From the NCBI RefSeq assembly GCF_030013595.1, contig NZ_CP122771.1: a stretch of DNA of 64,000 bases; one strand, 5' to 3'. The notes under the pieces are model-generated. The model saw only the letters and a list, made by a program, of their open reading frames with translations. It was not told where the DNA came from and made no database searches. The position numbers and the translations under genes are program-made. The DNA is from Escherichia coli (lineage in GTDB: Bacteria; Pseudomonadota; Gammaproteobacteria; Enterobacterales; Enterobacteriaceae). Within the stretch, counting starts at the first letter, position 1; every line of letters starts with the position of its first letter. Below are positions 1 to 64,000 of the stretch, piece by piece.

Positions 1-1428
1 ATGGCCAGTATCAATACCATTGTGAAACGCAAGCAGTACCTGTGGCTGGGGATTGTGGTTGTCGGTGCAGCCTCCGCGATTGGTGGTGCACTGTATCTGT
101 CTGATGTGGACATGTCCGGTAACGGTGAGGCCGTGGCTGAACAGGAACCCGTGCCGGATATGACCGGTGTGGTGGATACGACCTTTGATGACAAGGTGCG
201 TCAGCATGCCACCACTGAGATGCAGGTGACGGCAGCGCAGATGCAGAAGCAGTATGAGGAAATCCGTCGCGAGCTGGATGTCCTGAACAAACAGCGCGGT
301 GATGACCAGCGTCGTATTGAAAAGCTGGGACAGGACAATGCCGCCCTGGCAGAGCAGGTGAAAGCCCTGGGTGCTAATCCCGTCACGGCGACCGGTGAGC
401 CTGTACCGCAGATGCCTGCCTCACCGCCCGGCCCGGAAGGCGAACCACAGCCAGGAAACACCCCCGTATCCTTCCCGCCGCAGGGCAGCGTTGCTGTTCC
501 ACCGCCGACGGCGTTTTATCCCGGGAATGGTGTCACGCCACCACCACAGGTGACGTACCAGTCTGTGCCGGTGCCTAACCGGATACAGCGTAAGGTGTTT
601 ACCCGTAATGAGGGAAAACAGGGACCATCACTGCCGTACATTCCGTCAGGAAGTTTTGCGAAAGCCATGCTGATTGAAGGAGCGGATGCCAATGCGTCGG
701 TCACCGGTAATGAATCCACGGTGCCGATGCAGCTGCGTATCACCGGCCTGGTGGAAATGCCGAACAGCAAAACGTATGACGCAACGGGATGTTTTGTGGG
801 GCTGGAAGCCTGGGGGGATGTCTCCAGTGAGCGTGCCATTGTACGCACCCGCAATATCAGCTGCCTGAAGGACGGCAAAACCATTGATATGCCGATTAAG
901 GGGCATGTCAGCTTCCGGGGTAAAAACGGTATCAAGGGCGAAGTGGTGATGCGTAACGGCAAAATCCTCGGCTGGGCATGGGGCGCGGGATTTGTTGACG
1001 GTATCGGTCAGGGAATGGAGCGCGCCTCCCAGCCGGCTGTCGGGCTGGGTGCCACCGCTGCTTACGGGGCCGGCGATGTCCTTAAAATGGGTATCGGTGG
1101 CGGCGCATCGAAAGCCGCACAGACGCTCAGTGACTACTACATCAAACGTGCCGAACAGTATCACCCGGTGATACCGATTGGTGCGGGCAACGAAGTGACC
1201 GTGGTGTTCCAGGACGGCTTCCAGCTGAAAACCGTGGAAGAGATGGCGCTGGAACGCACGCAGAGCAGAGCGGAAGAAGACAATCCGGAAAGTCCGGTTC
1301 CTGTTCCGCCATCGGCTGAAAGTCATCTTAACGGCTTTAATACTGATCAGATGCTGAAGCAGCTGGGCAACCTGAATCCGCAGCAGTTTATGTCCGGCAG
1401 CCAGGGAGGGGGCAACGATGGCAAATAA
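1..1428 (+). CDS. traB: TraB, T4SS VirB10-like core protein
   Basis: 475-aa ORF with N-terminal TM helix and Pro-rich linker; matches F/R100 TraB from memory; first gene of the traB-traP-trbD-traV-traR-traC synteny. Confidence 0.9.
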   Translation: MASINTIVKRKQYLWLGIVVVGAASAIGGALYLSDVDMSGNGEAVAEQEPVPDMTGVVDTTFDDKVRQHATTEMQVTAAQMQKQYEEIRRELDVLNKQRGDDQRRIEKLGQDNAALAEQVKALGANPVTATGEPVPQMPASPPGPEGEPQPGNTPVSFPPQGSVAVPPPTAFYPGNGVTPPPQVTYQSVPVPNRIQRKVFTRNEGKQGPSLPYIPSGSFAKAMLIEGADANASVTGNESTVPMQLRITGLVEMPNSKTYDATGCFVGLEAWGDVSSERAIVRTRNISCLKDGKTIDMPIKGHVSFRGKNGIKGEVVMRNGKILGWAWGAGFVDGIGQGMERASQPAVGLGATAAYGAGDVLKMGIGGGASKAAQTLSDYYIKRAEQYHPVIPIGAGNEVTVVFQDGFQLKTVEEMALERTQSRAEEDNPESPVPVPPSAESHLNGFNTDQMLKQLGNLNPQQFMSGSQGGGNDGK

Positions 1429-2005
1429 TATGTCACTCCGTCAGATATGCCATGCCACCCGGTATGTTGTTGCCCGAGTCCTGTGTTGGTTGTTCTGGTG
1501 TCTGAAATACGCCGTCATTCTGCCGCTGGCCACAATGGCTCTGCTGGCGTTACTGGTTTTATGGAAGGACAACACCACACCGGGGAAATTGCTGGTTCAG
1601 GAGATCGAGTTTGTAAGGGGCAGAACGCCAGCCGGGCTGTATCCGGTCCGATACTGCTCGAACAGTTTTGGTTCCGATTTAGCGATGCCTCCGTCTGTAA
1701 CGTGCGGTTTTCGCCGGGGGGATGCTGCAGAATATGCCAGGGAGACTGACCAGTCTCTGATGCAACTGTTCACCGCATTATGGGCAACGCTGGCACTGAT
1801 GTATGTCTCGCTGGCGGTGATCTCCGGAAAATGTCCGATGCGACCCGGAAAAATGAAATGTGTCCGGGTCGCAACTTCAGATGAACATCTGAAGGAAGTT
1901 CTTACGGAAGATGCTTCCCTGCCGGAAAAAATCAGGAAATGCCATGTTTATTTCCCTGATGACCGAACAAACAGAAGCAACGGAGATAAAAATGAACATG
2001 CGTAA
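1418..2005 (+). CDS. traP: TraP, pilus stabilisation membrane protein
   Basis: 195-aa ORF starting MANNMSLRQICHATRYV, matching F TraP; start overlaps traB stop. Confidence 0.85.
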   Translation: MANNMSLRQICHATRYVVARVLCWLFWCLKYAVILPLATMALLALLVLWKDNTTPGKLLVQEIEFVRGRTPAGLYPVRYCSNSFGSDLAMPPSVTCGFRRGDAAEYARETDQSLMQLFTALWATLALMYVSLAVISGKCPMRPGKMKCVRVATSDEHLKEVLTEDASLPEKIRKCHVYFPDDRTNRSNGDKNEHA

Positions 2006-2312
2006 TATTAATGTTATTACTGCCCGCGCTGTGCCGGATAAAAACGTATCAGATGATTTTATGCATGCTGTTTTCAGTAACTGCACCACAAGAATCGCAC
2101 TTCCTGCGCCGAAGAAATTCAGTTCTGAATCATTGCCGCACAATTTTAATATGGCTGCTGTCGGAGTGATGAAGAAGGGTATGTCGATGAGTTTATTTTC
2201 TTCTCCGGGGAATACAGTAGTCTCCGGACAACCCTGTGCAGGAAAAACAAATCTGAAAGCAGAGTTAATTTCTGCTGTTGTGGGGAGTAATAAAAAAGGA
2301 GAAAGTCAATGA
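1944..2312 (+). CDS. trbD: TrbD (ORF may also cover the trbG coding region)
   Basis: ORF starting MFISLMTEQTEATEIK between traP and traV, as in F; exact trbD/trbG partition not resolvable by eye. Confidence 0.5.
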   Translation: MFISLMTEQTEATEIKMNMRNINVITARAVPDKNVSDDFMHAVFSNCTTRIALPAPKKFSSESLPHNFNMAAVGVMKKGMSMSLFSSPGNTVVSGQPCAGKTNLKAELISAVVGSNKKGESQ

Positions 2313-2824
2313 AACAGATTTCTTTATTTATTCCTCTGCTGGGGACCTTATTACTTTCCGGCTGTGCCGGAACCAGTACGGAATTTGAGTGTAACGCCAC
2401 CACATCCGATACCTGTATGACGATGGAGCAGGCCAATGAGAAGGCCAAAAAACTGGAGCAGTCCTCAGAAGCAAAGCCGGTTGCGGTATCACTGCCGCGC
2501 CTGGCTGAAGGGAACTTCCGGACAATGCCGGTGCAGACCGTTACCGCGACCACTCCGTCCGGCAGCAGACCTGCGGTGACAGCACATCCGGAGCAGAAAC
2601 TGCTGGCACCACGCCCGCTGTTTACCGCTGCCCGGGAAGTGAAAACGGTTGTTCCGGTCAGTTCAGTTACGCCGGTAACACCTCCTCGTCCGCTAAGAAC
2701 GGGTGAGCAGACGGCAGCATTATGGATAGCGCCTTATATTGATAACCAGGATGTTTATCATCAGCCATCCAGCGTGTTTTTTGTTATTAAACCGTCTGCG
2801 TGGGGAAAACCACGTATTAATTAA
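2309..2824 (+). CDS. traV: TraV, outer-membrane lipoprotein of T4SS core
   Basis: 171 aa; lipoprotein signal with lipobox LLLSGCAG; synteny. Confidence 0.9.
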   Translation: MKQISLFIPLLGTLLLSGCAGTSTEFECNATTSDTCMTMEQANEKAKKLEQSSEAKPVAVSLPRLAEGNFRTMPVQTVTATTPSGSRPAVTAHPEQKLLAPRPLFTAAREVKTVVPVSSVTPVTPPRPLRTGEQTAALWIAPYIDNQDVYHQPSSVFFVIKPSAWGKPRIN

Positions 2825-2958
2825 CTGGCCCTGAAGTTGTATATCAGCCGGCAATGCCGGCGGGCTTTCTGTATTCAAAATCTGCCTGTAAAACGAGTGC
2901 CCTGTGCGTGAAAAGGGATGGGCGGTAGCGTGTCAGAACATGTCGGGAGGAATATTCC

Positions 2959-3180
2959 GTGAGTGATGAAGCCGATGAAGCATATTCAGTGACAGAACAA
3001 CTGACCATGACAGGAATAAACCGGATACGCCAGAAAATAAATGCTCATGGTATTCCTGTTTATCTCTGTGAAGCATGCGGAAATCCTATTCCGGAAGCCC
3101 GGCGGAAAATATTTCCCGGTGTGATGTTATGTGTTGAATGTCAGGCGTATCAGGAAAGACAGAGAAAACATTATGCATAA
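2959..3180 (+). CDS. traR: TraR, DksA/TraR-family zinc-finger protein
   Basis: 73 aa, GTG start; C4 motif CEACGN...CVEC; position between traV and traC. Confidence 0.9.
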   Translation: MSDEADEAYSVTEQLTMTGINRIRQKINAHGIPVYLCEACGNPIPEARRKIFPGVMLCVECQAYQERQRKHYA

Positions 3181-3339
3181 GTCAGTCGCAGAACATAGTG
3201 ATTTAATTCCGGATGAACATGAGTGGATATTCAGAAAACAGAAATCTTTGTATATGCGCCGGGAAATGGCGCGTTAATTACAGGTATTCCCTTCATGGCT
3301 ACCGCATTTCTCGCTTTATTTTTCAACTAAGGAATTCAT

Positions 3340-5967
3340 GTGAATAACCCACTTGAGGCCGTCACTCAGGCGGTTAACTCCCTCGTCACAGCACTGAAAC
3401 TGCCTGACGAATCCGCAAAGGCCAATGAAGTTCTGGGCGAAATGAGCTTCCCGCAGTTCAGCCGTCTGCTGCCGTACCGTGATTATAACCAGGAATCCGG
3501 TCTGTTCATGAATGACACCACGATGGGCTTTATGCTGGAAGCCATTCCCATCAATGGGGCGAATGAGTCTATTGTGGAGGCGCTCGACCACATGCTGCGC
3601 ACCAAACTGCCGCGCGGAGTGCCGTTCTGCATCCATCTGATGTCCAGTCAGCTTGTTGGTGACAGAATTGAATACGGGCTGCGTGAGTTCTCCTGGTCCG
3701 GTGAACAGGCTGAACGGTTTAACGCCATTACCCGTGCCTATTATATGAACGCGGCAGCGACACAGTTTCCGCTGCCGGAGGGGATGAATCTGCCCCTGAC
3801 CCTGCGCCATTACCGGGTATTCTTCTCGTACTGTTCTCCCTCGAAGAAAAAAAGCCGGGCTGACATTCTGGAAATGGAAAACCTGGTGAAAATCATCCGG
3901 GCGTCGTTACAGGGGGCCAGTATCACCACACAGGCGGTGGATGCACAGGCCTTTATCGATATTGTCGGGGAGATGATTAACCATAACCCGGACTCCCTGT
4001 ATCCGAAAAGACGTCAGCTGGACCCGTATTCTGATCTGAATTATCAGTGTGTGGAGGACAGTTTTGACCTGAAAGTCCGGGCGGATTACCTGACGCTGGG
4101 CCTGCGTGAGAACGGCAGGAACAGCACGGCCCGCATCCTGAATTTCCATCTGGCCCGTAACCCGGAAATCGCCTTTCTGTGGAACATGGCCGACAACTAC
4201 AGCAACCTGCTGAACCCGGAACTGTCCATCTCCTGTCCGTTCATCCTGACGCTGACTCTGGTGGTGGAAGACCAGGTGAAAACTCACAGCGAAGCCAACC
4301 TGAAGTACATGGACCTGGAGAAAAAGTCGAAGACCTCCTATGCCAAATGGTTTCCGTCCGTGGAGAAAGAGGCGAAGGAGTGGGGGGAACTGCGTCAGCG
4401 GCTGGGCTCCGGTCAGTCCTCTGTCGTGTCCTACTTCCTCAACATCACAGCATTCTGCAAGGACAATAATGAAACGGCGCTGGAAGTGGAGCAGGACATC
4501 CTGAACAGCTTCCGTAAAAACGGTTTTGAGCTGATTTCACCGCGCTTTAACCACATGCGCAATTTCCTGACCTGTCTGCCCTTTATGGCCGGGAAAGGGT
4601 TGTTTAAACAGCTGAAAGAGGCCGGAGTGGTACAGCGCGCAGAGAGCTTTAATGTGGCCAACCTGATGCCGTTAGTGGCGGATAACCCCCTGACACCGGC
4701 AGGTCTGCTGGCACCCACCTACCGTAACCAGCTGGCGTTTATCGATATTTTCTTCCGGGGGATGAATAACACCAACTACAACATGGCGGTCTGTGGCACC
4801 TCCGGGGCCGGTAAAACCGGGCTGATACAGCCACTTATCCGCAGCGTGCTGGACTCCGGGGGCTTTGCCGTGGTGTTCGACATGGGGGATGGCTACAAGT
4901 CCCTGTGTGAGAACATGGGCGGGGTGTATCTGGACGGTGAAACCCTGCGTTTTAACCCGTTTGCGAACATCACCGATATTGACCAGTCAGCGGAGCGTGT
5001 CCGCGACCAGTTGTCGGTGATGGCCAGCCCCAACGGTAACCTGGATGAAGTGCATGAAGGTCTGCTGCTGCAGGCGGTCAGGGCCTCCTGGCTGGCTAAA
5101 AAGAATAAGGCGCGCATCGATGATGTGGTGGATTTCCTGAAAAACGCCCGTGATAACGACCAGTATGTAGAGTCACCGACTATCCGCAGCCGTCTGGACG
5201 AAATGATTGTGCTGCTTGACCAGTACACTGCTAACGGCACTTATGGCCAGTATTTCAACTCCGATGAGCCGTCCCTGCGGGATGATGCGAAAATGGTGGT
5301 GCTGGAGCTGGGCGGACTGGAAGACCGTCCGTCCCTGCTGGTTGCGGTGATGTTCAGCCTTATCATTTACATTGAGAACCGGATGTACCGCACGCCGCGT
5401 AACCTCAAGAAACTGAACGTTATTGATGAAGGCTGGCGTCTGCTGGACTTCAAAAATCACAAGGTCGGTGAATTTATTGAGAAAGGCTACCGTACGGCCC
5501 GCCGTCATACCGGTGCCTATATCACCATCACACAGAACATCGTCGACTTTGACTCTGATAAGGCCTCCAGTGCTGCCCGCGCGGCATGGGGTAACTCCTC
5601 CTACAAAATTATCCTCAAACAGAGTGCGAAGGAGTTCGCGAAATACAACCAGCTGTATCCGGACCAGTTCCTGCCACTGCAGCGCGACATGATTGGTAAG
5701 TTTGGTGCAGCCAAAGACCAGTGGTTCAGTTCCTTCCTGCTGCAGGTGGAAAACCATTCCTCCTGGCACCGTCTGTTTGTGGACCCGTTAAGCCGCGCCA
5801 TGTACAGCTCTGACGGCCCGGATTTTGAGTTTGTGCAGCAGAAGCGTAAAGAGGGGCTGAGTATTCATGAGGCAGTGTGGCAGCTGGCGTGGAAGAAGTC
5901 AGGGCCGGAGATGGCTTCGCTGGAAGCCTGGCTGGAAGAACATGAGAAATACAGGAGTGTGGCATGA
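3340..5967 (+). CDS. traC: TraC, VirB4-like T4SS ATPase
   Basis: 875 aa, GTG start; Walker A GTSGAGKTG; synteny. Confidence 0.95.
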   Translation: MNNPLEAVTQAVNSLVTALKLPDESAKANEVLGEMSFPQFSRLLPYRDYNQESGLFMNDTTMGFMLEAIPINGANESIVEALDHMLRTKLPRGVPFCIHLMSSQLVGDRIEYGLREFSWSGEQAERFNAITRAYYMNAAATQFPLPEGMNLPLTLRHYRVFFSYCSPSKKKSRADILEMENLVKIIRASLQGASITTQAVDAQAFIDIVGEMINHNPDSLYPKRRQLDPYSDLNYQCVEDSFDLKVRADYLTLGLRENGRNSTARILNFHLARNPEIAFLWNMADNYSNLLNPELSISCPFILTLTLVVEDQVKTHSEANLKYMDLEKKSKTSYAKWFPSVEKEAKEWGELRQRLGSGQSSVVSYFLNITAFCKDNNETALEVEQDILNSFRKNGFELISPRFNHMRNFLTCLPFMAGKGLFKQLKEAGVVQRAESFNVANLMPLVADNPLTPAGLLAPTYRNQLAFIDIFFRGMNNTNYNMAVCGTSGAGKTGLIQPLIRSVLDSGGFAVVFDMGDGYKSLCENMGGVYLDGETLRFNPFANITDIDQSAERVRDQLSVMASPNGNLDEVHEGLLLQAVRASWLAKKNKARIDDVVDFLKNARDNDQYVESPTIRSRLDEMIVLLDQYTANGTYGQYFNSDEPSLRDDAKMVVLELGGLEDRPSLLVAVMFSLIIYIENRMYRTPRNLKKLNVIDEGWRLLDFKNHKVGEFIEKGYRTARRHTGAYITITQNIVDFDSDKASSAARAAWGNSSYKIILKQSAKEFAKYNQLYPDQFLPLQRDMIGKFGAAKDQWFSSFLLQVENHSSWHRLFVDPLSRAMYSSDGPDFEFVQQKRKEGLSIHEAVWQLAWKKSGPEMASLEAWLEEHEKYRSVA

Positions 5968-6350
5968 GTTCAACGCAGAAACCCGCCGACGTCACGGCAG
6001 AACGACGCAGCCACTGGTGGTGGACGGTGCCGGGATGCCTGGCAATGGTGTTACTGAACGCAGCCGTCAGTTACGGCATTGTCAGACTGAATGCACCGGT
6101 GACTGTCGCCTTCAACATGAAACAGACCGTGGATGCGTTTTTTGACAGCGCCAGTCAGAAACAACTGTCAGAAGCGCAGTCAAAAGCCCTTTCAGCGCGT
6201 TTTAACACGGCACTGGAAGCCAGCCTGCAGGCGTGGCAGCAGAAACACCACGCGGTCATTCTGGTGTCGCCTGCTGTGGTACAGGGGGCACCGGATATCA
6301 CCCGGGAAATCCAGCAGGATATTGCCCGGCGAATGAGGGCGGAACCATGA
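5964..6350 (+). CDS. trbI: TrbI
   Basis: 128 aa with TM segment; overlapping stop/start with traC and traW. Confidence 0.8.
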   Translation: MSSTQKPADVTAERRSHWWWTVPGCLAMVLLNAAVSYGIVRLNAPVTVAFNMKQTVDAFFDSASQKQLSEAQSKALSARFNTALEASLQAWQQKHHAVILVSPAVVQGAPDITREIQQDIARRMRAEP

Positions 6351-6979
6351 GATGCCGGGGGCTGATTGCCCTGCTGATATGGGGGCAGAGTGTGGCCGCC
6401 GCCGATCTTGGTACCTGGGGCGATCTGTGGCCGGTAAAGGAGCCGGACATGCTGACGGTGATCATGCAGCGCCTGACGGCACTGGAGCTGTCCGGTGAGA
6501 TGGGCCGGAAAATGGATGTCTTTAAGGAGCGGGTGATCCGCAACAGTCTGCGGCCCCCTGCCGTGCCCGGTATCGGACGCACGGAGAAATACGGTAGCCG
6601 GTTGTTTGACCCGTCCGTCAGACTGGCTGCGGATATCCGGGATAACGAAGGGCGGGTGTTTGCCCGTCAGGGTGAAGTGATGAATCCGCTGCAGTATGTT
6701 CCTTTTAACCAGACGCTGTATTTCATCAATGGCGATGATCCGGCGCAGGTGGCCTGGATGAAACGCCAGACGCCGCCCACACTGGAGAGCAAAATCATCC
6801 TCGTGCAGGGCAGTATCCCGGAGATGCAGAAGTCTCTGGACAGCCGTGTTTACTTTGACCAGAACGGTGTGCTCTGCCAGCGCCTCGGCATTGATCAGGT
6901 CCCGGCACGGGTGAGCGCCGTTCCCGGCGATCGCTTCCTGAAGGTGGAATTTATTCCGGCAGAGGAGGGCAGAAAATGA
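6347..6979 (+). CDS. traW: TraW, pilus assembly protein
   Basis: ATG at 6347 (MRCRGLIALLIWGQSVAA signal peptide); synteny. Confidence 0.85.
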   Translation: MRCRGLIALLIWGQSVAAADLGTWGDLWPVKEPDMLTVIMQRLTALELSGEMGRKMDVFKERVIRNSLRPPAVPGIGRTEKYGSRLFDPSVRLAADIRDNEGRVFARQGEVMNPLQYVPFNQTLYFINGDDPAQVAWMKRQTPPTLESKIILVQGSIPEMQKSLDSRVYFDQNGVLCQRLGIDQVPARVSAVPGDRFLKVEFIPAEEGRK

Positions 6980-7968
6980 AGCGAAGCCTGTGGCTGCTGA
7001 TGTTATTCCTTCTCGCCGGTCATGTCCCTGCAGCGTCTGCGGATTCTGCCTGTGAGGGGCGTTTTGTAAACCCGATCACGGATATCTGCTGGAGCTGTAT
7101 TTTCCCGCTCTCGCTGGGCAGTATCAAAGTCAGTCAGGGTAAGGTCCCCGACACGGCGAACCCGTCGATGCCCATTCAGATTTGTCCGGCACCGCCGCCG
7201 CTGTTCAGGCGTATCGGGCTGGCCATTGGTTACTGGGAGCCGATGGCGCTGACGGACGTCACCCGGTCACCGGGATGCATGGTGAACCTGGGCTTCAGCC
7301 TGCCGGCTTTTGGTAAAACGGCACAGGGAACGGCGAAAAAAGATGAGAAGCAGGTGAACGGGGCGTTCTATCACGTTCACTGGTACAAATACCCGCTGAC
7401 GTACTGGCTTAACATCATCACATCGCTGGGCTGTCTGGAAGGTGGTGACCTGGATATCGCTTATCTTTCTGAAATTGACCCCACCTGGACGGACAGCAGC
7501 CTGACCACCATTCTCAATCCGGAAGCTGTCATCTTTGCCAATCCGATAGCACAGGGAGCCTGCGCAGCAGATGCGATTGCCAGCGCCTTTAATATGCCTC
7601 TCGATGTTCTGTTCTGGTGTGCCGGTTCGCAGGGAAGTATGTACCCGTTCAATGGCTGGGTGAGTAATGAGTCCAGTCCGTTGCAGTCCTCCCTGCTGGT
7701 CAGTGAACGCATGGCGTTCAAGCTGCACCGTCAGGGCATGATTATGGAAACCATCGGGAAAAATAACGCCGTCTGTAATGAATATCCGTCCCCAATCCTG
7801 CCCAAAGAACGCTGGCGTTACCAGATGGTGAATATGTATCCGGACAGCGGGCAGTGCCACCCGTTCGGGCGCAGCGTGACCCGCTGGGAAACCGGGAAAA
7901 ATCCGCCCAACACAAAGAAAAACTTCGGCTACCTGATGTGGCGTAAACGTAACTGTGTTTTCCTGTAA
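6976..7968 (+). CDS. traU: TraU, pilus assembly/DNA transfer protein
   Basis: 330 aa with signal peptide; synteny. Confidence 0.9.
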   Translation: MKRSLWLLMLFLLAGHVPAASADSACEGRFVNPITDICWSCIFPLSLGSIKVSQGKVPDTANPSMPIQICPAPPPLFRRIGLAIGYWEPMALTDVTRSPGCMVNLGFSLPAFGKTAQGTAKKDEKQVNGAFYHVHWYKYPLTYWLNIITSLGCLEGGDLDIAYLSEIDPTWTDSSLTTILNPEAVIFANPIAQGACAADAIASAFNMPLDVLFWCAGSQGSMYPFNGWVSNESSPLQSSLLVSERMAFKLHRQGMIMETIGKNNAVCNEYPSPILPKERWRYQMVNMYPDSGQCHPFGRSVTRWETGKNPPNTKKNFGYLMWRKRNCVFL

Positions 7969-7993
7969 AACTACTAATTCTGAAGGATTTTTT

Positions 7994-8455
7994 ATGTATA
8001 AACAGGCAACAGAATTAATGCTGAACTTTAAAGACCGCATTCTGATTAAGGGGGAAGAAGATACCGGCAAGTCAACTCTCCTGACTGAAATAAGAATCAG
8101 TGATAGTGATTCCCGGTATTACAACTTTAAAACTCTTAACTCTGCGGGGTATAACCAGCTTTGTGATGAAAATATTGATGATTTTGATTTTCTGAATACA
8201 CCTGAAAAGACGTTAATCCTTGATGGAGTCAGGCTGTGTGAAAAGAAAATGACATCAAAAGTTATCAGGTTAATTAAACAGGCCAGAAAATATCATAAAC
8301 GCCTGGTTGTGGTTGCAGACTCATGTGAGTCTGAGTTTATCGAACTGTTGTTTGATGGTGTTATTGCATTGTCCTTCAATTCTGACAGAGAAAGGAGCTG
8401 CAATGTTTATACGCCATCAAGGTGTCGTAATACAGATAATATTTATGCCAGGTAA
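7994..8455 (+). CDS. Hypothetical small P-loop NTPase/kinase-like protein, non-canonical insert in tra operon
   Basis: 154 aa; Walker A-like GEEDTGKST and Walker B-like LILDG; AAGGA 8 nt upstream of ATG; AT-rich relative to flanks; paralog of ORF 32396-32860. Confidence 0.5.
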   Translation: MYKQATELMLNFKDRILIKGEEDTGKSTLLTEIRISDSDSRYYNFKTLNSAGYNQLCDENIDDFDFLNTPEKTLILDGVRLCEKKMTSKVIRLIKQARKYHKRLVVVADSCESEFIELLFDGVIALSFNSDRERSCNVYTPSRCRNTDNIYAR

Positions 8456-8484
8456 ATGTGTAAACAAAAACAGAGGAGGGTGTA

Positions 8485-8937
8485 ATGAGTAATAATATAA
8501 AATATGGCTCCAGAATACTTGATATGGGTGTTCTGCTGGAGATGAAAGCGCTTGTGAATGCAAATGGTGGTGTGTCACGGTGCATTATGGAGTGCCGGCA
8601 GCTTGCCTGTGAGGTCCGTCATTCGCAACAATTACTGGATAAGCTGTCATGTATTGACGACTGGCTGTGCCGGTTTTCCTCAATAATGTATCACCGTTTT
8701 GATAAAGAACAGATTCAGTGGCGGGAGGATGTGGACAGGAATTATCCCAGAGAAAAAGTTTATATTTTCAGTCCCGATGATGTCTCCGTCCATAATAATG
8801 ATATTAAAGACTCTGCCAATAACACATCAGGAATAACCGTGTCGGTTACAGCCAGTAAAATATTTGCAGGTCAGAAAGAGTTTGATGCTTTTTTAAAACT
8901 GGCAGAAAAACTGAGAGAAAACCCTACGGGTAATTAA
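8485..8937 (+). CDS. Hypothetical protein, second gene of traU-trbC insert
   Basis: 150-aa ORF with GGAGG-like RBS (cagaggagggtgtaATG); Cys-rich N-terminal half; no motif recognised. Confidence 0.45.
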   Translation: MSNNIKYGSRILDMGVLLEMKALVNANGGVSRCIMECRQLACEVRHSQQLLDKLSCIDDWLCRFSSIMYHRFDKEQIQWREDVDRNYPREKVYIFSPDDVSVHNNDIKDSANNTSGITVSVTASKIFAGQKEFDAFLKLAEKLRENPTGN

Positions 8938-8964
8938 ATTGTAATAATGCCATCAGGATATATC

Positions 8965-9603
8965 ATGAACTGGAAAATATTTGCACTTTTTGCCCTGACT
9001 GCAGGAATGCATATCACTGTTCATGCCTCAGACAATGTGAACACTCCTGAAAACCGCCAGTTCCTGAAGCAGCAGGAAAATTTAAGCAGACAACTGCGTG
9101 AAAAACCTGACCATCAGCTGAAGGCCTGGGCGGAGAAACAGGTGCTGGAGAACCCCCTTCAGCGTTCAGATAACCATTTCCTGGATGAGCTGGTTCGTAA
9201 ACAGCAGGCTTCGCAGGACGGGAAACCCCGGCAGGGGGCCCTGTATTTTGTGTCGTTTTCCATTCCCGAAGAGGGGCTGAAACGGATGCTGGGCGAAACC
9301 CGGCACTACGGTATACCCGCCACACTGCGGGGCATGGTGAACAATGACCTGAAGACCACCGCTGAAGCCGTGCTGTCCCTGGTGAAAGACGGCGCGACTG
9401 ATGGTGTTCAGATCGACCCGACGCTGTTTTCACAGTACGGCATTCGCAGCGTACCGACACTGGTGGTGTTCTGCAGTCAGGGATACGACATCATCCGGGG
9501 AAACCTGCGGGTCGGCCAGGCGCTGGAGAAAGTGGCCGCCACGGGTGACTGCCGGCAGGTGGCTCATGATTTACTGGCAGGGAAAGGAGATTCCGGGAAA
9601 TGA
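8965..9603 (+). CDS. trbC: TrbC, pilus assembly periplasmic protein
   Basis: Signal peptide MNWKIFALFALTAGMHITVHA then ...NVNTPENRQFLKQQENL matching F TrbC; ORF opens at 8947 but the ATG at 8965 has the better RBS. Confidence 0.85.
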   Translation: MNWKIFALFALTAGMHITVHASDNVNTPENRQFLKQQENLSRQLREKPDHQLKAWAEKQVLENPLQRSDNHFLDELVRKQQASQDGKPRQGALYFVSFSIPEEGLKRMLGETRHYGIPATLRGMVNNDLKTTAEAVLSLVKDGATDGVQIDPTLFSQYGIRSVPTLVVFCSQGYDIIRGNLRVGQALEKVAATGDCRQVAHDLLAGKGDSGK

Positions 9604-11450
9604 AACGTATGTTACCTCTGATACTGGCTCTGGTTGCCGGCATGGCACAGGCTGACAGCAACAGTGATTACCGGGCCGGTTCTGATTTTGCTCACCAGAT
9701 CAAAGGACAGGGAAGCAGCAGTATTCAGGGCTTTAAGCCACAGGAGAGTATCCCCGGCTATAACGCGCATCCGGACGAGACAAAATATTACGGTGGCGTG
9801 ACTGCCGGCGGGGATGGCGGCCTGAAAAATGACGGCACCACGGAATGGGCGACCGGTGAAACCGGAAAAACCATCACAGAGTCCTTCATGAACAAGCCGA
9901 AAGACATTCTTTCACCGGATGCACCGTTCATTCAGACCGGCAGGGATGTGGTGAACCGGGCTGACAGCATTGTGGGAAACACAGGCCAGCAGTGTAGTGC
10001 ACAGCAGATAAACCGCAGTGAATTCACAAACTATACCTGTGAACGGGACACGATGGTGGAGGAGTATTGCACACGGACTGCCAGGATCACCGGAGACTGG
10101 AAATACACAGATGAATATCGTGAGGTGACGATACCGCACTCACAGTTCCGGTTCAGTATGAACGGGCTGAAACTGGTGTTCAGTGTCACGGCTCCGGTAA
10201 CCGGTACAGTGGAAAGTGCATCATTGTCTGTATACGCCGCTTTTTTCTTCCTGAACTCTCGTTATACCTTCATGAATTCAACGTTCAATGTTGGCCTGGT
10301 AAACGGGCAGTCGGGTACTTTCCCCCTGTCCGGGGCGACAGGTTTGCAGGTGACACAAGGGCAGGTTCTGACCGGCAGTGGCTGTACTGCTAACGGTAAC
10401 TGTCTTTCTGGCGGGAACGGTGACCGACAGGTTTATGAGAAACTGGCCAGCGGCGCGTCCACCTTTACACTGAAACTCAGGATGAAGGTCCGTGATAAAG
10501 AATGGGTTCCACGGGTGGAGTGGGTGGAGAGTTGTCCGTTTAATAAAGCGGATGGCGTGCTGAAAGGCACTGAGTGTTCAGAGCCGGGTGGTACGAAAAC
10601 TGGTGTGATGGAAGGTAAACCCTGGAGCATCACACAGGCGTGCTGGGCATACCGGGATAAATATGTCACACAGTCCGCAGATAATGGTACCTGTCAGAAA
10701 TATGTCGATAATCCGGCCTGTACGCTGGCCTCACGTCAGTGCGCGTTTTATTCCGATGAGGGAACCTGTCTGCATGAGTATGCCACGTACTCCTGCGAGT
10801 CAAAAACATCAGGAAAAGTGATGGTCTGTGGTGGTGATGTCTTCTGCCTTGACGGTGAATGCGATAAGGCGCAGAGCGGAAAAAACAGTGATTTTGGTGC
10901 AGCCGTATCACAGCTGGCTGCGCTTGCCGCTGCTGGTAAGGATGTTGCCGCCCTGAATGGTGTGGATGTCAGGGCTTTCACCGGCGAGGCGAAATTCTGC
11001 CGTAAGGCCGCAGCCGGCTTCAGTAACTGCTGTAAGGATGGTGGCTGGGGTCAGGATGTGGGTCTGGCGAAGTGTAACAGTGAAGAAAAGGCGCTGGGAA
11101 AGGCAAAGGACAACAAACTGACGGTGAGTGTTGGCGAGTTCTGTTCGAAAAAGGTACTCGGTGTCTGCCTGCAGAAAAAGCGCAGCTACTGCCAGTTTGA
11201 TTCGAAACTGGCGCAGATAGTCCAGCAGCAGGGGCGTAACGGGCAGCTGCGTATCGGGTTTGGCAGCGCCAAAAGTCCTGACTGTCGTGGAATAACCGTG
11301 GATGAACTGCAGCGTATTAAGTTCGACCAGCTGGACTTCACTAACTTCTACGAAGACCTGATGAATAACCAGAAAATCCCGGACAGTGGTGTTCTGACGC
11401 AGAAAGTGAAAGAACAGATTGCTGACCAGCTGAAACAGGCAGGACAGTAA
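9600..11450 (+). CDS. traN: TraN, outer-membrane mating-pair stabilisation protein
   Basis: 616 aa, signal peptide, Cys-rich C-terminal region; synteny. Confidence 0.9.
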   Translation: MKRMLPLILALVAGMAQADSNSDYRAGSDFAHQIKGQGSSSIQGFKPQESIPGYNAHPDETKYYGGVTAGGDGGLKNDGTTEWATGETGKTITESFMNKPKDILSPDAPFIQTGRDVVNRADSIVGNTGQQCSAQQINRSEFTNYTCERDTMVEEYCTRTARITGDWKYTDEYREVTIPHSQFRFSMNGLKLVFSVTAPVTGTVESASLSVYAAFFFLNSRYTFMNSTFNVGLVNGQSGTFPLSGATGLQVTQGQVLTGSGCTANGNCLSGGNGDRQVYEKLASGASTFTLKLRMKVRDKEWVPRVEWVESCPFNKADGVLKGTECSEPGGTKTGVMEGKPWSITQACWAYRDKYVTQSADNGTCQKYVDNPACTLASRQCAFYSDEGTCLHEYATYSCESKTSGKVMVCGGDVFCLDGECDKAQSGKNSDFGAAVSQLAALAAAGKDVAALNGVDVRAFTGEAKFCRKAAAGFSNCCKDGGWGQDVGLAKCNSEEKALGKAKDNKLTVSVGEFCSKKVLGVCLQKKRSYCQFDSKLAQIVQQQGRNGQLRIGFGSAKSPDCRGITVDELQRIKFDQLDFTNFYEDLMNNQKIPDSGVLTQKVKEQIADQLKQAGQ

Positions 11451-11473
11451 AGCAGGGAAAATAACCGGGGAAA

Positions 11474-11734
11474 ATGATGAAGGTCATATTCACTTCTAAT
11501 CGTATTGTTGATTTTATTATCCGGCTTTTGATTACAGCGATTGTCATTTCTCCGGTAATTATCTGGTCGTGGGATACGGTAAAAGAAACCACGGCAGACG
11601 GGATGCTTGCCGCTGCTTTCGTTATCCTTTACTCCGGTGTGCTCCTGTTTATTCTGTATTTTTGTTTTTCTGCCCTGACTGACCTGCAGAAACCTGATGA
11701 AAGAAAAAGTGATGAAAGGAATGAAGATGAATAA
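11474..11734 (+). CDS. trbE: TrbE
   Basis: 86-aa membrane protein matching F TrbE. Confidence 0.75.
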   Translation: MMKVIFTSNRIVDFIIRLLITAIVISPVIIWSWDTVKETTADGMLAAAFVILYSGVLLFILYFCFSALTDLQKPDERKSDERNEDE

Positions 11735-12470
11735 AGCATTACTGCCACTGTTACTCTGCTGCTTTATTTTTCCGGCGTCAGGAAAAGATGCAGGCTGGCA
11801 GTGGTATAACGAGAAAATAAATCCGAAGGAAAAAGAAAATAAACCTGTACCTGCAGCCCCCCGTCAGGAACCGGATATTATGCAGAAACTGGCCGCACTG
11901 CAGACGGCAACAAAGCGGGCGCTGTACGAAGCCATTCTGTATCCCGGCGTGGATAATTTTGTGAAATATTTCCGGCTGCAAAATTACTGGACTCAGCAGG
12001 CCGGGCTTTTCACCATGAGCGCCAGAAAGGCCATGCTGGCGCATCCCGAACTGGACTATAACCTGCAGTACAGCCATTACAACGGCACGGTCCGGAACCA
12101 GCTGGCGGCAGACCAGGCGCAGCAGCGACAGGCCATTGCGAAACTGGCTGAACACTACGGCATCATGTTTTTTTACCGGGGGCAGGACCCCATCGACGGG
12201 CAACTGGCGCAGGTCATTAATGGCTTCCGGGATACGTATGGTCTGAGTGTTATTCCCGTTTCCGTGGATGGCGTGATTAATCCGCTGTTGCCGGATTCCC
12301 GGACTGACCAGGGGCAGGCGCAGCGCCTCGGCGTGAAATATTTCCCGGCCATGATGCTGGTTGACCCGAAACAGGGCAGTGTTCGCCCGTTATCATACGG
12401 CTTTATTTCGCAGGACGACCTGGCAAAACAGTTCCTGAACGTTTCTGAAGATTTTAAACCCAATTTTTAA
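11727..12470 (+). CDS. traF: TraF, thioredoxin-fold pilus assembly protein
   Basis: Starts MNKALLPLLLCCFIFPASG as in F TraF; ORF extends upstream to 11697. Confidence 0.9.
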   Translation: MNKALLPLLLCCFIFPASGKDAGWQWYNEKINPKEKENKPVPAAPRQEPDIMQKLAALQTATKRALYEAILYPGVDNFVKYFRLQNYWTQQAGLFTMSARKAMLAHPELDYNLQYSHYNGTVRNQLAADQAQQRQAIAKLAEHYGIMFFYRGQDPIDGQLAQVINGFRDTYGLSVIPVSVDGVINPLLPDSRTDQGQAQRLGVKYFPAMMLVDPKQGSVRPLSYGFISQDDLAKQFLNVSEDFKPNF

Positions 12471-12485
12471 TCGCGGATTTGATTT

Positions 12486-12833
12486 ATGAGTGAAGATTAT
12501 TTGAAAATGTTTACAGGTGTTGTTCTGTTAATATTTGTCATTATTGCCGGTTATTTCTTTTCTGAGCGTAATGACAGGAAAATGTTTCTCCTGAGCTCAC
12601 TGGTTTTCCTTGTTATTAATATCGCGTGTTTATATGTGCTTACCGCCAGTCTCTGGTTTCTGTGTGGTGCAATTATGAGTCAGGGCGCAGCACTGGTTGT
12701 TTCAATAGTTGCGGCCGCATTACCGGACGTTACGAGCTTCGACAGGTTCAGAAGAATATTTATCTGTATTATGTTGTCATCGGTATGGTCCGGAGTGATG
12801 TGGTTTTTTATAAGGGGGCTTATGACAGGCTAA
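12486..12833 (+). CDS. trbA: TrbA
   Basis: 115-aa polytopic membrane protein; synteny. Confidence 0.7.
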   Translation: MSEDYLKMFTGVVLLIFVIIAGYFFSERNDRKMFLLSSLVFLVINIACLYVLTASLWFLCGAIMSQGAALVVSIVAAALPDVTSFDRFRRIFICIMLSSVWSGVMWFFIRGLMTG

Positions 12834-12888
12834 GTCATATAAAACGGTCATAAAAACCATACAAAATAATGAGGTTGATTACTGAAGA

Positions 12889-13149
12889 TCATATGATAAA
12901 CCATACCGCAATCCAGTGGCTTCTGAATAGCTCGCAAAAATAAATATAGATAATTGAAAATAACCATAATACAACGATGCCTGCTGCGATACTTAATAAA
13001 CTTATTACAAGATAGTCAGGGAAGGCATTGACCGGTAATGAATGTGATGCTGCATATATCAGCGCAATAATTGCCGCATTTCCCAGTAACGACTCTCTTA
13101 TTATGTTTCTGATTATTTCCAGTTTTTCTTTAAAAGATCGCTTTTCCAT
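12889..13149 (-). CDS. artA: ArtA-like membrane protein, antisense within tra operon
   Basis: 86-aa minus-strand ORF between trbA and traQ, the position artA occupies in F; AT-rich. Confidence 0.5.
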   Translation of the reverse strand: MEKRSFKEKLEIIRNIIRESLLGNAAIIALIYAASHSLPVNAFPDYLVISLLSIAAGIVVLWLFSIIYIYFCELFRSHWIAVWFII

Positions 13150-13229
13150 TTGTACCTCTGATTAATATCACACAAACGCGAATATTACAGACATGAATAC
13201 TCTCATGTAAATAATAACCGGAGTTTAAC

Positions 13230-13514
13230 ATGATAAGTAAACGCAGATTCTCTTTACCCCGGCTTGATATTACGGGAATGTGGGTATTTTCCCTGGGTGT
13301 CTGGTTTCATATCGTCGCCCGTCTTGTTTACAGCAAACCCTGGATGGCTTTTTTTCTGGCGGAGCTGATTGCGGCCATCCTTGTGCTGTTCGGCGCATAC
13401 CAGGTGCTGGATGCATGGATTGCCCGTGTCAGCCGGGAAGAGCGTGAGGCACTGGAAGCCAGGCAACAGGCCATGATGGCAGAGCAGCAGGAGGGCGGAC
13501 ATGTCTCTCACTAA
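13230..13514 (+). CDS. traQ: TraQ, pilin chaperone
   Basis: 94 aa starting MISKRRFSLPRLDITGMWVF, matching F TraQ. Confidence 0.85.
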   Translation: MISKRRFSLPRLDITGMWVFSLGVWFHIVARLVYSKPWMAFFLAELIAAILVLFGAYQVLDAWIARVSREEREALEARQQAMMAEQQEGGHVSH

Positions 13515-14046
13515 ATTACTGCCGGTCATTTTGTTGATGATGGCCACAGGTGTGCAGGCCTCCACCCGGGATGAAATTGAACGACTCTGGAATCCGCAGG
13601 GTATGGCCGCGCAGCCTGCACAACCGGCAGCAGACACATCAGCCAGGACAGAAAAGCCGGCTCCCCGCTGGTTCCGCCTCAGCAACGGCAGGCAGGTTAA
13701 CCTGGCCGACTGGAAGGTGGTGCTGTTTATGCAGGGGCATTGCCCTTACTGCCACCAGTTTGACCCGGTACTGAAGCAGTTGGCACAGCAGTACGGCTTT
13801 TCCGTTTTTCCCTACACCCTGGATGGTCAGGGGGATACCGCCTTTCCGGAAGCATTACCGGTGCCACCGGAGGTGATGCAGACCTTCTTCCCGAATATCC
13901 CGGTGGCCACACCGACCACCTTCCTGGTCAACGTCAACACGCTTGAGGCATTACCGCTTTTACAGGGGGCAACGGATGCCGCCGGTTTTATGGCGCGGAT
14001 GGATACCGTTCTGCAGATGTACGGAGGAAAAAAAGGTGCGAAATAA
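13501..14046 (+). CDS. trbB: TrbB, thioredoxin-like disulfide isomerase
   Basis: 181 aa, signal peptide, CPYC active site. Confidence 0.85.
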   Translation: MSLTKLLPVILLMMATGVQASTRDEIERLWNPQGMAAQPAQPAADTSARTEKPAPRWFRLSNGRQVNLADWKVVLFMQGHCPYCHQFDPVLKQLAQQYGFSVFPYTLDGQGDTAFPEALPVPPEVMQTFFPNIPVATPTTFLVNVNTLEALPLLQGATDAAGFMARMDTVLQMYGGKKGAK

Positions 14047-14317
14047 GCAGGTGGTGTTACTCATTGCCGGAATATCCGGCATCGCGACGGGAATAATCGT
14101 CAGCCTGAATATCCCCTTTATCCGTCAGGGGCTTTTTTATCCCGCCAGCCCTGTAGAAATTGTCGTTTCGCTGTGCCTTACCTTTTCTGTTTCTGTTGTG
14201 TTTTTTGTGGGGGCAATTGTGGGATGGATTTTGGTGTCTGAAATATATTACAGCTGCATGACCAGTCTGAATAAATTATCAGAAATATCAGAGGGAACTT
14301 ATAATGAAAGAAAATAA
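14036..14317 (+). CDS. trbJ: TrbJ
   Basis: GTG start giving MRNKQVVLLIAG...; small membrane protein; synteny. Confidence 0.65.
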   Translation: MRNKQVVLLIAGISGIATGIIVSLNIPFIRQGLFYPASPVEIVVSLCLTFSVSVVFFVGAIVGWILVSEIYYSCMTSLNKLSEISEGTYNERK

Positions 14318-14696
14318 AAATAATCCTGAACTCAAAATCAGAAGTACAGAACGAGATTATAAATACATTTCCAGAATTACTGACAGGTATGCTGTATTGT
14401 CTCTGGTATTCCTGACTGCCGGAATTGTTTTATGGATAGTTATGAATATTATTTTTGATGCCTGTATTGATTCGTGGAAAGCGGACCCGGAATTAAATAA
14501 CGTACGTTATATGTGGAACATCCTGATGTATGCCATTCCGTGTACGTTATGGGCGCTTGCATCCGGCTTTTTTGTTGCGGGTTATCTGCTGCCTTTATGT
14601 GCGTTACCAGTCAGAAATATCAGGATATTCCTGTTGAAACGCCGTATGCGCCGGGAGAACACATTAAGGGAGGGCAGCAATAATGCTTCGCATTAA
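14304..14696 (+). CDS. trbF: TrbF
   Basis: 130-aa membrane protein; synteny. Confidence 0.7.
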   Translation: MKENKNNPELKIRSTERDYKYISRITDRYAVLSLVFLTAGIVLWIVMNIIFDACIDSWKADPELNNVRYMWNILMYAIPCTLWALASGFFVAGYLLPLCALPVRNIRIFLLKRRMRRENTLREGSNNASH

Positions 14697-16056
14697 GCCT
14701 CTTTTTATTCTTTGTGCCGCCTTACTGACGGTGACGCCTGCAGCGTCAGCGGATGTGAACAGCGACATGAATCAGTTCTTTAACAAGCTGGGCTTCGCCT
14801 CCAATACCACACAGTCGGGCGTCTGGCAGGGGCAGGCTGCCGGCTATGCTTACGGCGGCTCCCTGTATGCCCGTACTCAGGTCAAAAATGTTCAGCTGAT
14901 TTCCATGACGCTGCCGGATATCAATGCCGGATGTGGCGGCATCGATGCCTACCTCGGTTCGTTCAGTTTTATTAATGGCGAGCAGCTGCAGCGTTTTGTT
15001 AAGCAGATTATGAGCAATGCTGCCGGTTACTTCTTTGACCTTGCCCTGCAGACAACGGTGCCGGAAATTAAAACCGCAAAAGACTTCCTGCAGAAAATGG
15101 CAAGCGACATTAACAGTATGAACCTCAGTTCCTGCCAGGCGGCGCAGGGGATTATCGGCGGGCTTTTCCCCCGGACGCAGGTGTCCCAGCAAAAAGTCTG
15201 TCAGGACATTGCCGGTGAGAGCAATATTTTTGCTGACTGGGCGGCTTCCCGGCAGGGATGTACCGTTGGCGGTAAATCTGACAGCGTCAGGGATAAAGCC
15301 AGCGACAAGGATAAGGAGCGGGTGACCAAAAACATTAACATCATGTGGAATGCGCTTTCCAAAAACAGAATGTTTGACGGCAACAAAGAGCTGAAAGAGT
15401 TTGTGATGACGCTGACCGGCTCACTGGTGTTTGGTCCCAACGGCGAAATCACACCGCTGTCGGCCAGAACCTCTGACCGCTCAATTATCCGGGCCATGAT
15501 GGAAGGCGGCACAGCAAAAATTTATCACTGCAACGATTCTGATAAATGCCTGAAAGTGGTGGCTGACACACCGGTGACCATCAGCCGGGATAATGCACTG
15601 AAGTCTCAGATTACTAAACTTCTGGCCAGCATTCAGAACAAAGCGGTCAGTGACACGCCTCTGGATGACAAGGAAAAAGGTTTTATTTCCAGTACCACCA
15701 TCCCCGTCTTCAAATACCTGGTTGACCCGCAGATGCTCGGTGTTTCCAACAGTATGATTTACCAGCTGACGGACTATATCGGTTACGACATCCTGCTGCA
15801 GTACATTCAGGAGCTGATACAGCAGGCCCGGGCGATGGTGGCCACGGGAAATTATGACGAAGCAGTTATCGAACATATTAACGACAATATGAATGATGCC
15901 ACCCGGCAGATTGCGGCGTTTCAGTCACAGGTGCAGGTACAGCAGGATGCGCTGCTGGTTGTCGATCGTCAGATGAGCTACATGCGTCAGCAGCTTTCCG
16001 CCCGCATGCTCAGTCGTTACCAGAACAACTATCACTTCGGAGGGAGCACACTGTGA
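14683..16056 (+). CDS. traH: TraH, pilus assembly protein
   Basis: 457 aa with signal peptide; synteny. Confidence 0.9.
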   Translation: MLRIKPLFILCAALLTVTPAASADVNSDMNQFFNKLGFASNTTQSGVWQGQAAGYAYGGSLYARTQVKNVQLISMTLPDINAGCGGIDAYLGSFSFINGEQLQRFVKQIMSNAAGYFFDLALQTTVPEIKTAKDFLQKMASDINSMNLSSCQAAQGIIGGLFPRTQVSQQKVCQDIAGESNIFADWAASRQGCTVGGKSDSVRDKASDKDKERVTKNINIMWNALSKNRMFDGNKELKEFVMTLTGSLVFGPNGEITPLSARTSDRSIIRAMMEGGTAKIYHCNDSDKCLKVVADTPVTISRDNALKSQITKLLASIQNKAVSDTPLDDKEKGFISSTTIPVFKYLVDPQMLGVSNSMIYQLTDYIGYDILLQYIQELIQQARAMVATGNYDEAVIEHINDNMNDATRQIAAFQSQVQVQQDALLVVDRQMSYMRQQLSARMLSRYQNNYHFGGSTL

Positions 16057-18875
16057 ATGAAGTTTATGTGATTGCCGGTGGTGAGTGGTTGCGGAATAAC
16101 CTGAATGCCATTGCCGCCTTTATGGGGACCCGGACGTGGGATTCCATTGAAAAAATTGCGCTCACATTGTCTGTTCTCGCGGTGGCCGTAATGTGGGTAC
16201 AGCGGCACAACGTGATGGATTTGCTGGGCTGGGTGGCCGTGTTTGTGCTTATCAGCCTACTGGTTAATGTCCGCACATCGGTGCAGATTATTGATAACAG
16301 TGACCTGGTCAAAGTTCACCGGGTGGATAATGTGCCGGTCGGACTGGCGATGCCACTTTCACTGACGACCCGTATCGGGCATGCAATGGTGGCCAGTTAC
16401 GAGATGATCTTCACGCAACCGGACAGTGTCACCTACAGCAAAACGGGGATGCTGTTTGGCGCAGAACTGGTATCAAAAAGCACCGACTTTTTGTCCCGTA
16501 ATCCGGAGATCGCCAATCTTTTCCAGGATTATGTGCAGAACTGCGTGATGGGGGATATTTACCTGAACCACAAATACACGCTGGAGGAACTGATGGCCTC
16601 CGCTGATCCTTACACGCTGATTTTTTCCCGCCCCAGTCCGCTGCGGGGCGTTTATGACAGCAATAATAATTTCGTGACCTGTAAGGACGCGTCGGTTTCG
16701 CTGAAAGACAAGCTGAATCTGGACACACAGAGTGGCGGAAAAACATGGCATTATTATGCCCAGCAGCTATTTGGTGGACGCCCTGATCCGAACCTGTTGT
16801 TCAGTACGCTGATTGGCGACAGTTACAGTTACTTCTATGGCTCAAGTAAATCAGCCAGCCAGATCATCCGCCAGAATGTCACCATCAATGCGCTGAAGGA
16901 GGGGATCACCAGTTATGCCGCACGTAATGGTGATTCGGCCAGCCTGGTGAATCTGGCCACCACATCATCGATGGAGAAGCAACGTCTGGCACATGTCTCC
17001 ATCGGTCATGTGGCGATGCGGACACTGCCCATGACGCAGACCATCCTGACGGGGATCGCCATCGGTATTTTCCCGCTCCTGGTACTGGCGGCTGTCTTCA
17101 ACAAACTGACGCTGTCCGTCCTGAAAGGCTATGTGTTTGCCCTGATGTGGTTGCAGTCATGGCCAATGTTGTACGCCATTCTGAACAGCGCCATGACATT
17201 TTATGCGAAGCAGAATGGTGCACCGGTGGTGCTCTCGGAAATTTCACAGATACAGCTGAAATACTCCGATCTGGCTTCCACTGCCGGGTATCTTTCCATG
17301 ATGATCCCGCCATTATCCTGGATGATGGTCAGGGGGCTCGGGGCAGGATTTTCCAGTGTGTACAGCCATTTCGCTTCCTCTGCTATCAGCCCGACCGCCA
17401 GTGCAGCAGGCAGTGTGGTTGACGGTAATTACTCCTACGGCAACATGCAGACGGAGAACGTGAACGGCTTCAGCTGGAGCACCAACAGCACCACGTCGTT
17501 TGGTCAGATGATGTACCAGACCGGCAGTGGCGCAACCGCCACACAGACCCGTGACGGTAATATGGTGATGGATGCAAGCGGAGCTATGTCCCGGTTACCG
17601 GTCGGCATCAATGCAACGCGTCAGATTGCGGCAGCACAACAGGAAATGGCCCGGGAAGCATCGAACAGAGCAGAAAGTGCCCTGCATGGTTTCAGCAGCA
17701 GTATTGCCAGTGCCTGGAACACGCTCAGTCAGTTTGGTTCTAACCGGGGGAGCAGTGACTCTGTCACCGGTGGTGCTGACAGTACGATGAGTGCACAGGA
17801 CTCCATGATGGCCAGCCGTATGCGCAGTGCAGTGGAAAGCTATGCGAAGGCGCATAATATCAGTAATGAGCAGGCGACTCAGGAACTGGCATCCAGAAGT
17901 ACGAGAGCTTCTGCCGGGATGTATGGAGATGCTCATGCTGAATGGGGGGTTAAACCTAAAATTCTTGGTGTTGGTGGCGGCTTAGGTGTTAAAGGTGGTG
18001 GTCGCGCTGGTATTGATTGGGAAGATAATGATGCGCATACGGCAAGTAGTAATACTCAGTCGAGCCATAATGCTCGTCATGATATCGATGCCAGAGCTAC
18101 ACAAGACTTTAAAGAGGCCAGCGATTACTTTACCAGTCGCAAGGTCAGTGAGTCCGGCAGCCATACTGACAATAATGCTGATTCCCGTGTGGATCAGTTG
18201 TCTGCAGCCCTGAATTCAGCGAAGCAGAGTTACGACCAGTTCACGACGAATATGACCCGCAGCCATGAATATGCTGAAATGGCATCCCGTACTGAAAGCA
18301 TGAGTGGGCAGATGAGTGAAGACTTGTCGCAACAGTTTGCACAGTATGTAATGAAACACGCGCCACAGGATGCAGAAGCTATTCTGACAAACACCAGTTC
18401 ACCGGAGATTGCAGAACGTCGTCGGGCGATGGCCTGGTCTTTTGTGCAGGAACAGGTACAGCCTGGTGTTGATAATGCCTGGCGGGAATCCCGTGGCGAT
18501 ATTGGTAAAGGAATGGAGAGCGTACCTTCGGGTGGTGGCAGTCAGGATATTATTGCTGACCATCAGGGACATCAGGCCATTATTGAGCAAAGAACGCAGG
18601 ACAGTAATATCCGTAATGATGTAAAACATCAGGTTGATAATATGGTCACAGAATATAAAGGGAATATAGGTGATACTCAGAACAGCATACGTGGCGAGGA
18701 AAATATTGTAAGAGGACAGTATTCTGAGCTGCAGAATCACCATAAAACAGAGGCATTATCTCAGGATAATAAATATAATGAAGAAAAGTCGGCTCAGGAA
18801 AGAATGCCCGGGGCTGACAGTCCACAGGAACTTATGAAAAGGGCAAAGGAATATCAGGATAAGTATAAGCAATAA
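16053..18875 (+). CDS. traG: TraG, mating-pair stabilisation and entry exclusion target (VirB6-like N-terminal domain)
   Basis: 940 aa, polytopic N-terminal half and hydrophilic C-terminal half; synteny. Confidence 0.9.
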   Translation: MNEVYVIAGGEWLRNNLNAIAAFMGTRTWDSIEKIALTLSVLAVAVMWVQRHNVMDLLGWVAVFVLISLLVNVRTSVQIIDNSDLVKVHRVDNVPVGLAMPLSLTTRIGHAMVASYEMIFTQPDSVTYSKTGMLFGAELVSKSTDFLSRNPEIANLFQDYVQNCVMGDIYLNHKYTLEELMASADPYTLIFSRPSPLRGVYDSNNNFVTCKDASVSLKDKLNLDTQSGGKTWHYYAQQLFGGRPDPNLLFSTLIGDSYSYFYGSSKSASQIIRQNVTINALKEGITSYAARNGDSASLVNLATTSSMEKQRLAHVSIGHVAMRTLPMTQTILTGIAIGIFPLLVLAAVFNKLTLSVLKGYVFALMWLQSWPMLYAILNSAMTFYAKQNGAPVVLSEISQIQLKYSDLASTAGYLSMMIPPLSWMMVRGLGAGFSSVYSHFASSAISPTASAAGSVVDGNYSYGNMQTENVNGFSWSTNSTTSFGQMMYQTGSGATATQTRDGNMVMDASGAMSRLPVGINATRQIAAAQQEMAREASNRAESALHGFSSSIASAWNTLSQFGSNRGSSDSVTGGADSTMSAQDSMMASRMRSAVESYAKAHNISNEQATQELASRSTRASAGMYGDAHAEWGVKPKILGVGGGLGVKGGGRAGIDWEDNDAHTASSNTQSSHNARHDIDARATQDFKEASDYFTSRKVSESGSHTDNNADSRVDQLSAALNSAKQSYDQFTTNMTRSHEYAEMASRTESMSGQMSEDLSQQFAQYVMKHAPQDAEAILTNTSSPEIAERRRAMAWSFVQEQVQPGVDNAWRESRGDIGKGMESVPSGGGSQDIIADHQGHQAIIEQRTQDSNIRNDVKHQVDNMVTEYKGNIGDTQNSIRGEENIVRGQYSELQNHHKTEALSQDNKYNEEKSAQERMPGADSPQELMKRAKEYQDKYKQ

Positions 18876-18890
18876 TGCTGTTTTTGGGAG

Positions 18891-19376
18891 ATGATAATGA
18901 GATGTTTAACCCATATTGCTCTGGTAGCGGTGATACAGTTTATCGCCTGTTATCTGGCTGGTTGGGAGAATGCCGAAACAATTTTTATGCTGTTCTTCAT
19001 AGTACTATGGCAGGGACTGTTTATATGGTTGTTCTCTCAAATACGAAAAAAACGGAATGTGTCGGATGAGTTTAAGTTTAGTAAAGGCGTTTGGTATATA
19101 ACGATGCCAGTATCTTCCTTACTCTCTCCATTATTAAGCCTGATGGTTTTTATCATTGGTACACTATACGAATTAAGGCGAGTTAGTGGTTGTGTAAGTG
19201 TAAGAGAATGGATGCAATCTCAGGTAAATGAACAAACTAATGAAGATTTGCATCTGGATTTTGATAATATGGATTTTCATCGTACTAATCCTGCAACAGG
19301 ATTACCTATGTCAGGTATTGGTGTGGATATCGGTGGTAATTCATATGGTTATTGTTCAAAACGATATGATGAGTGA
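18891..19376 (+). CDS. traS: TraS, entry exclusion inner-membrane protein
   Basis: 161-aa hydrophobic AT-rich ORF between traG and traT; assigned by position. Confidence 0.65.
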   Translation: MIMRCLTHIALVAVIQFIACYLAGWENAETIFMLFFIVLWQGLFIWLFSQIRKKRNVSDEFKFSKGVWYITMPVSSLLSPLLSLMVFIIGTLYELRRVSGCVSVREWMQSQVNEQTNEDLHLDFDNMDFHRTNPATGLPMSGIGVDIGGNSYGYCSKRYDE

Positions 19377-19424
19377 ATCTTAATTTGTATATTATGACGT
19401 TTTATTCAATATGAAGGAACATTG

Positions 19425-20156
19425 ATGAAAATGAAAAAATTGATGATGGTTGCACTGGTCAGTTCCACTCTGGCCCTTTCAGGGTGTGGTGCGATGAGCA
19501 CAGCAATCAAGAAGCGTAACCTTGAGGTGAAGACTCAGATGAGTGAGACCATCTGGCTTGAACCCGCCAGCGAACGCACGGTATTTCTGCAGATCAAAAA
19601 CACGTCTGATAAAGACATGAGTGGGCTGCAGGGCAAAATTGCTGATGCTGTGAAAGCAAAAGGATATCAGGTGGTGACTTCTCCGGATAAAGCCTACTAC
19701 TGGATTCAGGCGAATGTGCTGAAGGCCGATAAGATGGATCTGCGGGAATCTCAGGGATGGCTGAACCGTGGTTATGAAGGCGCAGCAGTTGGTGCAGCGT
19801 TAGGTGCCGGTATCACCGGATATAATTCCAGTTCTGCCGGTGCCACACTCGGTGTGGGCCTTGCTGCCGGTCTGGTGGGTATGGCTGCAGATGCGATGGT
19901 GGAAGATGTGAACTATACCATGATCACGGATGTGCAGATTGCAGAGCGTACTAAGGCAACGGTGACAACGGATAATGTTGCCGCCCTGCGTCAGGGCACA
20001 TCAGGTGCGAAAATTCAGACCAGTACTGAAACAGGTAACCAGCATAAATACCAGACCCGTGTGGTCTCAAATGCGAACAAGGTTAACCTGAAATTTGAAG
20101 AGGCGAAGCCTGTTCTCGAAGACCAGCTGGCCAAATCAATCGCAAATATTCTCTGA
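19425..20156 (+). CDS. traT: TraT, surface exclusion/serum-resistance lipoprotein
   Basis: Lipobox LALSGCGAM; matches F TraT. Confidence 0.9.
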
Positions 20157-20192
20157 ACCTCGTCAGGAGGCTGGTCTGACCGGCCTCCTTGC

Positions 20193-20252
20193 TGACGCCT
20201 CGCGTTGCTCGTTGTCCAACCCCGGGACGTAACAAAATAAATTTTGTCACTT
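20193..20252. repeat. Conserved hairpin-containing intergenic motif, copy 1 (second copy at 32239-32312)
   Basis: Shared flanks tgacgcctcgcgttgctc-ttgtccaaccccggga ... cccggcgtttc; outer stem ccggga/tcccgg retained, inner stem differs between copies. Confidence 0.6.
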
Positions 20253-20358
20253 CCCGGCGTTTCCGAAATAAATATGAAAACACTGAGCGGTTGTGCAAAT
20301 TCTTTGTGCGACCGTGAAGTGTTGCCGGCGAAGCCGGGATCTTCCGGAGAAAGTCATT

Positions 20359-21096
20359 ATGACATCAGACAATATCGCTGAATATGTTGGTGAGAATAAT
20401 CAATTTACTGAGAAGCCTGTAACTGAATACCCCCCGGTGATACAGGATAATACAGTGACCACTAAAGACTATCTGTACAGCAATAATATTGATACTGACC
20501 TTTTAGTGGTTATCGGAGGGCTTATTGTTATATTGTTTCTCATGATGCTTATCATGTACTTTATTAATTCTCTCAGGCATAAGGAATTAACTGAAATACT
20601 GACAAAAATATCTTTTCCTGAAAAATCCGGGAGCAATTCGCTTAAACCGGAAGCGGTCAGCTGTAATTTGTTGTCCCTGTGTGTGCTGGCACCGGTATTC
20701 TTTACACCCAGAAAGCTGGCTGAAGTTTCCAGGGAGATCATCGTGGCGAGTGCGCAGGAAATTGCATGGACGCCGGGGAGCAGTCGTATTGATGGCCACC
20801 AGGCGGAGAATATCACCTGGGCGATTTCATCGCAGTCTCCTGCCGATAAGTATGATCTCATCAATAAAACCTCCCGTGTTTCTCCTGACAGTGGCCGTTT
20901 TTATGAACCGGACACAGTTCTGGATCACCGTGAACGGGTACGCCTTTTTATTCAGATCCAGTTTCCGCATGGGAGTGACTGGTCTGAAGTATTGCGCCTG
21001 ACTGACATTGTTACAGAGAAGGTCTCTTCCGGCAGGGCTGCAGGCGGGTATCACCACCGACATACAGGGTACACCTGGTCTGTTTCTGTGAATTAA
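20359..21096 (+). CDS. Hypothetical membrane-anchored protein inserted between traT and traD
   Basis: 246 aa from ATG 20359 with one TM helix ([22 protein letters not shown]); GGAG-type RBS; not part of canonical F gene order. Confidence 0.4.
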
Positions 21097-21146
21097 CCCC
21101 ACATCATCCTTTTCTGCCCTGTTCCAGATTTTCCCGGAGTTTCATC

Positions 21147-23372
21147 ATGAGTTTTAACGCAAAGGATATGACCCAGGGCGGTCAGATTGCGTCCATGCGT
21201 ATCCGCATGTTCAGCCAGATCGCCAATATCATGCTTTACTGCCTGTTTATTTTTTTCTGGATACTCGTTGGTCTGATTTTATGGGTAAAAATAAGCTGGC
21301 AGACGTTTGTGAACGGCTGTATTTACTGGTGGTGTACCACGCTGGAAGGCATGCGGGATTTAATCAAGTCCCAGCCAGTATATGAGATCCAGTATTACGG
21401 CAAAACCTTCCGGATGAACGCGGCTCAGGTACTGCATGATAAATACATGATCTGGTGCGGTGAGCAGCTATGGTCCGCATTCGTTCTGGCGTCTGTCGTG
21501 GCCCTGGTTATTTGCCTGATTACCTTCTTTGTTGTTTCCTGGATTCTGGGGCGTCAGGGTAAACAACAGAGCGAAAATGAAGTCACAGGTGGTCGTCAGC
21601 TGACAGACAATCCGAAAGATGTTGCCCGGATGCTGAAAAAAGACGGCAAGGACTCCGATATCCGGATTGGCGACCTGCCGATTATCCGAGATTCCGAAAT
21701 CCAGAACTTCTGTCTGCACGGCACAGTCGGGGCCGGTAAGTCGGAGGTTATCCGTCGTCTGGCCAACTACGCCCGTAAGCGTGGTGATATGGTGGTGATT
21801 TATGACCGTTCAGGGGAATTTGTTAAAAGTTACTATGATCCCTCCATCGATAAAATCCTGAATCCGCTGGATGCCCGCTGTGCCGCATGGGATTTGTGGA
21901 AGGAGTGCCTGACACAGCCGGATTTTGATAATACCGCGAACACGCTGATCCCTATGGGTACAAAAGAGGACCCGTTCTGGCAGGGGTCAGGACGTACCAT
22001 TTTTGCGGAAGCGGCGTACCTGATGCGTAATGACCCCAACCGCAGCTACAGCAAACTGGTGGACACACTGCTTTCCATCAAAATCGAAAAACTGCGTACC
22101 TTCCTGCGTAATTCACCGGCAGCCAACCTGGTGGAAGAGAAAATTGAGAAAACGGCGATTTCCATCCGTGCTGTGCTGACCAACTACGTGAAAGCCATCC
22201 GTTACCTGCAGGGGATTGAGCATAACGGTGAGTCTTTTACCATCCGTGACTGGATGCGTGGTGTCCGGGAAGATCAGAAAAACGGCTGGCTGTTTATCTC
22301 GTCGAATGCCGACACCCATGCCTCCCTGAAGCCGGTGATCTCCATGTGGCTGTCCATTGCCATTCGTGGTCTGCTGGCAATGGGAGAAAACCGTAATCGT
22401 CGTGTGTGGTTTTTCTGTGACGAGTTACCCACGTTACACAAACTGCCGGACCTGGTGGAGATCCTGCCGGAAGCCCGTAAGTTCGGTGGCTGTTATGTGT
22501 TTGGTATCCAGTCCTATGCCCAGCTGGAAGATATCTACGGTGAGAAAGCGGCGGCCACGCTGTTTGACGTCATGAACACCCGTGCCTTTTTCCGTTCTCC
22601 CAGCCATAAGATTGCAGAGTTCGCTGCCGGTGAAATTGGTGAGAAAGAGCACCTGAAAGCCAGCGAGCAGTATTCCTACGGTGCTGACCCGGTACGTGAC
22701 GGGGTATCGACCGGTAAGGATATGGAGCGTCAGACGCTGGTCAGTTATTCCGACATTCAGTCTCTGCCGGATCTGACCTGTTATGTCACTCTGCCCGGAC
22801 CGTATCCGGCAGTCAAACTCTCTCTGAAATATCAGGCACGTCCGAAGGTTGCCCCGGAGTTTATTCCGCGTGACATCAACCCGGAAATGGAGAACCGTCT
22901 GAGTGCCGTACTTGCCGCAAGGGAAGCAGAAGGTCGCCAGATGGCCAGCCTCTTCGAACCGGAGGTTGCCTCCGGAGAAGGCGTGACTCAGGCTGAACAG
23001 CCACAACAGCCACAACAGCCACAACAGCCACAACAGCCACAACAGCCACAACAGCCACAACAGCCACAACAGCCACAACAGCCACAACAGCCAGTGTCTT
23101 CTGTCATCAATGATAAGAAGTCAGATGCAGGTGTGAGTGTTCCGGCAGGGGGGATCGAGCAGGAGCTGAAAATGAAACCGGAAGAAGAGATGGAACAGCA
23201 ACTGCCACCCGGGATCAGTGAATCCGGTGAAGTGGTGGATATGGCCGCTTATGAGGCATGGCAACAGGAAAATCATCCGGACATCCAGCAGCATATGCAG
23301 CGTCGTGAAGAGGTGAACATTAATGTACACCGGGAGCGCGGGGAGGATGTTGAGCCGGGAGATGATTTCTGA
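21147..23372 (+). CDS. traD: TraD, type IV coupling protein
   Basis: 741 aa; N-terminal TM helices; Walker [10 protein letters not shown]; C-terminal QQP repeat tract. Confidence 0.95.
22998..23093 (+). repeat. 9-bp tandem repeat (cagccacaa, about 10 units) encoding the (QPQ)n tract of TraD
   Basis: Direct reading of the sequence. Confidence 0.9.
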
Positions 23373-26300
23373 TGTTGAGTTTCAGCGTTGTTAAATCGGC
23401 AGGCAGTGCCGGAAACTATTACACCGACAAGGATAATTACTATGTGCTGGGCAGCATGGGAGAACGCTGGGCTGGTCAGGGGGCTGAACAGCTTGGGCTG
23501 CAGGGCAGCGTCGATAAGGATGTTTTTACCCGTCTTCTGGAGGGCAGGCTGCCGGACGGAGCGGATTTAAGCCGCATGCAGGATGGCAGTAATAAGCATC
23601 GTCCCGGCTACGACCTGACCTTCTCCGCCCCCAAAAGTGTCTCCATGATGGCCATGCTCGGGGGGGATAAACGTCTTATTGATGCACATAACCAGGCCGT
23701 GGATTTTGCTGTCCGTCAGGTGGAGGCGCTGGCTTCCACACGGGTGATGACGGACGGACAGTCAGAAACGGTGCTGACCGGTAATCTGGTGATGGCACTG
23801 TTTAACCATGACACCAGTCGCGATCAGGACCCACAGTTACACACGCATGTGGTGGTGGCTAATGTCACGCAGCATAATGGCGAGTGGAAGACACTGAGCA
23901 GTGACAAAGTGGGGAAAACCGGATTTTCCGAGAACGTGCTCGCGAACCGGATTGCGTTCGGGAAAATATATCAGAGTGAGTTACGTCAGCGCGTTGAGGC
24001 GCTGGGTTATGAAACCGAAGTGGTCGGTAAGCACGGTATGTGGGAGATGCCGGGCGTACCGGTGGAGGCCTTTTCCAGTCGTTCACAGGCTATCAGGGAG
24101 GCCGTCGGTGAAGACGCCTCGCTGAAATCCCGGGATGTGGCGGCGCTGGATACGCGTAAATCCAAACAGCACGTCGATCCGGAAATCAGAATGGCTGAAT
24201 GGATGCAGACGCTGAAGGAAACCGGGTTCGACATCCGGGCATATCGTGACGCGGCGGATCAGCGTGCGGAGATCCGCACGCTGACGCCCGGGCCTGCTTC
24301 ACAGGACGGGCCGGATGTGCAGCAGGCGGTGACACAGGCGATTGCCGGATTAAGTGAACGAAAAGTGCAGTTCACGTACACGGACGTGCTGGCCAGAACG
24401 GTCGGCATACTGCCGCCGGAAAATGGTGTGATTGAACGGGCACGCGCCGGTATCGATGAGGCCATCAGCCGTGAGCAGCTTATCCCCCTCGACCGTGAGA
24501 AGGGGCTGTTCACGTCCGGGATTCATGTGCTCGATGAGCTGTCAGTCCGGGCACTCAGTCGTGACATCATGAAACAGAACCGGGTGACCGTACATCCGGA
24601 GAAAAGTGTTCCCCGGACGGCCGGTTACAGCGATGCCGTCAGCGTGCTGGCACAGGATCGCCCGTCGCTGGCCATTGTGTCCGGGCAGGGCGGTGCAGCC
24701 GGGCAGCGTGAGCGGGTGGCTGAACTGGTCATGATGGCCCGGGAGCAGGGGCGGGAGGTGCAGATTATCGCTGCTGACCGTCGCTCGCAGATGAACATGA
24801 AGCAGGATGAGCGTCTGTCCGGTGAGCTGATAACCGGGCGGCGTCAGCTGCTGGAGGGCATGACCTTCACGCCGGGCAGTACCGTTATCGTCGACCAGGG
24901 CGAAAAACTCTCCCTGAAAGAGACGTTAACTCTGCTGGACGGTGCCGCACGGCATAACGTACAGGTCCTGATAATCGACAGCGGGCAGCGGACCGGTACC
25001 GGCAGTGCGCTGATGGCCATGAAGGATGCCGGAGTGAACACATATCGCTGGCAGGGGGGAGAACAGCGACCGGCAACCATCATCAGTGAACCGGACCGTA
25101 ATGTCCGCTATGCCCGGCTGGCCGGAGATTTTGCGGTCAGCGTGAAAGCCGGAGAAGAGAGCGTGGCGCAGGTCAGTGGAGTACGGGAACAGGCCATGCT
25201 GACTCAGACCATTCGCAGTGAGCTGAAAACACAGGGCGTACTCGGACATCCGGAGGTGACCATGACCGCGCTGTCACCGGTCTGGCTGGACAGCCGGAGT
25301 CGTTATCTGCGGGATATGTACCGCCCGGGGATGGTGATGGAGCAGTGGAACCCGGAGACACGCAGTCATGACCGCTATGTGATAGACCGGGTGACGGCGC
25401 AGAGTCACAGCCTGACCCTGCGGGATGCGCAGGGCGAAACGCAGGTGGTGCGTATTTCCTCCCTGGACAGCAGCTGGTCGCTGTTCCGGCCGGAAAAAAT
25501 GCCGGTGGCAGACGGCGAGCGACTGAGGGTGACCGGGAAAATTCCCGGACTCCGAGTCTCCGGCGGTGACCGCCTGCAGGTGGCATCCGTCAGTGAAGAT
25601 GTGATGACGGTTGTTGTGCCGGGGCGGGCTGAACCGGCCTCCCTGCCTGTGAGCGATTCACCGTTCACGGCACTGAAGCTGGAGAATGGCTGGGTGGAAA
25701 CGCCCGGGCATTCCGTCAGCGACAGTGCGAAGGTTTTTGCCTCCGTCACACAGATGGCAATGGACAAGGCCACCCTGAACGGTCTGGCCCGCAGTGGTCG
25801 TGATGTCCGGCTGTATTCCTCACTGGATGAAACCCGTACTGCGGAAAAACTTGCCCGCCATCCGTCCTTTACGGTGGTTTCTGAGCAGATAAAGGCGCGG
25901 GCCGGTGAGACATCGCTGGAAACGGCTATCAGTCATCAGAAGTCCGCACTTAACACACCGGCACAGCAGGCCATTCATCTTGCCCTTCCGGTGGTGGAAA
26001 GTAAAAACCTGGCCTTCAGCCATGTGGACCTGCTGACAGAGGCAAAGTCGTTTGCTGCAGAAGGAACCAGTTTTGCTGACCTGGGGCGGGAAATCAATGC
26101 GCAGATAAAACGCGGTGACTTACTGTATGTGGATGTGGCAAAAGGCTATGGCACAGGCCTGCTGGTTTCCCGTGCGTCGTATGAGGCAGAAAAGAGCATT
26201 CTTCGCCATATTCTCGAAGGTAAGGAGGCGGTCACGCCGCTGATGGAGAGAGTACCTGGCGAACTCATGGAGAAACTGACATCAGGACAGCGTGCCGCCA

Positions 26301-28642
26301 CCCGCATGATACTGGAAACGTCCGACCGTTTCACGGTGGTGCAGGGCTATGCCGGTGTGGGTAAGACCACACAGTTCCGGGCGGTGATGTCAGCCGTGAA
26401 CATGCTGCCGGAGAGTGAGCGTCCCCGTGTCGTTGGGCTGGGCCCCACGCACCGTGCGGTCGGGGAGATGCGCAGCGCCGGCGTGGATGCACAGACACTG
26501 GCGTCCTTTCTGCATGACACGCAGCTGCAGCAGCGCAGCGGAGAAACGCCGGATTTCAGCAACACGCTGTTTCTGCTCGATGAGAGCTCAATGGTGGGCA
26601 ATACCGACATGGCACGGGCATACGCCCTGATTGCGGCCGGTGGTGGTCGTGCCGTGGCCAGCGGTGACACGGACCAGCTGCAGGCCATCGCGCCCGGTCA
26701 GCCTTTCCGTCTCCAGCAGACGCGCAGTGCTGCCGATGTGGTCATCATGAAGGAGATTGTGCGCCAGACGCCGGAGCTGCGGGAGGCGGTATACAGCCTG
26801 ATTAACCGGGATGTGGAAAGGGCACTGTCCGGGCTTGAGAGTGTGAAACCGTCTCAGGTGCCACGTCAGGAGGGCGCATGGGTACCGGAGCACTCCGTGA
26901 CGGAGTTCAGTCACAGCCAGGAAGCGAAACTGGCAGAAGCGCAGCAGAAGGCGATGCTGAAAGGTGAGGCTTTTCCGGATATTCCCATGACACTGTATGA
27001 AGCCATTGTCCGCGATTATACCGGCAGGACGCCGGAAGCACGGGAGCAGACGCTGATTGTCACGCATCTGAATGAGGACCGGCGCGTACTGAACAGCATG
27101 ATTCATGATGCACGGGAAAAGGCCGGTGAGCTGGGAAAAGAGCAGGTCATGGTGCCTGTCCTGAACACAGCGAATATACGCGACGGGGAGTTGCGTCGTC
27201 TCTCCACCTGGGAGACACATCGGGACGCACTTGCCCTGGTGGATAATGTGTATCACCGGATTGCCGGTATCAGCAAGGATGACGGGCTGATAACTCTGCA
27301 GGATGCGGAAGGTAACACGCGGCTGATTTCGCCCCGGGAGGCGGTGGCTGAAGGCGTCACACTGTACACTCCGGACACCATCCGGGTGGGAACCGGTGAC
27401 CGGATGCGCTTCACGAAGAGTGACCGGGAGCGCGGTTATGTGGCCAACAGCGTCTGGACGGTGACAGCGGTTTCCGGTGACAGTGTCACGCTGTCGGACG
27501 GACAGCAGACCCGGGTGATTCGCCCCGCCCAGGAGCAGGCAGAGCAACATATTGACCTGGCCTATGCCATCACCGCCCACGGTGCGCAGGGGGCGAGTGA
27601 AACCTTTGCCATTGCGCTTGAAGGCACGGAAGGTAACCGGAAACTGATGGCCGGCTTTGAGTCAGCCTACGTGGCCCTGTCGCGTATGAAGCAGCATGTG
27701 CAGGTGTACACCGATAATCGTCAGGGCTGGACGGATGCCATTAACAATGCCGTACAGAAAGGAACTGCCCACGATGTGCTGGAGCCGAAACCGGACCGGG
27801 AGGTCATGAATGCAGAGCGGCTGTTCAGTACGGCGCGGGAGCTGCGGGACGTGGCGGCAGGGCGTGCCGTTCTTCGTCAGGCGGGGCTTGCCGGGGGAGA
27901 CAGTCCTGCACGGTTTATTGCACCGGGACGTAAATATCCACAGCCGTATGTGGCACTGCCGGCGTTTGACCGTAACGGCAAATCAGCCGGTATCTGGCTG
28001 AACCCGCTGACCTCGGATGACGGAAACGGGCTGCGGGGATTCAGCGGTGAAGGCCGTGTGAAAGGCAGCGGGGATGCGCAGTTCGTGGCCCTGCAGGGCA
28101 GCCGTAACGGAGAAAGCCTGCTGGCTGATAATATGCAGGAGGGTGTCCGGATTGCCCGTGATAATCCTGACAGCGGTGTGGTGGTAAGAATCGCCGGTGA
28201 AGGCCGTCCGTGGAATCCCGGTGCCATCACCGGTGGCCGCGTGTGGGGGGATATCCCGGACAACAGCGTCCAGCCGGGAGCCGGAAATGGCGAGCCGGTC
28301 ACGGCAGAGGTACTGGCACAGCGGCAGGCTGAAGAGGCCATCCGCCGTGAAACGGAACGCCGTGCGGATGAAATTGTCCGTAAAATGGCAGAGAACAAAC
28401 CTGACCTGCCGGATGGCAAAACAGAGCAGGCTGTCAGGGAGATTGCCGGGCAGGAGCGTGACCGGGCTGCCATAACTGAACGGGAAGCCGCGCTGCCGGA
28501 GAGTGTGCTGCGTGAATCACAACGGGAGCGGGAAGCGGTCCGGGAGGTTGCCCGGGAAAATCTGCTGCAGGAGCGTCTGCAGCAGATGGAGCGGGATATG
28601 GTTCGTGACCTGCAGAAAGAGAAAACCCTGGGCGGAGACTGA
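23372..28642 (+). CDS. traI: TraI, relaxase/DNA helicase I
   Basis: 1756 aa; N-terminal relaxase with HxH motif (HTHVV) and C-terminal helicase with P-loop (GYAGVGKTT). Confidence 0.95.
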   Translation: MLSFSVVKSAGSAGNYYTDKDNYYVLGSMGERWAGQGAEQLGLQGSVDKDVFTRLLEGRLPDGADLSRMQDGSNKHRPGYDLTFSAPKSVSMMAMLGGDKRLIDAHNQAVDFAVRQVEALASTRVMTDGQSETVLTGNLVMALFNHDTSRDQDPQLHTHVVVANVTQHNGEWKTLSSDKVGKTGFSENVLANRIAFGKIYQSELRQRVEALGYETEVVGKHGMWEMPGVPVEAFSSRSQAIREAVGEDASLKSRDVAALDTRKSKQHVDPEIRMAEWMQTLKETGFDIRAYRDAADQRAEIRTLTPGPASQDGPDVQQAVTQAIAGLSERKVQFTYTDVLARTVGILPPENGVIERARAGIDEAISREQLIPLDREKGLFTSGIHVLDELSVRALSRDIMKQNRVTVHPEKSVPRTAGYSDAVSVLAQDRPSLAIVSGQGGAAGQRERVAELVMMAREQGREVQIIAADRRSQMNMKQDERLSGELITGRRQLLEGMTFTPGSTVIVDQGEKLSLKETLTLLDGAARHNVQVLIIDSGQRTGTGSALMAMKDAGVNTYRWQGGEQRPATIISEPDRNVRYARLAGDFAVSVKAGEESVAQVSGVREQAMLTQTIRSELKTQGVLGHPEVTMTALSPVWLDSRSRYLRDMYRPGMVMEQWNPETRSHDRYVIDRVTAQSHSLTLRDAQGETQVVRISSLDSSWSLFRPEKMPVADGERLRVTGKIPGLRVSGGDRLQVASVSEDVMTVVVPGRAEPASLPVSDSPFTALKLENGWVETPGHSVSDSAKVFASVTQMAMDKATLNGLARSGRDVRLYSSLDETRTAEKLARHPSFTVVSEQIKARAGETSLETAISHQKSALNTPAQQAIHLALPVVESKNLAFSHVDLLTEAKSFAAEGTSFADLGREINAQIKRGDLLYVDVAKGYGTGLLVSRASYEAEKSILRHILEGKEAVTPLMERVPGELMEKLTSGQRAATRMILETSDRFTVVQGYAGVGKTTQFRAVMSAVNMLPESERPRVVGLGPTHRAVGEMRSAGVDAQTLASFLHDTQLQQRSGETPDFSNTLFLLDESSMVGNTDMARAYALIAAGGGRAVASGDTDQLQAIAPGQPFRLQQTRSAADVVIMKEIVRQTPELREAVYSLINRDVERALSGLESVKPSQVPRQEGAWVPEHSVTEFSHSQEAKLAEAQQKAMLKGEAFPDIPMTLYEAIVRDYTGRTPEAREQTLIVTHLNEDRRVLNSMIHDAREKAGELGKEQVMVPVLNTANIRDGELRRLSTWETHRDALALVDNVYHRIAGISKDDGLITLQDAEGNTRLISPREAVAEGVTLYTPDTIRVGTGDRMRFTKSDRERGYVANSVWTVTAVSGDSVTLSDGQQTRVIRPAQEQAEQHIDLAYAITAHGAQGASETFAIALEGTEGNRKLMAGFESAYVALSRMKQHVQVYTDNRQGWTDAINNAVQKGTAHDVLEPKPDREVMNAERLFSTARELRDVAAGRAVLRQAGLAGGDSPARFIAPGRKYPQPYVALPAFDRNGKSAGIWLNPLTSDDGNGLRGFSGEGRVKGSGDAQFVALQGSRNGESLLADNMQEGVRIARDNPDSGVVVRIAGEGRPWNPGAITGGRVWGDIPDNSVQPGAGNGEPVTAEVLAQRQAEEAIRRETERRADEIVRKMAENKPDLPDGKTEQAVREIAGQERDRAAITEREAALPESVLRESQREREAVREVARENLLQERLQQMERDMVRDLQKEKTLGGD

Positions 28643-28661
28643 TACAGGAAGACAAACACTG

Positions 28662-29408
28662 ATGACAACGGATAACACGAACACGACACGTAACGATTCA
28701 CTGGCTGCCCGGACCGATACCTGGTTGCAGTCGTTTCTGGTCTGGTCACCCGGACAGCGGGATATCATCAAAACGGTGGCACTGGTGCTGATGGTACTGG
28801 ACCACATCAATCTGATATTCCAGCTGAAGCAGGAATGGATGTTTCTGGCCGGGCGTGGAGCCTTTCCGCTGTTTGCCCTGGTGTGGGGGCTGAATCTGTC
28901 CCGTCATGCGCATATCCGGCAACCGGCCATTAACCGGCTGTGGGGATGGGGGATTATTGCCCAGTTCGCATATTATCTGGCAGGCTTTCCCTGGTATGAG
29001 GGGAATATCCTGTTTGCCTTTGCAGTGGCGGCACAGGTGCTGACGTGGTGTGAAACGCGCAGTGGGTGGCGTACAGCAGCGGCCATTCTTCTGATGGCGC
29101 TGTGGGGGCCTTTGTCCGGCACCAGTTACGGCATTGCCGGGCTGCTGATGCTGGCAGTCAGCCACCGGCTGTACCGGGCGGAAGACAGAGCGGAACGTCT
29201 GGCGCTGGTCGCCTGCCTGCTGGCTGTTATTCCGGCGCTTAACCTTGCCACCAGTGATGCAGCGGCGGTGGCCGGTCTTGTGATGACGGTGCTGACCGTT
29301 GGTCTGGTGTCGTGTGCAGGAAAATCATTACCCCGTTTCTGGCCCGGGGATTTTTTCCCGGTATTCTACGCCTGTCATCTGGCTGTGCTGGGCGTTCTGG
29401 CGCTGTGA
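28662..29408 (+). CDS. traX: TraX, pilin N-acetylase
   Basis: ATG at 28662 (MTTDNTNTTRNDSLAAR...); polytopic membrane protein; synteny. Confidence 0.85.
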   Translation: MTTDNTNTTRNDSLAARTDTWLQSFLVWSPGQRDIIKTVALVLMVLDHINLIFQLKQEWMFLAGRGAFPLFALVWGLNLSRHAHIRQPAINRLWGWGIIAQFAYYLAGFPWYEGNILFAFAVAAQVLTWCETRSGWRTAAAILLMALWGPLSGTSYGIAGLLMLAVSHRLYRAEDRAERLALVACLLAVIPALNLATSDAAAVAGLVMTVLTVGLVSCAGKSLPRFWPGDFFPVFYACHLAVLGVLAL

Positions 29409-29462
29409 CGGGTGTGGTATCTTTGACCGCAAGAGGATGATTCGTCAGAGGCAGAACACAGC

Positions 29463-30023
29463 ATGACAGAGCAGAAGCGACCGGTACTGACACTGAAGCG
29501 GAAAACGGAAGGGGAGACGCCTGTCCGCAGGCGGAAAACCATCATCAATGTCACCACGCCACCAAAGTGGAAGGTGAAAAAGCAGAAGCTGGCCGAGAAA
29601 GCAGCCCGGGAAGCAGAGCTGGCGGCAAAAAAAGCGCAGGCCAGACAGGCACTGTCCATTTATCTGAATCTGCCCACGCTGGATGAGGCCGTGAATACCC
29701 TGAAACCCTGGTGGCCGGGATTGTTTGACGGTGACACGCCCCGGCTTCTGGCCTGCGGTATCCGGGACGTGTTACTGGAAGACGTGGCGCAGCGGAATAT
29801 CCCGCTCTCGCATAAAAAACTGCGCAGGGCGCTGAAGGCCATCACCCGTTCAGAAAGCTATCTGTGTGCCATGAAAGCCGGTGCCTGCCGGTATGACACG
29901 GAAGGGTATGTGACGGAGCATATTTCTCAGGAGGAGGAAGCGTATGCGGCAGCGCGTCTGGATAAAATCCGCCGCCAGAACCGGATAAAGGCAGAACTTC
30001 AGGCCGTGCTTGATGAGAAATAA
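29463..30023 (+). CDS. finO: FinO, fertility-inhibition RNA chaperone (apparently intact)
   Basis: 186 aa, basic N-terminus; matches R100 FinO; uninterrupted. Confidence 0.9.
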
Positions 30024-30145
30024 AAAAAAGCCTCCATCAGAGAGGAGGCAGGGAAATAAGGCTTAAAAGGAAATAACTTCCGTACCCGAAAGGAAGCCAA
30101 TTCAGTAGATTATTTAACACCATAATACTGACGGGTTAAAGAGGA

Positions 30146-30367
30146 GTGATAAAGATGAATGGATTCAGAAACAGTTCACGGAACGGTCAGGTCTGGTGCT
30201 GGCAGCGTGCCGGAAGCCGGGCCGTTATTCTGGAAGTCAGTGGTCGCTGGATGGAAGCGGCAGAAGCATGGCGACGGGCTGCCAGTGTTGCACCCCGGAC
30301 AGACTGGCAGCAGTTTGCCCGAAAAAGGGCTGAACACTGCCACCGGCGCTGCCGGGGAAGGGTGTAA
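30146..30367 (+). CDS. Hypothetical small basic protein
   Basis: 73-aa ORF downstream of finO; coding status uncertain. Confidence 0.3.
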   Translation: MIKMNGFRNSSRNGQVWCWQRAGSRAVILEVSGRWMEAAEAWRRAASVAPRTDWQQFARKRAEHCHRRCRGRV

Positions 30368-30653
30368 CGAAAAAAGCAGCCTTCATTACTCCAGGTATTC
30401 AGAAGGCTGAATAATGCATGAGATTTTTCTTTTTTATATCTGGCCTGGCAGTATGACCAGTCAGCAGTCATTATCACAGGATTATTGCTGTATTAAGTAA
30501 TAGCGTGCTGTTTTGTGATTGATTTCATAAAACAAGACGTCGTTTAATATGCGCCTGAATATTCACGAGGGAAGTCTTTCTTTTTATATGGTGCTCCCGG
30601 AAATAAAATATTTTTTGTTATTGCTCACCCTGTTATGAATAAAAGGTAAAAAC

Positions 30654-31331
30654 ATGGAAGAAAATAATACGAGTACAGATAAAAACACCCTGACAGCCCT
30701 TATTGATTATGAAAACTGTGGCAGCCTGAAAAATATTTCCCTTGAGCAGTATGGGGAACTGATTATTTTTGTCGGGCCACAGCAGAACGTCGTTGTTCTT
30801 CCTGCAGACTCTTTTCCTGAAGGTGCGAGAATCACTATCAGGCAGGTGAGTGGTGTGTCCAGGAATAATGTCGATTTTCATCTTGTTCTGGAGCTGGGGC
30901 GGATAAGCTGTTGTGCAGCAGGGAAAGATAAAACATACCACATCATTTCATCGGATAAGGGATATGACGGTGTTATCAGGACGCTGAAAGAAGCCGGTAT
31001 TACCTGCATTCGTCGTGATGTACCGGAAAGTATTGCTGCTGCCGGTGAGTCTGGTGCAGACAAAAGTAACTGCCTGAAACAACCTTCTGTTCCTGAAAGT
31101 GATATCGTCAGCCGTTGGGCAGGAAAGCTGCAGCAGATAGCCGGCAGCGGAGCCGGTAATATGCCTGTGTCCGTCGAAACATTTAATAATTATTTAAAGT
31201 CACACATGCGTGACGAATGGAACAAAACCCGGGCAGTGGCGATAAGGAATGAACTGGTTCGTCGGGGAGTCACAGAAGTCAGGGAGAAAAAGATAATCTG
31301 GAAAAAGGCGAAAAAGGAGAATAAAGCATGA
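30654..31331 (+). CDS. NYN/PIN-like (LabA-type) nuclease-fold protein
   Basis: 225 aa; N-terminal IDYENC and later SSDKGYDGVIRTLKEAG resemble NYN signature positions; AT-rich promoter region upstream. Confidence 0.5.
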   Translation: MEENNTSTDKNTLTALIDYENCGSLKNISLEQYGELIIFVGPQQNVVVLPADSFPEGARITIRQVSGVSRNNVDFHLVLELGRISCCAAGKDKTYHIISSDKGYDGVIRTLKEAGITCIRRDVPESIAAAGESGADKSNCLKQPSVPESDIVSRWAGKLQQIAGSGAGNMPVSVETFNNYLKSHMRDEWNKTRAVAIRNELVRRGVTEVREKKIIWKKAKKENKA

Positions 31332-31647
31332 GGTATCGCAGCTGTGCTCAGATAAAAACAGCCCCCGTTGCGGTTGCGGAGCGAAGGGGGCTGAAAAGGG
31401 GAATTAAGGATGATTGTTATTATGGTGAACCAGAAGGTTATCCCTGTCTGTAAGCTGAATCGGACTAAACGACATAATACCTGTAACATCACTGAAACAT
31501 CAGCGGTATATGTGGTGTGTATGAATATCCCGGCAGCATTAATTCTTCTGTGAGGAAATGCATTGATAAGAAACAGAATAAGTCGGTGGTAAGGAAAATG
31601 AATTTATTAATTCAGTATCCGTTTATCAGATAAAAAAGGGAAAGAGT

Positions 31648-32241
31648 ATGGTGAAACTGATTATTTTTATTCTCATTGTTCTGATTATTGCAGCGTTACT
31701 TATCCGGATTATCCTCAGAAGTGTAAATCAGCATTCTCCTTTGCTGATGCAATTGCATGCGGCAGGTATACGGACCGGTGATGCAGAGCGAATACTGTCC
31801 AGCGGTGAATACTGGCAACGTCAGAAGACGCTGCTGACAGAAAGGGAAGTCAGTTTTATGAAAGGACTGTTCAGAATTGTGGATATGAAGCGGTGGTATC
31901 TGTGTCCGCAGGTACGGGTCGCGGATATCGTCCAGCTGAACGAGAATATCCGGCCACGATCACGCCAGTGGTGGCAGTTATTCAGAATGGTGTCTCAGTG
32001 GCATGTTGATGTGGTTATCGTTGAGCGGCGTTCGTTCAGTATTGTTGCAGCAGTAGAGCTGGATGATGCCAGCCATTTACGACCGGAACGCAGACGCCGG
32101 GATATTCTTCTGGAAGAGGTTCTGAGGCAGGCTGGTATTCCGTTGCTCAGAAGCCACGATGCCAGAAAACTGCTGCAGATGACCGGAGAATGGCTGAATA
32201 CAACAGGGGCTGATCAGCAGTCCCCGGAACATCGTAGCTGA
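31648..32241 (+). CDS. Membrane-anchored DUF2726-like (restriction-endonuclease-fold) protein
   Basis: 197 aa; N-terminal TM helix; HVDVVIVER...AVELDD resembles a PD-(D/E)xK-type core. Confidence 0.5.
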   Translation: MVKLIIFILIVLIIAALLIRIILRSVNQHSPLLMQLHAAGIRTGDAERILSSGEYWQRQKTLLTEREVSFMKGLFRIVDMKRWYLCPQVRVADIVQLNENIRPRSRQWWQLFRMVSQWHVDVVIVERRSFSIVAAVELDDASHLRPERRRRDILLEEVLRQAGIPLLRSHDARKLLQMTGEWLNTTGADQQSPEHRS

Positions 32242-32312
32242 CGCCTTCGCGTTGCTCAGTTGTCCAACCCCGGGAGCGGGAAAAAGCAAGTTTTCCCCGC
32301 TCCCGGCGTTTC
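32239..32312. repeat. Conserved hairpin-containing intergenic motif, copy 2
   Basis: Shares flanks with 20193-20252; perfect stem ccgggagcggg/cccgctcccgg; partial third copy (gacgccttcg) at 32889-32898. Confidence 0.6.
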
Positions 32313-32395
32313 TGTAATAAAAAACGGGAAATGGTGGTCACAGAGTAAATGCCGGAACCACCTGTACCCAAACTTTATATAATAATGGTGAATAT

Positions 32396-32860
32396 ATGAA
32401 ATATGATGATGTATCAGAATTGATGATTAAGCGTGAACACAATATTCTTATTATGGGGAATTCTGCCTCCCACATTGATAAATTTTTTAAGGGATATTCT
32501 ATACCAGGTTCTAAATATTATGATTTCACTCAGATTAACAGTGATTCAGATGTAGAGAGAAATGAGCATGCTGTCTCATTTATCAGGGATGCAATGAATA
32601 GTGAAGAGCACACAATCATTTTTAATTGTGTTGGGTGGCATGATTTAGGTGGTGGATCAGCAGTATCACAGTTTGCAATGATGGTCAGAAAATTTGGTAA
32701 ACAACTTATTGTCGCTGTAAGTGAAAAGGATGCCATCAAATTAAAAGATAACTTTAATATTATTGGAACGTTGTCATATGGTAAAGAAAATTTTATTGCC
32801 ATGAGTCATACGAAAAGCGAGTTAACTGGAGGGAAATGTCGGTACCGGATTAAAAATTGA
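32396..32860 (+). CDS. Hypothetical protein, degenerate-P-loop paralog of ORF 7994-8455
   Basis: 154 aa; aligns with 7994-8455 product (ELM, ILI.G, YY.F..NS, TLILDGV/TIIFNCVG, KRLVVVA/KQLIVAV) but Walker A replaced by GNSASHIDK; AT-rich. Confidence 0.45.
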   Translation: MKYDDVSELMIKREHNILIMGNSASHIDKFFKGYSIPGSKYYDFTQINSDSDVERNEHAVSFIRDAMNSEEHTIIFNCVGWHDLGGGSAVSQFAMMVRKFGKQLIVAVSEKDAIKLKDNFNIIGTLSYGKENFIAMSHTKSELTGGKCRYRIKN

Positions 32861-33116
32861 TGTAAATAAAAAGCATACTTATTGGCTGGAGTGACGCCTT
32901 CGTGCTTCTGTAGTAAAAAGCGGGAAAGGCAGGTAATAGTCAGCAACAGGGAATGTGGTATTATCGCGGCGGGTGTCTGAGCCTTTCTGGTTCAGGCAAG
33001 ACGCAGGTACCAGAAATGCGAAGACCCCACTCGTTAATCCATTAACTCGTGAGGCCTGCATGAAGTACCTTAACACTACTGATTGTAGCCTCTTCCTTGC
33101 AGAGAGGTCAAAGTTT

Positions 33117-33266
33117 ATGACGAAATATGCCCTTATCGGGTTGCTCGCCGTGTGCGCCACGGTGTTGTGTTTTTCACTGATATTCAGGGAACGGTTATGT
33201 GAGCTGAATATTTACAGGGGAAATACAGTGGTGCAGGTAACTCTGGCCTACGAAGCACGGAAGTAA
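33117..33266 (+). CDS. srnB: Hok-family type I toxin (SrnB/PndA-like)
   Basis: 50-aa peptide MTKYALIGLLAVCATVLCFSLIFRERLCELNIYRGNTVVQVTLAYEARK; overlapping upstream leader ORF analogous to mok. Confidence 0.8.
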   Translation: MTKYALIGLLAVCATVLCFSLIFRERLCELNIYRGNTVVQVTLAYEARK

Positions 33267-33549
33267 GCTGCCGGGCGGGGACGGAAGTCCCCGCTTTCCG
33301 GAAGTGTGAGGTATTTCAGGGGCAGACACCCGACATGCCAGAAACAGCCGGTCCCGCCCGGGGCCGGCATCCTGGTTAAGGCATTTCCTGCTTTTCAGTC
33401 ATTTCATTATCAAAATCACATTAAACGGTCGTAATCAGACATGATTTGTGCGCCAACACAGATCTTCGTCACAATTCTCAAGTCGCTGATTTCAAAAAAC
33501 TGTAGTATCCTCTGCGAAACGATCCCTGTTTGAGTATTGAGGAGGCGAG

Positions 33550-33798
33550 ATGTCGCAGACAGAAAATGCAGTGACTTCCTCATCAGGTACAAAGCGAGCA
33601 TACAGAAAAGGTAATCCTCTGACGCTTGCAGAACGTCAGCAGGCATCCCTGGCAAGAAAACGAGCTACACATAAAGAACTCAGAGTGTTCATTCCTGCTG
33701 CGTTAAAAGCGCAATTGCAGGTGATGTGTGAAGCTGAGGGCGTTACCCAGGCTGAGATGATTGCCGAACTGATAAAGCAGAAGAGTGCTTTTAGCTAA
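33550..33798 (+). CDS. copB: CopB/RepA2 repressor of the RepFIIA replicon
   Basis: 82 aa starting [11 protein letters not shown], similar to R1 CopB; directly upstream of repA1. Confidence 0.85.
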
Positions 33799-33984
33799 CT
33801 AAAATGTAGCGACATCACATTCTTGCCTGTTTCTGGTGTGCGTGATAGATTGCTGATCGTTTAAGGAATTTTGTGGCTGGCCACGCCGTAAGGTGGCAGG
33901 GAACTGGTTCTGATGTGGATTTACAGGAGCCAGAAAAGCGAAAACCCCGATAATCTTTCTATGTTTGGCGACGAAGAAGATTAC

Positions 33985-34080
33985 CGGGGCCATCTAAAAA
34001 CCGTATAGCCAACAATTCAGCTATGCGGGGAGTATAGTTATATGCCCGGAAAAGTTCAAGACTTCTTTCTGTGCTCACTC
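33985..34080 (-). ncRNA. copA: CopA antisense RNA region (approximate)
   Basis: Position between copB and repA1 where CopA/CopT lies in IncFII replicons; boundaries not determined. Confidence 0.3.
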
Positions 34081-34108
34081 CTTCTGCGCATTGTAAGTGC
34101 AGGATGGT

Positions 34109-34966
34109 GTGACTGATCTTCAACAAACGTATTACCGCCAGGTAAAGAACCCGAATCCGGTGTTCACACCCCGTGAAGGTGCCGGAACACTGAAGTTCTG
34201 CGAAAAACTGATGGAAAAGGCGGTGGGCTTCACCTCCCGTTTTGATTTCGCTATTCATGTGGCGCATGCCCGTTCGAAGGGACTGCGTCGGCGCATGCCA
34301 CCGGTGCTGCGTCGACGGGCTATTGATGCACTGCTGCAGGGGCTGTGTTTCCACTATGACCCGCTGGCCAACCGTGTCCAGTGCTCCATCACCACGCTGG
34401 CCATTGAGTGCGGGCTGGCGACGGAGTCTGCTGCCGGAAAACTCTCTATCACCCGAGCCACCCGCGCCCTGACGTTCCTCGCAGAGCTGGGCCTGATTAC
34501 CTACCAGACGGAATATGACCCGCTTATCGGGTGCTACATTCCGACCGACATCACGTTCACACCGGCACTGTTTGCCGCTCTCGATGTGTCTGAGGTGGCG
34601 GTGGCAGCTGCGCGCCGCAGTCGTGTGGAATGGGAAAACAGACAGCGCAAGAAGCAGGGACTGGATGCACTGGGTATGGATGAACTGATAGCGAAAGCCT
34701 GGCGTTTTGTGCGTGAGCGTTTCCGCAGTTACCAGACAGAGCTTAAGTCCCGGGGAATAAAGCGTGCCCGTGCGCGTCGTGATGCGGACAGGGAACGTCA
34801 GGATATTGTCACCCTGGTGAAACGGCAGCTGACGCGCGAAATCGCGGAAGGGCGCTTCACTGCTAATCGTGAGGCAGTAAAACGCGAAGTGGAGCGTCGT
34901 GTGAAGGAGCGCATGATTCTGTCACGTAACCGTAATTACAGCCGGCTGGCCACAGCTTCCCCCTGA
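34109..34966 (+). CDS. repA1: RepA1 replication initiator (IncFII)
   Basis: GTG start giving [24 protein letters not shown]..., matching R100 RepA1. Confidence 0.9.
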
Positions 34967-34999
34967 AAGTGACTTCTCCTGAATAATCCGGCCCGCGCC

Positions 35000-35330
35000 G
35001 GAGGCATTCGCACGCCTGAAGCCTGTCAGCGAACAAAAAAGCAGCACTGCATACAAAAAACAATCTCATCATCCACCTTCAGGTGCATCCGGTTCCCCCT
35101 GTTTTTGATGCAAAACACCTCCCACAGACGGGTAATTTTGCTTATCCACATTTAACTGCAAGGGACTTCCCCATAAGGTTACAACCGTTCATGTCATAAA
35201 GCGCCAGCCGTCAGCGTTACAGGGTGCAATGTATCTTTTAAACACCTGTTTATATCTCCTTTAAACTACTTAATTACATTCATTTAAAAAGAAAACCTAT
35301 TCACTGCCTGTCCTGTGGACAGACAGATAT
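35000..35330. promoter_or_regulatory. Putative vegetative replication origin (oriR)
   Basis: AT-rich non-coding region immediately downstream of repA1, as in R1/R100; not confirmed by motif. Confidence 0.35.
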
Positions 35331-35878
35331 GCACCTCCCACCGCAAGCGGCGGGCCCCGACCAGAAACTATTTAGTTACAACACTCAAATACAACCACCG
35401 GAAGAACCCCGGTCCCGCGCAGAACTGAAACCACAAAGCCCCTCCTCATAACTGAAAAGCGAGGCCGCCCCCGCCCAAAGGGCGGGAACAACATCGCTTT
35501 TAATTATGAATGTTGTAACTACATTATCATCGCTGCCAGTTCTCTGGCTGGAAGTCCTCAGTACACGCTCGTAAGCGGCCCTCACGGCCCGCTAACGCGG
35601 AGATACGCCCCGACTTCGGGTAAACCCTTGTCGGGACCACTCCGACCGCGCACAGAAGCTCTCTCATGGCTGAAAGCGGGTATGGTCTGGCAGGGCCGGG
35701 GATGGGTAAGGTGAAATCTATCAATCAGTACCGGCTTACGCCGGGCTTCGGCGGTTTTACTCCTGTATCATATGAAACAACAGAGTGCCGCCTTCCATGC
35801 CGCTGATGCGGCATATCCTGGTGACGATATCTGAATCGTTATATACTGTGTATATACGTAGTAATGACGAGGTGATAA

Positions 35879-36148
35879 ATGGCACAGGTTAATATGAGTT
35901 TAAGAATCGACGCTGAACTGAAGGATGCTTTTATGGCCGCTGCAAAAAGCATGGACCGTAATGGCTCTCAGTTAATCCGGGATTTTATGCGCCAGACCGT
36001 TGAACGGCAGCATAATACCTGGTTCCGTGACCAGGTTGCGGCAGGACGTCAGCAACTCGAGCACGGCGATGTGCTTCCCCATGACATGGTCGAATCTTCT
36101 GCTGCTGCATGGCGGGATGAGATGAGCAGGAAGATTGCCGGTAAATGA
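35879..36148 (+). CDS. ParD/RelB-like ribbon-helix-helix antitoxin
   Basis: 89 aa; N-terminal MAQVNMSLRIDAELKDAFMAAA typical RHH; stop overlaps next ORF (ATGA). Confidence 0.6.
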   Translation: MAQVNMSLRIDAELKDAFMAAAKSMDRNGSQLIRDFMRQTVERQHNTWFRDQVAAGRQQLEHGDVLPHDMVESSAAAWRDEMSRKIAGK

Positions 36149-36309
36149 TGGAGATATTTTGGACCATGCTGGCCAGCCAGGACAGGAAGCGCATTCGTGA
36201 GTACATTGCGGAGCAGAACCTGATGGTCGCCATTGAACTGGACGAACGGATTGGTTATTTCGGACGAACGCACCGGCTTACGCCGGTTTTACATCTGTAC
36301 TACATGTAA
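36145..36309 (+). pseudogene. Truncated ParE/RelE-like toxin
   Basis: 54-aa ORF with ParE-like N-terminus (EIFWTMLASQDRKRIREYIAEQN) ending prematurely, about half the usual length. Confidence 0.4.
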
Positions 36310-36356
36310 CCTCATACACACATAAATGAGTAACATACTGATTAATATGGTAAATC

Positions 36357-37280
36357 ATGACGATTGAAAGCTTTTTTATTGGCACCCGCCGCTCTGATAA
36401 ACGTTACGGGCCTCAGAGCAAGGATATGCAGGTTTCTGAATTCATTTCTCTGATTTCTCCCCAAAATGCCCCTCATAAGGTTGTGTTACCTGATTTTACT
36501 GGTCTGGCAATTCAGCTTGATGCACAAATCAGGAACCAGTTTCATCAACTGAAAGAGGATGAGCACTTCCTTCGATATCGGCAGTTGTCGGAAAGGTGGT
36601 ATCAGGCGGACTCTATTAGTGACAGAAACAACCGCAGTAAGCGTTTTGAGAAGATCATGGATGACTCACTTGATTTTTTGCTTTACAGCCAAGACGTCAT
36701 GCCTAACATCAATCCAGATGATCTCCAATGGCATGATTACGAAAAGGCTAGCAGTAAGGGTAAAATGTACTGTGTAGCGCTTCTGTTCCATGTCATTGCA
36801 CGGGCTGCATATGAACCCGAATCTGTGGGTAAAGATCCGACACTTCCAGAATATTGCCGGTGGATGAAAAATTGGATAGAGAAAACATTAGGTCATGATT
36901 TTTTAGATAGAATGATGATCTATTGTGCGCTGTTTGCCCCAGCGTATTTTCCCGCGTTACAACGTCTGAGCGGAGAGAAAGAAACGCGTGATGTCCATGA
37001 ATTCCTGGCTGAGCATGTTCGCACTTTAGCTCAAAAAAATTCTTCAGAGGTAAATTATAGAGATCAACGGCAATTCACGTTTGGCTACACCATGTTCACG
37101 AAGCAACAATTTGAATTTCTGGGCATGATGCGCGATGTCCATTACCGGATTGATTGTATTGAACAGCTCCTTCTGGACCTTATAGAACGTAAGGTTGTGG
37201 ATTTCACTGATGCATCTGTTGCAGGCACGTGGATTGAGAAGCAAATTCAGCGGCTTGAATCAAACGACGTAAAGCAGTAA
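36357..37280 (+). CDS. Hypothetical 307-aa protein
   Basis: Long ORF with plausible RBS; followed by hairpin 37321-37345; no motif recognised. Confidence 0.45.
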   Translation: MTIESFFIGTRRSDKRYGPQSKDMQVSEFISLISPQNAPHKVVLPDFTGLAIQLDAQIRNQFHQLKEDEHFLRYRQLSERWYQADSISDRNNRSKRFEKIMDDSLDFLLYSQDVMPNINPDDLQWHDYEKASSKGKMYCVALLFHVIARAAYEPESVGKDPTLPEYCRWMKNWIEKTLGHDFLDRMMIYCALFAPAYFPALQRLSGEKETRDVHEFLAEHVRTLAQKNSSEVNYRDQRQFTFGYTMFTKQQFEFLGMMRDVHYRIDCIEQLLLDLIERKVVDFTDASVAGTWIEKQIQRLESNDVKQ

Positions 37281-37371
37281 CCCTCTGAACTGTAAATTGG
37301 GTAGTCAGATTTAATTATTGGCACCTGTTCATAGGTGCCACCTTTCTGAAAGAATGTATCCTAATTTTTCG

Positions 37372-37890
37372 ATATCCAAACTGACCCCTATTTTAGATGT
37401 TTCATTTATCACACCCTAAAGCTGAATATTTATCACAAGCCATTTTTACCGATAAATAACTAAGGCGATCAATGCCAATGGACTTACAATAATAAACAGA
37501 TTCTTTTTTGCTATTCAGGTTCGTAACACGGGGTCTGAAGTCCAATGGAACGAAAACGTACGTTAGTGAAGTAACTGTATGATATATCAAGACATAATGG
37601 ACATAGAAAAACGCCATCAAAACGGTGTCTTTTTAATCGAAAATTGGCACTTAACGGACGGCATTGTCTACTAATCGATTTTTAGACGATAATTTTCCTC
37701 TTACCGTACATTTTCGTACGGTTGGCCCTCAAACCCCGATTTGAACTCAATCGGATAACCTGAATGCAATACCGCAATGGCGATAATTTAAAAGCGATAG
37801 CCGTTGACGCAAAATCAATCCGTTACGCATCTCTATTGGTTAAATAATGCGCTTAACGTACAAAATTTTCCCATATCCAAACTGACCCCT
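37372..37890. repeat. 18-bp direct repeats atatccaaactgacccct (37372-37389 and 37873-37890) bracketing about 500 bp of non-coding DNA
   Basis: Exact repeat read from sequence; internal palindrome accgtacattttcgtacggt. Confidence 0.6.
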
Positions 37891-37899
37891 TAAAGGACA

Positions 37900-38235
37900 T
37901 CAACACGCATTCGGCGTTTTTTCTTGTCCAATTGTGATTTTCGTGAGCTCCGTATCAGTGAAATTTCCCTTTCCTGATTCTGTGTCAAAGTCACCAGGTT
38001 TGAACCGGTGTACATCCTGCCATATAGAGAAACAGGTGTGGCAGGTGACAGGCAGTTCTCCATCAGCCACCTTTTCGCAGTTTTCAATCAGTACCCGTTC
38101 CTTATTGTATTGTAAGTTATAACCACTTGTGCAAAGCGTTTCATACCCGTGAGCGCCTGTCACGATATGTGTGGCAATCCGTTCCCTGACTTTTCCGTTC
38201 ACTAATAACTGTTCACGTGTGGTGATCGTTCGCAT
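37900..38235 (-). CDS. Hypothetical small Cys-containing protein
   Basis: Minus-strand ORF with AGGAAG RBS before second ATG; contains CHTC; coding status uncertain. Confidence 0.3.
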   Translation of the reverse strand: MRTITTREQLLVNGKVRERIATHIVTGAHGYETLCTSGYNLQYNKERVLIENCEKVADGELPVTCHTCFSIWQDVHRFKPGDFDTESGKGNFTDTELTKITIGQEKTPNAC

Positions 38236-38329
38236 TCTCTTCCTCATCAGCTTTCCTGTAGAAGCCTCCTGACTATAAGGCTCCGGATATCTTACCCGCT
38301 CATTTTGGCTGGAGGTAGTGGTGGCGTCA

Positions 38330-38560
38330 GAGGATGAATTACTGACATTGTATATGAAGCTTTGAGTTTTTTCTGGATTTCATCAGTGTTTATCTTTATT
38401 TGTTCTTGTTTGTTCTCTTTTGTGCTGTTGGAGTCGGTTTTTGTCTGTGTTTTTCTTTATTTTTCCATTTGTGGCCGATATCAGGTCTTTACCGATACGT
38501 TGTTTTAGGTGATAATCGTTTTTGATCTCGTATTTTTCTAAAAAAATCCATTTTATTTAT
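38330..38560. promoter_or_regulatory. Putative parC-like centromere/promoter region
   Basis: AT-rich region with short reiterated motifs directly upstream of stbA. Confidence 0.3.
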
Positions 38561-38572
38561 GTGAGGTTCTAG

Positions 38573-39553
38573 ATGCGTATCTTTGTAGACGACGGCTCTA
38601 CCAACATCAAACTGGCCTGGGTTGAAGACGGTGCAGTGAAAACGTTAATTAGTCCGAATAGTTTTAAGCCGGAATGGTCTATGACGCTGCAGGGACTGAC
38701 TGATGCCACTGTACCCGCTTCCGCAAACTATGAGATTGATGGAGAAAAATACAGCTTTGATCAATTGAGTCCGGATGCAGTGCGCACCACAGAAACGCGT
38801 TATCAGTACAGCGACGTTAATGTGGTTGCTATTCATCATGCGTTGATGCAGTCAGGTATTGCTCCACAACCTGTTGATATTGTTGTGACTTTACCTTTAG
38901 GTGAGTATCTGGATGAGAACGATCAGCCAAATCTGGCTAATATCGAACGTAAGAAAAATAATGTCCGGCGAACTGTAACAGTTCAGGGGCGTGAAAACTT
39001 TACCATTCGTAAAGTCAGTGTCTTGCCTGAGTCCGTGCCTGCCGGTTTTGACGTGCTGAAAGATCTGAATGATCTGGAGTCGCTGTTGATTGTTGATATC
39101 GGTGGAACGACCCTTGATATTGCACATGTCCGCAGCAAAATGTCAGGTTTCACAAAAACCTATTGTGACCCCAAGACTGGCGTCTCCATCATTACTGAAG
39201 CAGTTAAGCATGCGATGGATGTGAATGTGAGTACACGAACCAGTTCTTATTTTGCAGATCGTCTAATCCAGGGCCGGGATGACAATGAATTCCTGACCCG
39301 TTATATCCCGAATGCAGAACAGCGTGAGCGGATCCTGACAGTATTACGTGACCGGGAAAAAAAACTGCAGCATCGTGTGGCGGATTCAGTAGGACGCTTT
39401 GCTGGTTTTACTCATGTTATGGTTGTTGGCGGTGGTGCCAGCCTTGTGGCTGGGGCAGTAAAAAAAGCGACAGGAGTGGGTGATAACCGTTTCTTTGTCA
39501 GTGACAATCCTCAGTTCGATCTGGTGTTGGGAATGATGGCAATGAAGGGATGA
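38573..39553 (+). CDS. stbA: StbA/ParM actin-like partition ATPase
   Basis: 326 aa; MRIFVDDGSTNIKLAW, DIGGTTLD and VVGGGA motifs as in R1 ParM. Confidence 0.9.
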   Translation: MRIFVDDGSTNIKLAWVEDGAVKTLISPNSFKPEWSMTLQGLTDATVPASANYEIDGEKYSFDQLSPDAVRTTETRYQYSDVNVVAIHHALMQSGIAPQPVDIVVTLPLGEYLDENDQPNLANIERKKNNVRRTVTVQGRENFTIRKVSVLPESVPAGFDVLKDLNDLESLLIVDIGGTTLDIAHVRSKMSGFTKTYCDPKTGVSIITEAVKHAMDVNVSTRTSSYFADRLIQGRDDNEFLTRYIPNAEQRERILTVLRDREKKLQHRVADSVGRFAGFTHVMVVGGGASLVAGAVKKATGVGDNRFFVSDNPQFDLVLGMMAMKG

Positions 39554-39978
39554 GTATGGCTGATAATCGTAAGTGCTCTTTTTATATTTATCCGGAACGA
39601 AATGCAGCTGATCGGGTGGCTGACAGGTTTCTTGAAAAATTGCCTCAGAAAGAACGTGGTCGGGCAATGCGGGCCATGATGTTGTGTGGTGCTGCATTGA
39701 TGAAGCAGGATGAACGATTGCCGTTCCTGATAGCTGAATTCCTGACAGACAGCACGTCTATGCAGGATATTCAACGAATTATCAGTAGTACGCTACCACA
39801 ACAGGAAAATGGTGAAGTCGTTCGTTTGCTGGAGGCATTTCTGCAGTCTGCTGGTAATAATGCAAAAGCGATCCTGCCTGCGGTTGATTCTGCTACGCAA
39901 GAAATATCTGCTCCAGTCGATCAGAATCTCCTGGAAACAAGAAACAACATTAAGAACTTGTTTCCGGATGATGAATAA
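39550..39978 (+). CDS. stbB: StbB/ParR partition adaptor
   Basis: 142 aa overlapping stbA stop; similar organisation to R1 ParR. Confidence 0.8.
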   Translation: MSMADNRKCSFYIYPERNAADRVADRFLEKLPQKERGRAMRAMMLCGAALMKQDERLPFLIAEFLTDSTSMQDIQRIISSTLPQQENGEVVRLLEAFLQSAGNNAKAILPAVDSATQEISAPVDQNLLETRNNIKNLFPDDE

Positions 39979-40014
39979 GAACTGAACTCTGTTAAAGGAC
40001 GCTGTTGCGTCCTT

Positions 40015-40378
40015 TTTTCTTTTCCGACAAAGGATGTCGCCGGGCTCCTCTTTTTACTGCGCCGGCTGACGCGGCGCGGCAGGAACGCTGCCTGTGGTCA
40101 GTATCCCGCGTCCGGCCGGGCACGGGACGGGCGCTTTTACCGCTCCCGGCTGGCGTCGGTGGCAGTGTACGCCAGCCCGTCGCCCTTTTCTGATGAACGC
40201 CCTTCAAGCCGCTTTCGCGGCATATCCTCGCCGTCAAACAGACGACGGCTGCGGTATTCCACGGTCGGCCTGACCCGTTATCGGACGCGGTGAACAGCCC
40301 ACAGGCCGCGGGGAACGGGCGCCACAGGGGCGCCCTCCCGGTGCTCTCTGCTGAAGCAGAAGTGAGAGGAGAATTCCC
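40015..40378 (+). repeat. Leading-region direct repeat family B, copy 1 (about 360 bp, includes RBS of downstream gene)
   Basis: Near-identical to 41338-41687; begins after stbB terminator hairpin; ends at ATG of 40379 ORF. Confidence 0.85.
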
Positions 40379-41305
40379 ATGCCAAACTGGTGCTCAAATC
40401 GTATGCATTTTTCTGGTGAACCGGCACAGATTGCTGAGATTAAACGACTGGCCAGCGGTGCAGTCACACCGTTTTATCGCCGCGCCACAAATGAAGGTAT
40501 TCAGCTGTTTCTGGCCGGAAGTGCCGGACTTCTGCAGACCACTGAAGATGTGCAGTTTGAACCGTGCCCCGGAGTGACGGCTGCCGGACGTGGTGTTGTA
40601 TCGCCGGAGAATATCGCGTTCACCTGCTGGCTGACACACCTGCAGAACGGTGTGCTACTGGATGAACAAAACTGCCTGATGCTGCATGAACTCTGGCTGC
40701 AGAGTGGTACTGGCCAGCGTCGCTGGGAAGGATTACCGGATGAGGTCAGGGAAACCATCACCGTGCATTTCACCGCCAAAAGAGGTGACTGGTGTGGCTT
40801 CTGGAGTAACGAGGATGTATCGGTGTGGTGGAACCGTCTGTGTGACAATGTACTGCCGGAAAAAACCATGCCGTTTGACCTGCTGACGGTTCTGCCCACC
40901 CGCCTGGATGTTGAAGTGAATGGCTTTAACGGTGGTGTTCTGAATGGTGTTCCTTCTGCGTATCACTGGTATACGGAACAGTATGGCGTGAAGTGGCCTG
41001 TGGGGTATGAGGTGAATATCAGCCGTCAGGGAGAAAACTTCATTCAGGTGGATTTCGACACGCCGTGGTGTCAGCCGGAAAGCAACGTTGTTGCAGAATT
41101 AAGCCGCCGTTTCGGCTGCACGCTGGAGCACTGGTACGCCGAACAGGGCTGCAATTTCTGTGGCTGGCAGTTGTATGAGCGCGGAGAGCTCGTTGATGTG
41201 CTGTGGGGGGAACTGGAATGGTCTTCCCCGACAGATGACGATGAGCTGCCGGAAGTCACCGGACCTGCGTGGATAGTCGACAAGGTGGCGCATTATGGCG
41301 GATGA
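40379..41305 (+). CDS. Conserved leading-region hypothetical protein
   Basis: 308-aa ORF immediately downstream of repeat B1. Confidence 0.6.
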   Translation: MPNWCSNRMHFSGEPAQIAEIKRLASGAVTPFYRRATNEGIQLFLAGSAGLLQTTEDVQFEPCPGVTAAGRGVVSPENIAFTCWLTHLQNGVLLDEQNCLMLHELWLQSGTGQRRWEGLPDEVRETITVHFTAKRGDWCGFWSNEDVSVWWNRLCDNVLPEKTMPFDLLTVLPTRLDVEVNGFNGGVLNGVPSAYHWYTEQYGVKWPVGYEVNISRQGENFIQVDFDTPWCQPESNVVAELSRRFGCTLEHWYAEQGCNFCGWQLYERGELVDVLWGELEWSSPTDDDELPEVTGPAWIVDKVAHYGG

Positions 41306-41337
41306 AGTATGACGGAGACGGGCGGGCAACCGCCCGT

Positions 41338-41687
41338 TTCTTTTCCGGTAAAGGATGTCGCCGTGCTCCTCTTTTTACTGCGCCGGCTGACGCGGCGCGG
41401 CATAAACGCTGCCTGTGGTCAGTGTCCCGCGTCCGGCGGGCACGGGACGGACGCTTTTACCGCTCCCGGCTGGCGTCAGTGACAGTGTACGCCAGCCCGT
41501 CGCCCTTTCTGATGAACGCCCTTCAAGCCGCTTTCGCGGCATAGCCTTGCCGTCAAACAGACGACGGCTGCGGTATTCCACGGTCGGCCTGACCCGTTAC
41601 CGGACGCGGTGAACAGCCCACAGGCCGCGGGGAACGGGCACCACAGGGGTGCCCTCCCGGTGCCCTCTGTAAGAGAAGGAGGCTTTT
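41338..41687 (+). repeat. Leading-region direct repeat family B, copy 2
   Basis: Near-identical to 40015-40378; ends at ATG of methyltransferase gene. Confidence 0.85.
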
Positions 41688-42371
41688 ATGTCCCGTTTTA
41701 TCCTGGGTGACTGCGTGCGAGTTATGGCCACGTTTCCGGACAATGCTGTCGATTTCATCCTCACCGACCCGCCGTATCTCGTCGGTTTCCGTGACCGTTC
41801 CGGGCGCACCATTGCCGGTGACGTTAACGATGACTGGCTGCAACCTGCCAGTAATGAGATGTACCGCGTACTCAAAAAAGACGCGTTAATGGTGAGCTTC
41901 TATGGCTGGAACCGCGTCGATCGCTTTATGGCCGCCTGGAAAAATGCGGGATTCAGCGTGGTTGGCCACCTGGTGTTTACCAAAACCTACACATCGAAGG
42001 CCGCATATGTGGGCTATCGCCACGAATGCGCCTACATCCTGGCAAAAGGACGTCCGGCGCTGCCTCAGAAGCCATTGCCCGACGTGCTGGGCTGGAAATA
42101 TTCAGGCAACCGCCATCACCCGACGGAAAAGCCTGTTACCAGCCTGCAACCGCTCATTGAGAGCTTCACACATCCGAACGCGATTGTGCTGGACCCGTTT
42201 GCAGGCAGCGGCTCAACATGCGTCGCCGCCCTCCAGTCCGGACGCCGGTATATCGGTATCGAGCTGCTTGAACAGTATCACCGTGCCGGACAGCAACGAC
42301 TGGCCGCCGTGCAACGGGCCATGCAGCAGGGGGCCGCGAATGATAACTGGTTTGAACCGGAGGCGGCGTAA
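41688..42371 (+). CDS. Orphan DNA methyltransferase (beta-class N6A/N4C)
   Basis: 227 aa; DPPY near N-terminus and FAGSGST near C-terminus; no adjacent restriction endonuclease. Confidence 0.85.
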   Translation: MSRFILGDCVRVMATFPDNAVDFILTDPPYLVGFRDRSGRTIAGDVNDDWLQPASNEMYRVLKKDALMVSFYGWNRVDRFMAAWKNAGFSVVGHLVFTKTYTSKAAYVGYRHECAYILAKGRPALPQKPLPDVLGWKYSGNRHHPTEKPVTSLQPLIESFTHPNAIVLDPFAGSGSTCVAALQSGRRYIGIELLEQYHRAGQQRLAAVQRAMQQGAANDNWFEPEAA

Positions 42372-42593
42372 ATGAACTATGCCGGACACGAAAAACTTCG
42401 CGCCGAAGTGGCGGAGGTGGCCAACACCATGTGTGACCTTCGGGCCAGGCTGAACGATATGGAGCATCGCTGTCGCTTTGATTCCGATGTGCTTGTTGAA
42501 CGCCTGACACGCCAGACGCTGTATCGCGCCAATCGCCTGTTCATGGAGGCATATACCGAAATTCTGGAACTGGATTCCTGCTTCAAAGATTGA
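42372..42593 (+). CDS. Hypothetical small protein
   Basis: 73-aa ORF start-overlapping MTase stop. Confidence 0.4.
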   Translation: MNYAGHEKLRAEVAEVANTMCDLRARLNDMEHRCRFDSDVLVERLTRQTLYRANRLFMEAYTEILELDSCFKD

Positions 42594-42603
42594 GGAGAGA
42601 GAG

Positions 42604-43039
42604 TATGTACGGAACATGCGAAACGCTGTGCCGGGAGCTGGCAGCAAAGTATCCGGGAGACACGCCACTGATGCTGGTTATCTGGTCTCCGGAAGATATT
42701 CAGGCACTGGCTGACGGTATGGAAATTTCTCTGACCGATCATGAAATCAGGACCGTCCTGGCGCGCATGGAGGACATCCCGGAAGACCAGCGGACTGAAT
42801 CCGGTATTTCTTCCGCCGCGGTGATGGAGATTATCAGCAACGTGAGCGAAAACCGCCAGGTGACCGTCCCTGCTGAACTGCTGGCGTCCCTGATTCAGAC
42901 CGCTGAACAGGCACTGTGGAAACGTGAGTGGGCCGCCCGTGATAACGGCCTCGCCGTCCCGGAATGCGTTACCCGCCGTCAGGCGGTGGTTAATCAGGCC
43001 CGCACCCTGCTGAAAAACAACACACACGAAAACAACTGA
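42604..43039 (+). CDS. Hypothetical protein, paralog of 44754-45176
   Basis: ATG at 42604 ([12 protein letters not shown]...); shares RQVTVPA-containing region with 44754 ORF. Confidence 0.5.
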
Positions 43040-43089
43040 TGTTATCGCCGCCTGCCCTGCGGGCGGCGATACAGGGAGAACGCTTAATC

Positions 43090-43869
43090 ATGAACGAAAA
43101 CAGCACGCTGAACGCACTGATTTGTCGTCACGCCCGTAACCTGCTGCTGGCGCAGGGCTGGCCGGAGGAGACGGATGTTGATCAGCGAGATCCACAGAAC
43201 TATCCGGGCTGGATCAGCATTTACGTGCGGCTGGATGCGCCCCGGCTGGCGACGTTACTTATCAACCGTCACGGCGGCGTACTGCCGCCGCTCCTGGCCT
43301 CCGCCATTCAGAGACTGACCGGAACCGGGGCGGAACTGGTACTGTCCGGCAGTCAGTGGCAGTCGCTGCCGGTACTTCCGGCAGACGGAACGCAGGTGTC
43401 TTTCCCGTATGCCGGAGAATGGCTGACCGAAGACGAAATCAGGGCTGTTCTTGATGCGGTGCACGATGCGGTACGAAGCATCTGTTACCAGGTGGCAGAA
43501 GATGCGCGGCGTATCCGTGCGGCGCTGACCACCACCGGTCAGACGTTGCTGACCCGCCAGACGCGCCGCTTTCGCCTGGTCGTGAAGGAAAGCGATCACC
43601 CCTGCTGGCTCGATGAAGATGACGAAAACCTGCCCGTGGTGCTCGATGCCATCGTGAACCGGGGAGCACGTTTTTCGTCGGTGGAAATGTATCTGGTCAG
43701 TGAGTGTATTGAGCATATCCTGTCCAGTGGGCTGGCCTGCGATGTGCTGCGTATACCGGATGAACCGCCCCGCCGCTGGTTTGACCGTGGTGTTCTGCGG
43801 GAAGTTGTCCGGGAAGCCCGGGCCGAAATCCGCAGCATGGCGGATGCCCTGACAAAAATCAGGGGCTGA
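43090..43869 (+). CDS. Hypothetical protein
   Basis: 260-aa ORF from ATG 43090. Confidence 0.5.
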
Positions 43870-44281
43870 TGATGGCGGGGAAAATCCCCGCCTTTTTCCT
43901 GCCGGTCCCCGGACAGAGCACAAAGGAAGTCGCCGCCGGCTCCGCTTTACCCGGCCATGCAGGCATGGCCTTGTGGGTTTTCAGTTATGTGGCCACAGTG
44001 TCGTGTGCGGGCTGTGCCGTGCCTCCATCTTAGCCGGGCTGGCGTTGATGCAAGGGTACGCTTCGCCGCTGCGGTCACCCGGTCCCTCCTTCCCGTCTGC
44101 CGTGATTTTCCGGTCGTTCACCCGCTCAGATTTCGCGGTCTCACCCTCCAACTCCCGCCAGCCGTGTGCGTCAGGCTGCGGCTTCCCTTGCGCCCTGTGC
44201 ATCCCCGCCTTATCGCCCGGCTTTTATGGAGGCACGGCACCGCCCGGTGTCGCGGAATATGTGAACAACGGAGGAAATCCC

Positions 44282-44707
44282 ATGCAGTATGCAAAATCTG
44301 TCATTCTGAACGTTGAAGAGTGCGACCGTCTGTCTTTTCTGCCTTACCTGTTTGGCAACGATTTTCTGTATGCCGAGGCATCTGTGTACGCGCTGGCGAA
44401 AAAAATGATGCCGGAATATGAAGGCGGATTCTGGCACTTCATCCGCCTGCCGGACGGTGGCGGTTACATGATGCCGGATGGCGACCGTTTTCATCTGGTC
44501 AACGGTGAAAACTGGTTTGACCGTACGGTCAGCGCCGATGCCGCAGGCATCATTCTGACCTCCCTTGTGATTAACCGCCAGTTGTGGCTGTACCACGACA
44601 GCGGGGATGCGGGACTGACACACCTGTACCGGATGCGCGATGCGCAGTTGTGGAGCCACATCGAATTTCACCCCGAATGTAACGCGATTTACGCGGCACT
44701 GGACTGA
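44282..44707 (+). CDS. ardB: ArdB/KlcA-like antirestriction protein
   Basis: 141 aa starting [33 protein letters not shown]; recognised as ArdB/KlcA family from memory. Confidence 0.75.
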
Positions 44708-44753
44708 TTAACGGACGGGGCGGCAATGCCGTCCCTGTAAAGGCGACGAGAAC

Positions 44754-45176
44754 ATGTACTGTACTGTTAAAGAAATTATCCGCGAAGTGCTGGATACAGA
44801 CGTGCCGGACAGTGAATGCGTTTTTGCCGTGGTGCTGACCCGTGGGGATGTGCGTCACATAGCCCAGGACTGGAACCTGTCAGACGATGAGCTGGAAACC
44901 GTCATGCAGCGGCTGGACGATGCCTTTGAGCATGGTGCGGATGTCAGCGTTGTTCACGACGTTGTTCGTGAACTGATGGAAGAAAAGCGCGCCAGCCGTC
45001 AGGTGACAGTCCCGGCGGTGATGCTGGAAAAAGTGATGGCGCTGGCAGGCAGTGAAATGAAGCGCCTGTATGCCGTCGGGAGTGAGAACGGGGGCGACGG
45101 TGACGCATTCGTCAGGGAAGAACGCGAAGCAATGGACGTTGTGTTACAGGCGCTGGACGGGGAGCACATGTCATGA
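44754..45176 (+). CDS. Hypothetical protein, paralog of 42604-43039
   Basis: 140-aa ORF; shared RQVTVPA motif and acidic profile. Confidence 0.5.
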   Translation: MYCTVKEIIREVLDTDVPDSECVFAVVLTRGDVRHIAQDWNLSDDELETVMQRLDDAFEHGADVSVVHDVVRELMEEKRASRQVTVPAVMLEKVMALAGSEMKRLYAVGSENGGDGDAFVREEREAMDVVLQALDGEHMS

Positions 45177-45364
45177 ATATCAGCACAGAAACCCGCGAAA
45201 TTCTGCGTAATTACAGGGCCGTGATTAATGCACGACGTCGTGAGATGGGGCAGAAACCGCTCACCACCGCGCAGGTTGTTGATGAAATCTGCGATTTTGT
45301 GGCGAATCAGCAGGCGGTTTTCCTCGGTGGTCACTACATCCTGCAGGGTAACAGAAACAGATGA
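45173..45364 (+). CDS. Hypothetical small protein
   Basis: 63-aa ORF overlapping stop of upstream gene. Confidence 0.35.
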   Translation: MNISTETREILRNYRAVINARRREMGQKPLTTAQVVDEICDFVANQQAVFLGGHYILQGNRNR

Positions 45365-45592
45365 TACAGAGGCAGGCGGTGGAGGCCGCCTGTCAGCCCG
45401 CGCGAAAACCCCTGGCAGGCTGGCGCCTGCCGGAAGGGAAGCGGGCCACGCTGGCGCGTCGCCCGTTACCCTTCCCGTTTGTGATGTGTCCGGAATGTTT
45501 TTTTCTGATGGTATGACCCTGTTCCTGTTGTTGTTGTTGTTCTTTTCTCTGCTGCCCTGATTCTGACTACTGCAGTGTTGTCCTGTCTGCCT

Positions 45593-46165
45593 GCGCACCT
45601 TCGGCTCCCGGCTGCCTGGCGGCATCCGGTCGTCAGGCCCGACTCCGACAGGCAGCTGCTGGCGCACCCGCCAGTCTCCGCCGAACCCGCTGGCGCGGTT
45701 TCGGGCTGTCGCTACGGTCCGATGCGTGAAAACCCCGGGCTTGCAGCGACCGTTCCGGTCGCGCCACCCTTGTCGCGCCGTGGCCTGCGCTCCCGGCATC
45801 CCGGCAAAAGGCCGCCGGGATGTAAGGCGCAACGCCGTTTCGCGCACGCGCTCTCCGTCGTTGCGGCGGGTCCCTGCTCATTGCCTGCCGGGTGCCACAC
45901 ACCCGTATGAGTCCCTGTCGCCGGGGGCTGATACAGCCACAACCTGCCGCACTGACTGTCCAGGGTAAATGAACAGCCCACAAAATTTTTTACCCAAAAC
46001 CCGGTAAAAAATTTTGCGTTCTGCCCGGGACAGGTGCGTCAGGCCGTGGCAGTGATGCCCCTTGCGGCGAAGGTTCTCAAACGGGTGAAGTTCATACCAC
46101 AGGGAATACAGCAGCAGGTTCCCGCGAAACGTCAAAACCGCGGCTCCCGAAACTCAACGGGTGAT
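45593..46165 (+). repeat. Frpo-like leading-region repeat, copy 1 (hairpin 45979-46018)
   Basis: About 570 bp GC-rich unit also at 49012-49465 and 59340-59925; 14-bp perfect stem caaaattttttacc/ggtaaaaaattttg. Confidence 0.8.
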
Positions 46166-46395
46166 GTTCTTTAAAAATCAGGATTTATTTCAGGCTCCGG
46201 CAATATGCATTTATTTGTTCTGTCAGTCATCCGGCTGGCAGGTAATGAGAACGCAGGAACAGAAGGAGGAAAACACCGGAGAACGTCAGACGCAGATATG
46301 AAAAAAGCAGGTCAGGGACCTGCTTAATCCACACCGCAGAGACTGCACGAACAGTCTTTACGGTTTCATTAATTAACGTCATAAGAGGCTAAATT

Positions 46396-46626
46396 ATGAC
46401 AGTAAGTATTGTTTCACCTTCCGCAGCGGCTGTAAAGCCCCGCCGTCATCCCCGTTTCAGACGCGAAGACATCCCCGCGCCGGAAATTGACCCCGTGCTG
46501 AAAGCCTTCGGGCGACACATTGCCCGGAGTTTTCACCGGGGGCGTGGTGTACACATCCCCGCCATGAAAAACACGACCTTCGGGCAGGTGCTCCGCACAC
46601 TCGAACTGAAACGCGCTTTTAACTGA
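46396..46626 (+). CDS. Hypothetical small protein
   Basis: 76-aa ORF downstream of Frpo-like copy 1. Confidence 0.4.
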   Translation: MTVSIVSPSAAAVKPRRHPRFRREDIPAPEIDPVLKAFGRHIARSFHRGRGVHIPAMKNTTFGQVLRTLELKRAFN

Positions 46627-46677
46627 TGAGGTGAGCCGCCCCGCGAGGGGCGGCAACAGACGGAAGGAGAACATTTT

Positions 46678-48039
46678 ATGACATTAGCAGCAATCACCAT
46701 GACCGCCCCGGAAGCCGCCAGCCCTGTGCAGATGTACCGCGCGACCTACTCACCGGATGACAACAAACTGCGCCTGTATGCCGTGTCACGTCTTGACCCG
46801 GAGACGTATAAAAAAGTGCATGATGCCGGTTTCCGCTGGGCACCAAAACAGGAGCTGTTTGTCGCGCTAGCCTGGACACCGGGCCGGGAAGACGTGCTCC
46901 TCTCACTTGCCGGAGAGATTGAGGATGAAGACAGCACGCTCGCTGAACGTCAGGAAGCACGGGCGGAGCGGTTTACCGGATACAGCGGAAAGCGGGCCAG
47001 TGAATCCGCACAGGCACTTGATGAAGTGGAAAGACTGGCCGCGATGATCCCGCCCGGTCAGCCCATTCTTGTGGGGCATCACAGCGAACGCCGCACCCGT
47101 CGTGATGCGCAGCGTATTGAAAACGGCATGAAACGAGCAGTGATGCTCTTTGAACGTGCGGAATACTGGGAAGAGCGGGCGCGGTCGGCACGGCTTCACG
47201 CGAAGTATAAAGAACGTCCGGACGTTCGCTGGCGTCGCATCAAAAAAATCGAAGCTGATTTGCGCAAGGCTGAAAAGACCATCGCACAGTCGCAGAAATA
47301 TCTGACGATGTGGCGGGCTGAATCGCTGGATCTGAATATGGCAAAATTCATCAGCAGTTATGACCGTATCAGTGCCTGTTTCCCGCTGGATACGTATCCG
47401 CGCCCGGCAGAAAAAAGCCAGTATGAAGGGAGCCGGTCGTTATGGTCGGCCCTGGATGATGACATCATCACCACGGAGCAGGCCCGCGAAATTGCGATCC
47501 GCTGTCATGAACGGCAGATTCAGCATCAACAACGCTGGGTTAACCACTATCAGAACCGCCTGATCTATGAGCGTACCATGCTGGACGAAAGCGGCGGCGT
47601 GGTTACCCGGACACAGGATTTTGAGCCGGGCGGACAGGTTTTCAGCCGGGGCGAGTGGCTGACCATCATCCGTGTGAACAAAAGCAACGGGGCGGTGAGT
47701 TCAGTCACAACGCCGAATTACAGTTTCCTCGGGTACAGCGGCACGATGAAAGTGACGCCCGATCGCATCACGGACTACAAAGCACCATCGGCAGAAGAGG
47801 CTGCCGTCGCCAGCCAGGCCGCGAAGCGTCCGCCGGTAGTCAACTATCCGGGGGAAGGTTTCCGGGAAATGACAAAGGCACAGTGGGCCGCCCTGCCCCG
47901 GGACTGTAAGGCCGTGCGCAGTGTGGCAGAAGCAGAAGACCACGGGGCATACCGCTACCGCCGCACAATGGACAATAATTTCCGTCTGGTGAATGTGTAT
48001 ATCACCGACATGAAAATTACGGAAATCCCACAGAAATAA
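46678..48039 (+). CDS. Conserved leading-region hypothetical protein
   Basis: 453-aa ORF with GGAGAA RBS. Confidence 0.6.
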   Translation: MTLAAITMTAPEAASPVQMYRATYSPDDNKLRLYAVSRLDPETYKKVHDAGFRWAPKQELFVALAWTPGREDVLLSLAGEIEDEDSTLAERQEARAERFTGYSGKRASESAQALDEVERLAAMIPPGQPILVGHHSERRTRRDAQRIENGMKRAVMLFERAEYWEERARSARLHAKYKERPDVRWRRIKKIEADLRKAEKTIAQSQKYLTMWRAESLDLNMAKFISSYDRISACFPLDTYPRPAEKSQYEGSRSLWSALDDDIITTEQAREIAIRCHERQIQHQQRWVNHYQNRLIYERTMLDESGGVVTRTQDFEPGGQVFSRGEWLTIIRVNKSNGAVSSVTTPNYSFLGYSGTMKVTPDRITDYKAPSAEEAAVASQAAKRPPVVNYPGEGFREMTKAQWAALPRDCKAVRSVAEAEDHGAYRYRRTMDNNFRLVNVYITDMKITEIPQK

Positions 48040-48085
48040 GGTATATCCCCCCGGGAAATCCCCGGGGGATGACGGAGATAATGAC

Positions 48086-48649
48086 ATGCACAGTCAGTTA
48101 AGAGAACGTATCCGGCTGATGCGCGCAAGGCTGGATAACGCCGCGCCGGTTGCTGAAATCCGGGCTGAATCTCAGCTTTTTGTGACTCCTGCCCCGGTCT
48201 GTGATCGCCTGGTGACGCTGGCGGAGATCAGCAACCGTGATCACATTCTGGAACCCTCTGCCGGCACCGGGGCCATACTGCGGGCGATTCGGGATACCGC
48301 GCCGGGGGCCATGTGTGATGCGGTGGAAATCAACAGCGGGCTGGTCCGGTATCTGCGGGAAAATTTTAACGGTGTCAGGGTTCAGTGTGGCGACTTCATG
48401 GAATGGCAGCCGGTGCAGTATTACAGCCGGGTTATCATGAATCCGCCGTTCAGCCACGGGCAGGATATCCGGCATATCCTGCGGGCCTTTTCCCTGTTGC
48501 GTCCGGGTGGCGTGCTGGTCGCCGTCTGTCTCAACGGACCACGCCAGCAGGAGAAGCTGTTGCCGTTTTCTGACGTCCGCGAGGAGCTGCCGCGCGGCAC
48601 GTTTGCTTATACCCGTGTTCCGACGATGATTATTCGTCTGCGGGCCTGA
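48086..48649 (+). CDS. Small orphan N6-adenine DNA methyltransferase-like protein
   Basis: 187 aa; SAM-binding EPSAGTG followed by NPPF catalytic motif. Confidence 0.75.
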   Translation: MHSQLRERIRLMRARLDNAAPVAEIRAESQLFVTPAPVCDRLVTLAEISNRDHILEPSAGTGAILRAIRDTAPGAMCDAVEINSGLVRYLRENFNGVRVQCGDFMEWQPVQYYSRVIMNPPFSHGQDIRHILRAFSLLRPGGVLVAVCLNGPRQQEKLLPFSDVREELPRGTFAYTRVPTMIIRLRA

Positions 48650-48830
48650 AGACGCCGGGCAGGCGGGAGGATAAATGCCTGTCTGTCCGCGCCGGGAAAA
48701 GACCGCGCGCCGGTGGCGCTGAAAGGGGCCGCGCTGACGCGCCGCCCCTTTCATTACGCGGACGTTCTGACGGGGGCTTCTGTCTTTTCAGACCTGTCAT
48801 TTGCCTGTTACTGATGATGTTGTTGTTCCT

Positions 48831-48866
48831 GCTACTGCTACTGCTACTGCTACTGCTACTGCTACT
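48831..48866. repeat. Hexanucleotide microsatellite (gctact)x6
   Basis: Direct reading; related (gtt)x5 run at 45523-45542 in the equivalent position before Frpo-like copy 1. Confidence 0.85.
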
Positions 48867-49011
48867 GTTCTTCTTTTTTCTGATGCTCTCATTACTGTCT
48901 GTTTTGTTGTTCTCCTGCTTATGCCTTTTCCGGGCGTCCCCCTGGCGGGGCGGGCTGTCGTGAACGGAGCCAGCGAAGCTGTCTCCGCCCTGGCGGGCTT
49001 CCATCCCTGAC

Positions 49012-49465
49012 GCCAAACCCCCTGGCTTGCAGCGACCGTTCCGGTCGCGCCGCCTCTGTCGCGCCGTGACCTGCGCTCCCGGCATCCCGGCAAAAGGCCG
49101 CCGGGATGTGAGGGGCAACGCCGTTTCGCGCACGCGCTCTTCGTCGTTGCGGCGGGTGCCTGCCCGTTGTTGTATCCGGTGCCCTGCACCCGTTTAAGCC
49201 CCTGTCGCCGGGGGCAAAGACAGCCACAACCGTCTCCGCCAGTCCAGGGGTGAAATGCACATCCCACAAAAGTTTTTGCCCAAAAGCCGGCAAAAACTTT
49301 TGTGGTCTGCCCCCGGACAGTCGTTTCCGGCCGTGGCAGTGATGCCCCTTGCGGCGAAGGTTCTCAAACGGGTGATGGTTAATACCGGAGGGAACAAACG
49401 GCAGGTCCCCGCAAAACGTCAAAACCGCGGCTCCCGAAACTCAACGGGTGATGGGGGCTGAAAAC
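49012..49465 (+). repeat. Frpo-like leading-region repeat, copy 2 (hairpin 49264-49305), immediately upstream of ssb
   Basis: Perfect 17-bp stem ccacaaaagtttttgcc/ggcaaaaacttttgtgg; unit ends at ssb RBS. Confidence 0.8.
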
Positions 49466-49486
49466 ATCAACAGAAGGAGACACATC

Positions 49487-50017
49487 ATGGCAGTTCGTGG
49501 AATTAACAAGGTCATTCTTGTCGGTCGCCTGGGAAAAGATCCGGAAGTCCGTTACATCCCCAACGGGGGCGCAGTGGCAAACCTGCAGGTGGCCACGTCA
49601 GAAAGCTGGCGTGACAAACAGACGGGGGAGATGCGGGAGCAGACGGAATGGCATCGCGTGGTGTTGTTCGGCAAGCTCGCGGAAGTGGCTGGTGAATATT
49701 TGCGTAAGGGTGCGCAGGTCTACATCGAGGGGCAACTCCGTACCCGTAGCTGGGACGACAACAACGGCGTCACCCGTTACATCACTGAAATCCTTGTTAA
49801 AAACACGGGCACCATGCAGATGCTGGGACGTGCCGCAGGTACTCAGACTCAGCCGGAAGAGGCGCAACAGTTCAGCGGTCAGCCTCAGCCGGAATCACAG
49901 CCGGAACCGAAAAAAGGTGGCGCGAAAACGAAAGGCCGTGGACGTAAGGCCGCGCAGCCGGAGCCTCAGCAGCCGTCTGAACCCGCGTATGACTTCGATG
50001 ACGACATTCCGTTCTAA
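49487..50017 (+). CDS. ssb: Plasmid single-stranded DNA-binding protein
   Basis: [25 protein letters not shown]-fold N-terminus; Gly/Gln/Pro-rich tail ending DDDIPF. Confidence 0.95.
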
Positions 50018-50066
50018 CGAAAGACAGTGACAACCGCCCCGTCCAGTGCGGGGCATCACCGGAGAT

Positions 50067-50306
50067 ATGAGGATGAGCGAATATTTCAGAATATTTCAGG
50101 GGCTGCCTGACGGCTCCTTTACCCGCGAACAGGCTGAAGCCGTTGCCGCACAGTACCGGAATGTCTTTATCGAGGATGATCAGGGAACGCATTTTCGCCT
50201 GGTTGTCCGCAATAACAGTGGCCTGGTCTGGCGTACCTGGAATTTTGAGGACGGTGCCGGGTACTGGATGAACCATGTCATCCGGAATTTCGGCATTCTT
50301 AAGTAA
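50067..50306 (+). CDS. Hypothetical small protein
   Basis: About 80-aa ORF downstream of ssb; start approximate. Confidence 0.5.
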
Positions 50307-50369
50307 GAGAGGTGCCGGACGGGAACGCGTCCGGCAGACATACAACCATCCCGGTCAAAGGAGAAATAT

Positions 50370-52328
50370 ATGTCAGTTACAGAGTCTAAGACAAAAACGG
50401 AGCGTAAATCCAGCCGTAAACCTGCAAAAACGCAGGAAACAGTCCTGTCTGCCCTGCTGGCGCAGACGGAGGAAGTGAGCGTGCCGCTGGCCTCACTGAT
50501 TAAATCACCGCTGAATGTGCGCACGGTGCCGTATTCTGCGGAGTCCGTCAGCGAACTGGCGGACTCCATTAAAGGTGTCGGCCTGTTACAGAATCTGGTT
50601 GTTCATGCCCTGCCAGGTGACCGTTACGGTGTCGCCGCAGGCGGTCGCCGACTGGCAGCACTCAACATGCTGGCAGAGCGCAACATCCTTCCGGCTGACT
50701 GGCCTGTACGCGTGAAGGTCATTCCGCAGGAGCTGGCGACTGCCGCATCGATGACCGAGAACGGTCAGCGTCGGGATATGCACCCTGCCGAACAGATTGC
50801 CGGATTCCGCGCAATGGCGCAGGAAGGCAAAACACCTGCACAAATCGGTGATTTGCTGGGCTATTCACCCCGCCACGTTCAGCGAATGCTGAAACTGGCT
50901 GACCTTGCGCCTGTCATCCTCGATGCGCTGGCAGAAGACCGCATCACCACCGAACACTGTCAGGCGCTGGCGCTGGAGAACGACACCGCGCGTCAGGTGC
51001 AGGTGTTTGAAGCCGCCTGTCAGTCGGGATGGGGCGGTAAACCGGAAGTACAGACCATTCGTCGTCTGGTGACCGAAAGTGAAGTGGCGGTGGCGGGGAA
51101 CAGTAAATTCCGCTTCGTGGGGGCTGATGCCTTCTCGCCAGACGAACTGCGCACCGATTTGTTCAGCGACGACGAAGGTGGCTATGTGGACTGCGTGGCG
51201 CTCGATGCCGCCCTGCTGGAAAAACTCCAGGCTGTCGCAGAGTTCCTTCGGGAAGCCGAAGGCTGGGAATGGTGCGCCGGACGCATGGAGCCTGTCGGTG
51301 AGTGCCGTGAGGATGCCGGAACATACCGCTGTCTGCCGGAGCCGGAAGCGGTGCTGACGGAGGCGGAAGAAGAACGTCTGAACGAACTGATGACGCGTTA
51401 CGACGCGCCGGAAAACCAGTGTGAGGAATCTGACCTGCTGGAAGCAGAAATGAAGCTGATGCGCTGCATGGCGAAGGTCAGGGCGTGGACGCCGGAGATG
51501 CGTGCCGGAGGTGGAGTGGTGGTGTCCTGGCGTTATGGCAACGTGTGTGTCCAGCGTGGTGTGCAGTTGCGCAGTGAGGATGACGTGGCTGACGACGCTG
51601 ACCGTACGGAACAGGTGCAGGAGAAAGCGTCAGTGGAGGAAATCAGTCTGCCACTGCTGACGAAAATGTCTTCCGAACGCACGCTGGCAGTCCAGGCAGC
51701 ACTGATGCAGCAACCGGACAAATCTCTGGCACTGCTGGCATGGACGCTCTGCCTGAATGTGTTTGGCAGCGGAGCGTACAGTAAACCAGCACAAATCAGC
51801 CTGGAATGTAAACATTATTCGCTGACCAGCGATGCGCCATCGGGGAAGGAAGGTGCCGCATTCATGGCGCTGATGGCAGAAAAAGCCCGTCTTGCTGCCC
51901 TGTTACCGGAGGGATGGTCACGGGACATGACGACATTCCTGTCACTCAGTCAGGAGGTGCTGTTATCCCTGCTCAGTTTCTGCACCGCATGCAGCCTTAA
52001 CGGTGTCCAGACCCGTGAGTGTGGTCACACGTCACGCAGTCCGCTTGACACGCTGGAAACCGCCATCGGCTTTCACATGCGAGACTGGTGGCAGCCGACA
52101 AAAGCAAACTTCTTCGGACACCTGAAAAAGCCGCAGATTATCGCAGCCCTGAATGATGCCGGACTGTCCGGTGCCGCACGGGATGCAGAGAAGATGAAGA
52201 AAGGTGATGCGGCTGAACATGCAGAGCACCATATGAAAGACAACCGCTGGGTGCCTGGCTGGATGTGTGCACCACGTCCACAGACGGATACCACTGAACG
52301 CACCGATAACCTGGCTGATGCCGCCTGA
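50370..52328 (+). CDS. ParB-like nuclease domain protein
   Basis: 652 aa; N-terminal ParB/Srx-like box (VHALPGDRYGVAAGGRRLAAL). Confidence 0.8.
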   Translation: MSVTESKTKTERKSSRKPAKTQETVLSALLAQTEEVSVPLASLIKSPLNVRTVPYSAESVSELADSIKGVGLLQNLVVHALPGDRYGVAAGGRRLAALNMLAERNILPADWPVRVKVIPQELATAASMTENGQRRDMHPAEQIAGFRAMAQEGKTPAQIGDLLGYSPRHVQRMLKLADLAPVILDALAEDRITTEHCQALALENDTARQVQVFEAACQSGWGGKPEVQTIRRLVTESEVAVAGNSKFRFVGADAFSPDELRTDLFSDDEGGYVDCVALDAALLEKLQAVAEFLREAEGWEWCAGRMEPVGECREDAGTYRCLPEPEAVLTEAEEERLNELMTRYDAPENQCEESDLLEAEMKLMRCMAKVRAWTPEMRAGGGVVVSWRYGNVCVQRGVQLRSEDDVADDADRTEQVQEKASVEEISLPLLTKMSSERTLAVQAALMQQPDKSLALLAWTLCLNVFGSGAYSKPAQISLECKHYSLTSDAPSGKEGAAFMALMAEKARLAALLPEGWSRDMTTFLSLSQEVLLSLLSFCTACSLNGVQTRECGHTSRSPLDTLETAIGFHMRDWWQPTKANFFGHLKKPQIIAALNDAGLSGAARDAEKMKKGDAAEHAEHHMKDNRWVPGWMCAPRPQTDTTERTDNLADAA

Positions 52329-52382
52329 TGAACAACCACACCGCCCCGCCGGAGACGGGGCGGCAGCAAGGGAGATACCGTG

Positions 52383-52817
52383 ATGAAAACTGAACTGACC
52401 CTGAATGTATTACAGACCATGAGTGCACAGGAATATGAAGATATCCGGGCAGCCGGAAGTGATGAACGTCGTGAGCTGACACACGCCGTGATGCGGGAAC
52501 TGGATGCGCCGGACAACTGGACGATGAACGGCGAGTACGGCAGCGAGTTCGGCGGCTTTTTCCCCGTCCAGGTCCGCTTCACGCCTGCCCACGAACGTTT
52601 TCACCTGGCGTTATGTTCACCGGGCGATGTCTCTCAGGTCTGGGTGCTGGTTCTGGTGAATGCCGGTGGTGAGCCGTTTGCGGTGGTTCAGGTGCAGCGG
52701 CGGTTTGTACCGGAAGCTGTCAGCCATTCACTGGCACTGGCGGCGTCACTGGATGGGCAGGGGTACAGCGTTAACGACATCATCCATATCCTGATGGCGG
52801 AAGGAGGTCAGGCATGA
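52383..52817 (+). CDS. psiB: PsiB, plasmid SOS inhibition protein
   Basis: Starts [13 protein letters not shown], matching F PsiB. Confidence 0.9.
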
Positions 52818-53533
52818 GCGCACGTTCACAGGCACTGGTTCCCCTCAGCGCAGAGCAACAGGCCGCATGGCGGGCGGTGGCGGAGACGGAAAAACGCCGC
52901 CATCAGGGAAACTCGCTGGCGGAATATCCGTATGCGGGGGCGTTTTTCCGCTGTCTGAACGGAAGCCGCAGGATATCGCTGTCTGACCTGCGATTTTTCA
53001 TGCCGTCCCTGACCGCAGAAGAACTGCACGGCAACCGTCTTCAGTGGCTGTATGCCATCGATGTGCTGATTGAAACACAGGGCGAGGTCTGCCTCCTTCC
53101 CCTTCCCGGTGATGCAGCAGAGCGGCTGTTCCCGTCGGTGCGGTTCCGTGTCAGGGAACGCAGTCGCCATAAATCCGCGCTGGTCATGCAGAAGTACAGC
53201 CGCCAGCAGGCACGGGAGGCAGAGCAGAAAGCCCGTGCGTACCAGGCGCTGGTTGCTCAGGCTGAAATCGAACTGGCATTCCATTCGCCGGAGACGGTCG
53301 GAAGCTGGCATGCCCGCTGGAGTGACCGGGTGGCGGAGCATGACCTGGAAACGCTGTTCTGGCAGTGGGGTGAGCGTTTTCCGTCACTGGCCGGAATGGA
53401 ACGCTGGCAGTGGCAGGATATGCCGTTCTGGCAGGTCATCGCAGAGGCTGGTATGGCGGCAAGGGTGGTCGGTCATGCTGTTCGTGAGATGGAGCGGTGG
53501 ATGGTGCCGAACAAACTCCGGGAGGCAGCGTGA
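52814..53533 (+). CDS. psiA: PsiA
   Basis: 239-aa ORF overlapping psiB stop; matches F PsiA. Confidence 0.9.
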
Positions 53534-53566
53534 TGCGTAAGCGGCTCGCCAGAACCGTATTGATAT

Positions 53567-55138
53567 TTACTGAGAGGTCAGATCAACTTTCCAGGGCAAC
53601 AGATCGCGTACCCGGTTTGCCGGCCAATCCTGGATATGCTCAATGACGTAACGCAGCCATTTTTCTGGTTCCACATTGTTCAGACGGCATGTGCCGATCA
53701 GCGAGTACAACACCGCCGCATGTTCGCCACCGCTGTCGGAACCCGCGAAGAGCCAGTTTTTCCGGCCTACGGCCACTCCCCGTAAGGCGTTCTCTGCGAT
53801 GTTGTTGTCGATTTCCACCCAGCCATTACTGCAGTACACGTTCAGGGCCTCCCACTGTTTCAGCAGGTATGCGAACGCTTTTGCCGTATCCGAGTGACGC
53901 GACAGTGTTTTCATCTGTTCCTGTATCCAGTCATACAGTGACTGCATCAGTGGAGCCGCTCTGGCTTTTCTTGCTGCCAGACGCTGTTCTGCTGAACATC
54001 CCCGGACTTCTGCCTCGATGACATACAGTTCACCGATACGCTGCAGGGCTTCCGTGGTGATGTCGGTTGGCACTCTTGCATGCACATCGTGGATTTTTCT
54101 CCGGGCATGGGCCATACACGCGGCTTCCGTTATTCTGCCGGATTCGTATAACGCCCGGTAACCACCGTAAGCATCTGCCTGAAGCACACCGCTGTAACCG
54201 GCCAGGTGATTCTGTGGATGGATACCTTTCCGGTCCGGGCTGTACGCGAACCAGACCGCCGGGGGCATCTGTGAACCGGCGTTACGGTCATCACGGACAT
54301 AGACCCACAGCCGGGCAGTTCTTGTTTTACCACTGCCCGGCTCCTGGACCGGAACGGGGATATCATCCGCATGGACTTTACCGGGCATCAGCACATACTG
54401 GCGCAGCACGTCATACAGCGGCTCCAGCAGTTCAGCAACGGCACCGGTCCAGCGCCCCAGCGTGGCGCGGCTCAGTTCCACGCCCTGACGAAGGTATATT
54501 TCTGACTGGCGGTATAACGGCAGATGGTCTGCATACTTCCCGGTGACGATATGAGCCAGAAGCCCCGCTCCGGCATAACTGCGTGCAATGGGTTTTGAAG
54601 GTACTGGTGCCTGCACGATATGGTCGCACCGGCAACAGGCCAGTTTCGGACGTTGTGTTTCGATAACCTTAAAAGCGCTGCTGATAAGCTCCAGTTGCTC
54701 TGACACATCACACCCCAGAGGACTGAGGTCACCACCACAGGCCGGGCAGCATTCCTCTTCCGGCCGGATGACCCGGGTTTCACGGGGAAGTGAGGCCGGT
54801 AACGGCTTACGGGCTGAAGACTGGCGCAGGGCGGATGGCAGTACCGGGTCATATTGCTCATCCAGCGTTTCCGCCATTTCTTCCTGAAGTGCGCTGATTC
54901 GCTCCTGGGCTTCCTGTATCTGCCGTTCGGTTTTAGCGCGAAGTTTTTCTGAGCTTTTACCGAACTGCATGCGCTGCAGTTTCGCAACCAGCGCCTTCAG
55001 CCGGTTGATTTCGGAAGCATAAGCCGCCACCCGCTGTGAGAGCAGGCGGTTGTATTTCGCCATCTGGCGGATGGTGTCCTGTTGCGTCTGCAACAGTGCC
55101 CGCAGGCGGGCATTCTCATGAGCAAGTGAGGTGTCCAT
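53567..55138 (-). CDS. IS66-family transposase (OrfC)
   Basis: 523 aa with N-terminal coiled coil, CxxC...CxxC zinc motif and DDE-type core. Confidence 0.9.
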
Positions 55139-55157
55139 ATCCTCACTTTACAACGGG

Positions 55158-55505
55158 TTATATGCGGATGCCAGCGCGTTCCGTTCGTTTCGGGTGCTTC
55201 CAGTCGATGCCTTCGAGAAGCATGGACAACTGAGCCGGAGTAAGGTGAACCTTTCCATCGCGGGTGACCGGCCAGACGAAGCGGCCCCGCTCCAGGCGTT
55301 TGGTGAAGAGGCACAGTCCGTCACTGTCAGCCCACAGCACTTTTATCTGGTCACCCCGGCGTCCGCGGAAGATGAACAGATGCCCGGAGAACGGGTCATC
55401 CTTCAGGACGTTCTGAACTTTTGAGGCCAGGCCGTTAAAGCCATTTCGCATATCGGTGATACCGGCAACCAGCCAGATACGCGAACCGGCAGGGAGAGAT
55501 ATCAT
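55158..55505 (-). CDS. IS66 OrfB (TnpB-like accessory protein)
   Basis: 115-aa ORF with the conserved IS66 OrfB-like N-terminus. Confidence 0.85.
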   Translation of the reverse strand: MISLPAGSRIWLVAGITDMRNGFNGLASKVQNVLKDDPFSGHLFIFRGRRGDQIKVLWADSDGLCLFTKRLERGRFVWPVTRDGKVHLTPAQLSMLLEGIDWKHPKRTERAGIRI

Positions 55506-56155
55506 CAGTGGCTGCTCCCTTTCATTTCGCGGATAAGTGTCTGTAATAACGCCGGTGTCAGTTCACCTTTCAGCCTGAGAGTTCCGGCCGGCAGAACCAG
55601 CTCGCAGCACAGACTGTCTGGCAGTGTATTTATCTGTTCAGGTATCTGCACTGGTGCCGGGATTTTATTATCCGGCTCCGGAGTTAACGTCACGGGAAGT
55701 AGCGATGTTTCATGTTCGCCGGGCGGTTGCAGGCCACCGTTACGCCAGAGATGCCGCCAGTTAAAGAGCAGGTTATCGTTAATTCCATTCTCTCGAGCTA
55801 TTTGTGCGACACAAGCACCGGGTAAAAGAGTTTGCTGAACCAGTCTCCATTTAAACTCCGGTGAAAATCGGTTCCGGCGGGGTTTCTCTGCTTTCACAGG
55901 CTGAGTCACGGTCGGGGCTGAAGGGTATCGCCCCGGGAAAAGAGCCCGGGCCAGTTGCCCGCAGGAATATTCACCGGAAAGAGGCCAGTCAGTGAATACC
56001 TGGTGAAATCGCCTCACCAGAGAAAAAATGGCGGTTTTGCTGACACCGGTCTGCGCAGAAATGCGCGGGTACGACAGTGACTCGTCAAATCTCAGCTGTA
56101 GCACACGCAGGATCAATTCCGGATTGTCTGCCAGTACCGCTTTTCGTGCATTCAT
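55505..56155 (-). CDS. IS66 OrfA-like HTH protein
   Basis: 216-aa ORF start-overlapping orfB; longer than typical OrfA. Confidence 0.7.
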   Translation of the reverse strand: MNARKAVLADNPELILRVLQLRFDESLSYPRISAQTGVSKTAIFSLVRRFHQVFTDWPLSGEYSCGQLARALFPGRYPSAPTVTQPVKAEKPRRNRFSPEFKWRLVQQTLLPGACVAQIARENGINDNLLFNWRHLWRNGGLQPPGEHETSLLPVTLTPEPDNKIPAPVQIPEQINTLPDSLCCELVLPAGTLRLKGELTPALLQTLIREMKGSSH

Positions 56156-56444
56156 CTTAAATGTCCCTTTACTGCGAAAATGGACATTAGTATCGGAAAC
56201 AGGAAAGGGAGGCGAAAGACGGTTTAAATGAGACGGTTACCGTGATGCGGCAACAATCACATGGATTTCCCGTGAACGGTCTGAATGAGCGGATTATTTT
56301 CAGGGAAAGTGAGTGTGGTCAGCGTGCAGGTATATGGGCTATGATGTGCCCGGCGCTTGAGGCTTTCTGCCTCATGACGTGAAGGTGGTTTGTTGCCGTG
56401 TTGTGTGGCAGAAAGAAGATAGCCCCGTAGTAAGTTAATTTTCA

Positions 56445-56510
56445 TTAACCACCACGAGGCATCCCTATGTCTAGTCCACATCAGGATAGCCTCTTACCGC
56501 GCTTTGCGCA
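56445..56510 (-). ncRNA. sok: Sok-like antisense RNA region (approximate)
   Basis: Position antisense to mok/hok leader directly upstream of hok. Confidence 0.3.
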
Positions 56511-56524
56511 AGGAGAAGAAGGCC

Positions 56525-56683
56525 ATGAAACTACCACGAAGTTCCCTTGTCTGGTGTGTGTTGATCGTGTGTCTCACACTGTTGATATTCACTTATCTGA
56601 CACGAAAATCGCTGTGCGAGATTCGTTACAGAGACGGACACAGGGAGGTGGCGGCTTTCATGGCTTACGAATCCGGTAAGTAG
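56525..56683 (+). CDS. hok: Hok/FlmA type I toxin
   Basis: 52-aa peptide [52 protein letters not shown] read directly (below ORF-track length cutoff); overlapping mok-like frame 56467-56679. Confidence 0.85.
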
Positions 56684-56994
56684 CAACCTGGAGGCGGGCG
56701 CAGGCCCGCCTTTTCAGGACTGATGCTGGTCTGACTACTGAAGCGCCTTTATAAAGGGGCTGCTGGTTCGCCGGTAGCCCCTTTCTCCTTGCTGATGTTG
56801 TACGGGCATGAACAACCTGACTTCAGGAAGGTCGTTTCCCTTCAGGAACGGGGATGAACGCGCGCCTGCGGCGCCCGTTCTTTTCCCCCGCCTTCTCTGG
56901 TTATGGCCTGTCAGAAATCACATCACCTTCCCTGTGATTATTCTCTTTTTCTTCCTGCTCTGATTCTGACTACTGCAGTGTTGTCCTGTCTGCC

Positions 56995-59339
56995 GGGTCG
57001 GGTAGCAGCGGCACATTGCTGCGCCGCCGCCCCCTAAGAACGGAGCGTGCGAGTTTTCCCGCACTCCGCTCAAGCCTTTATAAGTGCTTTCGGTGAGCAC
57101 CGGCTTCCCTGCTGTGTAACTGTCGGTGGCAGTTCGGATGTAACAACTCGAGATTGGTCAGTTCGTCACTGCCGCCCATAACTTTCCTGATCCGGTGATG
57201 TATATTCCATCCGGTCTGGTTGGTTATGAGTTGTCCGCACTGCGGACAGTGTTTCCCCTGCCTCTTCCAGAGTTGAACTACTGTCTTCATCTTCTTTGAT
57301 TTGCCTTTCCAGATTAGATCCAGACGACGTTCAAAGTAGATTTCCATTCCGGGGGTGTATGGTGTTGCTTCGCCTTTGATTTTTATATGGCGCTTTATCG
57401 GTGTTTCCATTGCCCGGAAGAGTGTCAGAATTTTCCCTTCCGGGGTTATGGCTTTAAAGATCCAGCGCCTGCCTTCAAAGGAGAAGTATCGTCCGGCGAT
57501 CCACCGCAATCCTTTCCGGGGATGCCGTCTTACACACCATCGCCATATAGCTCGCCAGATTTGGGTGTCGACATAATTAAATGTTTCTTTCGCCACGACG
57601 TGTCGGTGATAGGTAGCCCATCCCCGGATCACCGGGTTTAGCTGGCCTATCAGTTTCCATGCCGGGAGCGTCGGATTGCGTTTAATTATTTCTCTGACTT
57701 TACAGAGGAAGTTCTTCAGGTTTTTCTTCGACGGTTTAATCAGCATTTTACCGTTGTACTTCCTGACGTTCTGCCCTAAAAAGTCGAAGCCTTTATCTAT
57801 ATGTGTGATCGCTGTTTTTTCTTCCGACAGTTCCAGCCCTCGTTCGCGCATGAAAGCTGCAATCAGTGGTCTGACCTCATTTTCCAGCAATTCACGGGAG
57901 CTGCCTGAACAGATGAAATCATCAGCATATCTCACATAATTCACCTGGTGCTTTGCACTGTGATAACCACTTTTCCTGAACGTTTGCATCAGTTCCTTCT
58001 CCAGTCCGTCCAGAGCCATGTTGGCGAGAACAGGGGATATGATGCCTCCCTGCGGTGTCCCGCTGTTCGTATGGTTAAACACGCCTCTTTCCATGTAACC
58101 TGCTTTCAACCATTTTTTAAGCAGTCTCCTGTCCATCGGAATATGGGAAAGCAGCCAGTCATGGCTGATGTTATCGAAACACCCTTTAATATCGCCCTCC
58201 AGTATCCATTTGGGCGATACTTTCTGGCTCATCCGCAGAAAAATGGACTCAATGGCGTCATGCGTGCTGCGCATTGGTCTGAAACCATAGCTGTTATGGT
58301 CAGCAGTGGTCTCGGATACGGGTTCCAGAGCCAGCAGCCACAGTGCCTGCATGGCCCGGTCCCTCATTGTGGGTATGCCCAGCGGTCGCGTTTTGCCGTT
58401 TGATTTTGGGATATGTATTCGCCGTAGTGGCTGTGGCCTGTAACCACACAGATTCAGGCTGCATATTCCTTCCCATTTCTCCTTCGGTGTGTGCCATATT
58501 TTTCCGTCAATACCGGGTGTCCTTTTACCGGTATTTTCAGTTACACGCCTGACAGCCACGGCTTTGCCGGAGAATGAGCGGGTGAGGATGCGCTGTAGTT
58601 CTCTGACCTGCCGCCATTGTTGCTGTCGGGTTGCCTTTGCAATCCGTAACTGTAGCTTTCGCACCCGGGCATGGCATGCTTTCCAGTTTATGGTGTGCCA
58701 GCCTGTCGGGTGGGGTATCGTGGACACACTGATGTGTGTATTCATCTCGCTGATATCCTTTTGACTGCTTTACAGCTTTTCATGCAATTAAAGACCAGAC
58801 GGAAGTCTGCCCGCTTTCGCGTCGGGGAACCTGCCCCGTATCCCGGTTATTACGGCCGGGCATTCGCTTTTTCCGTCCTCCTATGCCCGCACCGCTAACA
58901 GTGTTCCTTGCGGTTCACCTGCCTGTGAGGCAGCGATACGGGTTTACCAGGTTCCGCTTAACATACAGAGGGTCAGGGCGGGTTCTGTCTCTTCACCGGG
59001 GGTCTCTGCGCCCATGTGCTCCCTGTGCGCGAGGTAGCAACCGGACCCCGTACCTTTTGGTTCAGGCCTGTCAGCATCTTTGGCCTGTTGCCGATAACGG
59101 TGTTTATCAACAGTTCACATGTGTTAACCCTTCTGACCAGCCTTGCTCTCCTGCCGCATGATGCTTGCAGCAAGGTAAAGCCCCTCACGGGGCTTTACCC
59201 GGGCTGACGCCCGGCTCTCGTTGTCCCGGGAGCTTCAGACCCCGCCGTTGCCGGCAACGCCTGTCCCGGTAGGCTACAGCTAATGGGATAGCTGGTTTTA
59301 TCAATGTAAAACAATACGTTAAGCGACTTCCTGTCGCAC
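56995..59339 (-). mobile_element. Group II intron, boundaries +/-10 bp
   Basis: 5' end GTGCGACAGG on minus strand; domain V-like hairpin GAGCGGAGTGCGGGAAAACTCGCACGCTCCGTTC near 3' end (+ coords about 57030-57063); encodes RT/maturase/HNH ORF. Confidence 0.8.
57078..58745 (-). CDS. Group II intron-encoded reverse transcriptase/maturase with HNH endonuclease
   Basis: 555 aa; RT motifs incl. YADD (VRYADDFIC); C-terminal CPQCG...H..H HNH. Confidence 0.9.
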   Translation of the reverse strand: MNTHISVSTIPHPTGWHTINWKACHARVRKLQLRIAKATRQQQWRQVRELQRILTRSFSGKAVAVRRVTENTGKRTPGIDGKIWHTPKEKWEGICSLNLCGYRPQPLRRIHIPKSNGKTRPLGIPTMRDRAMQALWLLALEPVSETTADHNSYGFRPMRSTHDAIESIFLRMSQKVSPKWILEGDIKGCFDNISHDWLLSHIPMDRRLLKKWLKAGYMERGVFNHTNSGTPQGGIISPVLANMALDGLEKELMQTFRKSGYHSAKHQVNYVRYADDFICSGSSRELLENEVRPLIAAFMRERGLELSEEKTAITHIDKGFDFLGQNVRKYNGKMLIKPSKKNLKNFLCKVREIIKRNPTLPAWKLIGQLNPVIRGWATYHRHVVAKETFNYVDTQIWRAIWRWCVRRHPRKGLRWIAGRYFSFEGRRWIFKAITPEGKILTLFRAMETPIKRHIKIKGEATPYTPGMEIYFERRLDLIWKGKSKKMKTVVQLWKRQGKHCPQCGQLITNQTGWNIHHRIRKVMGGSDELTNLELLHPNCHRQLHSREAGAHRKHL

Positions 59340-59925
59340 GCGCACCTTCGGCTCCCGGCTGCCTGGCGGCATCCGGTCGTCAGGCCCGACTCCGACAGGC
59401 AGCTGCTGGCGCACCTGCCAGTCTCCGCCGAACCCGCTGGCGCGGTTTCGGGCTGTCGCTACGGTCCGATGCGTGAAAACCCCGGGCTTGCAGCGACCGT
59501 TCCGGTCGCGCCGCCTCTGTCGCGCCGTGGCCTGCGCTCCCGGCATCCCGGCAAAAGGCCGCCGGGATGTAAGGCGCAACGCCGTTTCGCAAACCGCGCT
59601 TCACGTCGTTGCGGCGGGTCCCTGCCCGTTGTTGTGTCCGGTGCCATTCACCTGTTTAAGCCCCTGTCGCCGGGGGCATAGACAGCCACAACCGTCTCCG
59701 CCAGTCCAGGGGTGAAATGCACATCCCGCAAAACTTTTTGCCCAGAAGCAGGCAAAAACTTTTGCGGTCTGCCCCCGGACAGTCGTTTCCGGCCGTGGCA
59801 GTGATGCCCCATGCGGCGAAGGTTCTCAAACAGGTGATGGTGAATACCGGAGGGAACAAAAGGCAGGTCCCCGCAAAACGTCAAAACCGCGGCTCCCGAA
59901 ACTCAACAGATGATGGGGGCTGAAA
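59340..59925 (+). repeat. Frpo-like leading-region repeat, copy 3 (hairpin 59726-59767)
   Basis: Stem ccgcaaaactttttgcc/ggcaaaaacttttgcgg; unit ends at RBS of 59948 ORF. Confidence 0.8.
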
Positions 59926-59947
59926 ACCAGAGAGAGGAGAAAGCAGG

Positions 59948-60235
59948 ATGAGTACCCGAAATATCCACGTTAACACCGCGTCGTACACGCTTCTTGTTGC
60001 CGGGAAGAAAAAAAACACCGGGGAAGAGTGGGACGTCCTGGAATTCAGCAGCCTGACTGAGCTGAAAAAATATCGCAAAAGCCACCCGGAAAAGATGGCC
60101 TTCAGTTATAGCTACGCGCTCAGTCAGGGTGTGGATAAGCAGTTCCGCCATATCAACATTGCGGAAGCCGATCACTTCAAACAGTTCCTGCGTCAGATTA
60201 AGCGTGCCGGCCTCGATATCCGGGCGATCTGCTGA
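59948..60235 (+). CDS. Hypothetical small protein
   Basis: 95-aa ORF with GAGGAG RBS immediately after Frpo-like copy 3. Confidence 0.5.
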   Translation: MSTRNIHVNTASYTLLVAGKKKNTGEEWDVLEFSSLTELKKYRKSHPEKMAFSYSYALSQGVDKQFRHINIAEADHFKQFLRQIKRAGLDIRAIC

Positions 60236-60352
60236 CCGGATGTGATGAATACCCCTCCTGATTGTTGCAATCTTGTTAATGGAGATCGGGGGGATGATAT
60301 TAAGCGGAAAAATTTTTTATTAAATTTATTCTTTCATAAAGGAGTAGCTGTT

Positions 60353-61174
60353 ATGCGATTAGCTTCCCGTTTTGGTCGGTATAATTCCATCCGCCGTGAA
60401 CGTCCTTTAACGGATGATGAATTAATGCAGTTCGTGCCTTCGGTATTTTCCGGTGATAAACATGAGTCCCGGAGTGAACGTTATACGTATATTCCAACAA
60501 TCAATATCATCAATAAGTTACGTGATGAAGGTTTCCAGCCATTCTTTGCCTGTCAGAGTCGGGTTCGTGATTTGGGACGTCGCGAATACAGTAAACATAT
60601 GTTACGTCTTCGCAGGGAAGGGCATATTAACGGACAGGAAGTTCCTGAAATTATCCTGCTTAATTCACATGATGGTTCATCCAGTTATCAGATGATCCCC
60701 GGAATTTTTCGTTTTGTCTGCACAAATGGCCTGGTGTGCGGAAATAATTTTGGCGAAATCCGCGTTCCACATAAAGGTGATATTGTCGGGCAGGTTATCG
60801 AGGGAGCGTATGAAGTGCTCGGTGTCTTTGATAAGGTCACTGATAATATGGAGGCGATGAAAGAAATTCATCTTAACAGTGACGAGCAACATTTATTTGG
60901 CAGAGCTGCACTGATGGTCAGGTATGAAGATGAAAATAAAACGCCAGTGACACCTGAACAGATAATTACTCCCCGTCGTCGGGAAGACAAACAGAACGAT
61001 CTCTGGACAACCTGGCAGCGGGTTCAGGAGAATATGATAAAAGGTGGATTATCGGGGCGAAGTGCCTCCGGGAAAAATACCAGGACAAGAGCCATTACAG
61101 GTATTGATGGTGATATAAGAATCAACAAGGCGTTATGGGTGATTGCCGAACAGTTCAGAAAGTGGAAGTCATGA
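60353..61174 (+). CDS. Conserved leading-region hypothetical protein
   Basis: 273 aa from ATG 60353 with AAGGAG RBS. Confidence 0.55.
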   Translation: MRLASRFGRYNSIRRERPLTDDELMQFVPSVFSGDKHESRSERYTYIPTINIINKLRDEGFQPFFACQSRVRDLGRREYSKHMLRLRREGHINGQEVPEIILLNSHDGSSSYQMIPGIFRFVCTNGLVCGNNFGEIRVPHKGDIVGQVIEGAYEVLGVFDKVTDNMEAMKEIHLNSDEQHLFGRAALMVRYEDENKTPVTPEQIITPRRREDKQNDLWTTWQRVQENMIKGGLSGRSASGKNTRTRAITGIDGDIRINKALWVIAEQFRKWKS

Positions 61175-61185
61175 TAATATAAGTA

Positions 61186-61214
61186 AAGCCCCGAAAAAAT
61201 TTTCGGGGTTTTAC
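61186..61214 (+). terminator. Rho-independent terminator-like hairpin
   Basis: ccccgaaaaaattttcgggg followed by TTTT. Confidence 0.6.
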
Positions 61215-61470
61215 TTATATTATCATTTTTCGGCATTGCTGTGTCGTCTGATATACCTCAATTTCATCGACCGGCTTTCCGGTTGTCTGTAAATATTGTG
61301 CCCGCGAAAAATGGTCTGGCAGGAGGCTGCGCAGTTACCGGGTATATATAAGATGGGTTCCCGCTTCGCGGGGCTTCGGCCAGTCAGTATTGTCACTCAT
61401 ATGATATTTTTGTGTGTGGCCTTCCATGCCGCTTTTGCGGCATAACCGGTATCTGACAATGTCTGTAAGA

Positions 61471-61983
61471 TTAATTGTTCTGCACGCTGTTAATTTCCGG
61501 AAGTGATTTCTTCGTGGCCGGAAGCCGGATACCTTTACTGCTTTTTATCCCGGTATAAATCCGGTAAACCTCTGATGCGTAGGCAAGACGTCTCTGGTTC
61601 TGGCGTTCGGATTTCCTGAATCCTGCATTGTATGCACCAACGGCCTCCCAGGTGACGCCCCATTTTTTAAATGCTATTGCCAGATAATAAGCACCGGTAT
61701 AAATGTTCATGCAGGGATCTGTTGTCAGATGTTCCGGCTTAATTCCATAGCGGGCCAGTTCGTTAAAATGCTGGGAATCTACCTGCATCAGTCCGCTGCC
61801 ATATCCCGTTACCGGATTAATACCGATGGCATTAACCCGGTAACGGGATTCTTTCCATGATATTGCTCTCAGTAAATCAGGATCTATTTTGTAATCCCGG
61901 CCTGCAAGATCAAAGCAATCAGTGGCATGGCAGATCTCATTTATAAACATCAGGCAGATGGCTAACATCCATTTTTTCATTTT
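61471..61983 (-). CDS. Gene X / orf169 lytic transglycosylase
   Basis: 170 aa from [12 protein letters not shown]; signal peptide; adjacent to oriT as in F. Confidence 0.85.
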
Positions 61984-61989
61984 TCCACC

Positions 61990-62390
61990 TCTGGTGACTT
62001 TATCCGTAAATAATTTAACCCACTCCACAAAAAGGCTCAACAGGTTGGTGGTTCTCACCACCAAAAGCACCACACACTACGCAAAAACAAGTTTTTGCTG
62101 ATTTGCCTTTTAAATCATGTAATTAACAAATGCTATTTATATTTAATAATTCTGAATTATTAAATAGAGAGTCGTTGGCGATCCTGTTACGACCCTATAG
62201 CGACCCTTATTAGGATCAGTACTGACAATTTTCATGAAAAACATTGATATATATTAGGGGCGCCACTAGCGCCGGATCGCATTTTTTTATAGGATGATCC
62301 TAGAGGCGCTGCTAGGAGTGTCTTTCTTACTTGTAAACACTATATGCATATTTATAGTGAAAAGTTCATTGCTTAATTATGAAAGGTTTT
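61990..62390. promoter_or_regulatory. oriT (origin of transfer) with nic region about 62060-62080 on the minus strand
   Basis: Reverse complement of 62030-62082 reads GTAGTGTGTGGTGCTTTTGGTGGTGAGAACCACCAACCTGTTGAGCCTTTTTGTGGAGTGGG, near-identical to the F/R100 nic region as remembered. Confidence 0.8.
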
Positions 62391-62395
62391 ATCTT

Positions 62396-62779
62396 ATGGC
62401 CAGAGTAATTTTGTATATCAGTAATGATGTCTATGACAAAGTAAATGCGATAGTTGAACAGCGTCGTCAGGAGGGGGCAAGAGATAAAGATATAAGTGTT
62501 TCGGGAACAGCTTCAATGCTTCTTGAACTGGGGCTTCGCGTACATCAGGCTCAGATGGAGCGTAAAGAGTCTGCATTTAATCAGACTGAGTTTAATAAAT
62601 TACTTCTTGAATGTGTTGTAAAAACACAGTCATCAGTAGCGAAAATTTTGGGTATTGAGTCTCTAAGTCCCCATGTCTCCGGGAATCCAAAGTTTGAATA
62701 TGCCAATATGGTTGAAGATATTCGTGAGAAGGTGTCATCTGAGATGGAACGATTTTTTCCAAAAAATGATGAGGAATAA
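62396..62779 (+). CDS. traM: TraM, relaxosome accessory protein
   Basis: 127 aa starting MARVILYISNDVYDKVNAIVEQRRQEGA. Confidence 0.9.
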   Translation: MARVILYISNDVYDKVNAIVEQRRQEGARDKDISVSGTASMLLELGLRVHQAQMERKESAFNQTEFNKLLLECVVKTQSSVAKILGIESLSPHVSGNPKFEYANMVEDIREKVSSEMERFFPKNDEE

Positions 62780-62882
62780 AAAAGAATTAAAAGTTGATTT
62801 ACTTCAAATAACAGGATTTTGATCTGGTTCAATTTGATGACAATTAACCACATAAAGGGTATATTAATTATGTGGTTAATGC

Positions 62883-62965
62883 CACGTTAAAAATTTAGTT
62901 TAAATCGCCGATGCAGGGAGAGCGACCTCCCTGCATCGACTGTCCATAGAATCCTTTGAGAGGAG
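62883..62965 (-). ncRNA. finP: FinP antisense RNA region (approximate)
   Basis: Perfect hairpin cgatgcagggag-agcga-cctccctgcatcg in the traJ 5' leader just before the traJ RBS. Confidence 0.55.
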
Positions 62966-62971
62966 GTTCCT

Positions 62972-63643
62972 ATGTATCCGACGGATCGTAGACAACTTAA
63001 TACTGAACGTCAAATATATTTGGATAAACAGTCTTTTGTAGATGTTTTTTCAATCCCTGCTTGCGTTCGAAATACTAATGGAGATTTTATCGGCTACAAT
63101 GAAAAATTCTCTAAAGAATTTATAGGTAGTCTTGATATCAAAGAGTGGTTTTACTCCCTTCCTGTACAAGTAGCTACATCGTTTTTAAGAGAAGAACTGG
63201 ATGCTATGTCTTTGCCTTCGTCCATGAATAAAATACAGAGCGTGGCTATAGGTGATAAACTCTGGCTGGTACAATTTATACCATTAATATATGGGGAGGT
63301 GGTTAATGTTTTATGGCTTTTTTTCTGCAAAAATTCTAATGTGATAGTGGATTATTGTAGAGGATTACGTTCAAATATAACAAATGACAGAATGCTTGAA
63401 TTTAAAAACAAATCAACGGAAATCCAATGGAAAGTTTTTATTCTTTATTCATTTGGTTTTTGTCATGAATCGATAGCATCTCTTTTGTCTATTACTAATG
63501 GTTCTTCCCGGAATGCAATTTCAGAAGTGTATAAGTTTTTCGGTATACATTCAAAACATGATTTGTTAATGATTTTTCATACAAGTAGGATGCATAGTTT
63601 ATTTTTTGATGAATTGTTTTTTATTTTAAAATGTGCTGAATAG
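62972..63643 (+). CDS. traJ: TraJ, transfer operon activator
   Basis: 223-aa AT-rich ORF between traM and traY. Confidence 0.8.
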
Positions 63644-63779
63644 TTGATGTTTTGTTTTTGTTAAAAACAAGGTGACATTATGTCACCTTGTTTTGTTAAT
63701 GTAATTTACTCTATTTTTGTTTCTATTTTTATGGATTCGTATAATTATATTTAATTATCTAAGTGGCTGAGGAGGAGAC

Positions 63780-64000
63780 TTGAGCAGAAATATAATAAGG
63801 CCTGCTCCGGGCAATAAAGTTTTACTGGTATTGGACGATGCTACTAATCACAAGCTCTTAGGTGCCCGGGAGCGCAGCGGGAGAACAAAAACTAATGAGG
63901 TGCTAGTCAGGTTACGTGATCATCTGAGCCGTTTTCCTGACTTTTATAATCTGGATGCAATAAAGGAGGGAACAGGGGAAACTGATTCGATAATTAAAGA
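63780..64000 (+). CDS. traY: TraY (5' part; truncated by window end)
   Basis: TTG start after GAGGAGGAG RBS; ribbon-helix-helix-like N-terminus; runs off window. Confidence 0.7.
   Translation, partial: MSRNIIRPAPGNKVLLVLDDATNHKLLGARERSGRTKTNEVLVRLRDHLSRFPDFYNLDAIKEGTGETDSIIK

Follow-up and report, generated by a model that had tools for sequence, protein, structure and literature searches.

Transfer Polarity and Putative Single-Stranded DNA Promoters in the Leading Region of an R100-Type, F-Like IncFII Plasmid of Escherichia coli

Introduction

The interval between gene X and traM in contig NZ_CP122771.1 of Escherichia coli (NCBI RefSeq assembly GCF_030013595.1) raises the question of which DNA strand is nicked there, and whether the strand that would enter a recipient first is also the template for the genes of the adjoining leading region. 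We addressed this question in a stretch of 64,000 nucleotides (the window, given 5' to 3' as the + strand) by comparing its oriT, relaxase, gene order, and hairpin-forming sequences with those of characterised conjugative plasmids.

The model against which the locus can be read comes from several plasmids. Frpo of F was described as a single-stranded DNA (ssDNA) promoter (Masai and Arai, 1997; reviewed in PMC7690428), and both Frpo1 and Frpo2 are needed for early expression in F (PMC9849209). Across thousands of elements, anti-defence, SSB, methylase, and toxin-antitoxin genes of the leading region are oriented for transcription from the transferred strand (T-strand), and inversion of a Frpo-acrIIA4 cassette in F weakened its anti-CRISPR benefit (PMC11541004). 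RNA sequencing early after mating, together with 5' RACE, defined class 1 to class 3 ssDNA promoters in pESBL and F (PMC12672017), the class 2/3 examples being the klcA/ardA and M.EcoGIX promoters of pESBL and ssp2 and ssp3 of F. In F and pESBL, genes have been shown to be expressed from ssDNA promoters ahead of complementary-strand synthesis (PMC9849209; PMC11541004; PMC12672017), and priming and roadblock roles have been reported for leading-region hairpins (bioRxiv 10.64898/2026.01.09.698686).

The polarity and ssDNA-expression model, including the strand-specific RNA sequencing early after mating that a preliminary description of this DNA proposed as a check, is already known, and the window departs from F only in detail: nic and TraI of R100 type, one more Frpo copy together with an extra operon, an IncFII replicon, and two insertions. 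The underlying biology, early expression of anti-defence, SSB, and anti-SOS functions from the incoming strand, is important and is established for F, ColIb-P9/pESBL, and thousands of plasmids. The value of the present analysis is one of annotation, as it gives the transferred strand, the likely nick, the order of gene entry, and the locations of putative ssDNA promoters for this plasmid.

The Plasmid and Its Layout

The window holds almost the whole of an F-like IncFII/MOBF plasmid, opened inside the tra operon. Its oriT interval is matched by more than 4,000 enterobacterial plasmids, mostly of conjugative MOBF/MPF_F types, with E. coli plasmid NZ_CP122686.1 as the top match at 100% identity. 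This plasmid, from E. coli ETEC4067, is 99-100% identical over most of the window and lacks both of the mobile elements described below, so that it supplies their empty sites; a second relative, NZ_CP119742.1 (pE94-2), shares the IS66 and intron insertions in identical orientation. The annotated CDS of NZ_CP122686.1, mapped onto the window, give the following layout:

2.3-30 kb: traV to traX, and finO
33.5-35 kb: IncFII replicon, with copB, CopA RNA, tap, and repA
38.6-40 kb: parM/stbB
40-62 kb: leading region, about 22 kb
61981..62395, no strand assigned: oriT intergenic region, flanked by gene X (ATG at 61980, -) and traM (62396, +)
62396..62779, + strand: traM, which opens the lagging side of oriT, the side transferred last
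Right end of the window: oriT, then traM, traJ (with its 5' UTR and FinP), and traY

Two matches were noted in the surroundings of the replicon. About 0.85 kb downstream of repA, at 35790-35818 (-), lies a match to F ssiE (30 nt, 87%) that may be a G-site-type priming signal of the IncFII origin. An Rfam 'sok' match at 32971-33127 (+) lies on the same strand as the adjacent hok gene.

The oriT Interval, nic, and the Cognate Relaxase

On its minus strand the interval carries the nic motif 5'-CTTGTTTTTGCGTAGTGTGT^GGTGCTTTTGGTGGTGAGAACCACC-3'; across 62100-62041 this strand reads 5'-CAGCAAAAACTTGTTTTTGCGTAGTGTGTGGTGCTTTTGGTGGTGAGAACCACCAACCTG-3'. The nic 36-mer (62047-62082, -) has one exact occurrence in the 64 kb, with none expected in shuffles, and a degenerate F/R100 19-mer, allowed up to three mismatches, found the same minus-strand site as its sole match in the window. 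The preliminary description had put a nic-region motif on the minus strand near 62060-62080, and the unique 36-mer agrees with this placement, the nick position that it implies, 62072/62071, falling inside that range.

Published substrates give the motif its meaning. The nic of F is TTTGCGTGGGGTGT^GGTGCTTT (PMC2504302), the 5' half-site of R100 is GCAAAAACTTGTTTTTGCGTAGTGTGT, and the 3' oriT 30-mer of F is GGTGCTTTTGGTGGTGAGAACCACCAACCT (PMC3074121); the minus strand of the window equals the R100 half-site and the F 30-mer joined end to end. A cleaved-substrate pattern drawn from the same two papers, TTTGCGT[A/G]G[T/G]GTGT^GGTGCTTT, has an exact match at 62064-62085 (-) that is unique in the window. 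We infer that the scissile bond lies between T62072 and G62071 of the minus strand, a position taken from experiments on F and R100. The features around it are:

62071..62072, - strand: probable nic, ...GTAGTGTGT(62072)^G(62071)GTGC..., whose 5' end at 62071 would lead into the recipient
62064..62082, - strand: R100-type ssDNA recognition core of the TraI relaxase, GCGTAGTGTGTGGTGCTTT
62081..62098, - strand: inverted repeat 5' of nic, GCAAAAAC-TT-GTTTTTGC, the "hairpin" of published TraI joining substrates
62045..62064, - strand: inverted repeat 3' of nic, TTGGTGGT-GAGA-ACCACCAA, predicted to be the first structured DNA to enter
23372..28642, + strand: traI relaxase/helicase, with Y16/Y17 and residues L2, D153, R193, and Q201

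From the gene X start through nic, about 140 bp of F (NC_002483) are the same as in the window except for two core bases, GCGTGGGGTGT in F versus GCGTAGTGTGT in the window; the F core reads GCGTGGGGTGTGGTGCTTT. The traM-proximal half of the window oriT, the presumed region of TraY, TraM, and IHF sites, has in contrast diverged from F; CTAGCAGCGCC-type motifs and an AT-rich palindrome are conserved with F.

The published substitutions that swap TraI specificity from F to R100 are M2L/E153D/Q193R/R201Q (PMC3245843). TraI of the window has the R100 residue at all four positions (L2, D153, R193, and Q201), and the relaxase therefore agrees with the type of nic, both being of R100 type and unlike those of F. 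The likeness to R100 (NR1) was judged on these residues and on the oligonucleotide 5' half-site, which is the same in R100 and the window. On sequence grounds, we read this region as the oriT of a conjugative plasmid that is F-like (IncFII, MOBF, R100-type).

TraI stays on the 5' phosphate after cleavage, and that end is transferred first (PMC9849209). With TraI bound to the 5' end and nic on the minus strand, the minus strand is the one transferred and the template for + genes. Gene order, running from the leading region through gene X and oriT to traM, is as in F, and the gene X ATG (61980) stands 91 nt from nic. The sequence thus supports the minus strand as the transferred strand, its 5' end leading, with gene X and after it the leading region following. 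This is the route that the preliminary description had proposed, and three independent lines uphold it: the match to the R100/F half-sites, the F-like gene order, and the strand of the Frpo/ssiD homologues described below.

Putative ssDNA Promoters in the Leading Region

The leading region contains three copies of a repeat of about 550 nt, at 45.6-46.2, 48.9-49.5, and 59.3-59.9 kb. Each copy contains a minus-strand homologue of F ssiD, the sequence characterised as Frpo, for which the query was taken from the supplement of PMC11541004, and each homologue has + strand genes downstream:

59570..59919, - strand: Frpo/ssiD-type class 1 promoter homologue, copy 3 (the equivalent of F Frpo1), 96% to F ssiD
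59948..61174, + strand: orf95 (ygeA-like, 59948-60235) and DUF932 (orf273/ygeB-like, 60353-61174), downstream of copy 3
49111..49457, - strand: Frpo/ssiD-type class 1 promoter homologue, copy 2, 92% to F ssiD
49487..53533, + strand: operon of ssb, DUF905 (yfjA), ParB-like (yfjB), psiB, and psiA, downstream of copy 2
45823..46155, - strand: Frpo/ssiD-type class 1 promoter homologue, copy 1, matching F ssiD at 78% and the F Frpo2 construct at 92%
46396..48963, + strand: operon of a hypothetical gene, DUF3560, a SAM methyltransferase, and a hypothetical gene, downstream of copy 1
61288..61476, - strand: homologue of F ssiE, a single-strand initiation sequence, 98% identity

When the three copies were folded as minus-strand ssDNA, each formed a long imperfect hairpin, with predicted energies of -109.1 kcal/mol for copy 3 (z = -10.4), -104.5 kcal/mol for copy 2 (z = -8.1), and -132.7 kcal/mol for copy 1 (z = -7.9), and 0 of 100 shuffles folded as well. 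Between the end of each copy and the start codon of the gene that follows (hyp/DUF3560, ssb, and orf95, all +) are 25-240 nt. The Frpo2-acrIIA4 construct of published experiments, in sense orientation, matches the + strand, and its alignment stops at the ssb ATG. Within the hairpins, a consensus scan for sigma-70 -35/-10 hexamers returned 0 sites and a strict scan none, and the best matches of a relaxed scan were 7-9/12, with no clearly conserved pair. Promoter activity confined to the single-stranded form is documented for the F and pESBL homologues (PMC9849209; PMC12672017), and by homology and predicted folding the three copies here are candidate promoters of this kind. The suggestion in the preliminary description that the entering strand is the template for the + strand genes, consistent with ssDNA promoters, fits well with Frpo/ssiD homologues on the minus strand and a sense Frpo2 construct on the +.

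An Rfam match to the antisense RNA AS-pc01, described from pHK01, lies at 46302-46401 (-), between copy 1 and the operon's first ORF, where it overlaps the region in which an ssDNA-promoter transcript would begin.

Three further intergenic hairpins precede + strand genes nearer the maintenance end of the leading region:

43865..44285, - strand: long ssDNA hairpin that precedes the antirestriction gene (44282-44707), z = -4.2, in the class 2/ssp2 position
41306..41690, - strand: long ssDNA hairpin that precedes the DNA methylase gene (41688-42371), z = -5.4, in the class 3/ssp3 position
39985..40405, - strand: hairpin, second copy of a repeat, upstream of the DUF1281 gene (40403-41305), z = -5.6

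The ssp2 and ssp3 assignments of these hairpins were made by position. The last two share a repeat of about 335 nt that is 93-96% identical between the copies, and from sequence this pair looks like a duplicated class 3-type ssDNA promoter. F has one match to the repeat (96.7%), which covers the coordinates of the copy at 39985-40405. The window from 40362 to 45514, as a whole, is 94% identical to the corresponding F segment. When the leading region was folded as ssDNA in sliding windows of 300 nt, the Frpo copies and the ssp3-like hairpin were among the most structured windows, as were ssiE, the 5' end of the intron, part of gene X, and oriT; the ssp2-like hairpin (43865-44285) was absent from the top windows of this sliding fold and was visible only in a dedicated fold.

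The same arrangement is found in F (NC_002483). Over about 14 kb the two leading regions are 92-94% identical, and the order and orientation of Frpo1/Frpo2, ygfA/gene X, ssb, psiB, psiA, and flm are shared, including the opposite-strand gene X; as in F, it is the transferred strand that carries the counterparts of Frpo/ssiD and ssiE. The window differs in having an inserted IS66 element and group II intron, in its IncFII replicon, which, unlike that of F, comes without a RepFIA adjoining the leading region, and in having three Frpo-type copies rather than two. F is without a 3.4-kb segment of the window (45514-48911: hyp, DUF3560, SAM methyltransferase, and hyp), a difference that looks to be a deletion on the F side, through recombination of two Frpo copies. 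The F junction at this segment falls inside Frpo-type repeats. F Frpo2 is most similar (92%) to copy 1 of the window, and not to the copy preceding ssb.

A similar set of hairpins is known from a more distant system. The IncI1 plasmids ColIb-P9 and pESBL (ssi1-3) have, like the window, class 1 hairpins together with hairpins at antirestriction and methylase genes, all of them and their operons being oriented for transcription from the transferred strand, and the three class 1-type hairpins of the window, with those before its antirestriction and methylase genes, repeat this pattern. The central part of ColIb Frpo1 is 76-78% identical to copies 2 and 3, with only the hairpin core alignable. ColIb-P9 and pESBL have a different relaxase family, oriT, and transfer system, and transcription start sites have been mapped in pESBL.

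Gene Orientation and Alternative Explanations

Between 39982 and 61980, 20 of the 21 non-mobile protein genes lie on the + strand, and the F-like leading gene set (ssb, psiB, psiA, antirestriction, methylase, and hok/flm) is complete between oriT and the maintenance region. Pfam finds SSB, PsiB, PsiA, Antirestrict, N6_N4_Mtase, and HOK_GEF domains in + strand genes and SLT in one of the opposite strand:

+ strand: DUF1281, DNA methylase, antirestriction gene, DUF1380, DUF3560, and SAM methyltransferase
+ strand, continued: ssb, DUF905, ParB-like, psiB, psiA, hok, orf95, DUF932, and several small ORFs
61471..61980, - strand: gene X (orf169, ygfA), a 169-aa SLT lytic transglycosylase, predicted to be the first gene to enter

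Gene X has the sense of the transferred strand itself and so would not be transcribed from the incoming single strand; in F, the T-strand does not serve as template for its homologue ygfA, which is made only after double-strand conversion (PMC9849209). F orf169 shares the 169-aa start (ATG 61980), ahead of which stands a GGTGG ribosome-binding site. A 200-aa model of gene X annotated by PGAP in close relatives, starting at GTG 62073, was rejected, as it would span nic and the inverted repeat.

The claim of the preliminary description that oriT polarity matches the orientation of every leading-region gene holds for 20 of the 21, gene X being the exception on the minus strand; that description had the strand simply pass through gene X, which is itself the first of the leading genes. 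It had correctly read two mobile elements on the minus strand, identified here as an IS66-family element (53538-56240) and a group II intron (56997-59339); that these are the only minus-strand features of the leading region proved incorrect, as gene X and the AS-pc01 match are on that strand as well.

Several observations bear on how much the shared orientation says about transcription from ssDNA. First, it may be a generic property of the F-like backbone, its long operons all co-oriented with a unidirectional IncFII replication fork and carrying nothing specific to ssDNA transcription, an explanation that we consider somewhat unlikely. Replication of R1/R100 leaves oriR in the direction of repA transcription, and repA is on the + strand of the window. 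In the rest of the window, 41 of the 44 mapped CDS are on the + strand and 3 on the minus strand, against 20 of 21 in the leading region (Fisher p = 1.0), and about 93-95% of all CDS in the window are on the + strand. The GC skew stays positive nearly throughout, falling only at the two minus-strand mobile elements: of the 4-kb bins, the one exception is 56-60 kb, the site of the minus-strand intron and IS66. A binomial test of 20/21 against 50:50 was set aside as meaningless, the genes being in operons and the plasmid background already 93% +. Because the whole plasmid is co-oriented, co-orientation is weak evidence for the ssDNA-transcription model. Generic co-orientation nonetheless leaves unexplained the three Frpo/ssiD homologues and three other hairpins precisely upstream of operons, as well as the published loss of function when a Frpo-driven gene was inverted or moved to the lagging region (PMC11541004). 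The generic and ssDNA-transcription explanations are not mutually exclusive.

Second, the Frpo/ssi hairpins could be mainly priming sites or replication roadblocks rather than mRNA promoters, with gene orientation incidental; we regard this as unlikely. F ssiD and ssiE were isolated as single-strand initiation sequences, and homologues of both lie on the transferred strand of this plasmid. Frpo RNA primes DNA synthesis in vitro (PMC7690428), and in vivo ssp1/Frpo transcripts prime conversion while ssp2 stalls it (bioRxiv 10.64898/2026.01.09.698686). Deletion of Frpo1 or Frpo2 in F, however, abolishes early production of the downstream proteins (PMC9849209), and start sites from 5' RACE agree with the predicted ssDNA promoters (PMC12672017). 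Promoter and priming/roadblock roles are both documented and are compatible.

Finally, a nick on the + strand or elsewhere, with the tra genes leading and the "leading region" trailing, has a negligible probability, given a nic motif that occurs once in the window, on the minus strand only, and is base for base the R100/F cleavage substrate, together with the cognate TraI residues and the F-like gene order around oriT.

Proposed Order of Entry and Early Transcription

We favor the reading in which an F-like oriT is nicked on the minus strand and hairpins on the incoming strand drive early transcription of the + leading genes, and we consider it very probably correct. The motif and its strand, the gene order and orientation, the homology and predicted folding of the hairpins, and the match between relaxase and nic come from this analysis. 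In the proposed sequence of events, TraI would nick the minus strand between 62072 and 62071 and remain attached to the 5' end at 62071, and the nicked strand would be unwound and threaded 5'-first into the recipient, coordinates falling from that end. The nic-adjacent inverted repeat would enter first, followed by gene X, ssiE, and the rest of the approximately 22-kb leading region. The incoming strand would template the + genes and would fold locally into the three Frpo/ssiD-type hairpins and the three other hairpins, each upstream of a + operon. Host RNA polymerase could then transcribe ssb, psiB/psiA, the antirestriction gene, the methylases, and orf95 with DUF932 before the complementary strand is made, a step whose occurrence and timing we draw from experiments on F, R100, and pESBL. 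Gene X, the IS66 transposase genes, and the intron gene ltrA, all of the opposite sense, would have to wait for conversion to double-stranded DNA.

Mobile Elements in the Leading Region

The two insertions, together with the hok gene that lies between them, are:

53538..56240, - strand: IS66-family element (tnpA, tnpB, tnpC), with an 8-bp target duplication CGTGATGC
56558..56683, + strand: hok/flmA-type toxin gene, with an Rfam 'sok' model match at 56351-56527
56997..59339, - strand: group II intron (GTGCG...CCCGAC), with Rfam matches to D1-D4 and D5-D6

The IS66-family transposase has IS66 domains, and the element is inserted 4 nt past the psiA stop codon, as judged against the empty site of NZ_CP122686.1. 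The intron encodes LtrA (57078-58745), with RVT_N, RVT_1, GIIM, and HNH domains (reverse transcriptase, maturase, and HNH). Together the two elements lengthen the stretch between Frpo copies 3 and 2 by 5,046 nt. The IS66 insertion lies inside the Frpo2-type unit, between psiA and hok/flm; it could truncate this unit and so deprive hok/flmC of early transcription driven from ssDNA.

In the two elements alike, the genes run in the sense of the transferred strand and would consequently be untranscribable from the incoming strand. A rule by which insertions in the leading region are tolerated, or for the intron targeted, only when the element's genes have this sense seems quite unlikely to us; if it were true, the genes of these elements would be silent on the incoming single strand and would not be read in sense by Frpo-driven transcription. 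Besides the orientation of both elements, this reading draws on the recurrent intron junction and the empty paralogous site described below.

Near hok, the Rfam 'sok' matches were considered as a minus-strand Sok/FlmB antisense RNA and rejected, as they lie on the same strand as hok and the model appears to capture the hok leader. A hypothetical minus-strand CDS annotated in a relative (56257-56445) overlaps the hok leader.

The group II intron is located in the repeat upstream of Frpo copy 3, and its exon-intron junction is found in about 1010 PLSDB plasmids. An unoccupied paralogue of its homing site lies 13.7 kb off, at 45557-45633 (-), also within the leading region; the two are 97% identical and differ exactly at +1/+2 (GGTGCGC followed by CCGG versus GGTGCGC followed by AGG).
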